64,000 nucleotides of DNA from Actinomycetota bacterium (GTDB lineage Bacteria; Actinomycetota; UBA4738; HRBIN12): the NCBI GenBank assembly GCA_040902745.1, contig JBBDWR010000029.1, forward strand, positions 8,791 to 72,790. The letters run 5' to 3'. This document shows positions 1-64,000 of this stretch, in pieces. How positions within the stretch are numbered: the first letter of the stretch is position 1; every line of letters starts with the position of its first letter. The position numbers and the translations under genes were made by a program. Under the pieces are notes generated by a model. It ran no database searches. It saw only the letters and a list, made by a program, of their open reading frames with translations, and was not told the origin of the DNA.

Positions 1-504
1 GGTGCGCCGCAGAGTGGCCGGATCGAGCGCGTCGAGGTCCGGAAGAAAGCCCCGCCCCTCCGACAGCGGGAGCCGCATCACCTGTGCGCCGACGTATTGC
101 GCTCCGCGCTCGGGAACCGTGTACCCCGGAGCCGTGACGACGACGAGATCCCTCCCGCTGGCGGGATCGACGATCGCCGACGCGAGCGAGAACACGATCT
201 CCTTGGAGCCCAATGTCGGAAGCAGCTGCGTGCTCTGATCTACGGACACATCGAACCGGCGGGAGATCCACCCGGCGATCGACCGCCGCAACTCGTGGAG
301 CCCGGCCGCTCGAGGATAGGAAGAGATCGGCTCGATCGCGTCCGTCAGGCCCCGCCGGATGAATGCGGGCGTCACTTCGCGCGGGTCGCCGACGCCGAAA
401 TCGATCACGTCGCGGCCGGCTGCGACCGCCTCCGCCTTCGCGCGATCGAGCGCCTCGAACGGGTAGGGCTCGACCCCGCGCAGACCCGGGGAGAACGTGG
501 TCAT
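1..504 (-). CDS. Class I/II aminotransferase, N-terminal part; gene continues beyond window start. Likely N-succinyl-diaminopimelate aminotransferase given dapE/dapF context.
   Basis: Manual reverse-strand translation from the ATG at 504 gives MTTFSPGLRGVEPYPFEALDRAKAEAVAAGRDVIDFGVGDPREVTPAFIRRGL..., the typical aminotransferase N-terminus. The ATGA overlaps the dapE stop. The frame stays open and GC3-rich to position 1. It is absent from the ORF track because there is no in-window stop. Confidence 0.6.
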   Translation of the reverse strand, partial: MTTFSPGLRGVEPYPFEALDRAKAEAVAAGRDVIDFGVGDPREVTPAFIRRGLTDAIEPISSYPRAAGLHELRRSIAGWISRRFDVSVDQSTQLLPTLGSKEIVFSLASAIVDPASGRDLVVVTAPGYTVPERGAQYVGAQVMRLPLSEGRGFLPDLDALDPATLRRT

Positions 505-1608
505 CGCGCTGCCCCCGTCAGGAACCGGTGCAGTACGTCGTAGGAGCGAACGATGTCGGGGATCTCGACGAGTTCGCCGTCGGTGTGGGCCATCGCAGGG
601 TCGCCGGGGCCGAAGTTCACGGCGTCGACAGCCATGAGACCGAACTCCGCGACCGAGGTCCAGGCCTGCTTGGCTCGGCGATCCAGGTCGCCGGCCGCCC
701 GCAGCGACGCCACGAGGGGATTTCCCTCCGGCACCGGTCCCGCGGGAGCATTCCCGATCACGTCGATCTCGGCGCCGGCCGAGACGATCCAGCGACGCAG
801 CTGTAGTTCGGCTTCCTCCGCGGTTCGGTCGGGCGCGTAGCGGAAGTTCACCGATGCCCGGACCTCGTCGGGCAATACGTTACGGGCCCTTCCTCCGGAG
901 ATCGCCGTCACGTTCACGACCTCGCGGTAGATCAACCCGTCCTGCTCGACGTCTCGCGGCGTGGCGGAGGCGATCTCGCGTAGGCCGTGGATCGCAGCAT
1001 GAGCGGCGTTCTCCCCGTTCCACGGCCGCGCGGAGTGCGCACTGATGCCGCGGAAGATCACGTCCGCGTTGAGGTTGCCGAGACACCCCACCTCGAGTGC
1101 GTTGCCGGTGGGTTCGAGGACCACCGCCAAGTCGATGCGCTCTACCAGCGGGGTGGCACGCAAGAACGGGAGCAAGGCGCTCTGCGTGATCGGCAGTTCC
1201 TCTCGACCGAAGAAGCAGTACCCGACGTCGGCCGGGCGATCCGCGCGCTGCCCACTCCCCAAGTCGGCGGCGAGCTCGAGCATCACGGCGAGACCTGCCT
1301 TCATGTCGGCACTCCCCCGCCCGACGATCGCCTCGCCCCGACGCCCAGGCGACGCGCTGCCCGCGACCGGGACGGTGTCGACATGGCCCGCAAGCACCAC
1401 GAACGGACGATCGGGGTGCGGTTCGTGGGCGTACAGCCGGACCCCGTCGTGTGCCGCGTCCCCGTGACGCGGCAACGCTCCGACCGTGCGATCGATCCGG
1501 TCGAGGATCGCCGCCTCGCTCCCGCTCTCCGAGGCGATGCCGACGAGCTCCTCCGTGCGGTCTGCCAGGCGCCGCGCGAGGTCGAGGTCCGTCTTCACGG
1601 GACCCATC
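501..1608 (-). CDS. dapE: Succinyl-diaminopimelate desuccinylase (M20 peptidase family)
   Basis: The C-terminal ~369 aa of the 643-aa ORF carries M20 motifs (AGHVDTVP, GRGSADMKAG). The internal ATG (MGPVKTDLDLARRLADRTEELVGI...) lies just downstream of the dapF stop. The upstream part of the ORF overlaps dapF and is an Arg-rich artefact. Confidence 0.8.
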
Positions 1609-1627
1609 CTAGGGGGCGCGGTCGCCC

Positions 1628-2542
1628 TCAGGACGGCGGAAGCAGACGCGCGGGGTTCACGATCCCGTCGTAGACGTGCATCGCGGGCCCGGTGAGGGTG
1701 ACCTCGCCATCCTCCAGTCGCTCCACGGTGACCGCCCCTCCGGGGAACCGCACCACGGCCCGCGGGCCACAGAGCCCAGCTTCGTTCGCGGCGACGAGTG
1801 CGGCGGCAGCGCCGGTGCCACACGCCATCGTCTCTCCCACCCCTCGCTCCCACACGCGGACCTTCAGATCGCCGTCCTGGATCGCAACGAACTCCACGTT
1901 GGTGCGCTCGGGGAACAGCTCGTGATGCTCGATCGCGGGGCCGATGTGCGCGACGTGGTAGCGCGCGGGGTCGTCCTCGACGAAGAGCACGAGGTGCGGA
2001 TTGCCCATCGACAACGCGGACGCCTTGAGCGTGAGACCATCGCCCAGCTCGAAGGGCTCGCCCAGGAAGGGCTCCCAGGCAGGCCCGCGCATCGGGATCG
2101 TGGCTCGCGGGAACCGAGCTGGGCCCATCGCGACGCGAACCTGGAGCCCGTCGTCGCTCTCGCGCAGACGGAGCTGTTTGATCCCCGAGCGCGTAAGCAC
2201 GTCGATCTCGTCGCCACCCTCGAGCCCGCGGTCGTGGACGAACGCTGCAAGGCATCTGATCCCGTTGCCGCACATCTCCGAGGTCGTTCCGTCCGCGTTG
2301 CGGTGGTCCATGAAGAACTGTGCGCGCTTCGGATCGACCCCCACGTGCTTCGCAGTCTCCTTGGCCGCTTTCGCGTCCACGCCGGTGACGCGGATCGTGC
2401 CGTCGGCTCCCACACCGAACCGGCGGTCGCACAACAGCGCTGCGTCATCCTCGTGGATCCGGATCTCGTCGAGCAGGTCCTCGACCATGACGAAGTCGTT
2501 GCCGGTTCCCTGGTACTTGGAGAACGAGAGTTCGTCGGTCAT
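1628..2542 (-). CDS. dapF: Diaminopimelate epimerase
   Basis: The 304-aa product contains GNDFV and both catalytic Cys motifs (CGNGIRC, ACGTGAAAA). Confidence 0.9.
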   Translation of the reverse strand: MTDELSFSKYQGTGNDFVMVEDLLDEIRIHEDDAALLCDRRFGVGADGTIRVTGVDAKAAKETAKHVGVDPKRAQFFMDHRNADGTTSEMCGNGIRCLAAFVHDRGLEGGDEIDVLTRSGIKQLRLRESDDGLQVRVAMGPARFPRATIPMRGPAWEPFLGEPFELGDGLTLKASALSMGNPHLVLFVEDDPARYHVAHIGPAIEHHELFPERTNVEFVAIQDGDLKVRVWERGVGETMACGTGAAAALVAANEAGLCGPRAVVRFPGGAVTVERLEDGEVTLTGPAMHVYDGIVNPARLLPPS

Positions 2543-3477
2543 CGATGCTCCTGCGCGGCGGGTTCCAGCTTGCGAGCGAAGGCGGCCACGAGATCCTCCT
2601 CACCCACGCTTGCTGCAGCTACCCACCTGATCCTCGGATCGCGGGCGAACCACGACAGCTGTCGTCGGGCAAGGCTCCGGGTGCGTCGCACCGTGGCCTC
2701 GGAAGCTTCGTCGAGCGTGCCCTCCCCGGCGAGATGCTGCGCGATCTCAGCGTAGCCGATGGCCTTACTCGACGTGAGCCATCGACCGAACCCGCGCGCG
2801 ACGAGTGTCCGCACCTCCTCGATGAGACCTCGGTCGACCATCCGGTGAACGCGGCGCTCGATCCGCGCGGACAGCACTTCTCGCGATAGCTCCACCCCGA
2901 CCGCGCGCACCCTCTCCGGCGCATACGTCTCCCAGGCACCCGCGAAGCTCGAGAACGGCTGCCCGGTGATCGCTGCCACCTCCAGGGCCCGGATCGTGCG
3001 CCGGACGTTGGCGGGCTCGATCTTCGCGGCCGCGATCGGGTCCAGATCGGCGAGCCGCGCATGCAAGAGCTCGGGACCCAGCGCCTGCGCCGCTCGCTCG
3101 AGCTCTTGCCGCGTCTCGGTGTCGGTGCCCGGGAACTCGAGGTCGTCGACCACGGCTCGGAAGTAGAGGCCGGATCCCCCGACGAGCAGGGGTGTGTGGC
3201 CTCGTGCCCGGATCTCGGCCACGGTGGCGCGGGCGAGCCGTTGGAATCGCTGAACGGTGAAAGACTCGCTCGGCTCCACGACGTCGATCAGGTGATGCGG
3301 AACGCGGGCACGCTGCTCGGACGTCGGCTTCGCTGTGCCCACATCCATCCCCCGGTACACGAGCATCGAGTCGACGGAAACGATCTCGGCGTCCAGCCGC
3401 CCGGCGAGTTCGATCCCCGCATCGGTCTTCCCCGACGCCGTCGGCCCCACCAGCGCGAGCAGCGGCGGCGTCATCAC
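2539..3477 (-). CDS. miaA: tRNA dimethylallyltransferase
   Basis: 312 aa with P-loop GPTASGKT and IPT-family motifs. Its stop overlaps the dapF start. Confidence 0.9.
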   Translation of the reverse strand: MMTPPLLALVGPTASGKTDAGIELAGRLDAEIVSVDSMLVYRGMDVGTAKPTSEQRARVPHHLIDVVEPSESFTVQRFQRLARATVAEIRARGHTPLLVGGSGLYFRAVVDDLEFPGTDTETRQELERAAQALGPELLHARLADLDPIAAAKIEPANVRRTIRALEVAAITGQPFSSFAGAWETYAPERVRAVGVELSREVLSARIERRVHRMVDRGLIEEVRTLVARGFGRWLTSSKAIGYAEIAQHLAGEGTLDEASEATVRRTRSLARRQLSWFARDPRIRWVAAASVGEEDLVAAFARKLEPAAQEHR

Positions 3478-3478
3478 C

Positions 3479-4831
3479 TTATCCCGCGACGGCGGCGGGG
3501 GCGGGCGCCGGTTCGCCGAACAGGTGGTGCGGGGCAGCCCGCGTGATCCGGGCCGTGACGAATGTTCCCGGCGCGAGGTCGGCGTCCAGATGCACGATCC
3601 TGTTGGTTCGCGTTCGTCCCTGGATCGAGGGTCCCTTCTTGGCGCCCCCCTCGATCAGCAGCTCGACCGCGGTTCCCACCTGCTCGCTGCTGCGTTCGAG
3701 CGAGGACCGCTCCTGGACCGCGACGAGGCGCTCGAAGCGCTCCTGGACGATCTGCTTGGGCAGTTGGTCCTCCATCGTGGCGGCTACGGTTCCCGGGCGT
3801 GGGGAGTACTGGAACAGGTACGCGGAGTCGAAGCGCGCCTCGCGAACGACGTCGAGCGTTGCCCGGAAGTCCTCCTCTGTCTCTCCCGGGAACCCCACGA
3901 TGACGTCGGTGGACACCGCGATCTCGGGGATCGCCGCGCGGATCCGTTCCAGCCATCCGAGGTAGCGCGCGGAACGGTACGAGCGGTTCATCAGCTTGAG
4001 CACCCGGTCGGACCCGGATTGCAACGGGAAATGAATGTGTTCGCACACGCCCTCGCATTCGGCCATCGCGTCGATCACGTCCGGAGTGAAATCGTGCGGA
4101 TGTGGGCTCGTGAACCGGATGCGCCGTATGCCCTCGATGCCGTCCACCGCTCGCAGCAGTTGGGCGAACAGCGGCTTGCGACTGGAATCCGGCACGGTGA
4201 GGTCGCGACCGAATGTATTCACGTTCTGCCCGAGAAGCGTGATTTCGACGACGCCGCGCGCGGCGAGGCCTTGCACCTCGGCGAGGATGTCGCCGACCGA
4301 GCGAGACAGTTGCGGCCCGCGAACGAGGGGAACGATGCAGAACGTGCATGCGTTGTCGCAGCCGGGAGCGATCGACACCCAGGCCTTGAAGTCGTTGCCT
4401 CGTACAGCCGGTAGCGCCGACGGGAACGTCTCCGTCGCCTCGGTTACGTCCATCTGAGGACCTTCGGTGGCCGAGCGTTCGATCAGCTCGATCAGGCCCG
4501 GGAGGGCGTGGGTCCCCACGACGACGTCGACCCACGGCGCCTTGCGCTGGATCGTGCCTTGGTCTTTCTGCGCTAGGCACCCGGCGACGACGATCCGCAT
4601 CCTCGGGTTCTGCTCCTTCAACGGACGAAGGTGCCCGAGGTTGCCGTACAGGCGATTGTCGGCGTTCTCTCGGATCGCGCACGTGTTGAACACCACGACC
4701 TCGGCCCCGGCGGCGTCCGCGGCGGGAACCATGCCATCAGCCTGGAGCAGACCCGCGATCCGTTCGGAATCGTGCTCGTTCATCTGGCACCCGAAGGTGC
4801 GGAGGAGGTATCGGCGCTGCTCCATGACCAC
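3479..4831 (-). CDS. miaB: tRNA-i6A37 methylthiotransferase (radical SAM)
   Basis: 450 aa with the N-terminal MTTase domain (TFGCQMNEHDSE), the radical-SAM CxxxCxxC (CDNACTFC) and a TRAM domain. Confidence 0.9.
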   Translation of the reverse strand: MVMEQRRYLLRTFGCQMNEHDSERIAGLLQADGMVPAADAAGAEVVVFNTCAIRENADNRLYGNLGHLRPLKEQNPRMRIVVAGCLAQKDQGTIQRKAPWVDVVVGTHALPGLIELIERSATEGPQMDVTEATETFPSALPAVRGNDFKAWVSIAPGCDNACTFCIVPLVRGPQLSRSVGDILAEVQGLAARGVVEITLLGQNVNTFGRDLTVPDSSRKPLFAQLLRAVDGIEGIRRIRFTSPHPHDFTPDVIDAMAECEGVCEHIHFPLQSGSDRVLKLMNRSYRSARYLGWLERIRAAIPEIAVSTDVIVGFPGETEEDFRATLDVVREARFDSAYLFQYSPRPGTVAATMEDQLPKQIVQERFERLVAVQERSSLERSSEQVGTAVELLIEGGAKKGPSIQGRTRTNRIVHLDADLAPGTFVTARITRAAPHHLFGEPAPAPAAVAG

Positions 4832-4836
4832 CGAGC

Positions 4837-6390
4837 CTACCGGGCGTACTCGATCGAACGGCTCTCGCGCACCACCGTGATCTTGATCTGGCCGGGGTAC
4901 TGGAGCTCCTCCTCGACCTGCTTGGCGATGTCGCGCGCCATCACGCCCGCGGCCAGATCGTCGACGCCGTCGGGTTGGACCATCACGCGGACCTCGCGCC
5001 CTGCCTGCATCGCGAAGACCTTTTCGACCCCTTCGAACGCCTCACAGATCTCCTCGAGCCGTTCCAGGCGCTTCACGTAGGTTTCGAGGCTCTCGCGACG
5101 CGCGCCGGGCCGGCCGCCGCTGATCCCGTCGGCGATCTGCGCCAGGACGGCGTCGACCGTTCGCTGCTCCACCTCCCCGTGGTGCGCCTCGATGCAGTGG
5201 ACGACCTCCGGGGACTCGCCCAGCCTGCGGGCGATCTCGGCTCCGATCAGCGCGTGGGAGCCCTCCACCTCGTGGGTCACGGCCTTCCCGATGTCGTGCA
5301 GGAACGCTCCACGCTTGGGGATCGTCGGATCCATCCCGAGTTCGGCGGCCAACGTCGTCGCGATGTGCGCCGACTCCAGCAGGTGCTTGAGAACGTTCTG
5401 CCCGTAGGAGGTCCGGAACTGCAGTGCGCCCAGAAGCTTGACCAGCTCGGGGTGGATGTCGGGGATGCCGACTTCGAGGATCGCCTCCTCACCGGCTCTG
5501 CGGATCTGCTCGGCGAGCTCCTCGAGCGAGCGCGCGTGCATCTCCTCGATGCGCGCCGGCTGGATCCGGCCGTCGCCGACGAGCTTCTCCAGGGTCATCC
5601 GGGCGGCCTCCCGGCGGACCGGATCGAAGCTCGACAGCACCACCGTGTCCGGCGTGTCGTCGATGATCAGGTTGACCCCGGTCGCGCCTTCGAACGCCCG
5701 GATGTTGCGGCCCTCCCGGCCGATGATGCGCCCCTTCATGTCGTCGCTCGGCAAGGTGAACACGGACACGGTCGATTCCGCGGTCTGCTCCGACGCCACG
5801 CGCTGGATCGCGATCGTGACGATCTTGCGAGCACGCTGCTCGCCTTCCTCCCGCGCCTGTTCCTCGATCTCCCGTACCGTCGACATCGCCCTTCGTTTGG
5901 CGTCCTCTACGACCTGCGAAGCGAGCGCGTCGCGGGCTTCACTGGCCGTGAGCCCGGCGATCTGCTCCAGCTTGGCGGTCTGCACATCCATCTGCTGCTC
6001 CAACGCGACGCGCACGTCTGCCAGGGCACGGTCGCGGTCGTTCAACTCCTGACGACGCTCCTCGTGCTCGACGAGCTTGCGCTCGAGGAGCTCCTCCTTC
6101 TCGTGCAGCCGTTCCTCCTGCTGCGCCGCGCGCTGTTCCTGGCGCTGGATCTCGTCGCGACGGATCCGCAGTTCCCCCTCGGCCTCACGCCGGATCGTGG
6201 CTACCTCCTGGGTGGCCTCCACCAAGGACTGCTGCGTGGTGGTTTCGGCCTGGACCTTCGCGTCCAGGACAAGCTTCCGGGCCTGGGCCTCCGCGCTGTG
6301 CGCACGAGAGGCGCCGATCGCGGTGCGGATCGCGAACCCGATCGCTACACCGAGGGCCAGGGCTGCGATGCCGATCAACGCCTCCGTCAT
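4837..6390 (-). CDS. rny: Ribonuclease Y
   Basis: 517 aa with an N-terminal TM helix, a coiled-coil region, a KH domain (IIGREGRNIRAFE) and an HD domain (HDIGK...HH). Confidence 0.9.
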   Translation of the reverse strand: MTEALIGIAALALGVAIGFAIRTAIGASRAHSAEAQARKLVLDAKVQAETTTQQSLVEATQEVATIRREAEGELRIRRDEIQRQEQRAAQQEERLHEKEELLERKLVEHEERRQELNDRDRALADVRVALEQQMDVQTAKLEQIAGLTASEARDALASQVVEDAKRRAMSTVREIEEQAREEGEQRARKIVTIAIQRVASEQTAESTVSVFTLPSDDMKGRIIGREGRNIRAFEGATGVNLIIDDTPDTVVLSSFDPVRREAARMTLEKLVGDGRIQPARIEEMHARSLEELAEQIRRAGEEAILEVGIPDIHPELVKLLGALQFRTSYGQNVLKHLLESAHIATTLAAELGMDPTIPKRGAFLHDIGKAVTHEVEGSHALIGAEIARRLGESPEVVHCIEAHHGEVEQRTVDAVLAQIADGISGGRPGARRESLETYVKRLERLEEICEAFEGVEKVFAMQAGREVRVMVQPDGVDDLAAGVMARDIAKQVEEELQYPGQIKITVVRESRSIEYAR

Positions 6391-6671
6391 CGTTGCCTCC
6401 TGCCGAACATCGGCCGAACGTAAGAACGCCGAGGAGAGGGCCCATCGGCCTTCCTCGGCGTACGCGCGGTCGAGCAGAAGAGCTAGGACGTCAGACGGGG
6501 ATCTGCCGTCTCACACCCTTCGGTCGGGACTGTCTCGATGCTGTCGTTTGGCTGGTCACCGTAGGTCTTTCGTGCGCGTGTCGGGTCGAGTCGTAGGGCG
6601 TTCTCTCCGTTTTCCCCAACATACGCCCGACCCTCGGAACGGGCAAGGGATCAGCGCAATACGCAGGCCTG

Positions 6672-7184
6672 CTAGTCCTCGTCGTCCGGAACCGAGAGGG
6701 CTCGCCGGGCCGCCTCCCGCGCCGTGTCGGGGGTGTACCCCCTACGCATCAAGGCGTCGACGATGCGCTTATGCGCTTTGGGGGGAGCGACCCCGCTCAT
6801 CCGACGGACGCGACCCTCGGCGAACTCCAGCGCCCGCTCGAACTCGCCATCGGTGGATCCGGCGACGACGCGGTCGATCGTGGCCCGATCGACACCCTTG
6901 GCGTACAGGCCGCTCGCGATCGCCCGCCCGCCCTTTCGACCGTTGACGGCCTGCTCGGCGAACGCCTCGGCGAACGCGTCGTCGTCGATGAGGTTCACCG
7001 CCTCGAGCCGCTGCAGCTCTTCGGCAACTTCACCTGCTTCGAAGCCCGCTCGAAGGAGTCGCTGTTCGAGCTCCCGCCTACTCCGCATACGAACGGCAAG
7101 GAGTCCGAGCGCGCGATCGTGTAATCCGAGTTTGCGCCCCCCTTTGGGTCCGCGCTCGGCATCGCCCTTGACTCGAGTATTCAT
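6672..7184 (-). CDS. recX: RecA regulatory protein RecX
   Basis: An internal ATG at 7184 (MNTRVKGD...) yields a ~170-aa RecX-like three-helix-repeat protein. The 19-nt gap after the recA stop fits the conserved recA-recX pair. The upstream ORF extension is Pro/Arg-rich artefact. Confidence 0.8.
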   Translation of the reverse strand: MNTRVKGDAERGPKGGRKLGLHDRALGLLAVRMRSRRELEQRLLRAGFEAGEVAEELQRLEAVNLIDDDAFAEAFAEQAVNGRKGGRAIASGLYAKGVDRATIDRVVAGSTDGEFERALEFAEGRVRRMSGVAPPKAHKRIVDALMRRGYTPDTAREAARRALSVPDDED

Positions 7185-7203
7185 GGACACGCTCGACGGG
7201 CGG

Positions 7204-9402
7204 TCAGTTGGCGGACGCGTCGGCCGGCTGCTTGGACTTGGTCTTAGGTTCCGACGGGGTCGCGTCCGGGGTCGCGTCGGGGGTCGCGGCCGGCGTGTCG
7301 GGCAGCTCGATCGGCTTATCGTCGGCTTCGTCGAAGCGATCGAGACCAACGGCCTCCCGGACCCGACGCTCGATCTCCTGCCGAACGTCTTCGTGCTCCA
7401 CGAGGAACTGACGCGCGTTCTCCCGGCCCTGACCCAGCTGTTCGCCCTCGTAGGTGAACCAGGCGCCACTCTTCTTGACGATCTCCAAGTCGACACCGAC
7501 GTCGAGCAGACTGCCTTCGGCGGAGATGCCTTTGCCGTACATGATGTCGAACTCGCACTGCCGGAAGGGCGGGGCGACCTTGTTTTTCACGACCTTGACG
7601 CGGGTGCGCGAACCGACGACCTCGGTGGCGTCCTTGAGGTTCTCGATCTTGCGCACGTCGAGGCGAACGGAGGAGTAGAACTTGAGCGCGCGCCCCCCGG
7701 GGGTTGTCTCCGGCGAGTTGTGCACGACGGTTCCATCGACGAGGTAGTTGTGCGTTCCTTCGACTTCGAGATCGAAGCGATGGGTCGCCCGCGACTTCGC
7801 ACTGCTCCCGATCTCGAGGACGGGCATCGGCATCAGGTCGTATCGCATCGGCACGAAAATCGGCTCGACGCCGAATCGCCCCCGATAGATCGGGAGGAGC
7901 TTGTACTGCATCGACGGGTGTACGAATGGAGCGATGAGCGCGTGCAACTTCGCGGTCTCATCCTTCGGGAACTGCAGTACGGCTTTTTCTGTTCTCGAGA
8001 TGAGCTTGGGCCGGATACCCCACGTGTCGGCAAGCCAATCGGTCAGTCGCTGGCGGCTCGTGGGCTCGATGGATTCGATGCAGATCTCAGAACGCCCACT
8101 GCCTTCCCGGGTGCGTTGCTGCAGGCCCTTGGCACGGAGCTGGAAGCTGCCGTCGTCCATGTACCAAACGGCCAGGGAAAGCGGTGTGAGCTGCTTGAGG
8201 TACTCCTCGCTGACAACCTTCTTGCCACCCACGTACACCGCTCGCCTGAGCTCGGCGAGCTCGGGGAGAGGCGTCATGTCGTGGAAGACAGCCCCTTTGG
8301 CGTTGGTGGACCGGCTGGAGCCGATGTTGGCGAACAAGCTCGCCTTCCAATCACCGTACTCAACCTGCCGAGCGCCGTGGCCCCATCGGAACCGGCCTGC
8401 ATGTCCACTCTTGCTCGGGGACAAAGCCCCGTCGCCGAGCAAGCCGCCGAGAAGCACTTGCCACTGGAAGTCGGAGAGCCGATGTGGGACGGCTTGGAGC
8501 ACACGGTCGCCGACGTGGAGCTCTTGTGCTTCGCGCCATCCTCCGGGAGTCCGGATCTGGTGGTTGGGGGTGCACGCGAATTGCGAGCGGCCGTTGCCGC
8601 TGGGCTTGGCGACCACGAACTTCGTGAACGATTCGGTGCGACCGTTGTCGAACCAGTTCACGACCTTCTTGGGAACGACCTCGCCCCGCTCGGCGTCGTA
8701 GGAGAGCACCTCCACGGGCATCCGTTGGTTGACGATCTTGCCGATCTTCTCTTGTGTTCCGTCGGCGAGCGTCACTCGTGTCCCATAAGTAAAGCATCCG
8801 AACATCACACCGATCTTCTCGCGCAGCTGGTTGATGAAGATCGCGGTGGTGTCGAATCGGGAAAGGGAGCCGGACAGCTTGCGCATCGCCTGAGACATCA
8901 GACGCGCCTGCAACCCGACGTGTGTGTCGCCCATCTCGCCCTCGATCTCGGCCCGTGGGACAAGTGCGGCGACCGAGTCGATCACGACGAGATCGAGCGC
9001 ACCCGAGCGAACCAGCATGTCGGCGATCTCGAGCGCTTGCTCGCCGGAGTCGGGCTGGGAGACGAGGAGCTCGTCGATGTTGACCCCGAGCTCTTGCGCG
9101 TAGGTGGGATCGAGGGCATGTTCGGCGTCGATGAACGCGGCGATGCCACCCTTCTTCTGCGCCTCGGCGATGATGTGCAGACACACGGTGGTCTTGCCCG
9201 AGCCTTCGGGACCGAAGACCTCGACCACACGGCCCTTCGGGATGCCGCCGACACCGAGTGCGATGTCGAGGGCCATCGATCCCGTCGGGATGATGGACAG
9301 GCCATCGCTCATCGAGTGCTCGCCCAGCTTCATCACCGCGCCCTTGCCGAACTGCTTCTCGATCTGCGAGAGCGTGACGTCGAGCATCTTGTCGCGATCC
9401 AT
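7204..9402 (-). CDS. recA: RecA recombinase precursor containing an intein (732-aa precursor; 372-aa spliced RecA)
   Basis: The N-extein is MDRDKMLDV...GPEGSGKTT...[12 protein letters not shown] (202 aa) and the C-extein is [20 protein letters not shown]... (170 aa). Joined, they read as a canonical RecA core (P-loop, L1/L2 loops). A 360-aa insert lies between them. Confidence 0.95.
7717..8796 (-). mobile_element. RecA intein (360 aa) with LAGLIDADG homing-endonuclease domain
   Basis: Block A is [13 protein letters not shown] (Cys1, TGC at 8794-8796), block B is TPNH, and block F/G is [22 protein letters not shown] with terminal Asn and +1 Ser. Two LAGLIDADG motifs are present ([11 protein letters not shown]; VWYMDDGSF). 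The insert interrupts the conserved KIGVMFG|SPETT RecA segment. Confidence 0.9.
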
Positions 9403-9544
9403 GCGCGGTTCCTCCCTTATGGCCCCCTCGACCGCGCGGTGTTCGCGCCGACGAGCCCTTCCCCATCGATGCCGAGCACCCTAGTGAGGGGGTCCGACAC
9501 AGGTTACATCGGTGTGATTCGGTGGACGATGTGGCCGACGCTAG

Positions 9545-9559
9545 TCGAACGTATGTTCG
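9545..9559. promoter_or_regulatory. Putative LexA operator (Cheo/SOS box TCGAAC-N4-GTTCG) about 145 bp upstream of recA
   Basis: tcgaacgtatgttcg matches the Gram-positive/actinobacterial LexA consensus CGAAC-N4-GTTCG. It sits in the recA upstream intergenic region. Confidence 0.6.
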
Positions 9560-9666
9560 GGGTCAAGCATCGACCGATGGACGATTGTGCAACGCCGCCG
9601 TGGTGGGTAGCCTGCGCCGGTCCCGGCGATGCCTCGTCGCCCCCGAAGACATGAGGAGAGAGCGCG

Positions 9667-9936
9667 ATGCGTCGCCTTTTACGGCTCGTCCACATCGCCC
9701 TACTGGCCGTATTCGTCACGTCGCTGCAGACGATCGGCACCACATCGAGCGACGCCGCGGTCGCTGAGCACCCTTCTTCGGACTTCGACGGCGACGGGCG
9801 CGACGATCTCGCCGTTGGTGTTCCCGGGCAGATGGTGGCCGGGATGGCGCGCGCCGGCGCGGTGATCGTGCTCCCGGGGTCGGCCGACGGCGTTGTAACC
9901 GCCGAGAGCGGCCAGGGCATCGGGGCTCGGCGTTAG
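9667..9936 (+). CDS. Small secreted protein with a single FG-GAP repeat; possibly a truncated gene remnant
   Basis: The 89-aa product has a signal peptide (MRRLLRLVHIALLAVFVTSLQTIG) and one integrin-alpha-type FG-GAP repeat (DFDGDGRDDLAVGVPG...AGAVIVLPGSADG). It terminates after ~1.3 repeats. Several GC3-poor codons (tta, cta, gta, tct) are atypical for this genome. Confidence 0.4.
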   Translation: MRRLLRLVHIALLAVFVTSLQTIGTTSSDAAVAEHPSSDFDGDGRDDLAVGVPGQMVAGMARAGAVIVLPGSADGVVTAESGQGIGARR

Positions 9937-9999
9937 GATGCGGAGGGCACCGGCCCTAGGGCGCAGGCCCATTGTCTACATCGCCCCCAGTAGCGCACT

Positions 10000-11721
10000 A
10001 TGGGTCGGACCTCGCGGCGGCGCGAGGCGAGGAGACCCAACGTGACACTGCCCGATACCGATCGACGATCCTTCCTACGCGCCGTGATCGTGTCGTGCCT
10101 GTTGACGGGACTGCTCGCCTCTCCTTCGGCAGCGTTCGTCCAAGGCGCCGCGGATCCCACCTGGCAGACGAACGGACGCGTGAACGCGATCGTCGAGGTC
10201 GGCAACATCGTGTATCTGGGAGGACTGTTCACCGAGATCCACGACGGACTCGGGGTCTCCCTGCCTCGGGAGCATCTCGCGGCGATCGATCTCACCACCG
10301 GCGAACCGACGCCGTGGAACCCGGGCACCGACGGCGAAGTCTCCGCGCTCGCGGCATCCGCGGACGGCACCACGATCTACGCGGGGGGGTTGTTCAAGAA
10401 CTCCGGCGGTCAGAGCGTCGTGAACCTCGCCGCGCTCGACGCCACGACCGGTCTCGGGGTTCCCGGATGGCGGCCCAAGGTCAGTTCGGCCGTCCGTGCC
10501 CTCGCGGTGTGGGGAACGCGGCTGTACCTGGGCGGCACGTTCGGCTCGATCTCGGGGACGACACGACGCGGCATCGCGGCCTTGACCGCCGCCACCGGCA
10601 AGGTGATGAAGAAGTGGTACCCGGGTGACGTCGATCGCAGCGTGCGCGCGCTCGCCGTCACGGACGAGCGGCTCCTCGTCGGAGGCACGTTTACCGCGAT
10701 CGGCGACAACCCTCGGAACTACGTCACAACCGTCACCCATGCGGGTGCGAAGGTGAAGCCGTGGGCGACGCCGCCCCTCGACCAGGTGCTCGCGCTCTCC
10801 GTACTGGACGGATTCGCCTACGTCGGTTCGCGTTCCAACGAGGTCACCAAACACGTCTTGACCACCGGGGAGCAGCTGTGGGCGGTCGGTGGAGACGGCG
10901 ACGTCCAGGCGGTGCACGCACAGGAGGGCATCGTCTACATCGGCGGGCACTTCGAGAACTTCACCGGTCAGCCGGAGAACAAGGTCGCGGCGGTCAGCAC
11001 CGAGGGGTTCCGCGTCGAGTGGGGAGCATCGGCGAACAGCGTTCACGGTGTCTTCTCGATGGCCGGAGGCACACACCTGTTCATCGGCGGGGACTTCACC
11101 CTTGTGTCTGGGCAGCCGCGCCGTGGCTTCGCCGCGTTCGCTGAGGGCGCGGTACCTCCAGACCCGGGTCAGGCGCTTCCGTTCTCCGACGATTTCACCG
11201 ACGGGTTCGTTCATTGGACGTTCGTCAAGGGTTTCGTGACCGACGAGGTGGAGTTCGGTGACGCCGCGCCGAGTGCCGGCAGCGCCTTGATCCTCGACAA
11301 AGCCTTCGCTTTCAAGGACCTCGGTTCGCCGGTGCCCGACGCCTGCGTACGCGCCGACGTTCGGGTGGCGTCGCACGACGGATCGGTGACGTTGCTCCGC
11401 CTGCGAGAACAGGATGGAAGCGGCCTCGTTCGGGTGTTCATCGACTCGACGGATCACCTGAAACTGCGGGCCGACCTGTCGGACCTGACCTACTCCTCGG
11501 TCGGCCGCACGAAGATTCCGGCCGGCTGGAGCACCCTGGAACTGTGCGGACGGACCTCCAACGGCACCGTCTCCGCGTCCTTGAACGGCACCGATCTCGG
11601 CTCGTTTCCCGCCGCTTTCGGTCTGCTCGGCATCGGCCGCCTGCAGATCGGCGACGACAACGAGAAAACCGTGACCTACAACTTCGACGACATCACCGCC
11701 GAAGTTCCTGCGACTCCCTAG
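10000..11721 (+). CDS. Secreted (Tat-type signal) seven-bladed beta-propeller repeat protein with a C-terminal lectin/LamG-like domain
   Basis: The N-terminus has a Tat motif (DRRSFLRAVIV...ASPSAAFVQG). Seven ~50-60-aa repeats follow, each ending hydrophobic-Y/L-x-GG-x-F (IVYLGGLF, TIYAGGLF, RLYLGGTF, RLLVGGTF, FAYVGSRS, IVYIGGHF, HLFIGGDF). A ~200-aa beta-rich C-terminal domain completes the protein. Confidence 0.7.
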   Translation: MGRTSRRREARRPNVTLPDTDRRSFLRAVIVSCLLTGLLASPSAAFVQGAADPTWQTNGRVNAIVEVGNIVYLGGLFTEIHDGLGVSLPREHLAAIDLTTGEPTPWNPGTDGEVSALAASADGTTIYAGGLFKNSGGQSVVNLAALDATTGLGVPGWRPKVSSAVRALAVWGTRLYLGGTFGSISGTTRRGIAALTAATGKVMKKWYPGDVDRSVRALAVTDERLLVGGTFTAIGDNPRNYVTTVTHAGAKVKPWATPPLDQVLALSVLDGFAYVGSRSNEVTKHVLTTGEQLWAVGGDGDVQAVHAQEGIVYIGGHFENFTGQPENKVAAVSTEGFRVEWGASANSVHGVFSMAGGTHLFIGGDFTLVSGQPRRGFAAFAEGAVPPDPGQALPFSDDFTDGFVHWTFVKGFVTDEVEFGDAAPSAGSALILDKAFAFKDLGSPVPDACVRADVRVASHDGSVTLLRLREQDGSGLVRVFIDSTDHLKLRADLSDLTYSSVGRTKIPAGWSTLELCGRTSNGTVSASLNGTDLGSFPAAFGLLGIGRLQIGDDNEKTVTYNFDDITAEVPATP

Positions 11722-11734
11722 CCCGGCGCGCAAC

Positions 11735-11754
11735 CTTCGAGTCGTCACCGCGGC
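11735..11754. terminator. Putative bidirectional hairpin between convergent genes
   Basis: gtcgtcaccgcggcgacgac forms a stem GUCGUC/GACGAC with a CCGCGG-containing loop. It lies between the stop of the propeller gene (11721) and the stop of cinA (11770). Confidence 0.35.
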
Positions 11755-11769
11755 GACGACACCGTCGCC

Positions 11770-13032
11770 TCAGACGATGCGATCGCTGTCTGGCAGTGGA
11801 CGCCCTTCGAGGTGGCGCCGGACGAGGTCGAGCGCCGCCTGTTCGGACCACCGACGCACCTGATCGCGCTCCCCCGGCGCCAGGAACCCACGCGCGTGCA
11901 CGGTGCGATCGGACACGAGGGCGATCCACACCGTGCCCGGCTCGGCCGCCCCATGTGGTTCCGGACCCGCGACACCCGTCAAGGAGATCCCCAGGTCGCC
12001 TCCGAACAAGCTCCGCACGCCTGCCGCCATCTCGAGCGCACACACACGACTCACTACTCCGTGGGTTTCCAACGTGAGACGCGACACACCCAGGACCTTC
12101 ATCTTCGCGTCCTCGTCGTAGGTGACCGCGCCACCGGCGAACGTCTTCGAGCTCCCCGGCGCTGCCGACAAGCGCTCGCAGACCCCGCCGCCCGTGAGCG
12201 ACTCCGCGACCGAGATGCGCTGGCCGACCTGGCGCAACAGCCGCGCAACCGCCTCCTCGAGCGATTCGTCGTCGGCGGTGAACACCACGTCGCCGAGACA
12301 CCCGACGACATCTTCGAGCATCGGCGCGATCAGCTCCTCTGCCTCTTGCGAGGTCCGGGCTTTCGCGGTGATCCGCACCTTCACCTCACCGGCGCTCGCC
12401 AGGTAGGCGATCGTTGGGTTGGTGGCCCCGGCGAATCGGTCGGCCAGCAGTTCGGCGACCTTCGATTCTCCGATCCCGGTGCACCGCACGATCCTCGACA
12501 CGATCGTGGCGCCTGTGCGCTCCGCGAGCTCGGGAAGGATCGTGCCTTCCATCATGTCCCGCATCTCACCGGGTACCCCCGGAACCGTGTAGAAGTGCGT
12601 TCCATCAGCGAGCGTTCCGATCAAGCCGGGAGCGGAGCCACGTTCGTTGGGGATCGAGCGAGCCCCTGCCGGGACATCGGCTTGCCGCAGGTTGGAGGCG
12701 GGCATCTCCCGGCCGAATCCCGAAAAGCGATCGCGCAGCCACTGCTCCAGTCCCGGATCTCGCACGAGTTGGGCGCCGAGCACCTCCGCGAGGGCGTCCC
12801 GGGTGATGTCGTCCTCCGTGGGCCCGAGTCCCCCCGTCACCAACACCACATCCGCTCGGTCCGCGGCCTCGCGCAGTGCTTCCACGATCCGATCGAAGTT
12901 GTCGCCAACCACCTGACTGCGGAGGACGTCGACCCCGATCGCCGCGAGTCGCTGCGAGATCCATTGCGCGTTCGTGTTCGAGATCTGCCCGAGCAGCAGC
13001 TCGGTCCCGACGCACACGATCTCGGCGTTCAT
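11770..13032 (-). CDS. cinA: Competence/damage-inducible protein CinA (two-domain nicotinamide-nucleotide amidohydrolase family)
   Basis: The N-terminal MoCF-binding-like domain begins MNAEIVCVGTELLLGQI.. (Met11 of the ORF). The C-terminal CinA domain carries ESLTGGGV...LTGVAGP. Confidence 0.85.
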   Translation of the reverse strand: MNAEIVCVGTELLLGQISNTNAQWISQRLAAIGVDVLRSQVVGDNFDRIVEALREAADRADVVLVTGGLGPTEDDITRDALAEVLGAQLVRDPGLEQWLRDRFSGFGREMPASNLRQADVPAGARSIPNERGSAPGLIGTLADGTHFYTVPGVPGEMRDMMEGTILPELAERTGATIVSRIVRCTGIGESKVAELLADRFAGATNPTIAYLASAGEVKVRITAKARTSQEAEELIAPMLEDVVGCLGDVVFTADDESLEEAVARLLRQVGQRISVAESLTGGGVCERLSAAPGSSKTFAGGAVTYDEDAKMKVLGVSRLTLETHGVVSRVCALEMAAGVRSLFGGDLGISLTGVAGPEPHGAAEPGTVWIALVSDRTVHARGFLAPGERDQVRRWSEQAALDLVRRHLEGRPLPDSDRIV

Positions 13033-13048
13033 GCCGCGTTCCTTCCGG

Positions 13049-13858
13049 TCAAGGTGTTGCACTCGCGACGGCGTCCTCTCGGGCGGCCTCGAGCGCTTGC
13101 AGCGCCCGCAGCTGTTGCTGTGCCGACTCGTCCGATCCCGCGATCACACTCGTGTCGCTGAAGGAGTCGTTCCAGGGCTTGCCCGCCTTCGAGATCTCCA
13201 AGGGGCCGGTGCCATTGACCGAGATCGTTGCCGGACCACCCTCCGTCAGCTCAAGGGAGAGGATGTCGTCGGCCTCGAAGATGCGTTCCTCTCCGCGCCT
13301 GACTTCGACGGCCTGCTCCACACCGTCGGATTCCACCCGGAGGCTGAGATCGGTCCTGGACGTGACGCCGACGACGACGTTGGAGGTCTCCGGGTCGACG
13401 ACGACCGGAGAACCGGGCAGCGTTGCGGGTGCGGGTGTCGAACCGGAACGAGACAACACGCCGAACCCGGCCGCCGCGATAACGACGATCGCGACAACTC
13501 CCCATGCGAGTCGATGGTTGTCGCGGCGTCGCTCGTGCCCGGCCCTCCTACGGAGCTCCGTCGGAGGTTCGGGTGTGGCGGGAGCCGACACGCCCGCCCC
13601 CCGGGCGTAGATCTGCAACACCTTCTCGGGGTCGAGCCCCAGATAGTTCGCGTACGTCCGCAGGGTGCCCCGGACGTAGACTTCACCCAGGAGCGCCTCG
13701 AACTCCTCGTGCTCGAGCGCCTCGAGAGCGTCCTGCCGGATCCTGGTTCCCCGGCTCGCCTCGTCGATCGTGACGCCGCGGCGCATACGCGCCTTGCGCA
13801 GCGCGGCACCGACACCGATCTGAGATCCCTGCAACGCGACAACACGCCCTTCAGACAT
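13049..13858 (-). CDS. Membrane protein with N-terminal XRE-type HTH domain (RodZ-like architecture)
   Basis: The internal ATG at 13858 gives MSEGRVVALQGSQIGVGAALRKARMRRGVTIDEASRGTRIRQDALEALE (HTH_XRE), one TM helix (LAWGVVAIVVIAAAGFGVL) and a C-terminal DUF4115-like beta domain. The 450-aa ORF-track extension overlaps ppa and is an artefact. Confidence 0.7.
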   Translation of the reverse strand: MSEGRVVALQGSQIGVGAALRKARMRRGVTIDEASRGTRIRQDALEALEHEEFEALLGEVYVRGTLRTYANYLGLDPEKVLQIYARGAGVSAPATPEPPTELRRRAGHERRRDNHRLAWGVVAIVVIAAAGFGVLSRSGSTPAPATLPGSPVVVDPETSNVVVGVTSRTDLSLRVESDGVEQAVEVRRGEERIFEADDILSLELTEGGPATISVNGTGPLEISKAGKPWNDSFSDTSVIAGSDESAQQQLRALQALEAAREDAVASATP

Positions 13859-13912
13859 GGGTGTGCCGATGATACGCGCCGGGCGCCGGCCGAAGGCCGG
13901 TAGACTCGCGCG

Positions 13913-14419
13913 ATGGACGACGACGCCCTGGTCACCGTGGTGGTGGAGATCCCCAAGGGATCGCGGAACAAGTACGAGTACGACGCCGGCGGCGGCGTCA
14001 TCTGGCTGGATCGGATGCTCTTCACCTCGATGCAGTACCCGGCCGACTACGGCTACATCGAGGGGACGCTCGGCGGCGACGGAGACACGCTGGACGCCCT
14101 GGTCTTCGTCGGGGAACCCACGTTCCCCGGCTGCCACATCAGAGCCAGAGCCGTCGGGATGTTCCGGATGACCGACGAGAAGGGCCCGGACGAGAAGATC
14201 CTGTGCGTGCCACTGAAGGATCCGGTCTGGTCCTCGGTGGAGCGCATCGAGGACATCCCGCCGAGCCTGCTCAACGAGATCGAGCACTTCTTCCAGGTCT
14301 ACAAGGACCTCGAGGACAAGAAGGTCGACACCAAAGGATTCGAAGGCCGCGAGGCAGCGTTGCAGGTCATCGCAGAGGCTCGCACCCGGCTGACCGACCA
14401 ACGACCCGCCGGGCCCTAA
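13913..14419 (+). CDS. ppa: Inorganic pyrophosphatase
   Basis: 168 aa. EIPKGSRNKYEY and DGDTLDALVFVGEPTFPGC are family I PPase signature residues. Confidence 0.95.
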   Translation: MDDDALVTVVVEIPKGSRNKYEYDAGGGVIWLDRMLFTSMQYPADYGYIEGTLGGDGDTLDALVFVGEPTFPGCHIRARAVGMFRMTDEKGPDEKILCVPLKDPVWSSVERIEDIPPSLLNEIEHFFQVYKDLEDKKVDTKGFEGREAALQVIAEARTRLTDQRPAGP

Positions 14420-14537
14420 ACGAACACTCTCCGTGGCCCCGTGACCTGCTGCGGGACAGTGCGTATCGCGGCGCGATGCACGCCTCGCGGCTGACTGCTA
14501 GGCTCCGCGCACGTACATACGAAGACTCCACGTGACT

Positions 14538-14712
14538 GCAGGCGAAGTCCGGTCAAAATCCGGCGCTGTCCCGCAACGGTAGGTCCACCCTCGGGTGGGC
14601 GAGCCCGGTCGCCCTGACGGTCACGAGGGCTGAACGAACCTCCGCGGAGAAGTCGCAGCCACCGGGACACCGTTCCCGCGCCACGACCCTCCCTGAAGTG
14701 GAGGGTCGTTCC
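14538..14712 (+). promoter_or_regulatory. Cobalamin (B12) riboswitch
   Basis: gaaGTCCGGTCAAAATCCGGCGCTGTCCCGCAACGGTAggtcc matches the most conserved core of the cobalamin aptamer. A B12-box-like GCAGCCACCGGGAC lies downstream. It sits in a 330-bp intergenic region immediately 5' of a transporter operon. Confidence 0.8.
14683..14709 (+). terminator. Riboswitch expression-platform hairpin (10-bp perfect stem acgaccctcc/ggagggtcgt, 7-nt loop)
   Basis: A perfect inverted repeat sits directly after the aptamer, followed by tcccgtt. The downstream RBS ggaagga and ATG are at 14749. Confidence 0.5.
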
Positions 14713-14748
14713 CGTTGGGCGCGAGGCACGCCCGGGAAGGAGCTCCAC

Positions 14749-15777
14749 ATGTGTCACACCCTCCGCAGGTCGTTCGGCTTGCTCGTCGCGGCAGCACTCA
14801 CGTTGGCCGTCGTGTCCCCCGCATCCGCCGCACCGACGGACTCGGTGGTCCGTGCCAGGTCGGCTGCCGGGTTCATCGCCACACAGCAGAAGAACAACGG
14901 CTCGATCCCCGCCTTCTCTCCGGTCGGATCCACCGCCGACGCGGTCATGTCGCTGGTCGCCGTGAAACGCGGCCCGATCACGATCAAGAAGGCTCTTGCG
15001 TACCTGGCACGCCAGACCCAGAACGGCAATGTGGTCGGTATCGGGCTGCAGGCCAAGGTCGCGATGGCCGCCGTCGCCGGCGGTCGCGATCCGTCCAGCT
15101 TCGGCGGCGAGGATCTGATCGACGCGATCGCCTCAACGGAACTGCCCAACGGCCGGTTCGGGAGCGGCACCGCCGTGTTCGATCAGTCGCTGGCGATCCT
15201 GGCGCTCTCCGCTGCAGGCGAGACCGTGTCCGACGACGCGGAGGGCTGGCTGGCCGAGGCGCAGTGTCCCGACGGCGGATGGGAGTACCTGGCCAGGTGG
15301 TCGCCGTCGAGCGACGACCACTGCGTGAGCGAGGTCGATCCGGGCAATGACTTCTTCGGATCGGACACCAACACCACGTCATACGCGGTGCAAGCGCTCG
15401 CCTCCGTCGGCGGCGACGCGCTCGCGAACGCGCCGTTCGACTTCTTCACCGCGATCCGCGATCCGCAGTTCGGCGGCTGGGGCTACTCGTGGGGGTACGC
15501 GACCGACGCGAACTCCACGAGCCTCGTGGTGCAGGCGTTTGCCGCCGACGCGCGCACGGTCCCGGCGGGGGCGCTCGCCGCGCTCAAGAAACTGCAGTAC
15601 AAGGATTGCGGCGCGTTCGCCTTTACCTGGATCCCGGACGGCGGGGACTTCGTCAAGAGCGCGCCGGATCCCGGCGCGACGATCTCGGCGATCGTCGGGT
15701 TGCTGGTACGCCCGTATCCCGTCCCGCCGTCACCGGTGACCAAGCCGGCGCCGTCAACACCGGCGTGCCCGTCGTAG
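14749..15777 (+). CDS. Secreted prenyltransferase/squalene-oxidase-repeat protein (alpha/alpha-toroid fold); candidate corrinoid-binding alpha-domain-like protein
   Basis: Signal peptide MCHTLRRSFGLLVAAALTLAVVSPASA. Six or more Q-x-x-[DN]-G-[GS]-[WF]-type repeats are present (QQKNNGSI, QTQNGNVVG, ELPNGRFG, QCPDGGWEY, DPQFGGWGY, KDCGAFAF). Start taken at Met18 of the ORF on RBS grounds. It is the first gene after the B12 riboswitch. Confidence 0.75.
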   Translation: MCHTLRRSFGLLVAAALTLAVVSPASAAPTDSVVRARSAAGFIATQQKNNGSIPAFSPVGSTADAVMSLVAVKRGPITIKKALAYLARQTQNGNVVGIGLQAKVAMAAVAGGRDPSSFGGEDLIDAIASTELPNGRFGSGTAVFDQSLAILALSAAGETVSDDAEGWLAEAQCPDGGWEYLARWSPSSDDHCVSEVDPGNDFFGSDTNTTSYAVQALASVGGDALANAPFDFFTAIRDPQFGGWGYSWGYATDANSTSLVVQAFAADARTVPAGALAALKKLQYKDCGAFAFTWIPDGGDFVKSAPDPGATISAIVGLLVRPYPVPPSPVTKPAPSTPACPS

Positions 15778-15786
15778 GAGGACAAG

Positions 15787-16731
15787 ATGCGAGCGCATAG
15801 TGGCATCACCGTGGGGACCCGGCGATGGAGCCGGATCCTGGCGGCAGCCGTCTTCCTCGCGATCGCGGCACCGGCACCGGCATTGCTGTCGACCACGGTG
15901 GCATGCGCGAGCACCCCCCGCCACGCGGCACTCGTGATCGACACCGGAACTCGGGAGTTGGCGTATTGCGTCGCCATCCCGGGGACGGTCGACGGGATCG
16001 AGCTGATCCGCCTCGCCAACCGCCAATACGGCCTGCAGTACTCCTTGGGGTTCGGCGGCGAGGCCGTCTGCCAGCTCGCGGGAGTGGGCGTCACCGGCGG
16101 CGATTGCTTCGCGGACTTCCCCCGCTTCTGGGGGTACTGGCGAGGAGCACCGGCCGGTGGCTGGTCGTGGTCGAGCGTCGGGGCGGGGTCGATCTCGGTC
16201 GGCCCCGGCGACGTCCAAGGATGGAGCTGGGGCACCGGGCAGGACGGCGCATCACATCCGGCTCCTCCGGTCACTCCGCTCACGTCCGTGTGCGATCCAC
16301 CCGCGACGCCGCCCCCGGACGACGACGGCGGCCCGGGCGCGGGCGCAGGCGGGGACGGCAACGACCGCGGGAACAACGGTGGAGGCGGCGGCGGCGCTCC
16401 CTCCGGTTCCGCGAGCGATCAAAGCAGCGGCGACACCCAAGCGGGCGCGCAATCGTCCGGCGCTTCCGACGCAGGCGGGCAACGATCCGATCAGGAGAAC
16501 GGCAGCGAAAGGGAAGCCAGCGGAAGCCACCCGGACACTTCGGATATGAACCCCGTCCCCGATGAGGTCGCGTCGCCTGGATCGAACGCGGCGCCGGTGC
16601 GAGCCGCGGCGCTCGCGAACAACGAGGCAGGGGCCGACCTGCTCCCGGTAGGGCCCATCGTGAGCCTGCTCGCGCTCGGGATGCTACTGGCGGGCGGCGC
16701 GTTCCTCGCCTGGAAGCGGCGTTCGGGCTAG
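15787..16731 (+). CDS. Secreted, C-terminally membrane-anchored protein with a DUF4430-like (transcobalamin beta-domain-like) module and a G/S/D-rich linker
   Basis: Signal peptide, then a ~140-aa domain with DUF4430-like motifs (LAYCVAIPGTVDGIELI, GGEAVCQLAGVGV, FWGYWRG, GPGDVQGWSWG). A ~120-aa G/S/D/N-rich linker follows, then a C-terminal TM helix IVSLLALGMLLAGGAFLAW-KRRSG. The gap to the upstream gene is 9 nt. Confidence 0.6.
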   Translation: MRAHSGITVGTRRWSRILAAAVFLAIAAPAPALLSTTVACASTPRHAALVIDTGTRELAYCVAIPGTVDGIELIRLANRQYGLQYSLGFGGEAVCQLAGVGVTGGDCFADFPRFWGYWRGAPAGGWSWSSVGAGSISVGPGDVQGWSWGTGQDGASHPAPPVTPLTSVCDPPATPPPDDDGGPGAGAGGDGNDRGNNGGGGGGAPSGSASDQSSGDTQAGAQSSGASDAGGQRSDQENGSEREASGSHPDTSDMNPVPDEVASPGSNAAPVRAAALANNEAGADLLPVGPIVSLLALGMLLAGGAFLAWKRRSG

Positions 16732-16734
16732 CCG

Positions 16735-17514
16735 ATGCATCCACTCGCTTGGATCGCGTGGGCCACCGGTGCGGGGCTCGTGGCGTTCAGCACCACGAAC
16801 CCGTGGTACCTGCTCCCGCTCGTCGGCGTCGCATGGTTCGTCCATGCTGCCCATCGACGAGACGGGCCGTGGGCGAGATCGTTCCGCATCTTCCTGGTGT
16901 TCGGCCTTCTCGCGATGGCGATCCGCACCGCACTGGTGTTCTTCGGCACGGTCGATGCCTCCAACGTGACCTACGCCGCGCTCGAGGGGCTGCGCCTAGG
17001 GGTTCTTCTCGTCGTGTTCGGCACCTTCAACTCGGTCACCGATCCGTTCGGCGTGCTTCGATTGGCGCCGCGACGCTTCCACGAGCCTGCGCTTGCCGCG
17101 GCGCTCGCCTTGTCGATCGCGCCCAGGACGATCTCCGCCGCCGCAACGGTGCGGGAGGCGCAAGAACTCCGCGGCTTCCGTTTACGCCGGTGGCGCTCGC
17201 TCCCCGCGCTCGCGATCCCGGTCCTCGAGACCGGGATGGAAGAGGCGATGACGCTCGCGGAGAGCATGGACGCGCGCGGGCACGGTAGTGGCACGCGGTC
17301 GCGCTATCGGCCCCATCGCTGGACACCTGGTTCCGTCGCGACCGCCGGCGTGGGGATCACGGCCGGGAGCGTCTTCCTCGCCGAGGCGATCGCGCACCGT
17401 CCCGATCTGCTCCCGATCACCGATCCCCTGACGTGGCCTCAGGCGGCACCCTGGCTCGTGGGGGTCGTCGTCCTGCTCGCGCTCCCAGGGCTCGTAGCCC
17501 GGAGTGACCTGTGA
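16735..17514 (+). CDS. ECF transporter transmembrane (T) component (CbiQ/EcfT family)
   Basis: 259-aa polytopic membrane protein with the CbiQ-like conserved Arg-rich cytoplasmic coupling segment (AREAQELRGFR...R). Its stop overlaps the ATPase start (GTGA). Confidence 0.85.
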   Translation: MHPLAWIAWATGAGLVAFSTTNPWYLLPLVGVAWFVHAAHRRDGPWARSFRIFLVFGLLAMAIRTALVFFGTVDASNVTYAALEGLRLGVLLVVFGTFNSVTDPFGVLRLAPRRFHEPALAAALALSIAPRTISAAATVREAQELRGFRLRRWRSLPALAIPVLETGMEEAMTLAESMDARGHGSGTRSRYRPHRWTPGSVATAGVGITAGSVFLAEAIAHRPDLLPITDPLTWPQAAPWLVGVVVLLALPGLVARSDL

Positions 17515-19082
17515 GTCCGGCGCTGCGCTATCGAGACGTCACCTTTCGCTACCCCGACGTCGACGAAGCGGCGCTGACGGATGTGACGGTGGATGTCTCC
17601 GAGGGCTCGTTCGCCCTCGTGGTGGGCCCGACCGGCGCGGGGAAATCCACGCTGTTGCGAGCCGCGAACGGGTTGGTCCCGCACTTTTCCGGCGGCACGT
17701 TCGCCGGGGAGGTCACCGTGGCGGGTCGAAGTACGACGACCACGCGACCCCGGGAACTCGCCGATGCGGTCGCGTTCGTCCCCCAAGACCCGGGAGCGTC
17801 GTTCGTGCTCGATCGTGTAGAAGACGAACTCGCGTACGGGATGGAGAACCTCCGCGTTCCCGCCGACCGGATGCGGCGCCGGGTCGAGGAGACACTGGAC
17901 CTGCTCGACATCGAGCGCCTCCGCAAGCGGAGCGTGCGGACGCTGTCGGGCGGAGAACGCCAGCGCGTCGCGATCGCGGCCGCCCTCGCGGCCGGGCCGA
18001 GGCTGCTCGTGCTCGACGAACCGACCAGTCAGCTCGACCCCCAGGGAGCCGAAGACGTGCTCGCCGGCCTCCAGCGGCTCGTTCACGATCACGGGATGAC
18101 GGTGCTGCTCGCGGAACATCGGCTCGAGCGCGTTGCCGGATTCGCGGACGTCGTCCTCGCGGTCCGGAACGGCTCCGTGGTGGCCGGTGCCCCAGCAGAA
18201 CTCCTCGGCAACGCCGTCGGAGGGCCACCGGTCACGCGGGTCGGACGGCTGCTCGGCTGGGACCCGGCGCCGATCACGGTCCGCGAGGCACGCGGCCTCG
18301 CGCGCTCGGTCGCCCTCGCCGATGCCCCCGCTCCCCCGGTCACCGCGCGAGGGGAGGCCCTCGTGCGCGCTCGTGGGGTCGTTGCCGGGTACCCCGGATC
18401 GCCGGTGCTGCGCGACGTCGATCTCGAGATCGCCGAGGGCGAGGTCGTGGCGCTGATGGGACGAAACGGTGCAGGCAAGACGACGCTGCTGCGGTGCTTG
18501 ACCGGCGTCCACGCCCTCGAGCGCGGAACCGTCGAGGTCCCGAGCCGCCCGCCACGGCCGGGCATCGACGTCGCGCTCTGTCCGCAGGAGCCGGAGTCGG
18601 TGCTGTTCGCCGAGACGGTGCGGGAGGAGGTGCAGGCGACGTTGACGGCGCGCGGGGACCAACGTCCCGCCGCGCCGATACTCGAGCGATTCGATCTCTC
18701 CTCGTTCGCCCGACGGCATCCCCGGGATCTCTCCTCGGGACAGCGCCTGCTCGTTGCTGCGGCCGCGGTGTCCGCCGCCGGGGCACCCGTCCTGCTGTTG
18801 GACGAACCGACGCGGGGGCTGGATCCGGAAGCGAAACATCGTCTCGGGCAGTTCCTTCGCGCGCACGGCGACGATGGAGGCGGCGCGATGTTCGCGACAC
18901 ACGATGTCGAGCTGGCCGCGGACGTCGCCACGCGCGTCGTGGTGTTGGCCGGCGGTGAGGTTATCGCGGACGGCAGGCCAGGCGAGGTCCTCGGCGACTC
19001 CCACGTTTTCGCGCCGCAGATGACCCGCGTCTTCGGCCCGGGATGGCTGACCCCCGAGCAGGTTGCGGCGGCGGTGCGATGA
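17511..19082 (+). CDS. Fused duplicated ECF/ABC ATPase (A-A' components)
   Basis: Two complete NBDs: Walker A GPTGAGKST / GRNGAGKTT, signature LSGGERQR / LSSGQRLL, Walker B LLVLDEPT / VLLLDEPT. Confidence 0.9.
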   Translation: MSPALRYRDVTFRYPDVDEAALTDVTVDVSEGSFALVVGPTGAGKSTLLRAANGLVPHFSGGTFAGEVTVAGRSTTTTRPRELADAVAFVPQDPGASFVLDRVEDELAYGMENLRVPADRMRRRVEETLDLLDIERLRKRSVRTLSGGERQRVAIAAALAAGPRLLVLDEPTSQLDPQGAEDVLAGLQRLVHDHGMTVLLAEHRLERVAGFADVVLAVRNGSVVAGAPAELLGNAVGGPPVTRVGRLLGWDPAPITVREARGLARSVALADAPAPPVTARGEALVRARGVVAGYPGSPVLRDVDLEIAEGEVVALMGRNGAGKTTLLRCLTGVHALERGTVEVPSRPPRPGIDVALCPQEPESVLFAETVREEVQATLTARGDQRPAAPILERFDLSSFARRHPRDLSSGQRLLVAAAAVSAAGAPVLLLDEPTRGLDPEAKHRLGQFLRAHGDDGGGAMFATHDVELAADVATRVVVLAGGEVIADGRPGEVLGDSHVFAPQMTRVFGPGWLTPEQVAAAVR

Positions 19083-19954
19083 GCACAGACGGCGGCAACG
19101 GGTGGATGAGGATCGCGGCAACTCCCGAGCGCGTTCGGATCGGCGTGTTGGTCTTCGCGAACGCCGTAGCCGCGTTCGCGTTCGTCTGGCCGTTCCTCGT
19201 TCCAAGTGTGCTCGGCGCGAACGGACCGCATCAGCGCGACGCGCCACTGATCCTACTCGGCGTGCTCGTGTGTCTCAGCGCGGTGCTGTTCGTCGACCTC
19301 GGCCGGGGCGGCATGGGCCCCAAGGCCGTGGCGCTGATCGGCGTGCTCGGAGCCGCGATGGTCGCGCTGCGGCTGCCGGGGTTCGTCGCGGGATTCTCCG
19401 CGATGTTCATCATCGTGCTCGTCGCCGGGAACGCGTTCGGGCCCGGGTTCGGGTTCGTGCTGGGAGCTATCGGAACCTTCGCGAGCGGACTGTTCGTGGG
19501 CGGGCTCGGCCCGTGGCTCCCGTTCCAGATGGCGGCGATCGGATGGGTCGGCCTCGGCGCCGGGCTACTTCCTGGAGCGGGCACCTCGTGGCGGGTTCGC
19601 CTCGCGGCGCTCGCCGCCTACGGGTTCGTCGTCGGATACGCCTTCGGGATCGTGATGAACCTCTGGTCCTGGCCGTTCACCGCGGCCGGATCCGAGCTGA
19701 GCTGGGTCCCGCAGCAGAGCCTCGCCGACAACGTCGAACACTACGTCGCCTACTACGCCGCGACGTCGGCGACGTGGGACACCTTCCGCGCGATCGGCAA
19801 CGCGGCGATGGTCGTGCTCCTCGGCCGGCCGCTGCTCGGCTCCTTGGATCGCGCCGCTCGGCGCATGCGCCTGGACATCCACACGCCCGAGTTCGTCGAA
19901 CCGCTCCCGGTGCAGGACGCTGCAAGCGACGACGGCGCGGTTGCGCTGCGCTGA
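19079..19954 (+). CDS. Polytopic membrane protein in S-component position (putative substrate-capture component of the ECF importer)
   Basis: ~292 aa with ~7-8 predicted TM helices. The start (ATGA) overlaps the ATPase stop and it is the last gene of the riboswitch operon. It is larger than typical S components. Confidence 0.5.
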   Translation: MSTDGGNGWMRIAATPERVRIGVLVFANAVAAFAFVWPFLVPSVLGANGPHQRDAPLILLGVLVCLSAVLFVDLGRGGMGPKAVALIGVLGAAMVALRLPGFVAGFSAMFIIVLVAGNAFGPGFGFVLGAIGTFASGLFVGGLGPWLPFQMAAIGWVGLGAGLLPGAGTSWRVRLAALAAYGFVVGYAFGIVMNLWSWPFTAAGSELSWVPQQSLADNVEHYVAYYAATSATWDTFRAIGNAAMVVLLGRPLLGSLDRAARRMRLDIHTPEFVEPLPVQDAASDDGAVALR

Positions 19955-19960
19955 GAGCGG

Positions 19961-22354
19961 TCAGGCGCTTCGGGTTGAGGAGCGGGACTCTTCCCACTCT
20001 TCTGCAGTGAGCAACACGTCGCGCGCCTTGGACCCCTGGGATGGACCGACCACGCCGCGCTCCTCCAGCAGATCCATCAAGCGTCCGGCGCGGGAGAAGC
20101 CGACCTTGAGCTTGCGCTGCAACATCGAGGTGGAGCCCAGCTGGGAGCGGATCACGAGGTCTGCAGCCTGTTCCAGCAGGTCGTCGTCGTCCGAGGATCC
20201 GGCGCTCACCGCGGCCTCCTCTTCCGCGCTCGGCGGGCGACCGAGTCCCTCCACGGTTGTCTCGTAGACGACCTCTCGCTGACCACGGATCCATTCGGCG
20301 ACCGCGTGGATCTCCTTCTCCGTCACCCAGGCGGCTTGCAGGCGGATCGGCTTGTTGGCGTTGGCGGGGGCATACAGCATGTCGCCGTGCCCGACGAGCT
20401 TCTCGGCGCCGTTCGAGTCGAGGATCACGCGGGAGTCGGCCTGACTCGACGTCATCAACGCGATCCGGCTCGGGATGTTGGCCTTGATCAGCCCGGTGAC
20501 GACATCGACCGAGGGTCGTTGCGTGGCGACCACGAGGTGGATCCCCACGGCGCGCGCCATCTGGGCCACGCGGCAGATCGCGTCCTCCACGGCGCGCGGG
20601 GCGACCATCATCAGGTCTGCGAGCTCGTCGATCACGACAACGAGATATGGGAACTCCACGAACTTCGACTCCTGGCCCGGTGGGATCCGCAGTGTGCCGT
20701 CGGCGAGGCCTTCCCGGTACCCGTCGATGTCGCGGACGCCGCACATCGCGAGGAGTTCGTACCGGTTCTCCATCTCGCGGACGACCCACCCCAGCGCCTC
20801 GGCGGCGCGCTTCGGATGCACGATCACCGGGGAGAGCAGGTGCGGGAGGTCGGCGAAGTGCGACAGCTCCACACGCTTGGGGTCGATCAGGACGAGCTTG
20901 ACCCGATCCGGGTCGGTGCGCATCAGGATCGACGTCACGAACGAGTTGATCAGGCTCGACTTTCCGGCACCGGTCGCGCCGGCGATCAGGACATGCGGCA
21001 TCTTCGCGAGGTCGACCATCTGCGCGCGCCCGTGGACATCCTTGCCGAGCGCGACCGAGAGCTGCAGCGTCTCATCGCGCGCCGCCTTGCTCCGGAGGAT
21101 GTCGCCCAGCGTTACGAAGTCGCGGACCCTGTTCGGGACCTCGACGCCGATCGCGGACCTGCCGGGGATCGGCGCGATGATCCGCACGTCGGGTGTGGCC
21201 AATGCATAGGCGATGTCGTCGGCGAGGTTGAGCACCTTGTTGACCTTGGTGCCCGCGCCGACCTCCACCTCGTAGAGCGTGACCGTGGGCCCGCGGTGGG
21301 CCGTGGGTACCGTCGCCTCCACCCCGAACGTCTGGAACGTGCGCTCGAGGGCGTCCATCGTGTGCTCCTCATCGCTCGTATCGGCTTCCTTCGCCGGAGC
21401 CGTGCGCAACAGATCGAGGGGCGGCAGCTTGTACTCCCCCTGTGCGGCGCGCTTGGAGGCTGCCGCCGCGACCGTCGGAGCGACCGGGGCCGGCGCCAGG
21501 TCGTCCAGTTCCTCCGCGGCCAACGGGATCTTCGCGGGCGCAAACGCCGCGGAGGCAGACGAAGTGGCGTCGTCGGCATCGGGGACCACGATCGTCTGTT
21601 CCGTCGCTGCATCCTCGTCGTCGCTTCGCAGCACCCGTCGACCGCGCACGGGATCCTGCGCAGGCCCCGGAGCGCGATCGCTCCGCTCGTCATCGGCCTC
21701 AACCTCGCTCAGACCGAACGCCCGCGAGAGGGCTCCATCCGAGAACAGCTCCTTGAGCCGAACCCATACGTTCGACAGAGGGGTTCCCGAGAAGATCAGG
21801 ACGCCGAGCAGAACGAGACCGGTACAGACGATCCCGCCGCCGAGCGGTGACAGCGCGGTGCCGAGCGGCCAGCCGAACAAGGAACCGACGGATCCGCCGG
21901 CCTCGGCGATCCCTTGCGCGCGACCGCCGTCCCATCCGTCGAGTGGCGAGGGATTGCCGTTCGTGATCGAGAGGATGCCGAGTACCCCGGCGAACGCGAT
22001 CGCGAACCCGATGAACATCCGCACCCGGTCCTCGTCCGCCGTTTTCCGCAAAAGGAGAACGCCCCAGTACACGGCGATCACCGGGAAGGCGATCGCCGCG
22101 AGCCCGAACGCCCCCTTGAGCAACCATTCGATCGCCCGGCCCGCGCTCCCCGCCGCGTCGAACCAGAGGGCGAGGATCGCAAGGAGCGCGAACACGACGA
22201 GGAAGATCCCGAACGCGTCGCGGGCCCACGGTGCGAGATGGGTACGAACGGGCGTGCGCTCGGATGCGGACGACCTCGCGCCGGAACCTTTCTTGGACGC
22301 ACCGCGACGGCCAGACGACCGGGACGCGGAGCCCCGCTTCGTCTTCGTGGTCAC
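19961..22354 (-). CDS. ftsK: DNA translocase FtsK
   Basis: 797 aa with N-terminal TM helices, a Pro/Ala-rich linker, the FtsK alpha/beta motor (GATGAGKS Walker A) and a C-terminal gamma wHTH domain. Confidence 0.9.
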   Translation of the reverse strand: MTTKTKRGSASRSSGRRGASKKGSGARSSASERTPVRTHLAPWARDAFGIFLVVFALLAILALWFDAAGSAGRAIEWLLKGAFGLAAIAFPVIAVYWGVLLLRKTADEDRVRMFIGFAIAFAGVLGILSITNGNPSPLDGWDGGRAQGIAEAGGSVGSLFGWPLGTALSPLGGGIVCTGLVLLGVLIFSGTPLSNVWVRLKELFSDGALSRAFGLSEVEADDERSDRAPGPAQDPVRGRRVLRSDDEDAATEQTIVVPDADDATSSASAAFAPAKIPLAAEELDDLAPAPVAPTVAAAASKRAAQGEYKLPPLDLLRTAPAKEADTSDEEHTMDALERTFQTFGVEATVPTAHRGPTVTLYEVEVGAGTKVNKVLNLADDIAYALATPDVRIIAPIPGRSAIGVEVPNRVRDFVTLGDILRSKAARDETLQLSVALGKDVHGRAQMVDLAKMPHVLIAGATGAGKSSLINSFVTSILMRTDPDRVKLVLIDPKRVELSHFADLPHLLSPVIVHPKRAAEALGWVVREMENRYELLAMCGVRDIDGYREGLADGTLRIPPGQESKFVEFPYLVVVIDELADLMMVAPRAVEDAICRVAQMARAVGIHLVVATQRPSVDVVTGLIKANIPSRIALMTSSQADSRVILDSNGAEKLVGHGDMLYAPANANKPIRLQAAWVTEKEIHAVAEWIRGQREVVYETTVEGLGRPPSAEEEAAVSAGSSDDDDLLEQAADLVIRSQLGSTSMLQRKLKVGFSRAGRLMDLLEERGVVGPSQGSKARDVLLTAEEWEESRSSTRSA

Positions 22355-24043
22355 CTACACCTCCAGGACGATGGGAAGGATCACGGGCTTGCGCTTGGTG
22401 ACCTCCCAGAAGTACTTCGCGAGCACGCGCCGGACGTTCTGCTGCAGGACCGTGCGGTCCGTGACTTCATCCTTGGCGCTGCCTTCCAACGACAGCATGA
22501 CGCGATTCCGGGCCTCTTCAAGGATGTCGGCGGAGGTTTCATCGTAGACGAACCCCCGGTTCACGAGCTCGACCTCGCCCAGAAGTTCCCCGTGGTGGGC
22601 ATCGATCGTCACGACAGCGACCACGACGCCGTCGGCGGACAGTTTGCGACGATCCCGAAGGACCTCACCGCCCACATCCCCGATCCCGAGCCCGTCGACG
22701 AATGTCATGCCGGCCGGGGCACGGCCGGTGATCGCCACCTTCTCGCCCACTTCCACGATGTCGCCGTCCTCGGCGATCAGCACGTGATCGGACTCCACGC
22801 CGGTTTCGCGCGCGATCCGCGCATGATGCGACAGGTGCCGGCGCTCACCGTGGATCGGGATGAACCAACGTGGCCGAACCATGTTCAACATGAGGCGCAG
22901 TTCTTCCGCGCTCGCGTGGCCCGAGGCGTGGACCTGGGCAGCTGGGACGTGAAACACGTTCGCGCCCGTTCGGTACAGACCGTCGACCACCCGATGGATC
23001 GCCGGCTCGTTGCCGGGGATCAATGAGGACGACAGCACGACGCTGTCGCCCTCCTTCAGCTTGATCCACTTGTGTTCGCGGGCGGCCATCAGCGACAGCG
23101 CCGAGAACGGCTCGCCTTGCGATCCGGTGGACACGACGACGACCCGAGAGGGATCGAGCTTGTCGACGTCTTCGATCAGGATCACGTCGGACTCCGGCAC
23201 GTCGAGGACCCCCAGCTCTCGCGCGGCTCGCACGGTTTGGTGCATCGACCGACCGAGGAAGGCGACGACCCGTTCATTGGCTCGGGCGGCCTCGATCACC
23301 TGCTGCACGCGGTGGATGTGGCTGGAGAAACACGCCACCACGACGAGCTGCTCCGCCTCCTCGACGATGTCGTGCAGCACCGGGCCGACGCTGCGCTCAC
23401 TCTGCGTGTAGCCGGGTTCCTCAGCGTTGGTGGAGTCCGACAGCAGCAGGTGCACACCGCGCTCGGCCTCCCGAGCGACCCCGTGAAGATCGGTCGGGCG
23501 GCCGTCCAGGGGCGTCTGGTCGATCTTGAAGTCGCCCGTGTGCAGGATCGACCCGAACGGGGTGTCCACCGCCACGGCCATGCCGTCGGGGATCGAGTGC
23601 GTCACATGCAAGAAGCGCATCGAGAACGGACCGACCGTCGCCCCACCGCCCACCTCCGCCTCACGGAAGTCGGCATAGTCCCGCACCTCGTGCTCTTCGA
23701 GCTTGCCGTGGAGCAGGGCAAGCGTGAACGGGGTCGCGTACACGGGCAAAACGTCATCGATCTCGCGAAGGAGGTAGGGAAACGCCCCGATGTGGTCTTC
23801 GTGGCCGTGGGTGAGGACGACGGCCTCGATGTCGTCGGCACGATCCCGCACATAGGTGAAGTCCGGGAGTACGAGGTCGACGCCCGGCATATCGGCGTTC
23901 GGGAACGACAGACCGACGTCGATCAGCAGCAGCCGGCCGTCGAGTTCCAGGCAGGCCATGTTGCGCCCGATCTCGCCGAGGCCGCCGAGGAAGACCAGGC
24001 GAACCGGGTCGGCAGAGCCGCCTTTAGGGGGACGATCGCTCAT
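22355..24043 (-). CDS. rnj: Ribonuclease J
   Basis: 562 aa with the metallo-beta-lactamase motif THGHEDHIG plus beta-CASP and C-terminal domains. Confidence 0.9.
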   Translation of the reverse strand: MSDRPPKGGSADPVRLVFLGGLGEIGRNMACLELDGRLLLIDVGLSFPNADMPGVDLVLPDFTYVRDRADDIEAVVLTHGHEDHIGAFPYLLREIDDVLPVYATPFTLALLHGKLEEHEVRDYADFREAEVGGGATVGPFSMRFLHVTHSIPDGMAVAVDTPFGSILHTGDFKIDQTPLDGRPTDLHGVAREAERGVHLLLSDSTNAEEPGYTQSERSVGPVLHDIVEEAEQLVVVACFSSHIHRVQQVIEAARANERVVAFLGRSMHQTVRAARELGVLDVPESDVILIEDVDKLDPSRVVVVSTGSQGEPFSALSLMAAREHKWIKLKEGDSVVLSSSLIPGNEPAIHRVVDGLYRTGANVFHVPAAQVHASGHASAEELRLMLNMVRPRWFIPIHGERRHLSHHARIARETGVESDHVLIAEDGDIVEVGEKVAITGRAPAGMTFVDGLGIGDVGGEVLRDRRKLSADGVVVAVVTIDAHHGELLGEVELVNRGFVYDETSADILEEARNRVMLSLEGSAKDEVTDRTVLQQNVRRVLAKYFWEVTKRKPVILPIVLEV

Positions 24044-24154
24044 CGAAGGCCCATCCTAGCCTGCGGACGGACCCTCGTTGCCGTCCCGCGACGCGGGCAG
24101 GAGACGATCAGGCGAAGATCGCGAAGCTGGTCCAAGGCAAGTTGGAGCGTCCGG

Positions 24155-25039
24155 CTAGAGCAGGCCCGCGTCCTCGAGTGCGGCTCGAACGCGGGAACTC
24201 TCCTGGTCGGTGGCGGGAACCAAAGGCAGACGCGGCGGACCTGCGGGGCGACCGAGGATCTCGAGGGCCGCCTTGATAGGGATCGGGTTCGAGGTGATGA
24301 ACAGCGTGTTGTACAGCGGCGAGAGTTCCTGATGGATCTTGCGGGCGGCCGGCACGTCCCCGGTTTCGATCAGGTCGATCATCTGACCGATCCGCGAGCC
24401 GACGAGGTGGCTCGCGACGCTGACGACGCCCTTGGCTCCCAGGCACATGTAGCCGAACGTTGCCCAGTCGTCGCCGCAGTAGACCTCGAAGTCTGCGGGC
24501 GCTTGGTCGATCAGTCTCGAGATCCCCTGGAAATCGCCCGTGGAGTCCTTCACCGCGACGATGTTGGGGATCTCCGCGAGCGCGAGCAGGGTGTCGTGTT
24601 CGATCCGCGTGGCAGTGCGTCCGGGGACGTTGTACGCGATGATCGGCAGCCGCGTTTGCTCGGCGACCGCCTTGAAGTGCGCGACCAGACCTCGCTGCGG
24701 TGGCTTGTTGTAGTACGGGGTGACGACGAGCAGTCCGTCCGCCCCCGCGTCCTCGGCCGCGCTGGTGAATTCCAGGGTTTCGGCCGTCGAGTACGTCCCA
24801 GCGCCGCAGATCACCTTGCCCCTGCCCCCCGCGGCTTCGACAACGGCGCGGTACAGATCGCCCTTCTCGCGGACGGTGAGCGTCGGGGCCTCACCCGTGG
24901 AACCGGCGACCACGAGCGCGTCCGATCCGGAGTCCAGGAGAGAGGCCGCCAATCGTTGAGCGCCGTCAAGGTCGAGCGTGTGGTCCTGCCTGAATGGGGT
25001 CACCATCGCGGTGACCACGGCTCCGAACCTGCCCGGCAT
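24155..25039 (-). CDS. dapA: 4-hydroxy-tetrahydrodipicolinate synthase
   Basis: 294-aa DapA/NAL-family TIM barrel (MVTPF..., GSTGE, the Schiff-base Lys region IVAVKDSTGD). Confidence 0.9.
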   Translation of the reverse strand: MPGRFGAVVTAMVTPFRQDHTLDLDGAQRLAASLLDSGSDALVVAGSTGEAPTLTVREKGDLYRAVVEAAGGRGKVICGAGTYSTAETLEFTSAAEDAGADGLLVVTPYYNKPPQRGLVAHFKAVAEQTRLPIIAYNVPGRTATRIEHDTLLALAEIPNIVAVKDSTGDFQGISRLIDQAPADFEVYCGDDWATFGYMCLGAKGVVSVASHLVGSRIGQMIDLIETGDVPAARKIHQELSPLYNTLFITSNPIPIKAALEILGRPAGPPRLPLVPATDQESSRVRAALEDAGLL

Positions 25040-25133
25040 GGCCTCTCCTCCTCACCCATCACGTGCGTTCGGAGGACTCAGGGTCCGATCTCGGGCCTGC
25101 GATGGCTCCGAGTGCACCGTGAGCCCCACGAGA

Positions 25134-25159
25134 CTCGTGTGACACCCGAGTCACACGAG
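25134..25159. promoter_or_regulatory. Perfect 10-bp inverted repeat CTCGTGTGAC-N6-GTCACACGAG (putative operator) in the dapA / adenosyltransferase divergent intergenic region
   Basis: Seen directly in the sequence. It lies ~70 bp upstream of the PduO-type adenosyltransferase start. Confidence 0.3.
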
Positions 25160-25230
25160 TAACAATTGGCACAGGAAACGCGGTTCCGACGACGGAGGTT
25201 CGCGGTCCCTTGCGGCTATCCTAGCGGCCG

Positions 25231-25788
25231 ATGCCCCGCATCTACACCAAGACCGGTGACGACGGAACCACGGGCCTGCTCTACGGGGGCCGGGTATCGA
25301 AGGCCGATCCCGCGACGGAGGCGTACGGCACGGTCGACGAGGCGGTTGCGGCGATCGGACTCGCCCGGGCTTCGAGCGACGAACCGGCCCTCGCCAAGGA
25401 TCTCTTGATGCTCCAGCGCGAACTCTTCGTCGTTGCCGCCGACCTCGCCACGAACCCCCGGGAGCGCGCCAAGCTCGAGGAGGATATCTCCCTGGTGTCC
25501 GAGGGCATGACCCGTCGGCTCGAACGACGGATCGACGAGCTGGTCGCGCAAGCTCCTCTCCCCCAGATGTTCATCGTACCCGGCGCGAACCCGACCAGCG
25601 CCGCGACCGACCTCGCGCGCAGCATCGTGCGGCGTGCCGAGCGGCTCGTGGTTGCCCTGCTAGACGAACCCGCGCGCGAAGCCAATCCGGAGGTGCAGCG
25701 GTACCTGAACCGGCTCAGTGATCTGCTCTTCGTACTCGCGCGTTGGGCCGCGGGGGAGTCCGAACCGGCGAGCCGGAAGGACGCCTAG
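25231..25788 (+). CDS. PduO-type ATP:cob(I)alamin adenosyltransferase
   Basis: 185 aa. The N-terminus MPRIYTKTGDDGTTGL and the helical bundle are diagnostic of the PduO/MMAB family. Confidence 0.85.
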   Translation: MPRIYTKTGDDGTTGLLYGGRVSKADPATEAYGTVDEAVAAIGLARASSDEPALAKDLLMLQRELFVVAADLATNPRERAKLEEDISLVSEGMTRRLERRIDELVAQAPLPQMFIVPGANPTSAATDLARSIVRRAERLVVALLDEPAREANPEVQRYLNRLSDLLFVLARWAAGESEPASRKDA

Positions 25789-26243
25789 CCCGAGGCTGCG
25801 GGAGGGATGAACGCGCCGTAGTCGTCCTCGCCGAGGACGAGGAACAGCAGCCCAATCGTGCTCGGATCGACCTCGGGGGGGAATTCGAAGCGGAAGCTCT
25901 CGTTCTTGCCGTCGGGAATCGGCTTGGCGCCGACCACCTTGCCGTCGACCTGCGCGCCGTCGTCTGCGGCGCGAACGTAGAGGAACGGCTCGGGGAGCTC
26001 GCGCCCGGTCTTGTTGGAGATGTCGAGCTGCCCGGCGTTGCCGTCGAACTCCACAGTGGCTCGCAACCCCGCGTTCGCATAGAGGTACTTGCCGGCGATC
26101 GGCCCCGAGGGGTCTTCCGTTGCCGACGGATCCGGTGTCGTCGGGTCCGGCGTCGGCTCGGCATCGGAATCGCACCCGGTAGCCAGCACGGCAACCACGC
26201 CCACGGCGGCGAAGAGCGCGAGGAACCTGCGTAGAGTGCTCAC
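25785..26243 (-). CDS. Lipoprotein of unknown function
   Basis: GTG start, signal peptide with lipobox (VAVLATGC), then an acidic Pro/Thr-rich linker and a beta-rich domain. Confidence 0.6.
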   Translation of the reverse strand: MSTLRRFLALFAAVGVVAVLATGCDSDAEPTPDPTTPDPSATEDPSGPIAGKYLYANAGLRATVEFDGNAGQLDISNKTGRELPEPFLYVRAADDGAQVDGKVVGAKPIPDGKNESFRFEFPPEVDPSTIGLLFLVLGEDDYGAFIPPAASG

Positions 26244-26252
26244 GGCGCGGGC

Positions 26253-26753
26253 ATGCTACACGAACTCCCGGCCGCAGAACCTGCGAGGAGCCCGACCACG
26301 ACGAAAACGCTAGAACTCCGGCGACATGCCAGGCGCGACCCTCAGGCCGATCGCCTGTCGCCCGAGGGGCGGATCCAGGCCGAGGACACCGGCCGAGGCA
26401 TGACGGGCGGCTACGCGCTCGTGTTCGTCTCTCCCGCCACCCGCGCGGCCGAGACCGCCGCCTGGTTCCTGCGTGGCATGGGAGCACAGCTGCCAGAGCA
26501 CGCGATCGTGCCGGGTCTGGCGGGTATCGAGCCCGGAAAACCCACTCCGGACGGCATGGCACGCACGGTTCGCGACCTCCTGGTGCAGATCCCGGCCGGC
26601 GGCCGGGGGCTCGCCATCGGCCATACCCCGTTGATCGAACATGCGGCCAAGGGCCTCACCGGATCGCCGATCGAGGCGCTCGCTGAATGTGAGGGCATCT
26701 TGGTGACCCAGGACGGTGACGAACTCCGCGTCGATGAACTCCGCCGCAGCTAG
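26253..26753 (+). CDS. Histidine phosphatase family protein (SixA-like phosphohistidine phosphatase)
   Basis: RHG-type motif LELRRHARRD near the N-terminus, a small ~165-aa size and a second His motif (IGHTPL). Confidence 0.7.
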   Translation: MLHELPAAEPARSPTTTKTLELRRHARRDPQADRLSPEGRIQAEDTGRGMTGGYALVFVSPATRAAETAAWFLRGMGAQLPEHAIVPGLAGIEPGKPTPDGMARTVRDLLVQIPAGGRGLAIGHTPLIEHAAKGLTGSPIEALAECEGILVTQDGDELRVDELRRS

Positions 26754-26776
26754 GCGTGATCCGCGGGAACCGACGG

Positions 26777-27592
26777 CTAGATCGCCTCGAACACGTCGGC
26801 AAGCAGTGGCGCATGGGGCTCTCGTTGCGGCCATGCCATCACGTACCGCTCCCAGCCAAGCACCTCTGGCCACACTTCGTCGGGAAACGCTTGCCCATCC
26901 GCCTGCGTTCGATGCTCGCGCAGGGCTTCCAACTTTCGCCGCCATACCTCCGAGGTGTCTGCGAGCACACCCAGCGTGTCGTCGGGAACACCTCTCGGTT
27001 GGAACGGCTGGGTCGAGTCGATCGGGTCCTGGCCGGCCGTGACCAGCCATTCGTTCATCTTGTCGATCTCGCTCCGCGTAACCACGCTGTAGAGCAGTCG
27101 GCGCAGTCCGTCTCGGTCCGCGCCTTCCGAACGGACACGGTGGAACGCCTCGGTGGCGACAAGGCCGATCGTGACGTGATCTTCGTGGCCGGTGATGCCG
27201 TCGGGGCCGAACGTCACGACGACATCGGGTCGCGCCTCCCGCAGCACCTGCGCCACCCGCTCGATCAGCTCCTCGCGGTCGGCCGACAGCAGCTCCCCGT
27301 CCTTGTAGCGCAGGAACTCGAGACGATCGGGTTCTCGACCCAGCGTCCGCCACGACGCCCGGTCTTCTTCCTCCCGGACCTCCGCGAGGTTCTCCGGCGT
27401 CGCGAGACTCGGATCTGCGATCTCGCCGGCATCGCCGCTGGTCGCGAGGACGAGAGTGAACTCGAAACCGGGATCGTCGGCATGCAACGCGACCGTGCCA
27501 CTGGTCCCCCACGTATCGTCGTCGGGGTGGGCGAGCACGATCGCCAGGCGCTTGCTCACTCGGTGCCTCCAGTCGAGGTCGTGGACGGACAT
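26777..27592 (-). CDS. PIG-L/LmbE family N-acetylglucosaminyl deacetylase (MshB/Mca-like)
   Basis: The internal ATG at 27592 gives MSVHDLDWRH...AIVLAHPDDDTWG (AHPDD(D/E) zinc motif) and HxDH. The upstream ORF extension is artefact. Confidence 0.75.
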   Translation of the reverse strand: MSVHDLDWRHRVSKRLAIVLAHPDDDTWGTSGTVALHADDPGFEFTLVLATSGDAGEIADPSLATPENLAEVREEEDRASWRTLGREPDRLEFLRYKDGELLSADREELIERVAQVLREARPDVVVTFGPDGITGHEDHVTIGLVATEAFHRVRSEGADRDGLRRLLYSVVTRSEIDKMNEWLVTAGQDPIDSTQPFQPRGVPDDTLGVLADTSEVWRRKLEALREHRTQADGQAFPDEVWPEVLGWERYVMAWPQREPHAPLLADVFEAI

Positions 27593-27621
27593 GCTTCGAA
27601 CGTCACCGGTTCGCGCCGATC

Positions 27622-28428
27622 TCAGGGATCCAGATCGAGATCGAGCAGCGGCTCGAGCCCGATCGTCAGCCCGCGACGGGTCGACACTGCCTTGATCGCA
27701 AGCAACACCCCGGGCATGAAGCTGTTGCGATCCATCGCATCGTGTCGGATCGTCAGGGTCTGTCCCTGGCCTCCGAAGATGATCTCCTGGTGCGCCACGA
27801 GCCCAGGGAGCCGTACGGAGTGCACGCGAACCCCGTCGAAGTCGGCGCCGCGCGCGCCCGGGACCGACTCGCCCGTCGGTCCTCGATAGTCGGCCGTGCG
27901 CTCGGCGAGCAGTCGCCGAGCCGAAGCGAGCGCCGTACCCGACGGGGCGTCGACCTTGCCGTCGTGGTGCAGTTCGATGATCTCCGCGGAGGGGAACACA
28001 TGGGCCGCGATCGCTGCGAAACGATCCATCAGCACCGCGCCCAGCGCGAAGTTCGGCGCAACGATCACGTTGGACTCGTTGCCCTCCGCCTCGAGCTGCG
28101 CCGTGATGCCTTCCAATTCCCCAGTCGTGAGGCCAGTGGTTCCCACGACCAGATTGACTCCGTGTGCGATGCACCACTGCAGGTCGTCCCGCACCGCGTC
28201 TGGGGTGGTGAAGTCGACGGCCACCTCGACCTCCGCCTGCAGCAGCGCGTCGAGATCGTCGGTGATCGGGACGTCGGCCTCGGGGTGTCCGATCAGCTTG
28301 CCGATCGACTGTCCGGTGCGCGATCGATCGATCGCGGCAACCAGTCTCGCGTCCGGATCCTCGACGACGGCGCGGCACACCAACTGGCCCATGCGTCCGC
28401 TGGCACCGATCACGCCCACCCGGATCAC
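27622..28428 (-). CDS. dapB: 4-hydroxy-tetrahydrodipicolinate reductase
   Basis: GTG start gives VIRVGVIGASGRMG (Rossmann fold) and the DapB C-terminal domain (EIIELHH). The start overlaps the stop of the upstream peptidase gene. Confidence 0.85.
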   Translation of the reverse strand: MIRVGVIGASGRMGQLVCRAVVEDPDARLVAAIDRSRTGQSIGKLIGHPEADVPITDDLDALLQAEVEVAVDFTTPDAVRDDLQWCIAHGVNLVVGTTGLTTGELEGITAQLEAEGNESNVIVAPNFALGAVLMDRFAAIAAHVFPSAEIIELHHDGKVDAPSGTALASARRLLAERTADYRGPTGESVPGARGADFDGVRVHSVRLPGLVAHQEIIFGGQGQTLTIRHDAMDRNSFMPGVLLAIKAVSTRRGLTIGLEPLLDLDLDP

Positions 28429-29795
28429 CTCACGTTCCTCCCCCCGCCGCGCTTCGCGGCACGGACGGCCGCCGCACCCACCTCGAACGCCCTCTCGCCG
28501 AACGGTCCAAGCACGGTCAGCGTCATCGGTCTGGACAGTACCCGGAGCGCGACCCGGTGCGCATCGGCCAAGGTCACCGACTCTATCCGGCGTAGCATCT
28601 GGTCGACCGTGAGGGTCTCGCCGTTCGCGATCTCCGACTTGCCGATGCGCGACATCCTGCTGCTTGGGTCTTCCAACGACAGGACGATCGACCCCTTGAC
28701 GTGTCCTTTGGCCCGCTCGAACTCGTCCTCGCGCAATCCCCCCTGGGCGACGGCTTCGATCTCGGCACGCAGCAGATCGACAACCTCCTGCGCCCGGACC
28801 GGCGTGGTGCCCGCGTAGGCGGCCCACTCGCCCGTCTCCGTGTACTGCGTGTGATAGCTGTAGACCGAATACGCGAGACCCCGTTGCTCTCGGATCTGCT
28901 GGAACAGCCGAGAGCTCATGCCCCCTCCGAGCGCGGTGTTCACGATCAAGAACGCGAACCGGTCCGGATCGTTGCGCGCGAGGCCATTCGTTCCGATGCA
29001 GATGTTGGCCTGCTCGGTCTTGCGCTTGCGGATGACCGACACCCCGGACGGGGTAGGCTCGACACCGGCGGTTCGCAGGTTCCAGGGCCGCCTCGCGCCT
29101 GCACGCAGTGCTCGCCCCGTTTCGATGTGCCGCCGCAAGTGCTGCAACAGGTCCTCATGCCGGACGTTTCCCGCGGCCGCGACGACCACGTTCCCGGGCA
29201 CGTAGTGCTTCTGGTAGAAGCGACGGACGCGGTCCCTCGTGGCCACCTCGATCGTCTCGCGGGTCCCCAGGACCGGTCGTCCCAGCGGGTGCCCCGGCCA
29301 CAGAGACTCGGTGAACAGATCGTGCACGACTTCGTCGGGAGAGTCTTCGTGCATGTTGATCTCTTCGAGGATCACCTGGCGCTCTGCATCGAGGTCGGCC
29401 GTCCGGATCACGCTGTGCTGCAGCATGTCCGCGAGGTAGTCGACAGCCATCGGGAGATCGTGGTCGCGCACCCGCGCGTAGTAGCAGGTCGTCTCCTTGG
29501 CTGTGAACGCGTTGAGGTCACCCCCGACGGCGTCGAACGCCTCGGCGATGTCGAGAGCGCTCCGGCTCTGCGTACCTTTGAAGAGCAGGTGCTCGAGGAA
29601 ATGTGAGGAGCCGCTGATCTTCGTGTGTTCGTCACGGGATCCTGCGAGAACCCAGAACCCGAGCGCCACCGACCGCACGCCGGGCATGCGGTCGGTGACC
29701 ACCCGAAGGCCGGAGGCGAACTCCGTGCGTTGGATCGCCACGGGATCCCGGCAGTCAGCCGGAGGTGGGAGCTTCGCCGGATCCGGAGCCGCCAT
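28425..29795 (-). CDS. M16 family zinc peptidase (insulinase/PepR-like)
   Basis: HxxEH zinc motif (HFLEHLLFKGT) plus inactive-half M16 domains. The start is uncertain between the ATG at 29795 (overlapping pnp end) and a GTG at ~29741. Confidence 0.8.
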   Translation of the reverse strand: MAAPDPAKLPPPADCRDPVAIQRTEFASGLRVVTDRMPGVRSVALGFWVLAGSRDEHTKISGSSHFLEHLLFKGTQSRSALDIAEAFDAVGGDLNAFTAKETTCYYARVRDHDLPMAVDYLADMLQHSVIRTADLDAERQVILEEINMHEDSPDEVVHDLFTESLWPGHPLGRPVLGTRETIEVATRDRVRRFYQKHYVPGNVVVAAAGNVRHEDLLQHLRRHIETGRALRAGARRPWNLRTAGVEPTPSGVSVIRKRKTEQANICIGTNGLARNDPDRFAFLIVNTALGGGMSSRLFQQIREQRGLAYSVYSYHTQYTETGEWAAYAGTTPVRAQEVVDLLRAEIEAVAQGGLREDEFERAKGHVKGSIVLSLEDPSSRMSRIGKSEIANGETLTVDQMLRRIESVTLADAHRVALRVLSRPMTLTVLGPFGERAFEVGAAAVRAAKRGGGRNVR

Positions 29796-32184
29796 CGGTG
29801 GGCGTGTCCCCACCGGAACCCTCGCCGCCGGAGCGACGGCGTCGACGGCGGTTACGTCGCTCGGGATCGCGGTCGCGTTCACGGTCACCGCCGGTGTCGG
29901 CGGTCCGATCTCCACCCCCGGTCGAGCTATTCCCGCCTCGGTCACCGCCTCGGTCACCGCCTCGGTCACCGCCTCGAGGGCGTCGATCGCGGTCTCCCCC
30001 GCCGCCACCGCCGCCGCCTTGGCCTTCCGGAGCGTCCCATTCTGGGCCGACGGGCTTGAGGCTGACCTTGCCCATCGCGTCGATGTCCTCGATGCGGACG
30101 CGGATCGTGTCGCCTTCCTTGACGGCTTCTTCGACGCTACTCAGTCGCTTTCCCTTGCCGAGCTTGGAGATGTGCACGAGTCCGTCGCGCCCGGGGACGA
30201 GGTTCACGAAGGCACCGAAGGTTGTCGTCTTGACGACATGGCCGTCGAACTCCTCACCGATCGACAACGGTCGCGGGTTCGCGATCTCGTCGATCATCTT
30301 CGCTGCTTCGTCGGCACCCGCACCTTCCCGAGAACCGATGAACACCGTGCCGTCGTCCTGGATGTCGACGTCCGCACCCGTCATCGCGATGATCTGGTTG
30401 ATCCGCTTGCCCTTTGGCCCGATGACCTCGCCGATCTTCTCCACGGGGATCGAGATCGTGAGGATCCGTGGCGCCTTGGAGTTCACCTCGGTGCGGGGAC
30501 CCGGGATCGTGTCGTGCATGACCTGCAGGATCTTTGTCCTCGCTTCTTTCGCTTGACCCAGCGCCTTCACGAGTTCCTCCGACGGCAGCCCGGTGACCTT
30601 CATGTCGAGCTGGATCGCGGTGACAAACTCGTCGGTGCCGGCGACCTTGAAGTCCATGTCCCCCAGCGCGTCCTCCGCGCCGAGGATGTCGGTGAGGGTC
30701 ACGTACGTGTCGCCTTCGGCGATCATGCCCATCGCGATGCCCGCGACGGGGGCTTTGATCGGCACCCCGGCGTCCATCAACGACAGCGCCGAGGAGCACA
30801 CGCTTGCCATCGACGTGGACCCGTTCGAGCTGAGGATCTCCGACACGAGGCGCAGGGTGTAGGGGAACTCCTCCTCGGAGGGGATCACCGGGATCAACGC
30901 GCGCTCCGCGAGCGCCCCATGGCCGATCTCTCGCCGGCGTGGGGTTCCGATCCTTCCGGTCTCTCCGTTCGCGAACGGCGGCATGTTGTAGTGATGCATG
31001 TACCGCTTGGTTTCTTCGAGGTCGAGCGTGTCGATCATCTGCGTCATGCGCAGCATGCCGAGCGTCGTGATGTTGAGCGCCTGGGTGTCGCCGCGCTGGA
31101 AGACCGCGGACCCGTGCGCCCGGGGCAGCAGTCCGACGATCGCCGAGAGCGGCCGCAGCTCCGTGGGAGTGCGTCCGTCGAGTCGGATCCCTTCGGAGAT
31201 CACCTTCTTACGCATGACCCGCTTCTGCAGGTCCTTGAAGGCTGGGGACACCTGCGAAGCGACCTCGGCGAACTTGTCCTCGCCCCAGGTCTGGCGCAGA
31301 TGCTCTTTGAGCTCGTCTTTGAGTCCCGACAGCTTCGCCTCGCGCTCCTTCTTCTGCGGCACGAGCGCGCCGGTGAGCCGCTCTTTCGCGAACGCCTCCA
31401 CGGCGGTCGCGACCTCATCCGAGTAGGGCTTCTTCGCCTCGAACGGCTGCGGTTGCACCTCGAGCATCCCGAGGAACTCGCTCTGGAAATCGATCACCTC
31501 GCCGATCGCGCGCTTCGCGGCCTCGAGGCCCTCCGCCACAACCTCCTCGGTCGGAGCGGAAGAGCCGTCGGCGATCAGCTTCCAGGTATTCTCGGGCGCT
31601 TCGCCCTCGATCATCAGCACGTCGATCTTGCCGGCGTCGTTGCGGCGACCGGCGACGACGATGTCGAACGTGGCTTCCTCGGCGTCCTGGAAGGTCGGGT
31701 TCACGACCCACTCGTCACCGATCAAGCCCATCCGCACGGCACCGATCGGACCCTCGAACGGCAAGCCCGCCTGCATCGTCGCGGCGCTGGCCCCGTTCAT
31801 TCCGACGATGTCGTAGGGGTTCACCATGTCGACCGACAGGACCGTGATCACGACCTGCACGTCGTCGTTGTAGCCCTCCTTGAAGCTCGGACGCAGTGGA
31901 CGGTCGGTCAGGCGAGCTGTGAGGATCGCGGTCTCGCCGGGTCGGCCTTCGCGTCGGAAGAAGCTGCCGGGGATCTTGCCGGCCGCATACATCTTCTCCT
32001 CGACGTCGACCGTCAACGGGAAGAAGTCGAGGCCCTCGCGGGGCTTGGCTGAGTTGGTGGTGCACAAGACCTGCGTCTCGCCGTAGGTAACGACGACAGC
32101 GCCTTGGGACTGCGGAGCCAGGAGCCCCGTCTCGAGCGTCATCGTCTGGTTCCCGATCTGTCGGGAAAGTTTGGTGGTGGCCAT
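29755..32184 (-). CDS. pnp: Polyribonucleotide nucleotidyltransferase (PNPase) with ~120-aa Gly/Arg/Asp-rich C-terminal tail
   Basis: Two RNase PH domains, KH (GPKGKRINQII) and S1 domains. The start MATTKL.. has the RBS aaggagg 8 nt upstream. The tail reads GGGGGGGGDRDRRPRGGDRGGDRGGDRGG...RRNRRRRRR. Confidence 0.9.
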   Translation of the reverse strand: MATTKLSRQIGNQTMTLETGLLAPQSQGAVVVTYGETQVLCTTNSAKPREGLDFFPLTVDVEEKMYAAGKIPGSFFRREGRPGETAILTARLTDRPLRPSFKEGYNDDVQVVITVLSVDMVNPYDIVGMNGASAATMQAGLPFEGPIGAVRMGLIGDEWVVNPTFQDAEEATFDIVVAGRRNDAGKIDVLMIEGEAPENTWKLIADGSSAPTEEVVAEGLEAAKRAIGEVIDFQSEFLGMLEVQPQPFEAKKPYSDEVATAVEAFAKERLTGALVPQKKEREAKLSGLKDELKEHLRQTWGEDKFAEVASQVSPAFKDLQKRVMRKKVISEGIRLDGRTPTELRPLSAIVGLLPRAHGSAVFQRGDTQALNITTLGMLRMTQMIDTLDLEETKRYMHHYNMPPFANGETGRIGTPRRREIGHGALAERALIPVIPSEEEFPYTLRLVSEILSSNGSTSMASVCSSALSLMDAGVPIKAPVAGIAMGMIAEGDTYVTLTDILGAEDALGDMDFKVAGTDEFVTAIQLDMKVTGLPSEELVKALGQAKEARTKILQVMHDTIPGPRTEVNSKAPRILTISIPVEKIGEVIGPKGKRINQIIAMTGADVDIQDDGTVFIGSREGAGADEAAKMIDEIANPRPLSIGEEFDGHVVKTTTFGAFVNLVPGRDGLVHISKLGKGKRLSSVEEAVKEGDTIRVRIEDIDAMGKVSLKPVGPEWDAPEGQGGGGGGGGDRDRRPRGGDRGGDRGGDRGGNSSTGGGDRTADTGGDRERDRDPERRNRRRRRRSGGEGSGGDTPTDGGSGSGEAPTSG
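29933..29976. repeat. 12-nt tandem repeat (cgcctcggtcac x ~3.5) encoding the GGDR repeats of the PNPase tail
   Basis: Seen directly in the sequence. It is in-frame and coding. Confidence 0.7.
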
Positions 32185-32428
32185 AGGCCTGTTCCTCCTT
32201 GGAAACGGGCGCACCTTGGGTGCGCGTGGTGTGGTGGGACGACTGCGGGAGGGAGCCGGCGTGGCCAGTTGTCAGTGGTGAATCTCCGAGCGCCTCACGG
32301 ACGCGTTCGGGGACTCGCTACTGAGAACCGACCCGATGCCGCTCGCCCCTCCGTGGTTCAAGGGCTGGTCGTTCGACTTCCCCCTCTCCGAGCGGATGCA
32401 GCGCGACCGAGCCGCTGCTCGGATCGCT

Positions 32429-32698
32429 TCAGCGCCGCAGACCCAAGCGGGCAATCAGTTCGCGATACCGCTGGATGTCCTCGCGCTTGAGGTAGTCGAG
32501 CATCCGTCGGCGACGACCGACCATCTGGAGCAGCCCACGCCGGGACGCGTGGTCCTTGGAGTGGGTCTTGAGGTGCTCCGTGAGATCGGAGATCCGCTTG
32601 CTGAGGATCGCGACCTGCACTTCGGCCGAGCCCGTATCCCCATCAGAACGCCGGTGCTCACCGACCAGCTGGGTCTTGTCTTCTTTCGTAAGCGCCAT
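32429..32698 (-). CDS. rpsO: 30S ribosomal protein S15
   Basis: [12 protein letters not shown]... (89 aa from the internal ATG) is full-length S15. Confidence 0.9.
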
Positions 32699-32954
32699 AT
32701 GCAGCAGGAAGGCTACCACAGGCACATTCACGTCTTGCCGGGCACCACATGCGGCGGATCACCCCCGAAGCGTGACCGAAAGACCCCCACGGACCCGACT
32801 TCCGACCGAGGCCGGGCACGGTACCAGCGGACTACGATCGGGGGACAGAACTCCCTGCGTCCACATCTCAGGGGGAGCTGCCGACGAGCCGGTGACCGGG
32901 GAGGGTTGCCGGCTCGTCCCGTAGAGGGGTCGACCCGGCCCCGTCGGGCAGGGC

Positions 32955-34049
32955 TCACCGCAAGACAGGGTGGCCCGTCGCCTCGATCGTGGCGGGAAGC
33001 AGCCGGGCTCTCAGGGCACCGTTCGGCCGGATCGCCACCCGGCCAACACCCGTGGCGGATCCGGCGACCGAGAAGTCCGGCCAGACGAAGTTCCCCAGGC
33101 TCCAGAAGATCGGCTTGCCCCGGTACAGATCGAGAGGTTGCAAGCGGTGCGAGTGGTGGCCGAACACGATGTCTGCCCCGGCGTCGACGAACCGGTGCCC
33201 CAGGACCACCTGTTCGGGGCGGGGCTCAGTGTCGAGCTCGACCCCCCAATGGATAGTGACGACCACGATGTCGGACCGGCGGGCAGCCGAGCGGATCGCC
33301 CGAAGCATCAGCTGAGTATCGTGACCCGCCGCCGTTCCGGGCTTCGAAGCGGTGGCGATCGCGTCCGGGTATGGATCGACCACCTGGTCGAAACCGAGGA
33401 CCGCGACCTTCCAACCGTCGAGCTCGAATCTCGCGGGATCCAGGGCGTCGTCTTGAGTGGCGCCCGCGCCGACCGGGGCGATCCGTGCCCGGCGCACGTT
33501 GCGAACGGTGTCCAGGAGCGCGGCCGGGCCGAAATCGTACGCGTGATTGTTGCCGAGGTTCGCGACCTCTACACCCGCACGACGCATCGACCCAAGGGCG
33601 GCGGGATCGCCGCGGAAGTTGAACTCCTTCTCGACCGCGGCACCTCTGTCGGAGACCGCGCACTCGAGATTGATCACCGTCAGGTCGTCGCGACGGAACG
33701 AGCCATCGAGACCCGACCACGCGTAGTCCCACCCGTGGGAAACGAACGTGGGGACGTAGGACGGGTCGATGTTCACATCACCCGTTCCTTGGATCACGAT
33801 CGCCCCCTTCGGCTCCTCCTCGACGTTCTCGTGCGCCGCGCCCTCACGAGCGCGAGGCGATGGCGAGGGATCCAGGCTGTCGGATGGGGCGAGAGCGGTG
33901 ACCGTCGGTGCGCCGACCCCCTCCGACCCAGCCCGGTGCATCCATGCGATCGAACCGAGTCCGACAGCCGTCGACGCGATCGCGGCGAGCGCGATCAGCA
34001 CCCACGGCGAACCACCGCGTCGGCGGTGGGTGCCGTGGCCTGCTGGCAT
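32955..34049 (-). CDS. CapA/PGA_cap family metallophosphatase-like membrane-anchored protein
   Basis: N-terminal TM helix, then the CapA motifs (NLECAVS..., GNNHAYDFG, HWGVE, VVLGHHSH). Confidence 0.8.
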   Translation of the reverse strand: MPAGHGTHRRRGGSPWVLIALAAIASTAVGLGSIAWMHRAGSEGVGAPTVTALAPSDSLDPSPSPRAREGAAHENVEEEPKGAIVIQGTGDVNIDPSYVPTFVSHGWDYAWSGLDGSFRRDDLTVINLECAVSDRGAAVEKEFNFRGDPAALGSMRRAGVEVANLGNNHAYDFGPAALLDTVRNVRRARIAPVGAGATQDDALDPARFELDGWKVAVLGFDQVVDPYPDAIATASKPGTAAGHDTQLMLRAIRSAARRSDIVVVTIHWGVELDTEPRPEQVVLGHRFVDAGADIVFGHHSHRLQPLDLYRGKPIFWSLGNFVWPDFSVAGSATGVGRVAIRPNGALRARLLPATIEATGHPVLR

Positions 34050-34052
34050 CGG

Positions 34053-35009
34053 CTAGTCCCCCGCGGACAGATCGACCAGGGCGCGGGTGCGCTCGACGTC
34101 TTGTGCGATCGCGTCGGTGAGTGCCTCGGGTCCGTCGAACCGCTCCTCGTCGCGCAGTCGGGCATGGAACGAGACGGCGATCGGGTCGCCTCGAAGCTCG
34201 GCAGCAGCGAAATCCAAGAGATAGGCCTCCACGTGTAACGGTTCGGATCCGAAGGTCGGGTTGGTCCCACAGCTGATCGCCGCAACGAAGCGGCCGTCTG
34301 CGACCCGGGCGGATCCCGCGTAGATCCCCGATCCGGGAAGCAACAACCGGGGCCATGTCCGCAGGTTCGCCGTGGGGTAGCCGAGACCCTTACCCCTGCC
34401 GGCGCCGGCTACCACTTCGCCATCCAGCACGAAACGCCGTCCGAGCGCTGCCGTCGGCCACATCAGATCTCCGGCTGCCAGCGCCTCTCGGATCGATGAC
34501 GACGACACGCGTCGGCCGTCGATGTCCACGAGCTCGACGGCTTCCGCCGTGAACCCGCATCGGTCCGCATGCGCTCGAAGGGTCCCGATCGTTCCGGCCG
34601 CCTTGTGACCGAACGTGAAGTTCGCTCCGATCACCACGTGCGCGGCTCGCAGGCCCGTTGCCAAGACCTGGTCCATGAACTTCTCCGGCGTCCAACGCGA
34701 AACCGACTCCGTGAACTCCAACACCACCAGATGATCGATCCCGGCTGAGGCGATCAGCTCTGCCTTCCGCTCGACCGATGTGAGCAGGCGAGGTTCGCGC
34801 CCCGGAGTGAGGATCTCGCGCGGATGCTTGTCGAACGTCACGGCCACCGACGGGATGCCTCGGCTGCGGGCCACCTCCACCGCCCGACCCAGCACCGCCC
34901 GATGACCGCGGTGGACCCCGTCGAAGAACCCGACGGTGACGGTCGAGGCCGCAAGCTGCAGCGGCAGCGCCTCGAGCCCGCGGTGCACGATCATGTCGCC
35001 GGACGCCAT
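34053..35009 (-). CDS. ribF: Bifunctional riboflavin kinase / FMN adenylyltransferase
   Basis: FAD-synthetase motifs (GFFDGVHRGH) and the RFK domain (GxGxGxxLGYPTAN...PTFG). Confidence 0.9.
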   Translation of the reverse strand: MASGDMIVHRGLEALPLQLAASTVTVGFFDGVHRGHRAVLGRAVEVARSRGIPSVAVTFDKHPREILTPGREPRLLTSVERKAELIASAGIDHLVVLEFTESVSRWTPEKFMDQVLATGLRAAHVVIGANFTFGHKAAGTIGTLRAHADRCGFTAEAVELVDIDGRRVSSSSIREALAAGDLMWPTAALGRRFVLDGEVVAGAGRGKGLGYPTANLRTWPRLLLPGSGIYAGSARVADGRFVAAISCGTNPTFGSEPLHVEAYLLDFAAAELRGDPIAVSFHARLRDEERFDGPEALTDAIAQDVERTRALVDLSAGD

Positions 35010-35071
35010 CGCACGGCAGGGTACCCGAGGGCGCCACGGGCCTCTGTGGTTCCGGTCGGAGAACCCCTACG

Positions 35072-35911
35072 ATGCGGCCCATGAGCGCCCCCCGCACCTG
35101 CAACGGCGCCGGATCGCGATGGATCCGAGGTGGGATCTTCCTGCTCGTGCTTCTGACCCTCATGAGTTGCTCGGTCACGCTGGGAACCGAGGAAGACGTG
35201 TCGCCCGCGCTCGAACTCGGGATCCTCGAACTCGTCCCCGAGTACTCAGGTGCAGCGCTCGACTACTACACGCCCGGATCGCTCACCGGCGCTGATGCCG
35301 GCGACCTTCCGCAGCAACTCGATGCGGCGCTTGAGACCGCAGGGCTGCGAGCCTTGGCCTTCTCCCGCGCTCAGGATCGTGACAAGGTCGCCGTCACGCG
35401 GGCGACCGCAGAGCGGCACGATCTGGAGTCGGTCAGCGATCTGGACCGCGTGGCTCCGGAGTTGCTCTTCGGCGGGCCACCCGAGTGCCCGCAGCGTCCG
35501 ACGTGTCTTCCCGGCCTCGAGCGCGTCTACGGCCTGCGGTTCGCCGGATTCATCTCATTGGACGTCGGCGGTCCGATCACGAGCGCCGCGTTGGCGGACG
35601 GCGTCGTCGACGCGGCGTTGTTGTTCACGACCGACGCGGACGTCCGGGTCGAGGATTTCGTGCTCCTCGACGACGACCGACATCTACAACCCCGCCAGAA
35701 CATCGTGCCGGTGGTCCGTCCCGAGGTGGTTCAGCGGTTCGGTTCGGAGGCCGTCGACATCATCGACGCCGTGTCCCGTAGGCTCACCACCCGAGATCTC
35801 TCGCTGATGGACGAATCGGCGGAGCAGGGTCGCGCCCCGGAGCAGATCACGCTCGACTGGCTCGAGCGCAACGGGCTGATCCCGCAGGTCGAAAGCCGAG
35901 AGGAGGGATGA
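35072..35911 (+). CDS. Glycine-betaine/compatible-solute ABC-type substrate-binding lipoprotein (OpuAC/ProX-like), orphan
   Basis: Lipobox LTLMSCS and an OpuAC-fold SBP with aromatic-box residues. No cognate permease or ATPase is adjacent. Confidence 0.65.
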   Translation: MRPMSAPRTCNGAGSRWIRGGIFLLVLLTLMSCSVTLGTEEDVSPALELGILELVPEYSGAALDYYTPGSLTGADAGDLPQQLDAALETAGLRALAFSRAQDRDKVAVTRATAERHDLESVSDLDRVAPELLFGGPPECPQRPTCLPGLERVYGLRFAGFISLDVGGPITSAALADGVVDAALLFTTDADVRVEDFVLLDDDRHLQPRQNIVPVVRPEVVQRFGSEAVDIIDAVSRRLTTRDLSLMDESAEQGRAPEQITLDWLERNGLIPQVESREEG

Positions 35912-37599
35912 GCATGGACGCGACCGAGATCGGGGAAGGACCGGCGGACGAACACAAGCGATCGATCCGCTCCGGCCAGGTTCGGCGCCGACCCTCGGGC
36001 GAACCGCCGCCGCTGCCCCGCGGCAAGCTCGGCGCATCCGGACGCCTGTTGGTCGGGCTGTTGCTCGCGTCGGTCGTTGCGGGAGTGATCCTGGCCTATG
36101 CCGCCGGCGAAGTCGGCGCGACGGAGCGATTCGAGTCGAGCGTGATCCGGGCGATCGCGAAGCTGCGGACACCGTGGCTCACCAGCATCGCCGACGGGCT
36201 GCACGATCTCACCGACCTCTGGTTCATCCGTTTGCTGGGCTGGTCGACGATGCTCGTGCTGATCGTCTTCCGCCGCTGGCGACACCTAGCGGTGTTCGTG
36301 ATCTCGATCCTGTTGTTGGAGCTGGCGACCTTCCAGCTGCAAGCATTGCTGGAACGACCACGACCGCTCGGCGTGACGATCCTGTCAGGATGGGAAGGAC
36401 CATCGTTCCCCGCCCGAGGCGTCGCGACGATCAGTGTGATCGCGATCGGCGCGATCTACGCACTTGTCCCCCACGGGCGCTGGCGGTTCCGCGCCAAGAG
36501 CATCGCGGGTGCGTTCATCGTTCTCGTGAGCCTCGCGGAGATCTACCTCGCGGTGAACCATCCGTCCGACGTGCTCACCGGGGCGCTCCTGGGCTTCGTG
36601 TTCGCGGTTGGGGGGTTCCGTATCTTCGCCCCGAGCGACATCTTCCCGGTGAGCTACGGCCGTGGCACGAGCGCTCATCTCGATCTCGGTGGCGAACGTG
36701 GCGAGGCGATCCGGATGGCCGTGGCCGACGGGCTCGGTCTGCAGGTCGTCGAAGTCAAACCCTTCGGACTCGCTGGGTCGGGCGGCTCGAGCCCCATGCG
36801 CCTCAGGGTCGAGGGCGGCTCCCAGCCGTACCTGTTCGCCAAGCTGTACGCGACGCAGCACGTGCGGGCGGACCGCTGGTACAAGACCGGTCGCACGATC
36901 CGCTACGGCGCACTCGAGGACGAGAAGCCGTTCAAGTCGGTGCGCCAACTCGTGGAGTACGAGGACTACGCCTTGCGATTGATGCGGGACTCCGGCATCC
37001 CCGTCGCCACGCCCTACGGCGTCGTCGAGATCACCCCGGAGCGCGAATACATGATCGTCACCGAACTGTTCGAGGGAGCCGTCGAGATCTCCGAAGCCGA
37101 GGTCGACGATCGCGTGATCGACGACGGCCTGCTCCTCGTTCGCAAGCTCTGGGAGGCTGGACTGGCCCACCGTGACATCAAGCCGGCGAACCTGCTCGTG
37201 CGGGACTGCCGCTTGCAAGTGATCGACGTCGCGTTCGGCCAGGTGCGCCCGTCGCCGTGGCGTCAGGCCGTGGACCTTGCGAACATGATGCTGGTTCTCG
37301 CCCTCTACAGCGATCCCGATCGCGTGTACGAGCGGGCGCTGCAGTTCTTCCAGCCGGATGAGATCGCGGAGGCATTCGCGGCGACGTACGGGATGGCGAG
37401 TCCCTCGCAGCTCCGCACGGAGATGAAGCGTGACGACCGCGACCTCGTGGCCAGATTCCGAGAGCTCGCTCCGACGCGCCCGAGGATCTCGATCCAACGG
37501 TGGAGCCTGCGGCGCGTGGGACTCACCGGGATCGTGGTCGTCTCGGGTCTGATCCTGCTCGCAATGGCGTTGGCGATGGTCCAACGGGGGGTCCTGTGA
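35908..37599 (+). CDS. Membrane protein fusing an N-terminal PAP2 lipid phosphatase domain to a C-terminal eukaryotic-like (HRD) kinase domain
   Basis: PAP2 motifs (KxxxxxxRP, PSFPARG, SxxxxxHxxxD: SLAEIYLAVNHPSDV) sit within 6 TM helices. The kinase-like part carries a Lys region (YLFAKLY), the catalytic loop HRDIKPANLLV, the DFG-like IDVAFG and a terminal TM helix. Confidence 0.7.
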   Translation: MSMDATEIGEGPADEHKRSIRSGQVRRRPSGEPPPLPRGKLGASGRLLVGLLLASVVAGVILAYAAGEVGATERFESSVIRAIAKLRTPWLTSIADGLHDLTDLWFIRLLGWSTMLVLIVFRRWRHLAVFVISILLLELATFQLQALLERPRPLGVTILSGWEGPSFPARGVATISVIAIGAIYALVPHGRWRFRAKSIAGAFIVLVSLAEIYLAVNHPSDVLTGALLGFVFAVGGFRIFAPSDIFPVSYGRGTSAHLDLGGERGEAIRMAVADGLGLQVVEVKPFGLAGSGGSSPMRLRVEGGSQPYLFAKLYATQHVRADRWYKTGRTIRYGALEDEKPFKSVRQLVEYEDYALRLMRDSGIPVATPYGVVEITPEREYMIVTELFEGAVEISEAEVDDRVIDDGLLLVRKLWEAGLAHRDIKPANLLVRDCRLQVIDVAFGQVRPSPWRQAVDLANMMLVLALYSDPDRVYERALQFFQPDEIAEAFAATYGMASPSQLRTEMKRDDRDLVARFRELAPTRPRISIQRWSLRRVGLTGIVVVSGLILLAMALAMVQRGVL

Positions 37600-38210
37600 C
37601 CGGGCGAGCGAACGGCCGTGGGTCCCGTGGCGCGCGGCGTGCGGCGGCCGTGGTCGCGCTCACCGTGCTCGTCCCGTTGCTCGCCGGATGCGCCGCGAAC
37701 AACGTGGCGGCTCCCATGTGCACGCCTGAGAGCAGCCTGCCGGAGCGGCTCCTGGTAGCGCAGTCGATACCGGACGCCTCGCTCGTCCCGTGCATCGAGG
37801 TCTTTCCTGCGGGATGGAACTTCGGAGGCATGACGGTGGCGGCGGGCGAGACCGTCTTCACGCTCGACAACGATCGCGGCGGGTTCGACGCGATGAAGGT
37901 GACGATGACCCCGGTCTGTGCGATCGGAGATGCCCGCCCACAGCAGGTGCAGGGAGACGAGATCGGCACGACGAAGTACGTTCGGCCGATCGAGACCGGC
38001 GGCCGGATCCTTCCCGCAACCGCCTTCTATCGTTATCCGGGCGCGTGCGTGACCGTCGAGTATCGCCTGGCGGCGGACGCACCCTCCAGCCTGTTCGCGG
38101 AAGCCGGCACCGCGCTGTCGTTCCTGCCTCGCAGCGAGATCGTCGCCGAGACGTCCGAGCGGATCGGCGAGATCCTGTGCGGAGCGGAGGCACCCCCCTG
38201 TCCGGGATAG
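37596..38210 (+). CDS. Lipoprotein of unknown function
   Basis: The GTG start overlaps the upstream stop. It has a lipobox (LLAGCAAN) and 6 Cys (possible disulfides). Confidence 0.55.
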   Translation: MTGRANGRGSRGARRAAAVVALTVLVPLLAGCAANNVAAPMCTPESSLPERLLVAQSIPDASLVPCIEVFPAGWNFGGMTVAAGETVFTLDNDRGGFDAMKVTMTPVCAIGDARPQQVQGDEIGTTKYVRPIETGGRILPATAFYRYPGACVTVEYRLAADAPSSLFAEAGTALSFLPRSEIVAETSERIGEILCGAEAPPCPG

Positions 38211-38230
38211 TCCCCCGTCGGCGACAGGAG

Positions 38231-38914
38231 TTGCTGCACAACCATCGTCGAGCCCTCGCATGGGCGGTCGTCCTCGGTGTCGCACTGACCACGCTGTTCC
38301 TGTTGATGTGGAACGCGGGATCTCGCGCGGGCATCGACCGGATCGACCAAGCGGTGTTCGACGCTGCGAACCGTATCCGGGTCGGGTTCGTGGACGAGAT
38401 CGCGAAGGTGCTCGACGTTCTCGGGGGAGCCTACGTCACGACACCCCTGCGGATCCTCGTCGCGGGATGGCTGATCTATCGGCGGCGGTGGGCGGCGCTG
38501 TCCACGTGGCTGCTCACGTGGGTGCTCGTCGAGGTCCTCACGACCATCGCCAAGGCCGTCTACGACCGCCCCCGGCCCCCCAACCCGCTCGTCGCGACCA
38601 CCGGCGGCTCGTTCCCATCCGGTCACGCCTCGGCCACTGCCGCGACCGCAGTCGCACTCGTGATCGTGTTGCTCAAACCCGGCCGGCGCCGTCTCAGGTG
38701 GGAACTCACGGCGGTCGCCGTGTCGCTGCTGATGGCGCTCTCGCGCGTGATGCTGAACGCGCACTGGTTCTTCGACACGCTGGGCGGCGTGCTGCTCGGT
38801 GCCGGGATCGCCGTCGGATGCGCTGCGATCATCTCGGAGGTCCGCGAGTTCTGGTGGCGTCACGAGGTCGAGGAGCATCCCGAAGAGGCGCCTCCCGAAC
38901 CCGGACCTCTCTAG
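38231..38914 (+). CDS. PAP2 family membrane phosphatase
   Basis: PAP2 signature KxxxxxxRP (KAVYDRPRP), PSGH, and SRVMLNAHWFFD. TTG start chosen to include the first TM helix; the alternative ATG is at 38306. Confidence 0.7.
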   Translation: MLHNHRRALAWAVVLGVALTTLFLLMWNAGSRAGIDRIDQAVFDAANRIRVGFVDEIAKVLDVLGGAYVTTPLRILVAGWLIYRRRWAALSTWLLTWVLVEVLTTIAKAVYDRPRPPNPLVATTGGSFPSGHASATAATAVALVIVLLKPGRRRLRWELTAVAVSLLMALSRVMLNAHWFFDTLGGVLLGAGIAVGCAAIISEVREFWWRHEVEEHPEEAPPEPGPL

Positions 38915-39825
38915 GCGATTGGCGTCGGGGCCCCCGGAGGGGCCGCCGGCGCCAGGATGACCTCGGGCTGTGCCCTCGAAGCCGCATCGCGGTACACACC
39001 CACGAGGTGCCCGTCGGGTGCGAACACGCCGTAGGGACCTTGGATCCCGGCCGGCGCCAGGATCCGCCCGTGCGACGCCGCGATGGCCTCTTCGGGATGT
39101 AGATCGATCCGCGGCAGGTGCGCCACTGCAGCTTCGAGGGGCAACGGATCTCCCAGATCGGTCGGCGTCACCGCCGCCGTCAAGCCGAACGGCCCGATCC
39201 GCGTGCGGACGAGTCGCGTCAGGTGCGCGCCGCAGCCGAGCGCCGTCCCCACGTCGGCGAGCAGCACACGCACATACGTGCCACTCGAGCAGGTGACGCG
39301 GAAGTCCACCTCCGGGGATGCGAACCGCTCGATCTCGAACTCTTCGACCCGGATCGGTCGAGCCTTCGCTTCGAGCCGCTCACCCGCCCGCGCCGCCTCG
39401 TAGAGTTTGCGCCCCCCGACCTTGACCGCCGAATATGCCGGTGGACGCTGATCGGAGTCCCCGACCAGCGCGCCGACCGCCGCATCCAGCGATGCCCGCT
39501 CGACCGCGACCTCGACCGTGCGCACAACCGCGCCTTGAGCGTCAAGCGTGTCGGTTTGGACCCCGAGCCGTGCGGTTCCCTGGTAGGCCTTCGGGAGATC
39601 GGCCAGGAACCGGAGCAGCCGGGTGGCGCGGCCGACGCCGACGAGCAACACACCCGTGGCCATCGGGTCGAGGGTGCCCGCGTGTCCCACCTTCCGCGTG
39701 CTGAGCGCGCGTCGAACCGCGTCCACGACGTCGTGCGAAGTCATGGCGGGCGGCTTGTCGATCACCAGCAGCCCGTCGGGGCCCGGGCCGTCGCCGTGAG
39801 CACGACCGCGGCGAGCAGCACTCAC
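38911..39825 (-). CDS. truB: tRNA pseudouridine(55) synthase
   Basis: The GTG start (GTGA overlap with nrnA) gives ...GLLVIDKPPAMTSHDVV...GHAGTLDP (catalytic Asp). Confidence 0.9.
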   Translation of the reverse strand: MSAARRGRAHGDGPGPDGLLVIDKPPAMTSHDVVDAVRRALSTRKVGHAGTLDPMATGVLLVGVGRATRLLRFLADLPKAYQGTARLGVQTDTLDAQGAVVRTVEVAVERASLDAAVGALVGDSDQRPPAYSAVKVGGRKLYEAARAGERLEAKARPIRVEEFEIERFASPEVDFRVTCSSGTYVRVLLADVGTALGCGAHLTRLVRTRIGPFGLTAAVTPTDLGDPLPLEAAVAHLPRIDLHPEEAIAASHGRILAPAGIQGPYGVFAPDGHLVGVYRDAASRAQPEVILAPAAPPGAPTPIA

Positions 39826-40820
39826 GGCGCGACGGCTTCGCCGCGCAGGGCGGCGCGCATCCGTGTGACGCTCTCGGCGAGCCCGTGCTTGGAGGTGTAG
39901 CCAGACGCGAGCCGGTGCCCGCCGCCGCCGAAGACCTCCGCGACGGCGGCAACGTCGTGATCGCCGCGGCTGCGCATCGACACCTTGAATCGGCCGTCCT
40001 TCTGCTGCTTGAGTACCGCGGCCACATCGGCCTCCCGTGCCGTTCGGATCCCGTCGATCAGATCGTCGGTCTCCTGCGCGTGTACACCTGCGCCGACCAG
40101 GTCGGCCTGAGTCAGATACGTCCACACGAGGCGGTCTTCAGCCTCCAGCGTGGCCCGTTCGAGCGCGGTGCCGAGCAGACGGATGTAGTCGAACCGATTG
40201 TCTTCGTAGAGCGCCTGGACGAGACGTGCGTGATCGAACGGGGCTTCCCGCAGCTCCGCTGCCACACGCAGCGTCTCCGGCGTCGTCGCTTGGTACTGGA
40301 AGCGACCCGTGTCGGTCACGATCCCGGCGTAGAGGCAGGCGGCGGTCTCCGCCGGGATCGCACCGCCGATCCGCCTGAGGAGTCGGAACACGATCTCCGC
40401 CGTCGAGGACGCGGACGGCTCGATCAGCGGCACGGTACCCAGGCCATCGTTGCTGACGTGATGGTCGATCCAGATCAACTCCTCGGCCTTCGACGCAGCA
40501 CCGAGCAACGGGCCGAGACGGTCCGCGGACGCGCAATCGCAGGTCACCATCAGGGAAGGACGCTTGGGAAACTCCTTCACCTGCACGAGTCGATCGCTGC
40601 CCGGCAGCAGGGCGGCCCAGCGAGGCGGTTCGAGCGGCTCGTTCGGGAATGAGCAGATCGTCTCGACCCCCCGAGTGCGCAGGAAATTGGCCAGACCGAG
40701 CATCGAACCCAAAGCGTCCGCGTCTGGGTTCACGTGGCAGGCGATCGCCACGCTGGTGGCGGCACTCAGCAGTTCGGCGGCACGATCCAGCTGCGTCCGA
40801 TCAGCGTCATCTCCGCTCAT
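39822..40820 (-). CDS. nrnA: DHH/DHHA1 phosphoesterase (NrnA-type nanoRNase / pAp phosphatase)
   Basis: DHH motifs (CHVNPDADALGS, DHH), the DHHA1 motif GGGH and the conserved position between rbfA and truB. Confidence 0.85.
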   Translation of the reverse strand: MSGDDADRTQLDRAAELLSAATSVAIACHVNPDADALGSMLGLANFLRTRGVETICSFPNEPLEPPRWAALLPGSDRLVQVKEFPKRPSLMVTCDCASADRLGPLLGAASKAEELIWIDHHVSNDGLGTVPLIEPSASSTAEIVFRLLRRIGGAIPAETAACLYAGIVTDTGRFQYQATTPETLRVAAELREAPFDHARLVQALYEDNRFDYIRLLGTALERATLEAEDRLVWTYLTQADLVGAGVHAQETDDLIDGIRTAREADVAAVLKQQKDGRFKVSMRSRGDHDVAAVAEVFGGGGHRLASGYTSKHGLAESVTRMRAALRGEAVAP

Positions 40821-41185
40821 GGTCCGTCCTTTCGCTCGTGGAGCTGTTGCAGCAGGCGATCGATCCGCTCACCCTCCTCGGAGGTGTGGTCTTGTTCGAA
40901 GTGCAGTTCGGGAAGGAACTTCAACCGTACCTGGCGCCCGACCACCGACCGAAGGTGCGTCGTCGCCGAGCGGAGCCCTGCGGAGGTCGCGCGCCGCTGG
41001 GAGCCGTCTCCGAGCGTCGTGTAGTAGATCCATGCGTGGCGAAGATCCGGAGACGCCTTCGTCGCAGTAATGGTCACGAATCCGATCCGCGGATCCTTGA
41101 GCTTGGGCAACTCGAGCGCGAGCACCTCACGGATCTCTTCGGCCACACGGCTGGGCCGGGCACTCGGGAAGCCGGCAGCCGGCAT
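40817..41185 (-). CDS. rbfA: Ribosome-binding factor A
   Basis: Internal ATG MPAAGFPSARPSRVAEEIREVLA...; 122-aa KH-like RbfA. Confidence 0.85.
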   Translation of the reverse strand: MPAAGFPSARPSRVAEEIREVLALELPKLKDPRIGFVTITATKASPDLRHAWIYYTTLGDGSQRRATSAGLRSATTHLRSVVGRQVRLKFLPELHFEQDHTSEEGERIDRLLQQLHERKDGP

Positions 41186-41493
41186 CACTCTTCCTCCGGG
41201 TCGTGGAATGTCACGTCGCGGTCCAGTACCTCGACCCCCGGGTGGATCTCGACGAAGCGCTCCACCTCGTGCAGCACCTTGCGAAGGTGGTACCCCTCGG
41301 CACCCACGGCGGCGACCCCGATCGCGCTTCGCTGCCACAGCTGCTGATGATCGACTTCGGCCACCGCCACGGGAAAGCGGCCGCGCAGCCCTGCGGTAAG
41401 GGTCTTGACCACATGGCGCTTCTCCTTGAGCGAACCGCATCCTCGGATGCGAAGGTCGAACCGTTCCACCGCGACGAGCATGTGCAACCCCAT
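41185..41493 (-). CDS. DUF503 (YlxP-like) protein
   Basis: MGLHMLVAVERFDLRIRGCGSLKEKR... matches the DUF503 family typically located between infB and rbfA. Confidence 0.7.
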   Translation of the reverse strand: MGLHMLVAVERFDLRIRGCGSLKEKRHVVKTLTAGLRGRFPVAVAEVDHQQLWQRSAIGVAAVGAEGYHLRKVLHEVERFVEIHPGVEVLDRDVTFHDPEEE

Positions 41494-41504
41494 GCGGTCC
41501 GCGC

Positions 41505-43814
41505 CTACAGCGAGCGGGCGACCTCGCGGACCTCGTAGGCCTCGATCACGTCGCCGTCTTTGATGTCCTGGAAGTTCTCGATCCCGATCCCGCACTCGTA
41601 TCCCTGCGCGACCTCTCGGACGTCGTCCTTGAACCGGCGCAGCGAGCCGACCCTGCCGTCGTAGACCACCACGCCATCGCGCACCAGGCGCACCCTCGAG
41701 TCCCGCCGGATGTTGCCACCGGTGACGTAACAACCGGCGATGACCCCGAGCTTGGGGACACGGAACGTCGCACGCACCTCCGCCTGTCCGAGCTCCACGT
41801 CTTCTTGCCCAGGCGTCAGCAAGCCCGTGAGCGCTGCGCGAACATCCGCGATCGCGTCGTAGATCACGCGGTAGGTTCGGATGTCGACGCCCTCGGTCTC
41901 GGCGAGACCCCGTGCGCCGGCGTCCGGTCGCACGTTGAACCCGATGATGATCGCGTTGGACGCCATGGCGAGCTGGACGTCGTTCTCGGTGATACCGCCC
42001 GCGCCCGACCGGACGATCCGGATCCGCACTTCGTCCTGCGGGATCTTCAGGAACGAATCCGTCAGCGCCCCGAGGGACCCCTGGACGTCGGCCTTCAGCA
42101 CGAGGTTGAGCTCGGCGACCTCGTCGTCGCGCGCCTGTGCGAGCAGGTCCTGCAGTGTGGTGGCTCGCGTCGTGACCAGATCGGCGGCGCGGGTGCGGGA
42201 CTCACGATCCTGCGCGAGGTGTCGAGCGGCGCGCTCGTCCGCGACCTCGCGGAAGTCGTCACCGGCGGTCGGGACCGCCGACCACCCGAGGATCAAGACC
42301 GGCTTGGAGGGACCCGCGAGCTCGACGGGGCGTCCATGCTCGTCCCGCATCGCCCGGATCTTCGCGAAAGCCGTACCTGCGACCAGTGCGTCCCCGACCT
42401 CCAGCGTTCCGCGCTGGACCAATACGGTCGCGACGGGACCGCGGCCCTTGTCCAGGTGCGCCTCGATCACCGCTCCTCGAGCGCGGCCCCCGGGGTCAGC
42501 CTTGAGCTCCGCGAGATCGGCGACGATCAGGATCGTGTCGAGCAGCGCATCCAGGTTGGTATGCGCCTTCGCCGAAACGTCCACGAACTCATAGTCGCCG
42601 CCCCATTCGACGGGAACGATCCCCCGCTCCACCATCTGCTGGCGCACGCGGGTGGGGTCGGCCTCTTCCTTGTCGACCTTGTTGACCGCCACGATGATCG
42701 GGACACCGGCGGCCTTCGCGTGATCGAGCGCCTCGACCGTCTGCGGCATCACGCCGTCGTCGGCCGCAACCACGAGCACCGCGATGTCGGTGACCTGCGC
42801 TCCTCGCGCACGCATCGCGGTGAAGGCCTCGTGACCCGGTGTGTCGATGAACGTGATCTCGCGCTCTCCGACGTGTGCCTGATAGGCCCCGATGTGCTGT
42901 GTGATGCCCCCGAACTCACCCTCGACGACGTTCGCCTCCCGGATCGCATCGAGCAGCTTCGTCTTTCCGTGGTCGACGTGCCCCATGATCGTCACGACCG
43001 GCGGGCGGGGCCGCAGGGCCGCTTCGTCCACTTCTTCGTCGTCGTCGTCCGCGAGATCTTCATCGACGCCGACGATCTCTGCCTCATAGCCAAGTTCGTG
43101 CGTAACGAGTGTGAGCGCGTCGTCGGACAGCGAGGTCGTCGCCGATGCCATCTCGCCGAGGTCGAAGAGCGTCTTCACGACCTCGGCAGGGCTCTTCGAA
43201 AGCAGGTCCGCCAGCTCCTGCGCCGTGGTACCTCGAGCGATCTTTAGCTGCGAGAGGGACGGCGTTGTCGGCTCGGGAGCCGGGATCGACGTCGCATCGG
43301 GGGACGGCGCCTCGGCTTGGAGCACACCGGCCGAGCTTTCGGCGGCAGGAGGAGCAGTCTCCAGCTCCGCAGGCTCGGCGGCCGGCGCCGGTGCCTTTGC
43401 CGGTTTGGACGCGGACTTCGCGGAGGTCTTCGCCCTCGTCGTCTTGGTGGCCGGAGCGGCAGCCGCAGATCTCGCTGCGGTCTTGGCGGCGGGCTTGGGC
43501 TTGGCCTCGACTTCGGGCTTGGACTTGGGCTTGGACTTGGGCTTGGACTTGGGCTTGGACTCGGGCTTGGCCTCCGGTTTGGCCGCGGTCTTCTTGGCAG
43601 CCGGCTTGCGTCGCTTCGGCGGGGTGGGCGCCTCTAGGACCTCCTTCGGCTTGCCCCCCTTGACGGCCTTGCCGCCGGAAGCCCGGAGCCGTGGGACCGC
43701 CTCGTCGGGCACGCTCGAAGAAGCGGTCCCGCCGCCGATCCCCATCTCTTCGAGGACCCCCAGCAACTCCTTGCTGGAGACCCCCAGTTCCTTCGCCAGT
43801 TCGTGAACCCTCAA
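41505..43814 (-). CDS. infB: Translation initiation factor IF-2
   Basis: The G-domain carries GHVDHGKT and DTPGHEAF. The Lys/Pro/Ala-rich N-terminal region has (SKPK)n repeats. Confidence 0.95.
43515..43572. repeat. 12-nt tandem repeat (cttggacttggg x ~4.5) encoding the [15 protein letters not shown] segment of IF-2
   Basis: Seen directly in the sequence; coding. Confidence 0.7.
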
Positions 43815-44092
43815 GCCAGCCTCACAACCTCGTCGATGTCCCTGCGTAGCCTAGCGTCTGCGTCGTCGGACGGGCCCGCGCGGAGCGCCCGGCGCAGCGC
43901 TTCAGTGCTGATGGGGGCGCCGGAACACGCTGCCTCCCTGTGCAGGTAGGCGCCTCGCCCCGGCGCCGCTCCCGTGCGATCCACCCGTAGCGTACCGTCC
44001 GGCAACCTAGCCACCCGAAGCAGGGCTGCCTTCGGCCCTCGAACGCGGCACACGACACAGATCCGTTCGGGCACACGCCCGCGCCGGGCCAC
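43811..44092 (-). CDS. YlxR-like (DUF448) putative RNA-binding protein
   Basis: ERICVVCRVRGPKAALLRV...GRGAY matches DUF448. A GTG 2 nt after the nusA stop was chosen as the start. Confidence 0.65.
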   Translation of the reverse strand: MARRGRVPERICVVCRVRGPKAALLRVARLPDGTLRVDRTGAAPGRGAYLHREAACSGAPISTEALRRALRAGPSDDADARLRRDIDEVVRLA

Positions 44093-44093
44093 C

Positions 44094-45383
44094 TCAGCCC
44101 TCCGCGGGAGTCCCCTCCTCGGTCGGCGCCGCGTCGGGCACCGAGACCGCATCCTCGACGGGAACCGGGGCGCCGTCCTCGGGCTCCGGCACCGGTGCAG
44201 GCTCTTGCGCAACGGGAGCGGTCGCCTCGGCGGTCGCCTCGGCGGTCGCCTCCGCAGCGGCTGCCGCGGCGCCGCGAGTCTCCTCTTGCTGTTGGGTCTC
44301 GGACTTGATGTCGATCCGCCAACCGGTGAGCCTGGCCGCGAGACGGGCGTTCTGGCCCTCCTTGCCGATCGCGAGCGACAGTTGGTAGTCGGGAACGATC
44401 ACGAGCGCGTTCTGCGTTGAGTCATCAGTCTCCACGCGATTCACCTTCGCCGGCTGCAACGCATTCGCCACGAACTCCGCCGGGTTCGCACTCCACGGGA
44501 CCACATCGATCTTCTCGCCCCGAAGTTCGTTAACGACCATGCGAACGCGGGAGCCCTTTGGACCGACACACGCGCCGACAGGGTCGACGGCCGGCTCGTT
44601 CGAGGACACCGCGATCTTGGAGCGATGCCCGGGCTCCCGGGCGACGTTCCTGATCTCGACGATCCCCTCGTCGATCTCGGGCACCTCCATCGCGAAGAGG
44701 GACTTCAACAGGCCGGGGTGGGACCGCGACACCACGATCTGCGGACCCTTGGTGCCCTTGCGGACCTCCGTGATGTAGGCCTTGAGGCGCTCGCCGTTGC
44801 GGTACGGCTCGCTGGGAACCTGCTCCCCCTGCGGCAACAATGCTTCGACCTTGCCCAGGTCGAGCAGGGTGTATCGCCGCTCGGACTGCTGCACGATGCC
44901 CGTGACGATGTCGCCCTCGCGTCCGGCGAACTCCTCGTAGGTCATCTCGCGCTCGGCGTCGCGGAGCTTCTGGAAGATCACCTGCTTGGCGGTCTGCGCG
45001 CCGATCCTGCCTTTGAAGTCGTCGGTAACTGCGACCTCCTGCTCGGAAACCACGCGGATCTCCGGCTCCACCGGCTCGGGGGCCTCCGTGGGCTCGAAGG
45101 ACTGCGCCTGCTCTTCTGTCGCCTCCTCCACAACGGCCTCGGCCGCCGGCTCGTCGGGATAGATCTCCTCGAGCTCTTGGAGCCAGATGCGAAGGTCGCC
45201 GGTCTCGGGATCGATCGACGCGCGGACGCCGAGCGTGTCCTCGTCGATCTCCGGGTGCTCCTGCTTGTACCAGGACTTGTACGCCGAGGCCATGGCCTCC
45301 TCGAGGCCGGCGAGGATCGTCTCGAACGCGATGCCCTTCTCACGCTCCAACTCACGGAGCGCAGCGATCATCTCTGCGTTCAT
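44094..45383 (-). CDS. nusA: Transcription termination/antitermination factor NusA
   Basis: Start MNAEMIAALRELEREKGI... is followed by S1 and KH domains and an acidic C-terminal tail with (EATA)3. Confidence 0.9.
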   Translation of the reverse strand: MNAEMIAALRELEREKGIAFETILAGLEEAMASAYKSWYKQEHPEIDEDTLGVRASIDPETGDLRIWLQELEEIYPDEPAAEAVVEEATEEQAQSFEPTEAPEPVEPEIRVVSEQEVAVTDDFKGRIGAQTAKQVIFQKLRDAEREMTYEEFAGREGDIVTGIVQQSERRYTLLDLGKVEALLPQGEQVPSEPYRNGERLKAYITEVRKGTKGPQIVVSRSHPGLLKSLFAMEVPEIDEGIVEIRNVAREPGHRSKIAVSSNEPAVDPVGACVGPKGSRVRMVVNELRGEKIDVVPWSANPAEFVANALQPAKVNRVETDDSTQNALVIVPDYQLSLAIGKEGQNARLAARLTGWRIDIKSETQQQEETRGAAAAAAEATAEATAEATAPVAQEPAPVPEPEDGAPVPVEDAVSVPDAAPTEEGTPAEG

Positions 45384-45859
45384 CTCGTACCTCTCTTCTG
45401 CTCGGCTCCCCACTCGAACACGGTGCGAGCCGACGCGATGTCGTCGTACCGGACGCGTACCTCTCCGCCGTCGGCGGCCACCACGATGGCCTCCGCATCG
45501 GCCGAGACGAGCGCGCCCGCGTGTGTCCACGAGCCGTCGATCGGCTCCGTCGTCTTCACCTTCACCCGGTCACCGATCCGGCGCTTGAAGTGCTCCGGCC
45601 TCCTGAGCGGACGCTCGATGCCCGGTGAGGACACCTCGAGCCGGTAGGACCCGGGGCCGGGGTCGAACCCCTCGAGATCGAGCCGTCGCGAGATACGCTC
45701 CGAGGTCTGCGCGATCGTGCCGAGATCCAGGGCACCGGCCGGGCGTTCGATGGTGACCCGGAGCACGCGCTCACCGTGTTCACGGGTGACCGACGCCTCC
45801 ACGAGCTCGAGCCCATCGGATGCCACCACCGGTGCGATCAGCGTCTCCAGATCCTTCAC
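45380..45859 (-). CDS. rimP: Ribosome maturation factor RimP
   Basis: 159 aa, GTG start, conserved position immediately upstream of nusA. Confidence 0.85.
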   Translation of the reverse strand: MKDLETLIAPVVASDGLELVEASVTREHGERVLRVTIERPAGALDLGTIAQTSERISRRLDLEGFDPGPGSYRLEVSSPGIERPLRRPEHFKRRIGDRVKVKTTEPIDGSWTHAGALVSADAEAIVVAADGGEVRVRYDDIASARTVFEWGAEQKRGTR

Positions 45860-45902
45860 CCCCCTCGCCCCTTTCCCGTTCGTGCTGCGGGAACAAGCCC
45901 TG

Positions 45903-45929
45903 AGAAACAGAAAGTGGGCCGCGGCCCAC
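45903..45929 (-). terminator. Intrinsic terminator after proS (perfect 16-nt palindrome GTGGGCCGCGGCCCAC followed by a U-rich tract on the minus strand)
   Basis: The hairpin with a downstream UUUCUGUUUCUC tract on the proS-sense strand lies ~100 nt after the proS stop. Confidence 0.6.
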
Positions 45930-46033
45930 TCCGGTACGCACGAGTTCCAGTCCGAGAAAGAGTATAGCGGCGCCGGTTCGAACGCCTGCTTCGCCGCAGG
46001 TCAGCGAACCTCCGATGCCCCGTGGCGGAACGA

Positions 46034-47743
46034 TCAGGGGGCTGCTTGCAGTGCCCTGGAGGCGGCGTCGACCGCTGCGGCAAGGGGGGCGGTCGTCCGT
46101 TCTCCGGATCGACGCGCTTTCACATCGATGGTGCCGGCCTCGATGCCGCGCTTGCCCACCACGACCTGCACCGGGTACCCGATCAGGTCGGCATCTTTGA
46201 ACTTCACACCTGCGGACTCCGCTCGGTCGTCCAGCACGACCTCGACCCCGCGTTCGGACAGTCCCTCGTAGATCGCTTCCGCCTGCGCGACGGACGGTTC
46301 GTGGTCCCGCGTCGCGAGCACCACACAGACCTCGAAAGGGGCCAGCGCCTTGGGCCACGTCAGTCCGTCATCGTCGTGGAACTGTTCCGCCGCCGCCGCT
46401 ACGATCCGCGAGATGCCGATCCCGTAGCACGCCATCTGGTACGGGTGCTCGATCCCGTCCTCGTCGGCGAAGGTGGCTTTGAGCGGTTCGGAGTAGAGCG
46501 TCCCGAGCTGGTAGATGTGGCCGACAACGATCGAGGACCCGATCCGCAATGCCCCGCCGTCGTTCGGACAACGGTCGCCTTCTGAGATCTGGACGAGATC
46601 CTCGTACCGGTCGACACGGAAGTCTCGCGTGACGTTCACCCCGACCGTGTGGTGGTCGGGTCTGTTCGCTCCGGCCACCCAGTTCCCCGCGCCGGACACG
46701 AGCCGGTCCGCGAGGATCGCGATCTCCTGGCCCAACCCCTGAGGCCCGACGAAGCCCCGTACGAGCCCATGGGCCTCGAAGGCGTCCTCGTCGAATGCCC
46801 GAACCTGCGATGGGGAATACAGCCGAGCGAGCTTCTTCTCGTTGACCTCCCGATCGCCGGGAACGAGCACCGCGACAGCCTGCCCCCCCGCGTCGAACAA
46901 CATGGTCTTGAGGATCTGGGACTCGGGCACCTCGAGGAGCCGCGCGACCGCCGCAACGGAGGTGGCTCCCGGTGTCGCAACATCCTCGGACTTCGCGGGC
47001 TCGTCGACCGACGCGGCTTCGGGGAGATGCTGGGAGGCCGCCTCGAGGTCCGCCAGATAGTCCCCGTTCTCGCACGTCACGTACAGGTCCTCGCCGATCT
47101 CCGCCGGCGCCATGAACTCGTGGTTGACGTCACCGCCGATCGAACCGGGATCGGCCTCTACGACGAGGTAGTCCAAGCCGCATCTGGCGAAGACGCGATG
47201 GTAGGCCTGCAGCATCACGTCGTAGGACCGACGCATCGCGTCCTCGTCGACGTCGAAGGAGTAGGCATCCTTCATCAGGAACTCCCGGCCCCGCAGCAGT
47301 CCGTAGCGCGGACGCCGCTCGTCCCGGTACTTCCACTCGATCTGATACAGGTTCACGGGAAGATCGCGGTACGAAGGCAGCTCGCCCGCGACGAGCGGCG
47401 CAACGACTTCCTCCTGGGTGGGACCGAGTCCCACCTCACGGCCGTGCCGGTCCGTGAGCTTGAACATCTCGTCGCCGTAGGCCTCCCACCGGCCGGTGGC
47501 CTTCCAGGGATCGGACGGAAGCAGGATCGGCATCCGCAGTTCCTGCGCGCCGCACGCGTCCATCTCCTCCCGAACGATCGCCTCGATCTTGCGTACGGTT
47601 CGCAACCCGAGCGGCAGGGTCGTGTAAACACCCGCCATAACCTGCCGGATGAACGCGGCGCGCATCAACAACCGATGCGATGCGGCGTCCGCCTCGGCGG
47701 GATCCTCTCGCAGGGTGCGCGCGAACAGATGCGACAGACGCAT
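46034..47743 (-). CDS. proS: Proline--tRNA ligase
   Basis: Internal start MRLSHLFARTLRE..., class II aaRS motifs, and the editing-domain-containing bacterial type. Confidence 0.9.
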   Translation of the reverse strand: MRLSHLFARTLREDPAEADAASHRLLMRAAFIRQVMAGVYTTLPLGLRTVRKIEAIVREEMDACGAQELRMPILLPSDPWKATGRWEAYGDEMFKLTDRHGREVGLGPTQEEVVAPLVAGELPSYRDLPVNLYQIEWKYRDERRPRYGLLRGREFLMKDAYSFDVDEDAMRRSYDVMLQAYHRVFARCGLDYLVVEADPGSIGGDVNHEFMAPAEIGEDLYVTCENGDYLADLEAASQHLPEAASVDEPAKSEDVATPGATSVAAVARLLEVPESQILKTMLFDAGGQAVAVLVPGDREVNEKKLARLYSPSQVRAFDEDAFEAHGLVRGFVGPQGLGQEIAILADRLVSGAGNWVAGANRPDHHTVGVNVTRDFRVDRYEDLVQISEGDRCPNDGGALRIGSSIVVGHIYQLGTLYSEPLKATFADEDGIEHPYQMACYGIGISRIVAAAAEQFHDDDGLTWPKALAPFEVCVVLATRDHEPSVAQAEAIYEGLSERGVEVVLDDRAESAGVKFKDADLIGYPVQVVVGKRGIEAGTIDVKARRSGERTTAPLAAAVDAASRALQAAP

Positions 47744-47774
47744 CAGCGAAGGATACCCGTCCGGGTCGGCGCTC

Positions 47775-49340
47775 TCAGGTGGGCGCGAGCACGTCGAGCC
47801 ACTGGCGCCACAGATCGGTGGCACCGGAGCCGTCCGACTCCGCGAACTGACTCGTCACCGCCACGCGCTCGGCGTCTCCCGGATCCCGGTTCGCGGCGCT
47901 GGTGCCGCCCCAGGGGTCGACTCCCGGCCCGGCTTGGTAGCGCGCCTGGCCGGCACGCAGTCGCACGGTACCGTCGATGGTTCCCCCGACGATGTCGGTC
48001 GCGTAGGCGGACAAATACTCCCCGCCCCCCAGCAGCCCCGCGCGAACGTACGTGGCGACGATCGTGCCCCCCGCGGTGGTGGCCACTGCCGGCCAGGCGA
48101 GATCGCGGTCCTCGATGGCGATGGTGCCGTGGGCGGTGACCACGGAGGCACCGAGGTCCGCGTCCGGACGCACTTGGTACCAGCGGACCGCCGATTCCAC
48201 GTATCCCGCCCCGCCCACATCACGTCGGATCGTGTGCGCAGCCGTTATCCGATCGGCGTCGACGTCGTACACGGATGGTCCGAACCGAAGATCGCCCGTA
48301 TCCCAGAACGTATCGGGGTCGCCGAGGCCCCCGTCGGCTTGTGTCCCGTAGGGAGCGACCGCCACCGGAGCGACCCTCTTGGCGGCGCGCGCGAGCTTGA
48401 GTCCCCCGCCCCCACGCTTGAGGCGCCACAGCACGACCCGTTCCCCTCGGATCGACCCCTGGAAGGAGACGAGGTACTGCACCTGCGGCGACGACCCGCC
48501 GTAGGTCTGCATCGGCTGCAGGCCGACGCCCCGCTCGTTGTGGGGATCACGCGTCCGGTCGCCTGCGAAGACCTTCCGCTGGAGTTCACCGCAACCTCCG
48601 TACAGGCTCCCCTTCGGGAACGCCAGGACCTGCGCGTAGTGGAACTTCGCCCCCTTGATCCCCCGCTGATCGGTCGCGATCGTCACGCGATCGCCCGTGA
48701 ACCCCAGCGCCGGCTGCGTGGCGCGCTGCTTCGCGTCGCGGGGTGTCTGATCGCCGTTGATCTTGCGAACGCACCAGGCGCTCGGGTCGTCCGCCGTTTC
48801 GTCTCGCGCGGTCGCGACCACGATCCACGAGCGGGTCGGGTTCGAGGCGCGGTCTTGGGCGACGTAGACGAGGACGAACCGTTTGGCGTAGTGGTCGAAG
48901 ACCACCCGCGGCGCGGACTCCACGGCGCCGTTGGGCAGCGCGTTGCGCAGCGATCGCAACCGGATCGGCCATCCGGCGCGCAGCGCCCCCGAAACGGGAC
49001 CGAACACGCCGACATGCGGTGTCACGGCGGAGACGAACCAGGAGTCGCCGAGCGCCCCGGTGCTCGAAGCCGGAACCGCTCCCACCCGGTCGTCGATGCC
49101 GAGGAACCCTCCATCGGACACGGGCGTTCGCCCCACGATGGCGGTCTGGGACGGCGGGAGGAGGCGACCGGGATCAACGATCCTCGTCCGGAGCTTGCGA
49201 CCCGCGACCTCAGCCGGCGTCGCAACGACATCGGCTGCGGCTACCGGAGAAGACACTGCAACGATGAGCGCGACCAACACGGCGATGTGGATGTGGCATC
49301 GGGTGGGACGGATCGCGAAGACCTTCCTGCGAGCGGCGTT
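47775..49340 (-). CDS. Secreted hypothetical protein (~500 aa, no recognised domain)
   Basis: A hydrophobic signal-like segment (HIHIAVLVALIVAVSSPVAAA) is followed by a GC3-rich frame. The true start codon is unresolved, so the 5' end is approximate. Confidence 0.45.
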   Translation of the reverse strand, partial: NAARRKVFAIRPTRCHIHIAVLVALIVAVSSPVAAADVVATPAEVAGRKLRTRIVDPGRLLPPSQTAIVGRTPVSDGGFLGIDDRVGAVPASSTGALGDSWFVSAVTPHVGVFGPVSGALRAGWPIRLRSLRNALPNGAVESAPRVVFDHYAKRFVLVYVAQDRASNPTRSWIVVATARDETADDPSAWCVRKINGDQTPRDAKQRATQPALGFTGDRVTIATDQRGIKGAKFHYAQVLAFPKGSLYGGCGELQRKVFAGDRTRDPHNERGVGLQPMQTYGGSSPQVQYLVSFQGSIRGERVVLWRLKRGGGGLKLARAAKRVAPVAVAPYGTQADGGLGDPDTFWDTGDLRFGPSVYDVDADRITAAHTIRRDVGGAGYVESAVRWYQVRPDADLGASVVTAHGTIAIEDRDLAWPAVATTAGGTIVATYVRAGLLGGGEYLSAYATDIVGGTIDGTVRLRAGQARYQAGPGVDPWGGTSAANRDPGDAERVAVTSQFAESDGSGATDLWRQWLDVLAPT

Positions 49341-49448
49341 CGGGGGAACTCCGCGGAACTCCCCCGACCCTACCGCACGGGCGCCGGAGACCGTCCACGT
49401 CAACGACCTCTCGCCCAATGTTTGACGGAACCCGAGCGAGCTGGCACG

Positions 49449-49526
49449 ATGCCCCGGATGAGCGTTCTGGCGGAAGGCTGGGTGTGGCGCTTGGGCTCGA
49501 TGAGCCCGGTGCCGACACGCGCCTGA
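49449..49526 (+). CDS. Candidate trp leader peptide (MPRMSVLAEGWVWRLGSMSPVPTRA) with two Trp codons
   Basis: A small ORF ~95 nt upstream of trpE contains tgg-gtg-tgg. It is followed by overlapping alternative hairpins and an intrinsic terminator. Confidence 0.5.
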   Translation: MPRMSVLAEGWVWRLGSMSPVPTRA

Positions 49527-49555
49527 TCCTCCACCAGCAACGACGACGCGGCCGG

Positions 49556-49581
49556 CCCCGGGCGATAAGCCCGGGGTTTTT
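49556..49581 (+). terminator. Attenuator terminator upstream of trpE (stem ccccgggc/gcccgggg, loop gataa, then TTTTT)
   Basis: An 8-bp perfect GC stem plus a U5 tract lies 40 nt before the trpE RBS (gaaggagga) and its GTG start. Confidence 0.6.
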
Positions 49582-49620
49582 CCGTTCCGGACCCGCCGAC
49601 GAACCACAGAAGGAGGACCG

Positions 49621-51177
49621 GTGCAACCGCATCAGCAGATCCGGCCCGATCGAGACGAGTTCGACGCCCTCGCTTCGCAGTGGCCGCTCGTCCCGGTTTG
49701 GACCGAGCTGCTCGCCGACGTCTCCACCCCTGTCGGGCTGTTCCACGCGCTCGCGGGGGACGGACCCGGGATCCTGCTCGAGAGCGTTGAACGGTCGGAG
49801 CGCTGGGGTCGCTTCTCCTTCGTGGCGGGCGACCCCGCCGCCTTGATCGTCGCCGACGAGCGCGGCGTGCGGATCGAGGCGCAGGCACGAGATCTCCCCA
49901 TAGCGGTGCCCGAATCCCCATCGCAGCCGCGCGAGGCCCTCCGCTCCGTGGCACAGGCGCTGCTCGGACCCCGGGTCGAGGCCCTCCCCGCCTTGACGGG
50001 CGGGCTGATGGGGGTCCTGAGCTACGAAGCCGCACACCTGCTGGACGGACATCCGTATCCGAGCGGCGACGGACCGGGCGGTCTGCCGCCGTGCCCTCCC
50101 ATCACCCTGCAGGTGATCGACCGCGCCGTCGTGTTCGATCACTGGAGGCAGCGTCTGCTTCTCGTCGCGCACGTGCCCGCCGGCGGCTACGACGAGGGGG
50201 TTGCAGCGCTGGAGGATCTCGCCGAACGGGTCGGCGGAGCGGTCGCTCCTGCCCCCGCGCCGCTCCCCTCCTCAAGCGCGATCGACATCGGGCTCGGAGA
50301 AACGAACATGACCGACGAACGATTCGTGCAGATCGTCCGAGACTTCAAGGAGCACATCCTCGCCGGCGACATCTTCCAGGGAGTCCCCTCGCGACGCGTC
50401 GCGTTCCCTGCGCCGGACGGAGGATTCCCGATCTACCGCCGACTGCGGGTGAGCAACCCGTCGCCGTACATGTTCTACGTCCGCCAGCCCGGCATGGAGC
50501 TCGCAGGCTCCTCCCCGGAGCCACTGGTGCGCGTCGAAGGACGACGTGTATCGACCCGCCCGATCGCCGGGACGTACGCTCGCGGCGCCGACGAACAGGA
50601 GGACCTCGCGCTCGAGCGCAAACTCCTCGCCGATCCGAAGGAGCTCGCCGAACACGCGATGCTCGTCGATCTCGCCCGCAACGACATCGGCCGTGTGTGC
50701 ACGGCGGGGACCGTCGAACCCACGGAACTCATGGTGGTCGAACGATTCTCCCGGGTGATGCACATCGTGAGTACCGTCGAGGGCGATCTCGCCGACGGAC
50801 TCGATCCACTCGACGCGCTCGCGGTCACGTTCCCTGCCGGGACCGTGAGCGGTGCTCCCAAACGCAGGGCCATGGAGTTGATCGCCGAAGCAGAGCCGAC
50901 CGCGCGCGGCCCCTACGCTGGGGCGGTGGGATATCTCACCTTCGCCGGAGATCTCGACTTCTGCATCACGATCCGTACCGCGGTGATCGCCGATGGCATC
51001 GCCACGGTGCAATCCGGCGGCGGCATCGTGGCCGATTCCGATCCCGAGACCGAGCTGCGCGAGAGCAAGGCGAAGGCATCGGGTCTCATGCCTGCGGTCG
51101 CCGGACCGGCGAGCACCCCGAGGGCCTCAGCGTCCGGCGAGAACGATCCGGCCGCGGATACGGGAGCGCTGCGATGA
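49621..51177 (+). CDS. trpE: Anthranilate synthase component I
   Basis: Chorismate-binding enzyme with the Trp-feedback motif LLESVERSERWGRFSFVAG and catalytic-region motifs (PYMFYV, GAVGY). A Trp attenuator precedes it. Confidence 0.8.
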   Translation: MQPHQQIRPDRDEFDALASQWPLVPVWTELLADVSTPVGLFHALAGDGPGILLESVERSERWGRFSFVAGDPAALIVADERGVRIEAQARDLPIAVPESPSQPREALRSVAQALLGPRVEALPALTGGLMGVLSYEAAHLLDGHPYPSGDGPGGLPPCPPITLQVIDRAVVFDHWRQRLLLVAHVPAGGYDEGVAALEDLAERVGGAVAPAPAPLPSSSAIDIGLGETNMTDERFVQIVRDFKEHILAGDIFQGVPSRRVAFPAPDGGFPIYRRLRVSNPSPYMFYVRQPGMELAGSSPEPLVRVEGRRVSTRPIAGTYARGADEQEDLALERKLLADPKELAEHAMLVDLARNDIGRVCTAGTVEPTELMVVERFSRVMHIVSTVEGDLADGLDPLDALAVTFPAGTVSGAPKRRAMELIAEAEPTARGPYAGAVGYLTFAGDLDFCITIRTAVIADGIATVQSGGGIVADSDPETELRESKAKASGLMPAVAGPASTPRASASGENDPAADTGALR

Positions 51178-51740
51178 TCCTCGTGATCGACCACTACGAC
51201 TCGTTCGTCTACAACCTCGTCCAGTTGATCGAGAAGCTCGGCGCAAGCACCGACGTCGTCCGCAGCGATGCGGAATCCGCCGAGGCACTGGTTGCTCGCA
51301 GGCCCGACGCCGTGGTGCTGTCTCCCGGTCCCGGTCGACCGGAGGACGCCGGATGTATGACCGACCTGCTCGCGATCCTCCCGTCCGAGACCCCAGTCCT
51401 CGGCGTGTGCCTCGGTCATCAGGCCCTCGGCATCGCCGCGGGAGGACGGGTCGAGCGCGCCGCCCCCGTCCATGGGAAGGCGTCCAAGGTCTTCCACGAA
51501 GGAGCGGGGATCCTCGCCGGCGTCTCGAACCCGTTCGAGGCCGCCCGGTACCACTCGCTCGTAGTGTTGCGCGACGACCTCCCCGACCAGCTCGAGCTCA
51601 CCGCATGGACCGACGACGGACTCGTGATGGCGACCCAGCACCGGGAGCTTCCTCGATTCGGCGTCCAGTTCCACCCGGAGAGCATCCTGACACCAGAGGG
51701 GCCGACGATCGTCGAGAGCTTCTTGCGCCTCACGAGGTAG
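51174..51740 (+). CDS. trpG: Anthranilate synthase component II (class I glutamine amidotransferase)
   Basis: The start (ATGA) overlaps the trpE stop. The catalytic triad lies in LGVCLGHQ ... HPE. Confidence 0.8.
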   Translation: MILVIDHYDSFVYNLVQLIEKLGASTDVVRSDAESAEALVARRPDAVVLSPGPGRPEDAGCMTDLLAILPSETPVLGVCLGHQALGIAAGGRVERAAPVHGKASKVFHEGAGILAGVSNPFEAARYHSLVVLRDDLPDQLELTAWTDDGLVMATQHRELPRFGVQFHPESILTPEGPTIVESFLRLTR

Positions 51741-51817
51741 CCAGCCGTGAGTTTGCACTCGTGACGAGCTCGGACCAAGCTGAACGCCCGCATCCGGCCC
51801 CAACGAGGAGACTCGCG

Positions 51818-52384
51818 ATGAGTGACCTTGCCAGCCTGTTCCAGACTGCGAGCAGCCGATTCGGAGAGCTCGTGCATCTCGTGCGAGATGATCAGTGGAC
51901 ATCGTCGACGCCATGTACCGAGTGGGACGTCCGCGCGCTCGTGAATCACCTGGTCGTCGAGGATCTCTGGGTACCTCCACTGCTCGCCGGCAAGACCATC
52001 GAGGACGTGGGAGACGCCTTCGACGGTGACGTGTTGGGGGACGATCCGATCGCAGCTTGGGATCGCGCGGTCGGATCCGCGCAAGCGGGATTCTCCGCGG
52101 CTGACGCGATGACTCGCAAGGTCCACCTATCGTTCGGCGAGTCACCCGCTGAGGAGTACGCGTTCCAGTTGACAGCTGACCATACGATCCACGCGTGGGA
52201 TCTTGCTCGTGGGATCGGCGCCGACGACACACTGGATCCCGAACTCGTCACGTTCGTCAGCGAGCGACTGCTCCCTCAGATCGAGGATTGGCGGTCGGGT
52301 GGCGCGTTCGTCAACCCGGTGCCGGTGCCGGAGGGTGCAGACACACAGACTCGGCTTCTCGCCGAAACCGGCCGCACGGTCTGA
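51818..52384 (+). CDS. DinB/YfiT-like (mycothiol-dependent maleylpyruvate isomerase N-terminal domain-like, TIGR03086-type) protein
   Basis: 189 aa; DinB-fold four-helix bundle with a conserved His triad (HLVVED...HTIHAWD). Confidence 0.6.
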   Translation: MSDLASLFQTASSRFGELVHLVRDDQWTSSTPCTEWDVRALVNHLVVEDLWVPPLLAGKTIEDVGDAFDGDVLGDDPIAAWDRAVGSAQAGFSAADAMTRKVHLSFGESPAEEYAFQLTADHTIHAWDLARGIGADDTLDPELVTFVSERLLPQIEDWRSGGAFVNPVPVPEGADTQTRLLAETGRTV

Positions 52385-52418
52385 GCCGAGCAGGCCGCTG
52401 CCCTTCGGACCCGATCTA

Positions 52419-53513
52419 TCAGGCGGGCTCGGAGGCGCGGTCGGCCTCGATCTTCTTGGCCTCGGCGATCAATCGCGAGACGAACTCCGATTCAGGGATC
52501 TTATCGACGACCTCGCCGCCGACGATCAGGAATCCCTGCCCTTTGCCCGCCGCGATGCCGAGGTCGGCCTCGCGAGCCTCGCCGGGTCCGTTCACGACGC
52601 AGCCCATGACGGCGACGCGGATCGGAACCTTGAGCCCTTCACGCTCGAGTGCCTCGTTGACCTGCTTCGTGAGACCCAGCACGTCGACCTCGGCGCGACC
52701 ACAGCTGGGGCAGGCAACCAGGTCGAGTCCGCGTTTGCGCAACCCGAGGGATTGCAGGATCGCGGCGCCGACCTTGACCTCCTCGACAGGGTCGTCGGTC
52801 AGCGAGACGCGGATCGTGTCACCGATCCCTTCGGCGAGCAGCGTGCCGATCCCCACGGCGCTCTTGACCCCTCCGATCGGCATCGGGCCCGCTTCCGTGA
52901 CGCCGAGGTGGAGCGGATAGTCGCACTTCTCGGCGAGCATCCGGTAGGACTCGATCATCACGCGGGGATTGGAGTGCTTCACCGAGATCTTGATGTCGAA
53001 GAAGTCTTCGTCCTCGAGGATGTGGGCTTCGTTCAAGGCCGATTCGGTCAACGCTTCGGGCGTGGGCGCCCCGTACTTGTCGAGAAGGTCCTTCTCCAGC
53101 GATCCGGCGTTGACCCCGATCCGGATCGGGACGCCGCGGTCCTTGGCCTCGCGCGCGATCAAGCGGACCTTGTCCTGGTACTTGATGTTGCCGGGGTTGA
53201 TGCGGAGTCCCTGGATCCCCGCTTCCAGCGCTGCCATCGCGTACTTCCACTGGAAGTGGATATCGGCCACGACCGGGATCGTGGACTTGGCTGCGATCGC
53301 GGTGAGCGCCTCGGCGTCCTCCCAATGCGGGACGGCGACCCGGACGATCTCGCAGCCCGTGGCGACGAGCGAGGCGATCTGTTGCAGAGTCGCGTTGATG
53401 TCGGCGGTCTTGGTCGTCGTCATCGACTGGATCCGCACCGGAGCGCCTCCGCCGATGTCGACGTCGCCGAGCCGGATCTTCCGCGTCTGTCGTCGTTCGG
53501 TCAGCATGGGCAC
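52419..53513 (-). CDS. ispG: 4-hydroxy-3-methylbut-2-enyl diphosphate synthase (flavodoxin)
   Basis: The GcpE family [4Fe-4S] Cys (ACPSCGR) is present. Confidence 0.95.
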
Positions 53514-53529
53514 ACCCGGCTCGAGCGAC

Positions 53530-53982
53530 TCATTCCCCGAAGACGTGGAAGGTGATCTGGCGCTCCTTCGGTTCGTCCATCTCGAACAGGATCAGTCGCT
53601 GCCAGCGGCCGAATCCGGGCTCGCCCGCGACCACGGGGATCGCGTGGGAGGTGGCCGACAGCAGCATGGCCTTCACGTGGGAATGGCCGTTGGCTCGCTC
53701 ATGCGGCTCCTGGAGGTTCTGTGTGCGCAGCTCGAGATCGTCGTGCGCGTAGTACAGATCCTCGTCGGGCACGAGGTCGCGCACCCGGGTGCGGAAGTCG
53801 GCCATCGCGCCGTCCTCCCATTCGTTGATGAGCAGGGCGCACGTCGTGTGGGCGCAGAAGACGATCGCCGCCCCCTCGGTCACTCCCGAGTCCTTGACGG
53901 CTCGGTCCAGCTCCTCGGTGAGATCGCGATAGGCGTAGCGCTCGGGTGCGGTCACTTCGATCGTCGTCGTGCGAGCGGTCAC
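53530..53982 (-). CDS. YjbQ/UPF0047 family (secondary thiamine-phosphate synthase-like) protein
   Basis: 150-aa whole-length YjbQ fold. It overlaps the kinase gene stop. Confidence 0.8.
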
Positions 53983-55382
53983 AGATGCCTCCTTGTACCG
54001 ACGTTCGTTTTCGGGTCGGGCCCGGACTGCTCCTCGTCACCGCGAGATGCCGCGGCCGGCAACTCGAAGGCGAAGATGCTGCCCTGGCCCGGCCGGCTCT
54101 CTGCCCAGATCCGACCACCATGTGCCTCGATCACCGAGCGGGCGATCGCGAGGCCGATCCCGGTGCCCCCGTCGTCTCGGGAGCGCGCTGAGTCTACGCG
54201 GTAGAACCGCTCGAAGAGACGAGGAAGGTGCTCGGGGGGGATGCCCACCCCGGTGTCCGCCACGCGCACCTGGACCGCGCCTTCGTGCGGCTGCGCGGTC
54301 ACGGTCACGCTCCCTCCGGCCGGCGTGAATCGAACCGCGTTGTCGAGCAGGTTGAACAGCACCTGGTGCACGCGCTCCGCATCCGCAAGCGCCGCGGGAA
54401 CGCCGTCGGGGATCTCGCTCTCGACGCGTACCTGCCTCGCAGCGCGAGCGACCTCGATCTCCGATACCACCCGGTCGACGAGTGGTGCGATCGGCACCCG
54501 GCCCCGGTGCAGCGGGACATCGCCCGACTCCAGCCGGGACAGGTCCAGGAGTTGATCGACGAGCCGGCCGAGGCGTTCGGCTTGCCCGAGCATGACCTGC
54601 AGCGTCTCGGGATCAGGTTGTTCGACCCCGTCGAGGAGGTTCTCCAGGTGCGCGTGCATCGCCGTGATCGGGGTCTTGAGTTCGTGGGCCGCGTTCGCGA
54701 CGAGATCCCGACGCTGTCGCTCGACGCTCTCGAGTTCGGAAGCCATGCGATTGAATGCCTCGGCGAGCTGGCCGACCTCGTCTCGAGAGGTCGTAGTCAC
54801 GCGATGGCCGTACTCGCCCATCGCCATCGACCCCGCGGCGGCAGCCATATCCCGCAACGGCTGGGTCATGCCTCGCGCGAGCCACCGTGCGAACAACAGC
54901 GCGGTGCCACCGGCGATCGCTCCCGCCAGCAGGAGCTGCCATCGGTAATCGCGGAGGAAGCGTGCGGATTTCGCGAAACCGCCGACCAGCCCACGGGGCG
55001 GGGCGTTGCGGTAGGCGTAGATCGTTGCGACCTGTTTGCCGTCCACGACCATCGGTACCGCAGCCCAGATCACCTCCGCGTTGACTCCCCAATGGCTCCG
55101 ACCGTCGAAATACTGCGGGGGCAGCTCATCGGGAGCCCTGCCCTCGAAGTATCTGGCGTGGTTCAGGTAGAGGATCTCGACGCCCGGTGGCGTCTTGCGC
55201 AGATCGGCCGACGCCGCGCGGTTCGCGACGACCATGAGCCGGAGGAAGTCCGCTTCCGCTTGCGAATTTCGCAGCGCGTACGCGAAGAGAACGTAGATCA
55301 CCACCAGGGTCACCATGACCGCGAGGACGATAGTGGATCCGAGCTTGGCCCGGATCGACGGCAGCCGCTGCAGGACCCGCAT
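53979..55382 (-). CDS. Two-component sensor histidine kinase
   Basis: Two TM helices plus a periplasmic loop, a HAMP domain, a HisKA domain (AAHELKTP) and HATPase_c (N, G1 DTGVGI, G2 GTGIGL). Confidence 0.85.
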   Translation of the reverse strand: MRVLQRLPSIRAKLGSTIVLAVMVTLVVIYVLFAYALRNSQAEADFLRLMVVANRAASADLRKTPPGVEILYLNHARYFEGRAPDELPPQYFDGRSHWGVNAEVIWAAVPMVVDGKQVATIYAYRNAPPRGLVGGFAKSARFLRDYRWQLLLAGAIAGGTALLFARWLARGMTQPLRDMAAAAGSMAMGEYGHRVTTTSRDEVGQLAEAFNRMASELESVERQRRDLVANAAHELKTPITAMHAHLENLLDGVEQPDPETLQVMLGQAERLGRLVDQLLDLSRLESGDVPLHRGRVPIAPLVDRVVSEIEVARAARQVRVESEIPDGVPAALADAERVHQVLFNLLDNAVRFTPAGGSVTVTAQPHEGAVQVRVADTGVGIPPEHLPRLFERFYRVDSARSRDDGGTGIGLAIARSVIEAHGGRIWAESRPGQGSIFAFELPAAASRGDEEQSGPDPKTNVGTRRHL

Positions 55383-56081
55383 CTATCCGCCGTCCTGGAA
55401 GGCGTACCCCACGCCGTGGACCGTGCGGATGAAGCGCGGTTCGTTGCCGTCCTCCTCGAGCTTGCGACGGATCCGTGCGACGTGTGAATCGACGACCCGC
55501 CCGCCCGCGTAGTCTCGGTAACCCCACACGCTGTCCATCAGCTGCTCGCGGGAGAGCACGACGCCGGGCTCCGCAGCGAGAGTCGCTAGGATCTCGAACT
55601 CCAGCGGGGTCAGCGGGACTTCTTCACCGTCGAGAACCGTGCGCCGCCGCTGCGGGTCGATGACCAATCCGTCGTGCTCCACGGGACCGCTCGGCTTAGC
55701 CGTGCGGATGTTGTCCATACGCCGGATGATCGCGCGAACGCGAACCGCGAGCTCACGCAGGCTGAAGGGCTTGGTGAGGTAGTCGTCGGCACCGGCGGCG
55801 AAGCCGGCCACCTTGTCCGTTTCCTCGGTGCGCGCCGTGAGCATCAGCACCGGGGTCCAGCCGTCGCGCTGGATCTCCCGGCACACTTCGAGGCCGTCCA
55901 TCCCGGGAAGCATCAGGTCCAGTACGACCAGATCGGGGGATACCTGGCCGTGCAAGCGGATCGCCTCGGGACCGTCGTAGGCCACTTCCACGCGGTAGCC
56001 CTCGCTCTCGAGGCGCTTGCGGACTGCCTCCGCGATCGCCTCCTCGTCGTCGACGACCAGGACGGTTCTCTGCTCACTCAC
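55383..56081 (-). CDS. OmpR-family response regulator
   Basis: A receiver domain (DDE...D...K) plus a winged-helix Trans_reg_C domain. Confidence 0.9.
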   Translation of the reverse strand: MSEQRTVLVVDDEEAIAEAVRKRLESEGYRVEVAYDGPEAIRLHGQVSPDLVVLDLMLPGMDGLEVCREIQRDGWTPVLMLTARTEETDKVAGFAAGADDYLTKPFSLRELAVRVRAIIRRMDNIRTAKPSGPVEHDGLVIDPQRRRTVLDGEEVPLTPLEFEILATLAAEPGVVLSREQLMDSVWGYRDYAGGRVVDSHVARIRRKLEEDGNEPRFIRTVHGVGYAFQDGG

Positions 56082-56219
56082 GGCACCATCGTAGCCCGCG
56101 TCGCGTGATGGACCATCAGCGAGGGTGTGGAGATATCGTGGTTCGGACTTGCTGAACAGCGAGGATGTTCATCCCTGCGCTGTTGGGTTCGGAGGCTCCC
56201 GCGGCGGAGCGGACGTGCG

Positions 56220-57581
56220 TCAGGGCCCGAGCTGCAGGGGCTTGGTGATGTCGACGAGCACCGCAGCAGAAGTGAACAGCACGAAGAAGGTCAGGACCAC
56301 CGCGGCCACCGGAACGAGCCGCCGGACATCCACGCGCTTGCCTCGGATCTTCTCGATCACCAGGACCGCCAGGTGTCCTCCGTCGAACGGCGGCAAGGGC
56401 AAGAGGTTGAGCAGTCCGACGAAGACGTTGATCGCCCCGAACAAAAACAGCAGCTGGAAGAACCTCCCACCTTCGGACAGGGTGCCCGCCGCGCCCGCCA
56501 GGCCGATCGCGCTCGCCGGATCGGTGACCTCCCGCTCCGCGTCGGTGAACAGGAGATCGCGCATCCGCCCGATCCCTTCGGGGCCGAAGATCCGAGCCGC
56601 CTCGCGTACCGAGTCCTGCGTTGCCAACCAGACCATCTGCGCGCCGTCAGACAGAGACTGCGGGAACCCGCTCTTCTCGACGACAGACTCGCTCAGCTCC
56701 ACGCCGATCCGCCATTGCATCTGGACTTCATCGACGCCTGGAGACGGCACGAGGACCGGTTGGAGCGTCGTTTCGATGACCTCGCCGTCACGCTCGATCA
56801 CTAGTTCGAGCGCGTCGCGCTGATGCTCGCCGACGAACTCGACGAAGACGTTCGCCGAGGGTTCGCTCACGCGATCCGGCCCGCTGGCGACCTCGACGAC
56901 GCGATCCCCGCGGCGCAGGCCGGCGACATCGGACGGCGTGGCCAGAACGCTCGCGGCGACGACCGTTTCCACCCGCTCGGTTGTTTCCCCCTGTTGCCGT
57001 TCGAGTACCAACAGCAGCTCTTCACCCTGGTGTTCGCGGACGAATCGTTGGAACCCCGCCTCGCTCGGGTGCGCAACGCTGGCAGACCCCGCCACCACGA
57101 GCACGACGCGGTCTCCGGCCATCGCGGACAAATCCCCGGGCGGAAGCGGTGCCGCGAACGTCTGCTCGACCGTGGGAAACGTCACGGACTCGGATGGGAA
57201 GAGCCCTCCGGCGAACGTCAACGCGATGGAGAAGAAGATGAAGGCGATAACGAAGTGCGTGAGCGGCCCCGCGGCGATCACGATCGCGCGCTGCCAGGCC
57301 GGCTTCTCGTAGTAGGTGCGTGGGAAGTCGGGGTCGGAGGGCGCCACGGGACGGAACGGGTCCATCCCGGCGATCTTCACGTAGCCGCCCGCCGGGATCG
57401 CCTTGAGGCCGTACTCGGTCTCGCCGCGACGGACCGACCAGAGCCGCTTGCCGAAGCCGACGAAATACTCCTCAACCTTGAACCCGAAGAGTTTCGCGAA
57501 CCCGAAGTGTGCGGCCTCGTGGATCAGGACCACGAGCAGGAGCATCACGATGAACGCCGCCACGCCCAGGGCGGTGCTCAC
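56220..57581 (-). CDS. rseP: Site-2 (RIP) zinc metalloprotease RseP/Rip1 with PDZ domains
   Basis: HEAAH motif in TM1, PDZ domains and the LDG motif (LPLPPFDGGH). Confidence 0.85.
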   Translation of the reverse strand: MSTALGVAAFIVMLLLVVLIHEAAHFGFAKLFGFKVEEYFVGFGKRLWSVRRGETEYGLKAIPAGGYVKIAGMDPFRPVAPSDPDFPRTYYEKPAWQRAIVIAAGPLTHFVIAFIFFSIALTFAGGLFPSESVTFPTVEQTFAAPLPPGDLSAMAGDRVVLVVAGSASVAHPSEAGFQRFVREHQGEELLLVLERQQGETTERVETVVAASVLATPSDVAGLRRGDRVVEVASGPDRVSEPSANVFVEFVGEHQRDALELVIERDGEVIETTLQPVLVPSPGVDEVQMQWRIGVELSESVVEKSGFPQSLSDGAQMVWLATQDSVREAARIFGPEGIGRMRDLLFTDAEREVTDPASAIGLAGAAGTLSEGGRFFQLLFLFGAINVFVGLLNLLPLPPFDGGHLAVLVIEKIRGKRVDVRRLVPVAAVVLTFFVLFTSAAVLVDITKPLQLGP

Positions 57582-57584
57582 GGG

Positions 57585-58739
57585 CTAGTCCTCCTCGAGC
57601 AGTTCGGCCGCGCGCTTGCGGGCCCAGGTGTCGGCCCGCTCGAGGTTGACCACGGAAACAACCGAGGGAGCCTCGTGCTCGTCCACGGTGGTCTGCACCA
57701 CCTCGACGATGCGTGTGAGCTGGATCTTGCCCTCAAGGAAGGCCATCACCGCGACTTCGTTGGCGGCATTCATCACCGCAGGGAAGGTCTGGCCGAGCTG
57801 CCCCACGCGGTACGCGAGATCGACGGCGGGGAACGCCTCGCGATCGACGGGTTCGAAGGAGAAGGAGGAGTCGACGAGCGGCACCGACTCGATGCCGGTC
57901 GGCAGCCGGTCGGGCCAGCCGAGCGCGAGCTGGATCGGGAGCCTCATGTCCGGCGCCGCGATCTGTGCGGTGATGCCGCCGTCGCGGAACTCCGCCATCG
58001 CATGCACCAGTCCTTCCGGGTGCACCACGACGTGGATCGACGAGTACTCCAGGTCGAAAAGGTAGTGCGCCTCGATCACCTCGAGCCCCTTGTTCATGAG
58101 CGTCGCCGAGTCGATCGTGATCTTGGGTCCCATCTGCCACACTGGGTGCGCCAGCGCCTCCTTGACCGAGGCGCGGGCGAGTTCGTTTCGGGTCCAGCCC
58201 CGGAACGGCCCGCCGGAGCCGGTAAGGATCACGCGCTTGAGGTCCTCGCGTTGCTCCCCACGCAGGCACAGCGCCAGGGCTGCGTGTTCGGAGTCGACGG
58301 GGATCAGTCGCTCGGGCTCACCCTTGATCAGATCCTTCACGAGCTCGCCTCCGACCACGAGACTTTCCTTGTTGGCCAGGGCGAGCGTCTTGCCGCTCTG
58401 CAGCGTGGCCATCGTGGGTCCCAGTCCGGCCGAACCGACGAGTGCGTTGAGCACCATGTCGGCTTCTGCATCGCGGGCGAGTCGCTCGGCGGCGTCGGGG
58501 CCGACGAGCAGCTCGACGCCCTTGAGACCCTCGAGCTTCTCCTTGAGGTCGATCGACGCGGTCTCGTCGGCGATCGCGACGAACGGCGGCAGGAACTCGC
58601 GGATCTGGCCGATCAGCAGCTCGTGGTTGGTGCCCGCGGACAGCCCGACAACCCGGAACCGGTCCGGGTTGCGGCGCACGACGTCGAGCGCTTGGGTTCC
58701 GACGGAACCCGTCGAGCCGAGAACGATCAATGAACGCAT
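57585..58739 (-). CDS. dxr: 1-deoxy-D-xylulose 5-phosphate reductoisomerase
   Basis: MRSLIVLGSTGSVG NADPH-binding motif. The ORF begins two codons upstream at an alternative ATG (58745). Confidence 0.9.
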   Translation of the reverse strand: MRSLIVLGSTGSVGTQALDVVRRNPDRFRVVGLSAGTNHELLIGQIREFLPPFVAIADETASIDLKEKLEGLKGVELLVGPDAAERLARDAEADMVLNALVGSAGLGPTMATLQSGKTLALANKESLVVGGELVKDLIKGEPERLIPVDSEHAALALCLRGEQREDLKRVILTGSGGPFRGWTRNELARASVKEALAHPVWQMGPKITIDSATLMNKGLEVIEAHYLFDLEYSSIHVVVHPEGLVHAMAEFRDGGITAQIAAPDMRLPIQLALGWPDRLPTGIESVPLVDSSFSFEPVDREAFPAVDLAYRVGQLGQTFPAVMNAANEVAVMAFLEGKIQLTRIVEVVQTTVDEHEAPSVVSVVNLERADTWARKRAAELLEED

Positions 58740-58915
58740 CGTCATCTAGGGTACCCCGGGTCTCCCACAAGTCGAGGAATCCCTGGTCGCGTCACCGGCA
58801 GGCACGTCTCCGACGTCAGCGACCCTTCCCCACCAGTATCGGATCGAGCGCCGACGACCGCGATACCTTGCGTTCGGTAGCTGACAGGGCCGTGGTGCGC
58901 GCAGGCGCGGAAGGT

Positions 58916-60625
58916 CTACAGGAAGATGCGGAAATACAGGAACGCGGCGGGGGCCACGAAGAGGAGCGAGTCGATCCTGTCCAGCACGCCTCCGTGCCCC
59001 GGGAGGATGCTTCCCATGTCCTTCACGTCGAGATCGCGCTTGATCAACGACTCGGCGAGGTCTCCGATCGGGGCGAAGATCGCCACGACGATCGCGAGGC
59101 CGATCGAACGACCGACCGTCTCGAGCGGGTCGACCAAGGGCGAGAGCACCGCGACCGCCACGATGATCACGATCAGGGTGGCCCCGATCGCTCCCTCCCA
59201 GGACTTCTTCGGGCTGATCGATTGTGCGAGCGGGCGACTTCCCCACACGGAACCGATCGCGAATGCAGCTGTGTCGTAGACGAAAGTGAGGCCGATCACG
59301 GAGATCATCAGCGCGCGCCCGTCGAGAGCCTCCGGCAGGGCAAGGGTGATCAGCGCGTATCCCGCAAGCCCGGCGACGTAGATCACCGGCAGAAGCGTCG
59401 ATGCGATCCCGACGACGATGTGCTTGCGATGGGCGGCGGGGACGGTCATGTACCACAGGAACGTCGCGAACGTGCCGAGCGCGATCATCGCGAGCATCGC
59501 GGCCTCACCGTGGTAGTACCCGGCAGCAAGCACCAGCGCGCCCGTCGCCAGTCCCACGATCGTGGCGGGCTGCAGGTGGCGCTTCTGCACAACCCAGTAC
59601 AACTCTCCTTGCGCCAGCAGAACGAGCGCCGACGCGACGATCGCGAACACCCCGGAGCCGATCGCGAGACTCCCGAGCGCGACCGCCGCGAGGACGACTC
59701 CGGTCAGGAACGCCGCCGGGACGTCGCGGCCTCCGCCACGACCCTCCTCCGCGCCCCCGACCTCCACCGAGGTCGGTTCCTGCCAGCTGGGTCCGTCGTC
59801 CGGGCCGCCGACCATGACCGGATCGTCGGCTCCTCCCTCGTCGAGATCGGCAAGGAGCGTCTCTTCGACCTCGGTCGCGGGTGCGAACGGCTGCGAGACG
59901 TCGTAGGGCTCCCCGACCACCGTCTCGGTTGCGTACACCTCGACCTGCTCGGTCTCGGGCGCGTTCTGCGGGTCCAGCTCCTCCGTCGGGTACGACGCAG
60001 GCGGCTCGTCGACCGGCGGCATGTGATCGTCACCCGAAGCGCTCGGCGCCTCCTGCCCGGTTTCGGCGCGCACCGACGCGGCGAAGTGTTCGGCGGCGGC
60101 AGCGATGTCGGGCTCGTCCTGCGGCTCTGAACCGAGTACCTGCGCCTCGACCGGCTCGACGACTTCGACCACGTCGGTCACATCGACCACTTCCACCTCG
60201 GCCTCGGCCGAAAATGGCCACTCCCCCTCGTCGACCGGATCCGCGGTGTCGAACAGGTCTGCCTGTGGCTCCTGAGTCGGCTGTCCTGCAGGGCGGACCC
60301 GGATGCCTTCGATCATGTCCCCGGCGGGCTCGTCCGGCTCCTCGTCCGAGAGCTCCGCCGACCCGGATCCGGGCGGCTGGGTTTCGGCGTAGATGTCGAC
60401 ACGTCGCTCGGGGCGACCGGAGGCAGCGTCGCCTGGCAGGTCGTACGCGGGCTCGTCGGCCGTCGGCTCCTCGTACGACGTGGGTTCGGCCGGCGTGGGG
60501 CGAACGGGTTCGGACGGCTCGGTCGCAGGGGCCTCGGGCTCGGGCCAGTCGACGTCCTGGATCGGTGCGAAGAACTTGTCCAGGTCCTCGAACAGCTCGT
60601 CCTTGTCCCGGTCGCGATCCGTCAC
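58916..60625 (-). CDS. cdsA: Phosphatidate cytidylyltransferase with ~290-aa acidic, Pro-rich N-terminal extension
   Basis: The C-terminal ~280 aa carry the CTP_transf_1 signature (SxxKRxxxxKDxxxxxPGHGGxxDRxDS). The N-terminus (D/E/P/A/V-rich, pI very low) is continuous, with no stop between the frr stop and the CdsA core. Confidence 0.8.
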   Translation of the reverse strand: MTDRDRDKDELFEDLDKFFAPIQDVDWPEPEAPATEPSEPVRPTPAEPTSYEEPTADEPAYDLPGDAASGRPERRVDIYAETQPPGSGSAELSDEEPDEPAGDMIEGIRVRPAGQPTQEPQADLFDTADPVDEGEWPFSAEAEVEVVDVTDVVEVVEPVEAQVLGSEPQDEPDIAAAAEHFAASVRAETGQEAPSASGDDHMPPVDEPPASYPTEELDPQNAPETEQVEVYATETVVGEPYDVSQPFAPATEVEETLLADLDEGGADDPVMVGGPDDGPSWQEPTSVEVGGAEEGRGGGRDVPAAFLTGVVLAAVALGSLAIGSGVFAIVASALVLLAQGELYWVVQKRHLQPATIVGLATGALVLAAGYYHGEAAMLAMIALGTFATFLWYMTVPAAHRKHIVVGIASTLLPVIYVAGLAGYALITLALPEALDGRALMISVIGLTFVYDTAAFAIGSVWGSRPLAQSISPKKSWEGAIGATLIVIIVAVAVLSPLVDPLETVGRSIGLAIVVAIFAPIGDLAESLIKRDLDVKDMGSILPGHGGVLDRIDSLLFVAPAAFLYFRIFL

Positions 60626-61185
60626 GCGATCTCCTTGAGTTCCTGCTCCTTGTGGGCGAGGATCTCATCGATCTCCGCGACGTGCTGGTCCGTGAGCTTC
60701 TGCAGCTCCTTCTCGGCACGCTTCAAGTCATCCTCGGAGATGGTGCCCTCTCGTTCAAGTCTTTCGAGCTTCTCCTTGTCGTGCCTACGCACGTTCCGCA
60801 CCGCCACCCGGCCGTCCTCCGCCAGACCGTGGACCACCTTCACGAGCTCGTTGCGGCGCTCCTGCGTCAGTTGCGGGATCGTCAGCCGTATCAGGGCGCC
60901 GTCGCTCTGCGGCGTGATCCCCAGATCGCTGGTCTGGATGGCCTTCTCGATGGCGCCGACAGAATTGCGATCGAACGGCTGGATCACGAGGGTCCGGCCC
61001 TCTTGCACCGAGATACCGGCCAGCTGCTGCAGCGGCGTCTGGGCCCCGTAGTAGTCGACGGTCACACGGTTGAGCAGGCTGGTGTTGGCTCGCCCGGTGC
61101 GCACACCACCCATCTCGTCCTTGAGATGGGTGACGGCCTTCGCCATCTTCTCCTTCGCCTCCGAGAGCGCCGCCGGCACGGTCAC
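60622..61185 (-). CDS. frr: Ribosome recycling factor
   Basis: The GTG start (GTGA overlap with pyrH stop) gives [33 protein letters not shown]... Confidence 0.85.
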
Positions 61186-61949
61186 GAGGCCGCCCCATGA
61201 ACCAACGTGCCGATCGGTTCCCCGGACAGGGCGCGCCGGATGTTGCCCTCCTGGCGGAAGTCGAACACGATGATCGGCAGATCGTTCTCCATGCACAACG
61301 AGATCGCGGTGGCGTCCATCACCTGATACCCCTCGCGCAGCACGTCGAGATACTCGATCGTCTCGAACTTGCGCGCGTTCGCGTCCTTGTGCGGGTCGGC
61401 CGTGTACACACCGTCGACCTTGGTCCCCTTCAAGATCGCCTGCGCCTTGATCTCGAGCGCGCGCTGAGCGGCCGTCGTGTCCGTCGAGAAAAATGGAGCA
61501 CCGAGTCCCGCCGCGAAGATCACGATGCGGCCCTTCTCCAGGTGCCGTGTCGCGCGCAGCGGAACGTACGGCTCTGCGATCTGTGCCATCTGGATCGCCG
61601 TCTGGACCCGCGTGGTGACGTGGATCTTCTCGAGAGCATCCTGCAACGCCAGGGCGTTCATCACGGTTCCCAGCATGCCCATGTAGTCGGCGCGGCCGCG
61701 GTCGATACCCTCGGCGTCGCGTCCGCGGAAGATATTGCCGCCGCCCACGACCACCGCGGTCTGCACGCCGAGATCGACGACTTCGGCGAGCTGACGGGCA
61801 AGCAGCGTCGTGGCCTCGGTGGAGATGCCGTGTTCGTCGTCGGGCGGAGAGAACGCCTCGCCGGAGAGCTTGAGCAGAACCCGGTGGTAGATCGGCCGTT
61901 CGGCGCGCGGCGTCGCCGGCGGCTCGATCTGCGGCGCCCCATCGCTCAT
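61182..61949 (-). CDS. pyrH: UMP kinase
   Basis: Internal [14 protein letters not shown]...[13 protein letters not shown]...[11 protein letters not shown]. Confidence 0.9.
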
Positions 61950-61962
61950 CTCGCCGGCCCCT

Positions 61963-62568
61963 TCAGTCGAGTTCCTCGCCAAGCTTGTACCGGACGAACC
62001 GGCGCACGGCAACTTTCTCTCCCAGCTTGGCCGCCGTCTCGTCAACGAGCTGCCCGATCGTGAGGGAGTCGTCCTTGACGAACACCTGGTCGAGCAGGAC
62101 GACATCTCTGTAGAACGCCTCAAGCTTGCCGTCGACGATCTTGGGGATCACGTTGTCGGGCTTGCCCAGCTCAGCGGCTTGCGCAGAATAGATCTCGCGC
62201 TCCTTGGCCAAGACGTCCTCGGGAACGTCTTCGCGAGAGCGGTATCGCGGAGCCATGCTCGCGATGTGGACCGCGAGGTCCTTGGCGAGCTGCTGGAACT
62301 GCTCGGTGTTGGCGACGAAGTCCGTCTCGGTGTTCACCTCGACGAGGACGCCGACGGTACCGTTGAAGTGCTGGTAGTTCGCGATCACTCCCTGCTCGGC
62401 GGCGCGGTCCGCGCGCTTGGCGACGCCGGCCAAGCCCTTCTCGCGTAGCAGTTGGGTCGCCTTCTCGGCATCGCCGCCCGCCGCGACGAGGGCCTTCTTC
62501 GCGTCCATCATCCCGGCGCCGGTGGCATCGCGAAGCGTCTTGACCTGTGTGGCGGTGACGTCGCTCAT
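61963..62568 (-). CDS. tsf: Elongation factor Ts (short, ~200-aa form)
   Basis: UBA-like N-terminus ([19 protein letters not shown]) and a single dimerisation core. Confidence 0.9.
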
Positions 62569-63578
62569 ACCGTCGGCTCCTCCGTGCCCGAGGGCGCAGC
62601 CACCGCGGGCTCCTCGGGAGTAGTCGCGGGTTTTGGAGCGGACTTCGCGGCTGGCTTCGCGACCGAAGGTTTCGCGGCCGGCTTGGCGGCCGGCTTGGCT
62701 GCCGGCTTCGCCGTGGACTTGCCCGGGGCAGGCGGCTTCGCGGGTGCCGCCCTGACCTTCGCAGGCGCGGGCGTTGCTGATGGAGCCGCGTCCGTGGCGC
62801 TGGTCTCGGAGCCGGCCGGCTTCGCCGCGTCGGGCGTCGCTGCGGCCTCGGGTTCGATCTCGGGGCCGGTGGCCTTCGTGATCGCGCGCTCACGACCCTC
62901 CTGGCGTCCCTCGACGATCGCGTCGGCGATCACCCTGGTCACGAGGTTCACGGCACGGATCGCGTCGTCGTTGCCCGGGATCGCGTAGTCGACCTCGTCC
63001 GGGTCGCAGTTAGTGTCCACGATCGCGATCACCGGCAGACCGAGCTTTCGAGCTTCGGTGATCGCGATGTGCTCCTTCTTCGTATCGATGATGAACACCG
63101 CGTCAGGGAGTCGCTCGAGATCCTGGATCCCGCCGAGGTTGCGCTCCAGCTTGGCCATCTCGTGGCGCAGGCGGATCACTTCCTTCTTCGGCAGCGAGTC
63201 GAACGCGTCGGTGCGATCCATCTCACGGAGTTCCCGAAGGCGGATCAACCGCTTCGACACCGTCTGGAAGTTGGTGAGCATGCCCCCGAGCCAGCGCATC
63301 GTGACGAACGGCATGCCGGAGCGCCCAGCGTGCTCGTGGATCGGCTCGTGCGCCTGCTTCTTGGTTCCGATGAACAGCACGACGCCGTTGCGTGCGGCGA
63401 GGTCGCGGACGAACGCATGTGCCTGCTCGAGGCCTTCGAGACTCTTCTCGAGGTCGATGATGTAGATGCCGGAGCGTTCCCCGTAGAGGAAGCGCTGCAT
63501 CTTCGGGTTCCAGCGCCTGGTCTGGTGCCCGAAGTGCACGCCCGCCTCGAGGAGCTCCCGCCTCGTGACGACGGGCAT
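62565..63578 (-). CDS. rpsB: 30S ribosomal protein S2 with ~100-aa Ala/Pro/Lys-rich C-terminal tail
   Basis: The S2 core ([15 protein letters not shown]...) is followed by a tail with (AKPA)n repeats. The RBS aaggagg lies upstream. Confidence 0.9.
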
Positions 63579-63749
63579 GATGCCTCCTTCGTGGTTTTTC
63601 GTGATGCCCTCGGCCCGGATCTTCCCGTCCCGGCCCGGCGTCTCCGCCGGGACCCCGGGATACGGTCCCCGGGCCTGTGGTGTACGCCGAAGCGCCGCGA
63701 GGGAGTCTAGCAGCGGGTTCGGGCTCTCCCCAGCCGCTCGCTCAAGGGG

Positions 63750-64000
63750 TCAGCCCCGGGAGCGGCGCTGCCCGACGTCCGGAACCGGCAACCCCGGTTC
63801 GGCGAAGAGATAGCGATAGCAATAGACGGCGAGGAACCCGACGTGCACGACGTTGACGCCGAGCACACCGATCCACGTGGCGACTCCGGGATTTGCGTCC
63901 ACCCGGCCGAGGCCGGGCACGAGCAGCGGGGAGATGAACGCGAAGAGGGAGTATGCGAACGCCAGCACGAGGTTCTGGGACCCGGGAACGCGAGCCGCGG
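63750..64000 (-). CDS. C-terminal part of a hydrophobic membrane protein (start lies beyond window end)
   Basis: The frame stays open to position 64000 with strong GC3 bias. The product is hydrophobic (...LAFAYSLFAFISPLLVPGLG...GVLGVNVVHVGFLAVY...). Confidence 0.4.
   Translation of the reverse strand, partial: AARVPGSQNLVLAFAYSLFAFISPLLVPGLGRVDANPGVATWIGVLGVNVVHVGFLAVYCYRYLFAEPGLPVPDVGQRRSRG

Follow-up and report, generated by a model that had tools for sequence, protein, structure and literature searches.

The recA gene in the window, as we call the whole 64,000-nucleotide stretch of DNA analysed here, very probably carries a class 1 intein of the Mycobacterium leprae RecA type, in which the HINT splicing domain is split by a nested endonuclease. 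The intein is real but ordinary, and its importance beyond annotation is small. The family is known, the M. leprae-type RecA intein having already been found in hundreds of species, and the present copy adds nothing conceptually new. For annotation, the gene is an “intein-containing recombinase RecA”, and the mature RecA is the 372-aa spliced product. When the intein is ignored, recA is mis-sized or fragmented by gene callers and in recA-based phylogenies.

The recA precursor and its exteins

The precursor gene lies on the minus strand at 7204..9402, where the ORF list holds a single frame of 732 aa plus a stop codon, comprising the N-extein, the intein and the C-extein. A GGGAGGA ribosome-binding site precedes its ATG, and its N- and C-termini (MDRDKMLDV and KQPADASAN) are those of the intein-free homologue P0236. 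In the profile search, the Pfam RecA domain matches the precursor in two stretches (E 2e-133), together with RecA_C, and the TIGR02012 recA model scores it at 533 bits. The next open reading frame, directly downstream, is recX (6672..7184, minus strand), and the syntenic RecX gene in the related loci L081-L087 is recognised by RecX_HTH Pfam domains. The genes belong to a recA-recX-rny locus of the core chromosome in an Acidimicrobiia-like actinobacterium. Neither tRNA genes nor Rfam matches were found in the 64-kb window.

The N-extein (8797..9402, minus strand) comprises RecA residues 1-202 and contains the P-loop GPEGSGKT, intact and intein-free, while the C-extein (7204..7716, minus strand) consists of 170 aa plus the stop codon and begins with the Ser+1 nucleophile. 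An earlier reading of this DNA, made from the sequence only, had held that the exteins give a normal 372-aa RecA. Consistently, the joined exteins form a 372-aa protein that is 93% identical to the intein-free RecA P0236 over 100% of its length, and they align to the RecA structures of E. coli, M. smegmatis and M. tuberculosis without a gap at the junction (E down to 3e-160). Once spliced, the protein would be a bona fide RecA. In the alignment to E. coli RecA KIGVMFGNPETT, read with the established knowledge of this protein, the insertion falls in the region of loop L2, a DNA-binding loop.

The recA ATG is preceded, at a distance of about 145 nt, by a LexA/SOS-box-like palindrome, TCGAACGTATGTTCGG (9545..9560, no strand assigned). 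This sequence pattern is kept in relatives: CGAAC-N4-GTTCG occurs upstream of recA in 35 of the 36 relatives checked, and likewise in the intein-free relatives. The palindrome implies a precursor that would be damage-inducible.

The intein: splicing domain and insertion site

The intein occupies 7717..8796 on the minus strand, exactly where the sequence-only reading had placed a 360-aa in-frame insertion, and corresponds to precursor residues 203-562. Its ends, as that reading also gave them, are read directly from the translation. It starts with Cys1 in CFTYGTRV and ends with His359-Asn360 in GTVVHN, followed by SPETT, and it splits KIGVMFG/SPETT (the slash marks the junction) between Gly202 and Ser203 of the spliced RecA. 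The search against models of the intein N- and C-terminal regions, which had been suggested as a check, gave 42.5 bits for NCBIfam intein_Nterm (cutoff 24.5) and 26.9 bits for intein_Cterm (cutoff 15.6). Pfam Intein_splicing scores 29.4 bits, under its cutoff of 35.8, as is normal for inteins split by a large endonuclease. Taken as sequence evidence, the domain matches of the predicted intein are far beyond chance.

Intein residues 1-100 (8497..8796, minus strand) form the N-terminal splicing (HINT) region, with blocks A and B, the latter with TPNH (Thr76/His79) within 8548-8589. In a phmmer search, this region hits the mini-intein of M. tuberculosis RecA, 2imz (E 2.7e-13), with TPNH aligned to TPDH. 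The C-terminal splicing region, residues 318-360 (7717..7845, minus strand), recognised by alignment and by NCBIfam intein_Cterm, contains block F and block G (VDGTVVHN) within 7717-7785, and aligns to the M. tuberculosis RecA intein sequence FDLEVEELHTLVAEGVVVHN. Blocks B and F, both named in the earlier reading, are therefore borne out by their counterparts in the M. tuberculosis intein. The AlphaFold model of the intein has a mean pLDDT of 91. In Foldseek searches, its splicing domain superposes on 5i0a/2in0 with 35% identity and an rmsd of 1.7 Å over 104 columns, and the target TM-scores of 0.62-0.88 against the M. tuberculosis RecA mini-intein structures agree with the HINT fold. The top matches of the whole intein are the intein-endonucleases TliVMA, PI-PfuI and PI-SceI.

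The splicing residues are almost without exception retained. Cys1, Thr76, His79, Asp342, His359 and Asn360 are invariant in 247 of 247 family members, and His349 of block F is kept in 245 of them. The restoration of the host protein on removal of the insert, blocks A/B and F/G, Ser+1 and the HINT fold are the features of a class 1 intein. Splicing competence is very likely, because an unspliced RecA interrupted in loop L2 would be useless and because the catalytic residues are all retained family-wide. The opposite reading, in which the intein is non-functional, either as an assembly chimera or as a recA pseudogene broken by an inserted endonuclease gene, has a negligible probability. We found no direct support for it, the most that can be said being that one locus of the family (L050) shows that damaged copies or assembly errors exist. 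Against it, the 732 codons run in one open frame, the intein boundaries are exact, no catalytic residue is missing, and the same architecture has been assembled independently in hundreds of genomes. When three types of RecA intein were searched with phmmer against the ORFs of all six frames of the window, no further intein emerged.

In order to compare the insertion with the M. leprae allele, we ran a homologue search with an M. leprae intein sequence as the query. This query retrieved the fragment P0130 at 99% identity, together with matches named Mycobacterium, and its hit set overlaps that of the search with the window intein. We take P0130 to be M. leprae-like from its match to this query, not from its database name. 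The window RecA is collinear through both junctions with P0130 and with Mycobacterium sp. RecAs that carry a 363-364-aa intein (KIGVMFG/C...HN/SPETT). The same two junctions are seen in Mycobacterium sp. P0126 and P0131, in Rhodococcus ruber P0143 and in the M. leprae-like P0130. The intein is 57-59% identical to the Mycobacterium sp. inteins and 59% to P0130; over 358-360 aligned residues, the identity to inteins of Mycobacterium, Rhodococcus and other taxa is 57-61%. The M. leprae RecA intein is the InBase “RecA-b” allele, which is also reported in several other mycobacteria. By sequence comparison, the window intein is of this M. leprae type (“RecA-b”), as its site, its Ser+1 and its full-length homology all match, and the site assignment of the earlier reading proved right.

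The M. tuberculosis-type site, about 45 residues downstream, is empty in the window (VVKNK/VAPPFRQ), so that the insertion at VVKNK/C with Cys+1, by which “RecA-a” is defined, is absent from the window RecA. Consistently, the M. tuberculosis-type NCBIfam model NF007072 scores the window protein at 530 bits against a cutoff of 1024; the intein lies at position 252 of this model, whereas the window intein follows residue 202. The downstream site is occupied in the relatives L027, L038 and L042. Among related recA genes in general, up to two inteins occur per gene, drawn from three distinct sites.

The M. leprae RecA intein (PI-MleI) and the window intein share the insertion point, Cys1 and Ser+1, the architecture and homology over the full length. 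They differ at about 40% of positions and in their hosts, Mycobacterium in the one case and an Acidimicrobiia-like actinobacterium in the other, and the M. leprae intein has 365 aa (PMC8861304) against 360 aa. The M. tuberculosis RecA intein (PI-MtuI, “RecA-a”; PDB 2imz, 2in0, 5i0a) resembles the window intein in its host protein, its class 1 architecture and its VVHN end, and its splicing domain is homologous, with blocks A, B, F and G aligning. In contrast, it is inserted at VVKNK/C, uses a Cys+1 nucleophile and is 440 aa long; in the sequence searches run, no match emerged between its endonuclease region and that of the window intein. The yeast VMA1 intein PI-SceI, PI-PfuI and TliVMA share the organisation of a two-domain intein with a LAGLIDADG endonuclease. 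However, they reside in other host proteins, are 13-15% identical to the window intein, and possess extra DNA-recognition regions that it lacks.

On this architecture, we propose the following course of splicing. Transcription of recA, probably driven by an SOS-regulated promoter, would lead to a 732-aa precursor without RecA activity. Cys1 would undergo the N-S acyl shift, helped by Thr76 and His79 of block B, and Ser+1 would attack the thioester in the transesterification step. Asn360 would then cyclise, helped by His359 and by Asp342 and His349 of block F, and the final O-N shift would yield the 372-aa RecA and a free intein of about 40 kDa. The M. leprae intein, for its part, is not known to splice in E. 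coli.

Could the host make use of this dependence on splicing? The intein may have been co-opted as a post-translational switch, with conditional splicing (responding to redox state, metals or temperature) gating RecA after SOS induction and host selection maintaining the element; we consider this very unlikely. [quoted passage not shown] However, the nearest RecA relatives manage without an intein, which argues against a needed host function, and no sequence feature points specifically to a sensor; Cys75, beside block B, is not conserved in the intein family. The broader idea that the L2-site intein is not purely selfish, being either a damage-linked conditional splicing gate or part of a pool of inteins exchanged between hosts and phage RecA-like recombinases, is likewise improbable. 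If true, the gate or the shared pool would explain why hundreds of Actinomycetota species retain a full-length endonuclease on which purifying selection acts.

The nested homing endonuclease domain

The LAGLIDADG homing-endonuclease domain, of the I-SceI family, is nested in the intein at residues ~101-317 (7846..8496, minus strand). It covers the full profile (1-168) of Pfam LAGLIDADG_2 (PF03161) with an E-value of 5.5e-34 and 118 bits (cutoff 25). Foldseek matches I-SceI, I-WcaI and I-Tsp061I with a probability of 1.00 and target TM-scores of 0.65-0.70 (0.69-0.70 for I-SceI and I-WcaI), and phmmer finds I-WcaI (E 1.4e-3) and I-SceI (E 8e-3). The order of secondary-structure elements in the model agrees with the pseudo-dimeric alpha-beta-beta-alpha-beta-beta-alpha fold. 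In addition to the fold (target TM 0.70), the window domain has the motif pattern of I-SceI/I-WcaI in common, with counterparts of LTPMSLAYWFMDDG and IPQMMYKLP. These monomeric enzymes differ from it in being free-standing and encoded in a group I intron rather than nested in an intein, in an unrelated target site and in a sequence identity of only ~19%.

Both LAGLIDADG motifs claimed in the earlier reading were located. Motif 1 (LLGGLLGD122G; 8422..8472, minus strand), aligned to GIGLILGD44A of I-SceI, contains the predicted catalytic Asp122, which is kept in 245 of 247 family members, and the model has a helix at residues 109-120. Motif 2 (AVWYMDD215G; 8143..8190, minus strand), aligned to LTPMSLAYWFMDD145GG of I-SceI, contains the predicted catalytic Asp215 (241 of 247) next to Asp214 (247 of 247), with a helix at 205-215. 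Asp122, Asp215, Lys193 and Lys299 align with Asp44, Asp145, Lys122 and Lys223 of I-SceI, and all four are invariant or nearly so in the family. The endonuclease is intact-looking; the earlier reading had named a degenerate one, in an alignment to active LAGLIDADG enzymes, as a ground for giving up its proposal. In moderately diverged pairs, the dN/dS of the endonuclease domain is 0.07-0.20, and that of the splicing domain is similar. By this measure, purifying selection acts on the endonuclease domain. That the enzyme is active today is likely.

One residue deserves separate consideration. In the mutagenesis of the M. leprae enzyme attributed to Singh et al. (Protein Sci 2010), Asp122 and Asp193 (in LGDGKK) are said to be essential and Asp218 dispensable. 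Asp122 and Asp215 of the window intein are the equivalents of Asp122 and Asp218. At the Asp193 position, the window intein has a gap, which is shared by 156 of the 247 family members; the aspartates conserved instead are the canonical ones of motif 2.

For homing, we propose that the free intein would cleave those recA alleles that lack the element, where the GVMFG-SPETT coding sequence is uninterrupted, with Asp122 and Asp215 as the metal-binding catalytic residues. Recombinational repair from an intein-bearing copy would then spread the element.

Distribution, inheritance and mobility

The M. leprae-type RecA intein extends far beyond the mycobacteria. The intein search gave 1480 protein hits, and at least 589 species-representative genomes contain a relative, most of them being MAGs of Acidimicrobiia. 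An intact intein ORF of 353-366 aa lies at the same junction in 79 of the 80 best loci. Some family members are labelled “intein-containing recombinase RecA” by the NCBI pipeline, and every intein-bearing database match that we encountered was a fragment. One locus (L050) has a stop 10 codons past its intein, and another (L039) carries an intein with deletions, as in mini-inteins, at the other RecA site.

Around the window, the element is present in some relatives and absent from others. The 120 closest exteins are all intein-free (82-93% identity, and 97% in the 315-aa core), and the 12 nearest neighbours of the window in the extein tree lack an intein. The rejoined window site reads AAGATCGGTGTGATGTTCGGA/TCGCCGGAGACAACC (also written CTGCGCGAGAAGATCGGTGTGATGTTCGGA/TCGCCGGAGACAACCCCCGGG), and, compared with it, the empty target sites of relatives show only 3 differences in 42 nt. 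In the window, GC3 is 0.79 for the intein and 0.86 for the exteins; 63 of 72 relatives likewise have the lower value in the intein.

In bootstrapped neighbour-joining analyses, the intein tree recovers the extein clade of the window, L003, L022 and L033 with 19% support, and only 5 conflicts between well-supported clades separate the intein and extein trees. Distances between exteins correlate with those between inteins (r 0.59, Mantel p 0.001). Since the trees are broadly congruent in the window clade and the distances correlated, the element seems, at short range, to have been inherited mainly vertically. In any collection searched, the best intein match is only 78% identical, so that these searches reveal no recent donor or recipient. 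We considered a recent horizontal transfer on the basis of raw identities, as the intein is closest to that of L001 (78%) while the L001 extein is 74% identical, and dropped it because the bootstrapped trees do not bear it out. A co-conversion tract or an immune allele was also considered for the intein-free L081, whose mismatches cluster at the junction; the other empty alleles (L083-L086 and L103) match the window flanks well, and among intein-bearing alleles the flanks vary at synonymous positions only.

These data bear on a further reading, in which the intein splices but its endonuclease no longer drives homing. The element would then be a passenger, inherited vertically, at a late stage of its homing cycle, and the endonuclease would be kept since its fold is needed for precursor folding or splicing, or for another role tolerated by the host. 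We regard this as possible but doubtful. It would account for the broad congruence of the trees and the correlated distances in the window clade and for the lack of any known intein above 78% identity, and the absence of the Asp193 equivalent, reportedly essential in the M. leprae enzyme, points the same way, as does the description of that enzyme as an atypical, weakly specific endonuclease. However, decaying endonucleases normally gather deletions, as in mini-inteins, whereas 79 of 80 relatives retain a full-length endonuclease domain of nearly constant size, the decay in L039 affecting the other RecA site. The dN/dS of 0.07-0.2, the near-invariance of the I-SceI-equivalent Asp and Lys residues, and the patchy presence among close relatives with intact empty sites, as for an element still being gained and lost, also stand against a passenger.

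The claim of a still-mobile element in the sequence-only reading is thus upheld in part. Conserved catalytic residues, purifying selection and intact empty sites in intein-free relatives favour it, but the trees contain no robust signal of recent transfer. With that qualification, the pattern fits a mobile element that is still cycling, and the window clade has the presence/absence mosaic expected for an active homing cycle. The family may therefore serve as a reasonable natural system for studies of the intein homing cycle. A homologous intein also occurs at the same site in phage RecA-like genes (L088, L089).

The recA intein and its insertion site

The recA ORF (7204-9402, minus strand) comprises 732 codons in one uninterrupted frame. 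Its translation is a typical RecA through residue 202, where a 360-residue insert (7717-8796, minus strand; CFTYGTRV...GTVVHN) follows, and the RecA sequence picks up again after it. The sequence-only reading, which was silent on the strand, had placed a 360-aa in-frame insert at exactly these coordinates, and the motifs that it quoted (two LAGLIDADG motifs, blocks B and F, and both ends of the insert) all lie where expected. The Pfam matches to the 732-aa protein are RecA, split in two (E 2e-133), RecA_C, and LAGLIDADG_2, whose profile is covered in full (positions 1-168 of 168) by residues 314-486 (E 5.5e-34). A search for the N- and C-terminal splicing domains, which that reading had proposed, finds both NCBIfam splicing-region models above their curated cutoffs. 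The joined flanks (exteins) form a 372-aa protein that aligns without a gap at the junction to the crystal structures of the E. coli, M. smegmatis, and M. tuberculosis RecA proteins (E down to 3e-160). The proposed alignment to an intein-free RecA gives 93% identity over 100% of the length with the 374-aa homologue P0236, and the N-terminal MDRDKMLDV and the C-terminal KQPADASAN are common to both, in agreement with the normal RecA predicted from the flanks. The intein is real, and the earlier reading was essentially right.

In a structure-sequence alignment, the insertion point corresponds to KIGVMFG↓NPETT of E. coli RecA (arrows mark junctions), which belongs to the DNA-binding loop L2. Since the intein interrupts this loop, the unspliced precursor should be inactive. 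The M. tuberculosis-type site, VVKNK↓C, lies downstream and is empty in the window (VVKNK↓VAPPF). NF007072, the NCBIfam model of the M. tuberculosis-type intein-containing RecA, has its intein at model position 252, as compared to residue 202 in the window, and scores the window protein at 530 bits against a cutoff of 1024 bits.

How does the window intein relate to those of mycobacteria? An M. leprae RecA intein sequence, used as query against the protein collection, retrieved P0130, a 99% identical, unnamed read-contig fragment that ends in adapter sequence and that is presumably the M. leprae RecA intein itself. The matches named “intein-containing recombinase RecA” are from Mycobacterium sp. 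(P0126, P0131, and P0137), Mycolicibacterium sp. (P0140), and Rhodococcus ruber (P0143). These named proteins have 363-364-aa inteins, with a junction (↓C...VHN↓SPETT) identical to that of the window. Across both junctions, the window protein is collinear with P0126 (64% overall) and P0130 (65%), and its intein alone is 57-61% identical to the mycobacterial-type inteins. Therefore, the earlier assignment to the M. leprae-type (“RecA-b”) site was correct. The M. leprae RecA intein has 365 aa with an endonuclease, and that of M. tuberculosis has 440 aa (PMC8861304).

About 145 nt ahead of the recA ATG, at 9545-9560, is an SOS-box-like, near-perfect actinobacterial LexA palindrome, TCGAACGTATGTTCGG, and CGAAC-N4-GTTCG precedes recA in 35 of the 36 relatives checked as well as in intein-free relatives. 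With this box upstream of recA, the synthesis of the precursor, and with it the endonuclease, is probably damage-inducible. Downstream of recA lie recX (6672-7184), rny, and miaB, and the remaining genes of the window are core chromosomal (cinA, ftsK, RNase J, PNPase, infB, nusA, proS, dxr, and cdsA). The window contains no other inteins, no tRNA genes, and no Rfam matches. Between recA and cinA, a 573-aa ORF (10000-11721, plus strand) has only a weak match to the beta-propeller DUF5122 repeat. In the related intein-free loci L081/L082, the region immediately upstream of recA holds a 561-aa gene on the opposite strand, with no Pfam match on record; it is absent in L083-L087, where cinA-ligT directly precedes recA.

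Architecture and catalytic residues

Intein residues 1-109 and 334-360 align to the M. tuberculosis RecA mini-intein (phmmer against PDB sequences, E 2.7e-13), with TPNH on its TPDH (block B) and the segment of blocks F and G on its FDLEVEELHTLVAEGVVVHN. The AlphaFold model of the intein, computed from a family alignment of 13 sequences, is confident (mean pLDDT 91, pTM 0.85). In Foldseek searches of the PDB, the intein-endonucleases TliVMA, PI-PfuI, and PI-SceI rank highest over the whole chain; the central domain resembles I-SceI and I-WcaI (target TM 0.69-0.70), and the splicing domain superposes on the mini-intein of M. tuberculosis RecA with an rmsd of 1.7 Å and 35% identity. Sequence comparison links the central domain to I-WcaI and I-SceI as well (E 1e-3 to 8e-3), with one segment on LTPMSLAYWFMDDG and another on IPQMMYKLP, and D122, D215, K193, and K299 of the intein fall on D44, D145, K122, and K223 of I-SceI. 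Therefore, the window element is a class 1 intein (Cys1, TxxH, His-Asn, and Ser+1), in which a monomeric LAGLIDADG endonuclease of the I-SceI family is nested.

The residues C1, T76, H79, D214, D342, H359, and N360 are present in all 247 family members collected, and D122, H349, and D215 in 245, 245, and 241 of them, respectively. In the M. leprae enzyme, mutagenesis reportedly found Asp122 and Asp193 essential and Asp218 dispensable. In the alignment of the 247 members, P0130 has aspartates exactly at 122, 193, and 217/218. The window intein has D122 and D214/D215, the equivalents of 217/218, but a gap at the Asp193 position (LGDGKK in M. leprae; residues 190-191 of the window intein, about 8224-8229), as do 156 of the 247 members; this gap is its only departure from the reported features of the M. 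leprae intein, its closest characterised relative. Considering the family-wide conservation and the I-SceI alignment, we favour the canonical motif 2 aspartate as the putative catalytic residue.

Possible mobility of the element

In moderately diverged pairs, dN/dS is 0.07-0.20 for the endonuclease domain, 0.05-0.24 for the splicing domain, and 0-0.10 for the exteins. The endonuclease values are near those of the splicing domain and not far above those of the exteins, which argues that selection maintains the endonuclease domain without decay.

Among the 120 best matches to the spliced extein, at 82-93% identity, not one has an intein: apart from two longer calls of 541 and 568 aa, the latter with RecX Pfam domains, they are RecAs of 362-410 aa. 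This search under-ranks intein-bearing proteins, because all of them are fragments in the protein collection. The intein searches would have revealed any close intein-bearing relative, and none is among the matches listed. Over a 315-aa core, the window extein is 97.1% identical to the intein-free P0236 and P0237, and in an NJ tree the 12 sequences nearest to it are intein-free, with the closest intein-bearing allele, L003, at 92%. The P0236 locus is syntenic (recA-recX-rny-miaB). The empty sites of L083-L086 are intact, with 3/42 nt differences from the rejoined flanks of the window. The closest RecA relatives of the window, L081/L082 (10001-11125), L083-L087, L103, and L104 (97% identity in the 315-aa core), are intein-free, at syntenic recA-recX-rny loci with intact empty target sites; L081 is more divergent near the junction, where Phe is replaced by Tyr and the Ser codon is AGC, not TCG.

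GC3 is 0.79 in the window intein as compared to 0.86 in its extein, and the intein is also the lower of the two in 63 of the 72 relatives (mean difference -0.054). The intein dS between the window and L003 (about 1.3) is twice that of the extein (0.65), which hints that the two inteins predate the divergence of their host genes. Intein and extein distances are correlated (r 0.59, Mantel p 0.001), the local clade of the window is the same in the intein NJ tree and the extein tree (bootstrap 19% vs 100%), and only five conflicts are between clades with support of at least 80%. Even the “close” relatives that are intein-free are at dS 0.63-0.88 from the window, and thus nothing here is recent on a population scale. 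Overall, this is the scattered occurrence typical of homing inteins, here with an endonuclease under selection. The earlier proposal of a still-mobile element holds in part: the intact residues, the selected domain, and the intact empty sites favour it, the congruence of the trees in the neighbourhood of the window speaks against it, and present-day activity of the endonuclease is likely.

Distribution and other RecA inteins

The intein-only search retrieved 1480 proteins. Its top 120 consist entirely of RecA fragments at 60-78% identity, and most of these bear the label Acidimicrobiales or Acidimicrobiia. When one genome per GTDB species was scanned, at least 600 stretches matched and at least 589 encode a relative. 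The best 80 loci (62-78% identity) are mostly MAGs of Acidimicrobiia, Ilumatobacteraceae, and Microthrixaceae, along with Nitriliruptoraceae, Egicoccus, Mycobacteriales, and “Ca. Aeolococcus gillhamiae”, and 79 of them have an intact intein ORF of 353-366 aa with the same junction. The top identity among the matches listed is 78%, so the immediate relatives of the window intein are absent from the collections searched. The family was known before, with some relatives already annotated “intein-containing recombinase RecA”, and is very widespread as found here; the window intein is one more member.

The intein-bearing RecAs from both protein searches are fragments of at most 639 aa, even on 0.3-1 Mb contigs, and no full-length precursor of about 700-730 aa is among the matches listed; gene calling, assembly breaks, or database filtering are candidate causes. 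In L050, the C-extein stops 10 codons after the intein (SPEVTPGGGR, then stop), by frameshift or pseudogenization or through an assembly error. The L2-site intein also occurs in bins labelled Trueperaceae (P0171, 60% identity) and “Ca. Aeolococcus gillhamiae” (L039, 70% in the best tblastn segment), both presumably outside Actinomycetota, which would imply either cross-phylum transfer or mis-binned contigs.

Other RecA sites are occupied in some relatives. The Acidimicrobiia/Ilumatobacteraceae loci L027 (3001-4596), L038, and L042 carry a second intein of about 435 aa at the M. tuberculosis-type site (VVKNK↓C...N↓C(S/A)(A/P)PF), which starts with CVAAGTRVFDPTTGLTHRIEDIV and ends with VVAN, VISN, or VVSN, without the penultimate His. 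At the same site, L039 has a mini-intein of about 240 aa with the endonuclease deleted. In L062 and L065 (Nitriliruptoraceae) and L067, an intein of about 443 aa resides in the P-loop (GPESSGK↓CLVAGTYVW...GVLSHN↓TTVALH) alongside the L2-site intein, whereas the P-loop of the window is uninterrupted (GPEGSGK↓TTVCLH, arrow at the equivalent position).

Two viral contigs of IMG/VR, L088 (2900-3979, IMGVR_UViG_3300003324_000881) and L089 (3001-4107, IMGVR_UViG_3300032245_001746, 320 kb), encode divergent phage-type RecA-like recombinases that contain homologous inteins of 360 and 369 aa (37-38% identity) at the same site as in the window (IGVMFG↓C...IVHN↓SPET). This suggests that phage recombinase genes share the L2-site intein pool. 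Related inteins also reside in unrelated proteins of the viral loci L090, L091, and L093.

Follow-up and report, generated by a model that had tools for sequence, protein, structure and literature searches.

A predicted corrinoid uptake operon encoding a proposed two-chain transcobalamin-like trap downstream of a cobalamin riboswitch in an uncultured actinobacterium

The eukaryotic cobalamin carriers transcobalamin, intrinsic factor and haptocorrin are soluble single polypeptides that are taken up through endocytic receptors. Among bacterial systems, BtuF, a class III periplasmic binding protein, feeds a type II ABC importer, and BtuG, BtuH and BtuJ feed the TonB-dependent transporter BtuB. 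Both BtuFCD and the BtuG/BtuH/BtuJ proteins of Bacteroides rely on extracytoplasmic high-affinity B12 binders that pass the vitamin to a transporter, and are commonly controlled by B12 riboswitches. A bacterial transcobalamin-like clade of SLBB beta-grasp domains, which are secreted or anchored and contain a beta-hairpin insert after the helix, has been delineated by Burroughs, Balaji, Iyer and Aravind (2007; PMC1796856); alpha/alpha toroids accompany these domains, before or after them, in the same polypeptide or as the product of a neighboring gene, and their operons include genes for a CbiO-like ATPase and a CbiQ-like membrane protein. The domains were predicted to scavenge B12 or its precursors. 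That survey included low-GC Gram-positives, planctomycetes and euryarchaea but not actinobacteria. In the report on the Lactobacillus sakei operon lsa1836-1840 (Verplaetse et al., bioRxiv 10.1101/864751), the encoded proteins are an S component, a fused A-A' ATPase, EcfT and two exported proteins, one transcobalamin-beta-like and the other a separate alpha-like protein of the prenyltransferase fold, and the authors propose that the exported pair scavenges a ligand for delivery to the S component. ECF-CbrT of Lactobacillus delbrueckii, an ECF-type ATP-driven importer of cobalamin and cobinamide that was predicted from genomic association with B12 metabolism, employs a group II ECF module common to other S components and functions without extracytoplasmic proteins (Santos et al. 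2018, PMC5997447).

We analyzed a 64-kb stretch of DNA (hereafter, the window) from an uncultured actinobacterium in which a riboswitch is followed on its 3' side by five co-directional genes, for the exported proteins A and B, EcfT, a fused AA' ATPase and an S component (Table 1). This locus is probably a B12-repressed corrinoid uptake operon with a two-chain, membrane-tethered transcobalamin-like trap. All features named in an earlier, sequence-only reading (the aptamer core, the hairpin and the five genes) were found in their places, and its central interpretation, a split transcobalamin-like pair combined with an ECF importer, is supported by the riboswitch, the folds, the gene order and natural gene fusions. 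From A to S, consecutive genes lie 9 or 3 nt apart or share 4-nt overlaps: the start of the ATPase gene overlaps the EcfT stop codon as GTGA, and, judging from the sequence, the S component probably starts at the ATG at 19079, with an ATGA overlap with the ATPase stop codon, which would yield a protein of 291 aa. Within a set of 80 related loci, the order A-B-T-AA'-S and the close-packed or overlapping frames are retained in all 70 that are long enough for this count.

Table 1. Features of the riboswitch-operon locus (window coordinates)
Feature	Coordinates	Strand	Basis
Candidate -10 promoter element TAGGCT (TAnnnT type), with TGC just before	14499..14504	+	Inference only
Cobalamin riboswitch aptamer of the compact subtype (short P6 hairpin)	14524..14675	+	RF00174 local match and relatives-only model R1
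GC-rich 10-bp hairpin, putative expression platform (ACGACCCUCC ... GGAGGGUCGU)	14683..14709	+	Exact arms; part of the minimum-free-energy fold
Conserved hairpin GGGCG-CGAGGCA-CGCCC by the Shine-Dalgarno sequence, plus the Shine-Dalgarno sequence	14717..14742	+	Leader conservation, covariation
Gene A, secreted alpha/alpha-toroid protein, 342 aa, proposed alpha half of a corrinoid trap	14749..15777	+	Signal peptide, QW-type motifs, structure model
Gene B, signal peptide, transcobalamin-beta/SLBB-fold domain (residues ~40-170), linker and anchor	15787..16731	+	Sequence features, structure model
EcfT, T component, 259 aa	16735..17514	+	Pfam CbiQ, E 2e-5
Fused EcfA-EcfA' ATPase, 523 aa	17511..19082	+	Pfam and NCBIfam
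S component, polytopic membrane protein	19043..19954	+	PF12822 ECF_trnsprt

The riboswitch in the window is real, far beyond chance expectation. The proposed match of the leader, with its aptamer core AAATCCGGCGCTGTCCCGCAACGGTA (14556-14581), to RF00174 was recovered in a local Rfam search at 14548-14608 (26.7 bits, E 5e-5; model positions 51-163 only), but this score falls under the gathering score of 31.5 bits, and a search of the whole window at that threshold yielded no match. The riboswitch is supported by the covariance model R1, which was built from 44 relatives with the window sequence excluded and matched over its full length with 117.2 bits (E 6e-23), the sole significant match in the 64 kb. 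A cobalamin riboswitch occupies the equivalent position in 79 of the 80 related loci, the 80th being an incomplete contig; 75 carry the same compact subtype as the window, and the 4 remaining complete loci contain a classical RF00174 aptamer (86-96 bits). Cobalamin control has thus persisted across a switch of aptamer type. In the family alignment, 97.3% of the cells are paired, compared to 45.6% or less in slid controls, both-sided changes are present in 13 of the 26 riboswitch pairs, and the observed covariation values were attained in 0 of 500 shuffles. The closing helix in the window, CGUGAC/GUCACG (14531-14536 with 14620-14625), is a compensated form of the family consensus GCGUCGC/GCGACGC. 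Upstream of the aptamer, the TGCTAnnnT motif that contains the candidate -10 element is found at a constant distance in most of the related leaders; a scan of the leader for the sigma-70 consensus found no promoter, as expected for a high-GC actinobacterium.

The 10-bp hairpin that follows the aptamer (arms ACGACCCTCC/GGAGGGTCGT at 14683-14692 and 14700-14709) had been labeled a terminator, a label that is not supported: the sequence 3' of the hairpin is UCCCGUUGGG, which lacks a U-run, and the hairpin was not called by intrinsic terminator prediction. Many relatives possess such a hairpin and some do not, and we infer that it is part of the expression platform. Next to the Shine-Dalgarno sequence (GGAAGGAG, 14735-14742), the stretch GGGCGCG(A/C)GGACGCCCGGAAAGGAG is one of the best conserved in the leaders of the relatives. 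The stem adjoining the Shine-Dalgarno sequence covaries, with GGG/CCC replaced by CCC/GGG in 5-8 sequences, and in 32-36 of 50 sequences the predicted structure includes a flanking UCC:GGA pairing, which would occlude part of the Shine-Dalgarno sequence; together, this covariation and the predicted pairing suggest that the operon is controlled at the level of translation.

Protein A begins with a signal peptide (...SPASA/AP) and carries 2-3 QW-type motifs, and an identical protein is named 'prenyltransferase/squalene oxidase repeat-containing' at NCBI. Its structure was modeled with confidence as an alpha/alpha toroid (pLDDT 94), in agreement with the initial view of A, and neither of the terpene-synthase catalytic motifs, DxDD and DDxxD, was found in the protein. 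A is a soluble toroid without a membrane anchor of its own and, in a monoderm, would diffuse away unless held by B. Protein B begins with a signal peptide and comprises a conserved domain of ~130 aa, a disordered, G/S/D-rich linker of ~110 aa and, toward the C-terminus, a hydrophobic segment with KRR after it. In the model of B, the helix is followed by a two-strand insert (E50-53 and E58-62), the hallmark of the transcobalamin-like SLBB clade, in which this insert contacts B12 (Burroughs et al. 2007, PMC1796856). Structure comparison showed that the closest folds to B are all B12 binders; the fold matches include 3u7z, described by its depositors as a 'putative metal binding protein'. The similarity of B to DUF4430 and the transcobalamin beta-domain that had been claimed thus stands for the fold and not for the sequence: the Pfam model PF14478 (DUF4430) matched neither B nor any of 74 family members, and no link of B to DUF4430 or transcobalamin was detected at the sequence level. 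Because the PF14478 model misses B, its placement in the clade of Burroughs et al. is by fold.

Natural single-chain fusions of the toroid and beta domains of the A-B type exist. The fusion protein P0359 combines a toroid, a beta domain and a transmembrane anchor, and its gene takes the place of A and B directly upstream of homologs of EcfT (E 2e-28) and the ECF ATPase (56% identity), whereas in P0347 the toroid comes after two beta domains; the T homolog after the fusion gene in locus L081 is 37% identical to EcfT. Among the NCBIfam models, A partially matches SCO2321_fam (E 2.6e-30; 105.6 bits vs the curated cut-off of 300) and B partially matches SCO2322_fam (E 2e-6; 28.2 bits vs the curated cut-off of 85), and Pfam PF28005 'SCO2322' is present in most B homologs. 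In Streptomyces coelicolor, SCO2321 and SCO2322 are adjacent by locus number; SCO2321 has been annotated as a membrane protein, whereas A lacks an anchor. A literature search found no published function for SCO2321 or SCO2322.

In the ECF module, EcfT scores 24.7 bits against Pfam CbiQ (cut-off 25) and shows 52-74% identity across the related loci. The ATPase comprises two ABC_tran domains (Pfam, E 8.5e-53), with ECF_ATPase_1 (E 1.8e-86) and ECF_ATPase_2 (E 9.7e-83) as the top NCBIfam models. The S component, with 56-78% identity among relatives, reaches 29.8 bits against PF12822 ECF_trnsprt (cut-off 30.7, E 7.5e-7); it matched no NCBIfam family, and sequence and profile searches against solved S components, including CbrT, detected no relative. 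The designation 'CbrT-type' is accordingly not supported: in contrast to the shared module of CbrT, the window operon encodes an ECF module of its own, with a fused ATPase, and its S component shows no detectable CbrT similarity.

Compared to the eukaryotic carriers, to which neither A nor B shows detectable sequence similarity, the two halves here are encoded by separate genes, one product is membrane-tethered, and the proposed delivery is to an ABC-type importer. The Btu systems have unrelated binder folds and transporters; the likeness is functional and does not reflect homology. The L. sakei operon, as far as the accessible text goes, comes from a Firmicute and has the order S-AA'-T-beta-alpha, the reverse of that in the window; no riboswitch is mentioned there, whereas the window operon is under a cobalamin riboswitch. 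Compared by description, the beta protein here differs from that of L. sakei in its sequence family (PF28005) and its long-linker membrane tether.

The sole experimentally studied operon of this design, that of L. sakei, has been assigned to heme, not B12, which counts against a corrinoid substrate, as does the lack of any B12-dependent enzyme within the 64-kb window. The heme assignment, for an operon with the same parts, is based on a deletion that lowered heme uptake and on the docking of heme at the modeled alpha/beta interface, and heme-specific ECF transporters (LhaSTA) are also on record. However, with cobalamin riboswitches of two aptamer subtypes over the operon in 79 of the 80 loci and B12 binders throughout the closest folds of B, heme or another tetrapyrrole is a very unlikely substrate here. 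To our knowledge, B12 riboswitches control B12 synthesis, cobalt/B12 transport and B12-independent isozymes, and not heme uptake. Cobalt uptake is often under such riboswitches, so a CbiMNQO-like cobalt (or nickel) transporter, with A and B as accessory binders of metal or metallophore, could be envisaged, especially as CbiQ is the best Pfam match of EcfT, the ATPase matches a cbiO subfamily model, and the 3u7z deposition points to metal. Nevertheless, CbiQ and CbiO are generic T and A families, PF12822 is a family of vitamin-type S components, CbiM is absent from the Pfam matches of S at E <= 0.01, no CbiN-like gene is present, and a toroid paired with a beta domain is the architecture of an organic-cofactor binder, making metal transport highly improbable. 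It is hardly plausible, too, that A acts outside the cytoplasm as an enzyme on an envelope or environmental substrate, being a toroid of the terpenoid-cyclase-like or glycoside-hydrolase-like kind, with a purely regulatory link to B12: the DxDD and DDxxD motifs are missing, and A is always paired, and sometimes fused, with a transcobalamin-beta-fold domain beside an ECF module. We know of no isoprenoid diphosphate substrates available outside the cell.

A different objection is that characterized ECF importers, including ECF-CbrT, work without an extracytoplasmic binder, so that A and B might bind corrinoids at the surface without feeding the ECF module, as a store or to withhold B12 from competitors, while S captures its substrate alone. 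The long flexible tether of B fits distant capture as well as delivery, and surface B12-binding reservoirs of Bacteroides, such as BtuJ1 and BtuH, have been described. We consider such a store unlikely, given that the strict order and the close-packed or overlapping frames in 70/70 loci, along with the direct coupling of the fusion gene to the T and A genes, point to one machine whose parts are made in fixed proportions. The PduO gene, suggested earlier to complete a salvage route, is real but is unlinked to the operon in all 80 relatives.

If the locus is indeed a corrinoid uptake operon with an extracytoplasmic trap, its purpose would be the scavenging of B12, other cobamides or cobinamide. 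At high intracellular cobalamin, the leader aptamer would bind cobalamin and expression would drop, most likely through occlusion of the ribosome-binding site, possibly with premature termination added. When B12 is scarce, the ECF importer (EcfT, the fused A-A' ATPase and its own S component) would be made, and A and B would be exported. Anchored in the membrane by its C-terminus, B would display its transcobalamin-beta-type (SLBB) domain outside on the ~110-residue linker and, together with A, would make up the two-chain counterpart of transcobalamin. The corrinoid, sandwiched by this pair, would be held at the surface of a cell without an outer membrane and handed over to the S component, to be imported at the expense of ATP. 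This design was predicted in 2007 (Burroughs et al., PMC1796856) and described for L. sakei lsa1836-1840 in 2019 (bioRxiv 10.1101/864751); the operon analyzed here, from an uncultured actinobacterium, is an actinobacterial case of a widely conserved design.

The operon lies between an inorganic pyrophosphatase gene, which ends at position 14419, and a convergent ftsK gene, and consists of a 330-nt leader followed by five co-directional genes that encode two exported proteins (A and B) and the T, fused A-A' and S components of an ECF transporter (see the table). The genes are tightly packed, with 9 nt between A and B, 3 nt between B and the EcfT gene, and a GTGA overlap between the EcfT and ATPase genes. 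The longest open reading frame of the S component shares 40 nt with the ATPase gene; an in-frame ATG that overlaps the stop codon of the ATPase gene as ATGA (19079-19082) is probably the actual start. Every sequence feature that an earlier, sequence-only reading had listed for 14538-19954 was recovered at the same coordinates.

Coordinates of the operon, its leader, other features of the window and features of related loci
Feature	Sequence	Coordinates	Strand	Remark
Gene A	window	14749-15777	+	secreted toroid
Gene B	window	15787-16731	+	signal peptide, beta domain, linker, anchor
EcfT gene	window	16735-17514	+	T component
Fused A-A' ATPase gene	window	17511-19082	+	523 aa
S component gene	window	19043-19954	+	polytopic S component; longest ORF, likelier start 19079 (291 aa)
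RF00174 match	window	14548-14608		partial
R1 match	window	14524-14675		full length
10-bp hairpin	window	14683-14692 and 14700-14709		two arms
GGGCGCG(A/C)GGACGCCCGGAAAGGAG	window	14717-14742	+	alignment A4 columns ~265-298
Codons for residues 173-192 of A	window	15265-15324		C173, D175, H191, C192
ftsK	window	19961-22354	-	convergent
PduO-type adenosyltransferase gene	window	25231-25788		
recA	window	7204-9480	-	interrupted by intein
ORF	window	9994-11721	+	575 aa
ORF	window	39103-39900	+	265 aa stop-to-stop
ORF	window	47775-49631	-	618 aa stop-to-stop
Classical long RF00174 riboswitch	L002	7657-7872		upstream of operon
Classical long RF00174 riboswitch	L003	7751-7892		upstream of operon
Classical long RF00174 riboswitch	L004	5752-5898		upstream of operon
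Classical long RF00174 riboswitch	L005	6520-6667		upstream of operon
RNase P RNA gene	L019	6383-6761	+	
RNase P RNA gene	L020	5885-6307	+	
RNase P RNA gene	L042	5981-6383	+	
RNase P RNA gene	L061	5734-6098	+	
RNase P RNA gene	L060	7597-7954	-	
P0347 paralogue array	L082	1-3570		
P0347 paralogue array	L084	1-2710		

The window derives from an uncultured member of the Actinomycetota, and database proteins identical to A and B are recorded on a 223,909-bp MAG contig. For comparison, 80 loci encoding A homologues were taken from species-representative genomes. The order A-B-T-AA'-S, with the ECF genes present, is conserved in every one of the 70 loci of sufficient length, and B directly follows A in 77 of the 80. 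Two loci, each with a typical operon, bear the labels Bifidobacteriaceae (L021) and Planctomycetaceae (L065), probably through errors in MAG binning or labelling; the other 78 loci are labelled Actinomycetota, Actinomycetes or Actinobacteria. An RNase P RNA gene is located 35-834 nt downstream of the S gene in five relatives, the place occupied by the convergent ftsK in the window.

A search of the whole 64-kb window against Rfam at its gathering thresholds gave no match. On the leader alone, with permissive filters, RF00174 yielded a match that covers only the core (model positions 51-163 of 189), at 26.7 bits against a gathering score of 31.5 (E 5e-5); the aptamer core GCUGUCCCGCAACGGUA and GAGCCCGG are both present. 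We do not read the whole-window result as absence because the aptamer is demonstrated by the relatives and by a family-specific model. In 73 of the 80 loci, the core GCTGTCCCGCAAC[T/G]GT lies ~200 nt ahead of the A homologue, and at the position of the core, 12 of the 18 loci tested score above the Rfam gathering threshold of RF00174 or RF01482. An alignment of 50 leaders has a consensus structure with 17 of the 32 pairs kept through two-sided changes; in the aptamer alignment of 44 relatives, without the window, 97.3% of the cells are paired (45.6% at most with slid partners), 13 of the 26 pairs change in a compensatory manner, and the observed values are not reached by any of 500 shuffles. 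R1, a covariance model built from these 44 relatives with the window excluded, has a single significant match in the 64 kb (117.2 bits, E 6e-23) and one match upstream of the A homologue in 75 of the 80 loci. Of the other five loci, four (L002-L005) have a riboswitch of the classical, long RF00174 type (86-96 bits) at the equivalent position; in the fifth, the contig ends 104 nt upstream of the gene.

The compact aptamer subtype, found in the window and 75 other loci, has a short P6 hairpin, which explains the low Rfam score of the window copy. With respect to RF00174/CL00101, this copy stays below the gathering score and contains the conserved core and the B12-box region in a covarying multi-helix junction; the leaders at the equivalent position in relatives are bona fide members. 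Hence the cobalamin riboswitch of the sequence-only reading is real, as attested by R1, the relatives and the covariation, whereas the RF00174 check that it proposed is borderline for the window copy alone. The A homologues of L002-L005, the loci with the classical aptamer, are close to the A protein of the window (54-55% identity), so the aptamer type has been exchanged within the operon family. Judging from the R1 and RF00174 matches across the loci, cobalamin control appears to be a fixed property of this family that has outlasted the exchange of aptamer subtypes.

The 10-bp hairpin that had been taken for a terminator is present; no T-run follows it, and a terminator scan gave no call, so the hairpin stands and a terminator role is unsupported. 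Immediately 5' of the gene A start codon lies the element GGGCGCG(A/C)GGACGCCCGGAAAGGAG, the conservation of which almost equals that of the aptamer core in ~50 divergent leaders and the stem of which covaries. A UCC:GGA pairing flanking this stem would mask part of the Shine-Dalgarno sequence, and the element is probably the portion of the expression platform that controls access to the ribosome-binding site. Given this conserved, covarying element on the Shine-Dalgarno side and the UCC:GGA pairing, we favor translational control, possibly combined with termination, as the mode of action of the riboswitch.

Protein B begins with a signal peptide, followed by a conserved domain of ~130 aa that is rich in Cys and Trp; a variable low-complexity linker of ~110 aa leads to a C-terminal hydrophobic segment, after which come basic residues. 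The domain had been described as carrying DUF4430-like motifs; a Pfam search with PF14478 (DUF4430) at E <= 10 gave no match in B, in 74 family members or in 10 distant members, and phmmer and profile searches of PDB sequences provided no link between B and transcobalamin (the matches of the B profile arise from the low-complexity linker and were discounted). Most B homologues carry the newer Pfam family PF28005 ('SCO2322'), and P0121, the database protein identical to B, has no precomputed Pfam match. The AlphaFold model of B, built from 74 sequences (pLDDT 92), comprises a beta-grasp core with a two-strand insert after the helix, and its closest structural similarity is to the transcobalamin beta domains; in an independent Foldseek search, the top 17 matches, with a probability of 1.00, were confined to the set of folds closest to B. 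As modelled, the fold of B is unambiguously that of a transcobalamin-like SLBB beta domain, and the context of this clade is present as well, with B exported and encoded together with an alpha/alpha toroid and CbiO/CbiQ-type genes. Thus, the earlier assignment of B is right in substance, on account of the fold rather than the motifs.

Protein A is, as had been proposed, an alpha/alpha toroid (model pLDDT 94) with a cleavable signal peptide; it has no anchor and contains four conserved cysteines. The best fold comparisons are with the single-domain class II terpene-cyclase-like proteins 8paj and 8zg0 (24.6 and 24.3; 22%), followed by intrinsic factor (20.0; 16%), transcobalamin (19.2; 18%) and haptocorrin (18.8; 17%), with glycoside hydrolases of the same fold interleaved among the latter three. 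A profile search of PDB sequences retrieved squalene-hopene-type cyclases only, via the QW repeats, and neither A nor B found a chain of transcobalamin, intrinsic factor or haptocorrin in phmmer and profile searches of PDB sequences. Accordingly, the model of A fits a role of the transcobalamin alpha type, to which the fold by itself does not specifically tie it. Invariant motifs of A are GSTADA (residues 60-65), SDTNTT (205-210) and TDANST (252-257). C173, D175, H191 and C192 (AQCxDGGW ... HC) do not vary within the A family either; in the model, they surround a long loop that is probably stapled by a disulfide. That H191 serves as an axial ligand to cobalt is pure speculation, and this histidine is not retained in P0359 and P0347, the distant fusion proteins described below. 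Pfam gave no family for A and B at E 0.01, and neither reaches the curated NCBIfam cut-offs: A scores 105.6 bits with SCO2321_fam (cut-off 300), and B has a weak partial match to SCO2322_fam at 28.2 bits (cut-off 85).

The fused ATPase proved to be, as claimed, a clear double ABC protein of the ECF type, with two ABC_tran domains and ECF_ATPase_1 and ECF_ATPase_2 as the best NCBIfam models. The T component scores just below the PF02361 (CbiQ) cut-off (24.7 bits vs 25, E 2e-5), and its position and sequence are conserved across the loci. The S component is likewise slightly below the cut-off of PF12822 (29.8 bits vs 30.7, E 7.5e-7), matches no NCBIfam family and finds nothing among PDB sequences at E <= 10, a 33-sequence profile giving spurious matches only. 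The S component shows no detectable similarity to CbrT, for which a solved ECF-CbrT structure is reported in PMC5997447, or to other solved structures, and the 'CbrT-type' label is therefore unsupported. The transporter is a dedicated module that includes a divergent S component of its own. In the usual teaching, ECF transporters are ABC importers that lack solute-binding proteins; here, in contrast, two exported proteins are always co-encoded.

An HMM of the B domain, searched against 1.84 billion representative proteins, detected 2,832 clusters (50% identity) at E <= 1e-3, and among the top 150 matches, we found fusions of toroids and B-like domains in both orders. P0359 has a single-chain, transcobalamin-like architecture: an A-like toroid (27% identity, 313 aa, E 6e-13), a B-like domain and a C-terminal anchor. 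It is directly followed on its contig by homologues of EcfT (37% identity, E 2e-28) and the ECF ATPase (56% identity) and therefore fills the slot of A plus B. Rfam finds no riboswitch upstream of the fusion genes on their short contigs; R1 gives a weak partial match upstream of the fusion in locus L081 (32.6 bits, E 4e-4). P0347 contains two B-like domains followed by a toroid and belongs to a paralogue array, with a toroid protein upstream and a B-like protein downstream; the next protein has a C-terminal region resembling the repeat-rich tails of P0362, P0365 and P0378. This array suggests multi-protein surface assemblies, as noted by Burroughs et al. (PMC1796856). Another apparent A-B fusion, P0299, was rejected as a frameshift or gene-calling artefact in which the B part keeps its own signal peptide after an out-of-frame-looking stretch.

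Such a design is not a new principle: its prediction dates from 2007, and an example from a Firmicute was described in 2019. Burroughs, Balaji, Iyer and Aravind (PMC1796856) defined a bacterial transcobalamin-like SLBB clade with the insert after the helix, the element that contacts B12, as its hallmark; they reported members with signal peptides, anchors and alpha/alpha-toroid fusions in either order, in operons with CbiO-like and CbiQ-like genes, and proposed scavenging of B12 or its precursors. For Lactobacillus sakei lsa1836-1840, the preprint of Verplaetse et al. (bioRxiv 10.1101/864751) describes separate exported beta-like and alpha-like proteins beside S, AA' and T, notes that this departs from the definition of ECF transporters as binder-free, and assigns the system to heme. 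Transcobalamin, intrinsic factor and haptocorrin differ in being single chains, alpha then beta, whereas here the halves are two genes. Bacteroides BtuH was considered as a DUF4430-like relative and dropped, the word 'transcobalamin' occurring 0 times in the BtuH paper. Our literature search on actinobacterial SCO2321/SCO2322-type proteins found no paper.

From the riboswitch, the folds, the export signals, the synteny and the fusions, we infer a two-chain corrinoid trap that feeds an ECF importer and is repressed by B12. At low cobalamin, the operon would be expressed; B would be held at the membrane and present its beta domain on the long flexible linker, and the secreted A, which has no anchor, would probably be retained through binding to B. 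A and B would enclose the corrinoid in the manner of the two domains of transcobalamin and deliver it to the S component for ATP-driven import, and at high cobalamin, the leader would switch the operon off. We consider this reading as a whole likely. Of the evidence presented, the fusions argue most strongly that A and B work as a unit with the transporter, and it appears unlikely that the two proteins are binders that do not feed the importer.

Heme or another tetrapyrrole as the ligand, the assignment made for the L. sakei system, is quite improbable here because the near-universal control by cobalamin riboswitches points to a corrinoid; the riboswitch puts the ligand assignment on much firmer ground than in L. 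sakei. Transport of cobalt is very improbable. The same holds for an enzymatic role of A, which shares with terpene cyclases and prenyltransferases only the common fold and QW-type repeats: neither DxDD nor DDxxD occurs in the A protein of the window, and in the family these motifs are not conserved (2 and 5 of 71 members, respectively), so A was rejected as an intact terpene synthase. The corrinoid trap had also been connected to a complete salvage route through the PduO-type adenosyltransferase. This gene is genuine (E 3e-53), but ftsK, RNase J and dapA, three unrelated genes on the other strand, lie between it and the operon, and in none of the 80 related loci does it occur within 8 kb of the operon; it therefore does not count in favor of a linked salvage route.

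The remainder of the window is a block of housekeeping genes and contains no gene for a B12-dependent enzyme or for B12 synthesis. The recA gene is interrupted by an intein with a LAGLIDADG homing endonuclease (RecA in two stretches, E 2e-133; LAGLIDADG_2, E 6e-34; Intein_splicing, 29.3 bits vs a cut-off of 35.8). Two other ORFs, of 618 and 265 aa, have coding-like codon bias and no Pfam match at E <= 1e-5, and the 575-aa ORF ~3 kb upstream of the operon, past cinA, has a single DUF5122 beta-propeller repeat (E 3.5e-7) as its sole Pfam signal.

The known design is extended here by an actinobacterial clade, a beta domain for whose sequence family we found no transcobalamin link, a tethered architecture and near-universal control by cobalamin riboswitches. 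More tentatively, and with rather more doubt than conviction, we suggest that the SCO2322-type family, with its 2,832 clusters, is a large unrecognised reservoir of corrinoid binders and that the actinobacterial ECF transporter truly depends on a two-chain, transcobalamin-like extracytoplasmic receptor; if true, this would be an ECF importer that depends on a binding protein, at odds with the way textbooks define the class. Competition for B12 among Gram-positive soil bacteria is poorly known. The operon offers a clean test case: it is conserved across many uncultured Actinomycetota, A and B are small enough to purify, and a cobalamin riboswitch in 79 of the 80 loci points firmly to the ligand. 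If A and B were shown to bind B12 and to accelerate its transfer to the S component, binder-assisted ECF transport would be established, the 'hypothetical' SCO2321 and SCO2322 families would gain a function, and the 2007 proposal that animal transcobalamins descended from such bacterial proteins would be supported.

Follow-up and report, generated by a model that had tools for sequence, protein, structure and literature searches.

Why should an ECF transporter, which in the classical description has no extracytoplasmic binding protein (10.1101/864751), be encoded next to an exported protein that appears to carry a binding domain on a membrane leash? The question is raised by an intact ORF for a 314-residue protein at positions 15787-16731 (+ strand, as are all features described here) of the window, by which we mean the whole 64,000-nucleotide stretch of DNA analysed. 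The ATG has a GGAGGA 6 nt on its 5' side, GC content is highest at the third codon position within each segment of the ORF, and exactly the same protein is deposited at NCBI from an Actinomycetota MAG (MEX2275965.1) with the label 'hypothetical protein'. We refer to it as beta. Its parts are, in order, a Sec-type signal peptide (residues 1-41; 15787-15909), a folded domain (residues 42-169; 15910-16293), a disordered acidic linker of 118 residues (residues 170-287; 16294-16647), a hydrophobic helix (residues 288-309; 16648-16713) and the basic tail KRRSG, which together with the stop codon occupies 16714-16731. The sequence-only reading had described just this layout of signal peptide, globular domain, linker of about 120 residues, transmembrane helix and KRRSG. 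Sequence analysis and AlphaFold2 modelling recover every part, and the layout is a family trait: linker, helix and Arg-rich tail are present in 114 of 122 homologues, and at least four of the eight lacking the full layout appear to be truncated or frameshifted.

The globular domain (approximately residues 41-175) was modelled by AlphaFold2 from an alignment of 112 homologues with pLDDT values of 96-98. The model contains strands at residues 46-52 and 57-63, a helix at 70-81, a hairpin formed by 85-88 and 93-97, and further strands at 114-120, 126-128 and 143-149. Seven residues (C61, C95, C107, W115, G141, W146 and C169) are invariant across the family, and two disulfide bonds are predicted within the domain. 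A Foldseek search of the PDB returned, as its 17 best matches, exclusively transcobalamin (as isolated beta domain or full-length chain), intrinsic factor, and RUMGNA_00854 of Ruminococcus gnavus (3u7z), with probabilities of 0.98-1.00 accompanied by E-values of only about 1e-3. For the isolated transcobalamin beta domain and 3u7z, the TM-score normalised on the target lies between 0.68 and 0.71; 3u7z is the second-best structural match (0.71, 13% identity), and we take it to be a bacterial DUF4430-type protein. As modelled, then, the domain has the beta-grasp fold of the transcobalamin-beta/DUF4430 type, including the clade-specific hairpin behind the helix, rather than some unrelated fold.

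The description of the domain as DUF4430-like, also made from the sequence, holds for this predicted fold and fails at the level of sequence, since the Pfam model for DUF4430 (PF14478) has no match in beta at E ≤ 10 and none in 112 family members at E ≤ 1. Pfam likewise provides no sequence link to transcobalamin at these same thresholds for beta and its 112 relatives. The family to which beta appears to belong by sequence profile is instead that of Streptomyces SCO2322. The NCBIfam model of this family (NF040672) matches beta over residues 113-169 only, with 28.2 bits (E 2e-6) against a cut-off of 85 bits, and beta gave no match to the corresponding Pfam entry PF28005 in our local Pfam copy. 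A precomputed PF28005 (SCO2322) match is recorded for many of the relatives that the family profile retrieved, and we therefore regard beta as a divergent branch of the SCO2322 family.

Beta is the second gene of an operon whose other products complete the picture. Directly upstream lies the gene for alpha (14749-15777), a secreted alpha/alpha-toroid protein of 342 residues that carries a signal peptide, lacks a membrane anchor and is the presumed partner of beta. Downstream are an EcfT/CbiQ-like transmembrane component (16735-17514; Pfam CbiQ, E 2.1e-5) whose position is conserved, a fused EcfA-A' double ATPase (17511-19082) with two ABC_tran domains and matches to ECF_ATPase_1/2, and an ECF S-component (19079-19954). 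The S-component matches Pfam ECF_trnsprt with E 7.5e-7, slightly below the cut-off (29.8 versus 30.7 bits). Its start lies at an ATGA overlap with ecfA, where the gene call on the identical contig also begins, and a search found no sequence relatives of it in the PDB. Genes for an EcfT, two EcfA ATPase domains and an S-component grouped in this way are the hallmarks of a group I ECF transporter. None of the 80 related Actinomycetota loci departs from the order alpha, beta, EcfT, EcfA-A', S within the reach of its contig, and alpha lies directly upstream of beta in 80 of 80. These loci were retrieved with a closer alignment of 18 sequences; the 112-sequence alignment gave no conserved stretch.

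A precedent for such a neighbourhood exists. Burroughs et al. described in 2007 a transcobalamin-like clade of SLBB proteins that are secreted or anchored, are encoded with CbiO/CbiQ genes and were predicted to be B12 scavengers; their survey placed the clade in low-GC Gram-positives, planctomycetes and euryarchaea, and Actinobacteria went unmentioned (PMC1796856). Beta resembles these bacterial proteins in having CbiO/CbiQ-type transporter genes nearby. It has the fold of the clade as judged from AlphaFold2 and Foldseek, and the context too, with a signal peptide, CbiQ and a double ATPase downstream and a toroid upstream across the 80 loci. At the level of sequence profiles the link is missing: against all PDB sequences, profile A1 found nothing significant and profile A8 had no match at E ≤ 10.

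The AlphaFold2 model of alpha is a confident alpha/alpha toroid (pLDDT 94.8, pTM 0.90). Its best Foldseek matches are the toroids of squalene-hopene cyclase and prenyltransferases, and transcobalamin is absent from the top 50, so that the likeness to the alpha domain of transcobalamin goes no further than the fold class. By sequence, alpha is a partial match to the NCBIfam SCO2321 family (NF053823; E 2.8e-30, 105 bits versus a cut-off of 300). Beta and alpha thus partially match the Streptomyces SCO2322 (NF040672; PF28005) and SCO2321 families respectively, and a literature search for SCO2321/SCO2322 loci found no paper. The SCO2321 model is named as a membrane protein, unlike the anchorless alpha of the window. 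In three distant systems alpha bears a linker and helix of its own; within the window's clade beta alone is anchored.

In 118 of 120 homologues of alpha one of the last four residues is a Cys, and both this terminal Cys and the N-terminal Cys of beta are missing from the distant systems. The pair of cysteines suggested an alpha-beta disulfide, which would mimic the interdomain linker of transcobalamin. We reject this bond because the tail of alpha is docked on the toroid with pLDDT 97-98, and because in one homologue (P0225) alpha has lost C287 and the terminal Cys jointly while its beta retains V-A-C-A-S. With the two residues lost together and the tail docked, C287 and C340 most simply form an intramolecular pair. 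Two apparent natural alpha-beta fusions (P0070, 623 residues; P0143, 480 residues), which would have been Rosetta-stone evidence, were also discarded: both are frameshifted read-throughs in which the signal peptide of beta is still present.

The regulation of the operon bears on what these proteins may bind. The 5' leader (14490-14748) contains a putative cobalamin-riboswitch core (Rfam hit at 14548-14608) and a conserved element beside the Shine-Dalgarno sequence. The window leader scores 26.7 bits against Rfam RF00174 (E 6.9e-5, core only), below the gathering score of 31.5, and aligns across this core with the leaders of orthologous loci that have riboswitches reaching it. In eight of the 12 orthologous loci tested the gathering score is attained at the same position upstream of alpha, with 31.5-95 bits for RF00174 or 50.5 bits for RF01482. 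Taken together, the upstream secreted toroid and the putative cobalamin riboswitch suggest that the ligand is B12 or another corrinoid.

We propose, with a probability of roughly 60%, that a dedicated ECF importer is served by a split corrinoid catcher of the transcobalamin type, and that beta is its membrane-tethered half. Beta would be exported by its Sec signal peptide, cut most simply at A-C-A, and its beta-grasp domain (approximately residues 42-169, with two predicted disulfides) would fold outside the cell. The C-terminal helix would stay membrane-embedded with KRR facing the cytoplasm, giving a type I topology, and the 118-residue acidic disordered linker would let the domain roam. Treated as a random coil, this linker would span about 8 nm from end to end and about 40 nm along its contour, and could thus reach into or through the cell wall. 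The domain would bind B12 or a related corrinoid, and the alpha toroid would probably close on the ligand with it, in the manner of the two-domain B12 sandwich of transcobalamin. The tether would then hold the loaded binder near the S-component, EcfT and EcfA-A', which would import the ligand, and plentiful B12 would turn the operon off through the cobalamin riboswitch. The isolated human transcobalamin beta domain has been solved in apo and cyanocobalamin-bound forms (5no0, 5np4), and the existence of the bound form indicates that such a domain is able to hold B12 alone; in the present system the domain would probably supply no more than half of the binder. The idea of a tethered ligand-binding domain held near a transporter was already part of the sequence-only reading, and with the gene lying in a conserved ECF-transporter operon it is the best available account of beta. 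Within it, the architecture, the predicted fold, the operon, their conservation and the riboswitch of orthologous loci are what the analysis shows, and we infer the ligand, the pairing of alpha with beta, a lasting anchor and delivery to the S-component.

The alternative that survives best keeps this architecture and changes the ligand to heme, a corrinoid precursor or a metal. B12 riboswitches control cobalt transporters too. In addition, 3u7z was deposited as a 'putative metal binding protein', and at approximately 12% identity the residues with which transcobalamin contacts B12 are not comparable. Support also comes from Lactobacillus sakei, in which the lsa1836-1840 operon, reported for heme uptake, comprises the same five parts: the beta-like Lsa1839, the alpha-like Lsa1840 and the ECF module Lsa1836-1838 with its S-component, ATPase pair and EcfT (10.1101/864751). 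Both secreted proteins were proposed in that study to capture ligand for the ECF module (10.1101/864751). The two systems also differ. HHpred identifies Lsa1839 and Lsa1840 as transcobalamin-like, and the two were described as soluble and exported, with no report of a long tether or C-terminal helix, and the L. sakei system has heme as its claimed ligand with no riboswitch reported (10.1101/864751). A non-B12 ligand for the window system is also difficult to square with the cobalamin riboswitches upstream of two-thirds of the orthologous loci tested, with the lack of any CbiM/NikM-type match for the S-component in Pfam or NCBIfam, and with the fact that the closest structures are B12 carriers, one of whose beta domains has been solved with cyanocobalamin. 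We consider it unlikely.

The tether itself has features that bear on how beta is held at the cell surface. Residues 180-287 have pLDDT values below 50, and the linker as a whole is composed of 20% Gly, 16% Ala, 13% Ser, 12% Asp and 11% Pro with a net charge of -15; no significant tandem repeat was detected in it. Linker length is conserved in the family (median 110 residues, interquartile range 100-127) and linker sequence is not. It is followed by a hydrophobic segment at residues 285-309 that would accommodate a helix of about 22 residues and is modelled as a helix at 289-312 with pLDDT 85-90. Each of the three positions that follow the helix is an Arg or Lys in 74-99% of homologues, and the C-terminal tails have a median length of eight residues with four basic residues. 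By the positive-inside rule the KRRSG tail of beta should lie in the cytoplasm.

A hydrophobic stretch followed by a short positive tail at the C-terminus (residues 288-309 plus KRRSG) is also the layout of a sortase substrate. In this alternative the C-terminal segment would be a sorting signal, a sortase-like or unknown transpeptidase would cut near the juxtamembrane motif, and the mature protein would be wall-linked and free of the helix. The tail does fall into three parts in the actinobacterial clade, namely a semi-conserved G-P-P-x-x-G motif (G 49%, P 42%, P 44%, G 39%), a hydrophobic stretch of about 21 residues, and R-R-R. Comparison with sortase-signal families including TIGR01167 and PF00746 gave weak matches of the LPXTG, LAVTG and GVDTG types over the hydrophobic and basic part, eight of 112 relatives weakly match Pfam Gram_pos_anchor, and there is a weak resemblance to the PGF-CTERM end of a Haloferax S-layer protein (E 0.31). 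Furthermore, true Gram-positive anchors are found on some transcobalamin-like proteins according to Burroughs et al. (PMC1796856). However, all the sorting-signal HMMs score below their cut-offs (15.4 versus 15.9 bits for LPXTG_anchor, 16.7 versus 27 bits for LAVTG) and align only at approximately positions 10-33, that is, by their hydrophobic and basic halves. The recognition motif is missing: the juxtamembrane sequence of the window protein is ADLLPVGPIVS, with L-L-P-V-G-P at the relevant place, and an LPXTG, LAXTG or Thr-Gly motif is absent both from it and from the family consensus. On these two grounds LPXTG and the other catalogued sorting signals can be rejected. Distant relatives have a wholly different juxtamembrane motif (N-Y-L-x-F and similar) with helix and Arg tail retained, and the conserved operon contains no sortase-like gene. 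We consider loss of the C-terminal segment by such processing improbable.

A related thought is that the C-terminal module, with its G-P-P-x-x-G motif, its 21-residue helix, in which an [AG]-G pair of small residues lies near the inner end, and its R-R-R tail, is something other than a passive anchor. It might be a helix that docks on EcfT or the S-component, or an actinobacterial sorting signal that has escaped recognition and is served by an unknown enzyme, and the conserved Cys of A-C-A could belong to the same maturation pathway. We hold this idea, too, to be rather doubtful. If the docking version were true, it would describe an ECF transporter with a leashed capture subunit built in.

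That Cys is Cys40, at the end of a signal peptide with a basic n-region (R12, R13, R16), a hydrophobic stretch at residues 16-40 and A-C-A at residues 39-41. The Cys of this motif is kept in 95 of 122 homologues; among these 95, Ala precedes the Cys in 82 and follows it in 90, the -3 position is mainly Pro, Ala, Ser or Gly, and -2 is frequently Pro. From the sequence, an AXA signal peptidase I site accounts better than a lipobox for the flanking alanines and for the Pro/Gly found a few residues upstream. Lipidation of Cys40, which would give an N-terminal lipoprotein anchor with the C-terminal helix as a second anchor and the linker as a loop between them, would make use of a Cys placed right behind the hydrophobic stretch and left odd by four invariant cysteines that can pair among themselves, and T-T-V-A-C in the window is compatible with the loose PROSITE core, but this possibility is very remote given that the strict lipobox [LVI][ASTVI][GAS]C, which the window's T-V-A-C does not match, occurs in only three of the 95 homologues and the G+LPP core in five.

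Returning to the tethered corrinoid catcher, its relation to known binding proteins can be stated more closely. Beta is like transcobalamin and intrinsic factor (5no0, 5np4, 2bb5, 2pmv) in predicted fold, in the hairpin that follows the helix, in its extracytoplasmic site and in its association with a toroid. In transcobalamin the toroid and beta-grasp are joined in one chain, whereas in the window they are separate gene products, and beta further differs in its four invariant Cys, its long disordered linker and transmembrane helix, and its undetectable sequence similarity. The 3u7z structure is that of a stand-alone domain of 97 residues, in contrast to the window protein with its linker and helix. 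With the lipoprotein substrate-binding proteins of Gram-positives and with LPXTG-anchored surface proteins beta shares the idea that a flexible tether keeps a binder at the surface near its transporter. Unlike them it has neither lipobox nor LPXTG and would use a C-terminal helix and Arg-rich tail as anchor, and its transporter is of the ECF type, classically without a separate binding protein, unlike the ABC importers served by lipoprotein substrate-binding proteins.

As a probable B12-scavenging accessory protein, beta is of a largely anticipated sort: the general idea was predicted in 2007 and has been discussed for L. sakei, and nothing is overturned here. What this type of operon adds to an ECF transporter is two exported proteins that jointly resemble the animal B12 carrier transcobalamin. 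The predicted structure also now links the SCO2322 family (PF28005, NF040672) to the transcobalamin beta fold. The leash, conserved in length, offers a testable design rule in which its length would reflect the required reach from membrane to wall. The actinobacterial clade of beta comprises 1489 representative clusters at E ≤ 1e-3, annotated as 'hypothetical protein' throughout. The size of this uncharacterised clade and its link to B12 riboswitches suggest that it probably stands for a widespread but experimentally unexplored way in which uncultured Actinomycetota of soils and sediments scavenge B12.

The ORF at 15787-16731 (+), which encodes the tethered beta protein, is intact (314 codons), starts with ATG preceded by GGAGGA 6 nt upstream, and has GC3 as its highest codon position in each segment of the gene. 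NCBI lists the identical protein, encoded on a 224-kb contig, under MEX2275965.1 ('MAG: hypothetical protein [Actinomycetota bacterium]'). Hydropathy defines two hydrophobic segments, one at residues 16-40 behind a basic n-region and one at residues 285-309 followed by KRRSG. In an AlphaFold2 model built from an alignment of 112 homologues, residues ~41-175 form a domain with pLDDT 96-98, residues 180-287 fall below 50, and a terminal helix at 289-312 is defined at 85-90. Taken as residues 170-287, the linker is 118 aa long (G 20%, A 16%, S 13%, D 12%, P 11%), its net charge is -15, and a search for tandem repeats within it revealed none that are meaningful. The signal peptide, globular domain, long linker, C-terminal helix and KRRSG described in the sequence-only reading are thus all correct, and its interpretation is supported with some refinements. 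We consider this architecture and topology very probable.

The globular domain is predicted to have the beta-grasp fold of transcobalamin. The best 17 Foldseek PDB matches of the model are exclusively to transcobalamin, intrinsic factor or the bacterial protein 3u7z (TM-score 0.71). The human transcobalamin matches are to full-length chains or to the isolated beta domain, the latter with a TM-score on target of 0.68-0.69 (5no0, apo; 5np4, with cyanocobalamin), and ubiquitin-like and FERM beta-grasps follow at much lower probability. [quoted passage not shown] Cys61, Cys95, Cys107 and Cys169, together with Trp115, Gly141 and Trp146, are invariant in the family. A Pfam search of the window protein gives no match even at E<=10, DUF4430 has no match at E<=1 among 112 relatives, and family profiles searched against PDB sequences find nothing. 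The NCBIfam model 'SCO2322 family protein' matches partially and below threshold (28 bits versus a cut-off of 85), and the recent Pfam family PF28005 'SCO2322' is present in many relatives. Given a fold match without a sequence match, the earlier label 'DUF4430-like' is right for the fold and not for the sequence family.

The gene is the second in a tightly packed operon, following that for a secreted 342-aa protein (alpha, 14749-15777, +) and preceding those for EcfT/CbiQ (16735-17514, +), a fused ECF-type double ATPase (17511-19082, +) and an S-component (19079-19954, +). ATGA start/stop overlaps occur at 17511-17514 (ecfT/ecfA) and 19079-19082 (ecfA/S-component gene); a mechanical ORF list places the S-component start at 19043, 36 nt too early. 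A locus scan with one genome per species returned 80 related loci, nearly all titled Actinomycetota/Actinomycetes MAGs, and the five-gene order is the same in all 80 as far as the contig reaches. In one related genome the S-component gene is immediately followed by that for RNase P RNA (L009 9908-10290, 285 bits). The operon is also overlapped by many ORFs of 100-600 aa in its other reading frames and on the complementary strand, such as 15483-16376 (-) and 17439-19247 (-, 602 aa). These are rich in Arg, Pro and Gly and represent open-frame artefacts as commonly seen in DNA of ~68% G+C.

The alpha protein is modelled as an alpha/alpha toroid (pLDDT 94.8, pTM 0.90), structurally closest to squalene-hopene cyclases, drimenyl diphosphate synthase and prenyltransferase beta subunits. 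Transcobalamin is absent from its best 50 structural matches, so its likeness to the transcobalamin alpha domain is one of fold class only. Alpha proteins of the window's clade have no anchor. The toroid proteins of three distant systems (L082 2-844, L084 1171-2364, L086 723-1766) are themselves equipped with a disordered linker, a hydrophobic helix and a basic tail, and there the beta protein is anchored too. Toroid proteins at two further loci (L083 4211-5995, L085 1-207) are lengthened at the C-terminus by an array of repeats of ~40 residues each (YWLFASDGGVFAFGDAxFxGS...) that may form a beta-propeller, and the ECF genes of L083 are divergent, on the other strand.

Upstream of the operon, an Rfam cobalamin riboswitch core is found at 14548-14608 (26.7 bits, E 6.9e-5, short of the gathering score of 31.5). 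Of 12 orthologous loci tested, 8 carry in the same position a cobalamin or AdoCbl riboswitch that reaches the gathering score (maximum 95 bits), and the window leader aligns with orthologous leaders through the riboswitch core and a conserved element including the Shine-Dalgarno sequence. We regard a corrinoid as the probable ligand. A different ligand is the less probable reading, favoured by the fact that B12 riboswitches control cobalt uptake as well. An L. sakei operon of the same type, with the same five parts including beta- and alpha-like exported proteins, has also been reported as a heme importer (10.1101/864751).

An exhaustive HMMER search with the beta domain alone matched 1489 representative clusters at E<=1e-3, including 304 at E<=1e-10. 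The best representatives and the window protein make up a set of 122 sequences that cover the whole domain. Of these, 114 end in a linker, hydrophobic stretch and Arg-rich tail; among the other eight, at least four look frameshifted or truncated. Linker length is conserved (median 110 aa, interquartile range 100-127) and linker sequence is not. Alignment on the first basic residue reveals a hydrophobic stretch of ~21 residues with L at -9 in 50%, A or G at -6 in 72%, G at -5 in 50%, and R/K at the first three tail positions in 74-99% of sequences. Since the beta tail is laid out like a sorting signal, and weakly matches the hydrophobic and basic half of several sorting-signal models, it might instead be cleaved. 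However, all the model scores are below cut-off, the tail contains neither an LPXTG-like motif nor Thr-Gly, and distant relatives have unrelated juxtamembrane motifs, making cleavage unlikely and a retained helix the preferred reading. The juxtamembrane motif preceding the helix is G-P-P-x-x-G in the actinobacterial clade (ADLLPVGP in the window, 16627-16650), and Chloroflexi-like relatives have N-Y-L-x-F or W-L-Y-x-I-F-G types in its place; 5-6 residues ahead of the Arg tail, 50-72% of sequences have an [AG]-G pair. Possible roles of motif or pair are those of a helix cap, packing motif or unrecognised sorting signal. Variant architectures also occur within the family, in P0115 and in P0137, P0146 and P0151 (L087 2540-3721). 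One protein has three beta-grasp domains in tandem, and Chloroflexi-like members carry both added Cys-rich insertions and, between beta-grasp and linker, a further domain of ~90 aa.

Just before the first strand is an A-C-A sequence (residues 39-41, window 15901-15909), and a Cys lies between two Ala in 95 of 122 homologues (P0004-P0153). That this Cys marks a lipoprotein is very improbable, as a strict lipobox occurs in only 3 of 95 homologues and A-C-A, with Pro/Gly before it, is consistent with a site for signal peptidase I. The sequence reads as an AXA site with Cys at -2, and this Cys is not paired with the partner protein. Toroid proteins have a terminal Cys (within 4 residues of the end) in 118 of 120 homologues, after a Pro-rich tail of 16-18 residues. 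The shared absence of this Cys and the N-terminal beta Cys from six distant systems raised the idea of an inter-subunit disulfide recreating the transcobalamin linker. This was ruled out: the toroid tail is modelled at pLDDT 97-98, one homologous toroid (P0225) has lost Cys287 and the terminal Cys together, and its beta partner keeps the A-C-A Cys. Alpha Cys287 (15607-15609, +) and Cys340 (15766-15768, +) probably form an intramolecular disulfide pinning the tail to the toroid. Only TAG and 9 nt (window 15775-15789) separate the alpha gene from the beta gene, which is in the same frame. Frameshifts or read-through at this tight junction in GC-rich assemblies account for the database ORFs that resemble alpha-beta fusions or truncated beta proteins (P0070, P0143, P0003).

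Transcobalamin and intrinsic factor enclose B12 in a sandwich of alpha/alpha toroid and beta-grasp domain (PMC1796856), and a crystal structure exists of the isolated transcobalamin beta domain with cyanocobalamin (5np4). From the architecture, fold, operon and riboswitch association we infer that the beta protein would be exported and lose its signal peptide, its C-terminal helix staying in the membrane with KRR inside, as the positive-inside rule predicts. The domain would explore the wall on its disordered acidic linker, which as a random coil has an end-to-end distance of ~8 nm and a contour length of ~42 nm, computed with the scaling reported by Kohn et al. It would capture B12 or another corrinoid, probably jointly with the secreted toroid, and the leash would keep the loaded binder close to the ECF module; we lean slightly towards hand-over of the ligand to the S-component. 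We give this mechanism as a whole a probability of roughly 0.6.

Bacterial transcobalamin-like SLBB proteins were described by Burroughs, Balaji, Iyer and Aravind (2007, PMC1796856) in low-GC Gram-positives, planctomycetes and euryarchaea, with signal peptides, some with Gram-positive anchors, fused or adjacent to toroids and in operons with CbiO/CbiQ genes, and were predicted to scavenge B12. Our literature search found no paper on SCO2321-2325 or on the actinobacterial beta family, whose members are labelled 'hypothetical' in all sources. The window protein is a very divergent addition to an already known kind of system, and its novelty is modest. What is particular to this system is the split binder, of which the beta half alone is anchored, by way of a long leash of conserved length and a helix that is not of the sortase type, and the riboswitch link, which supports B12 as the ligand.
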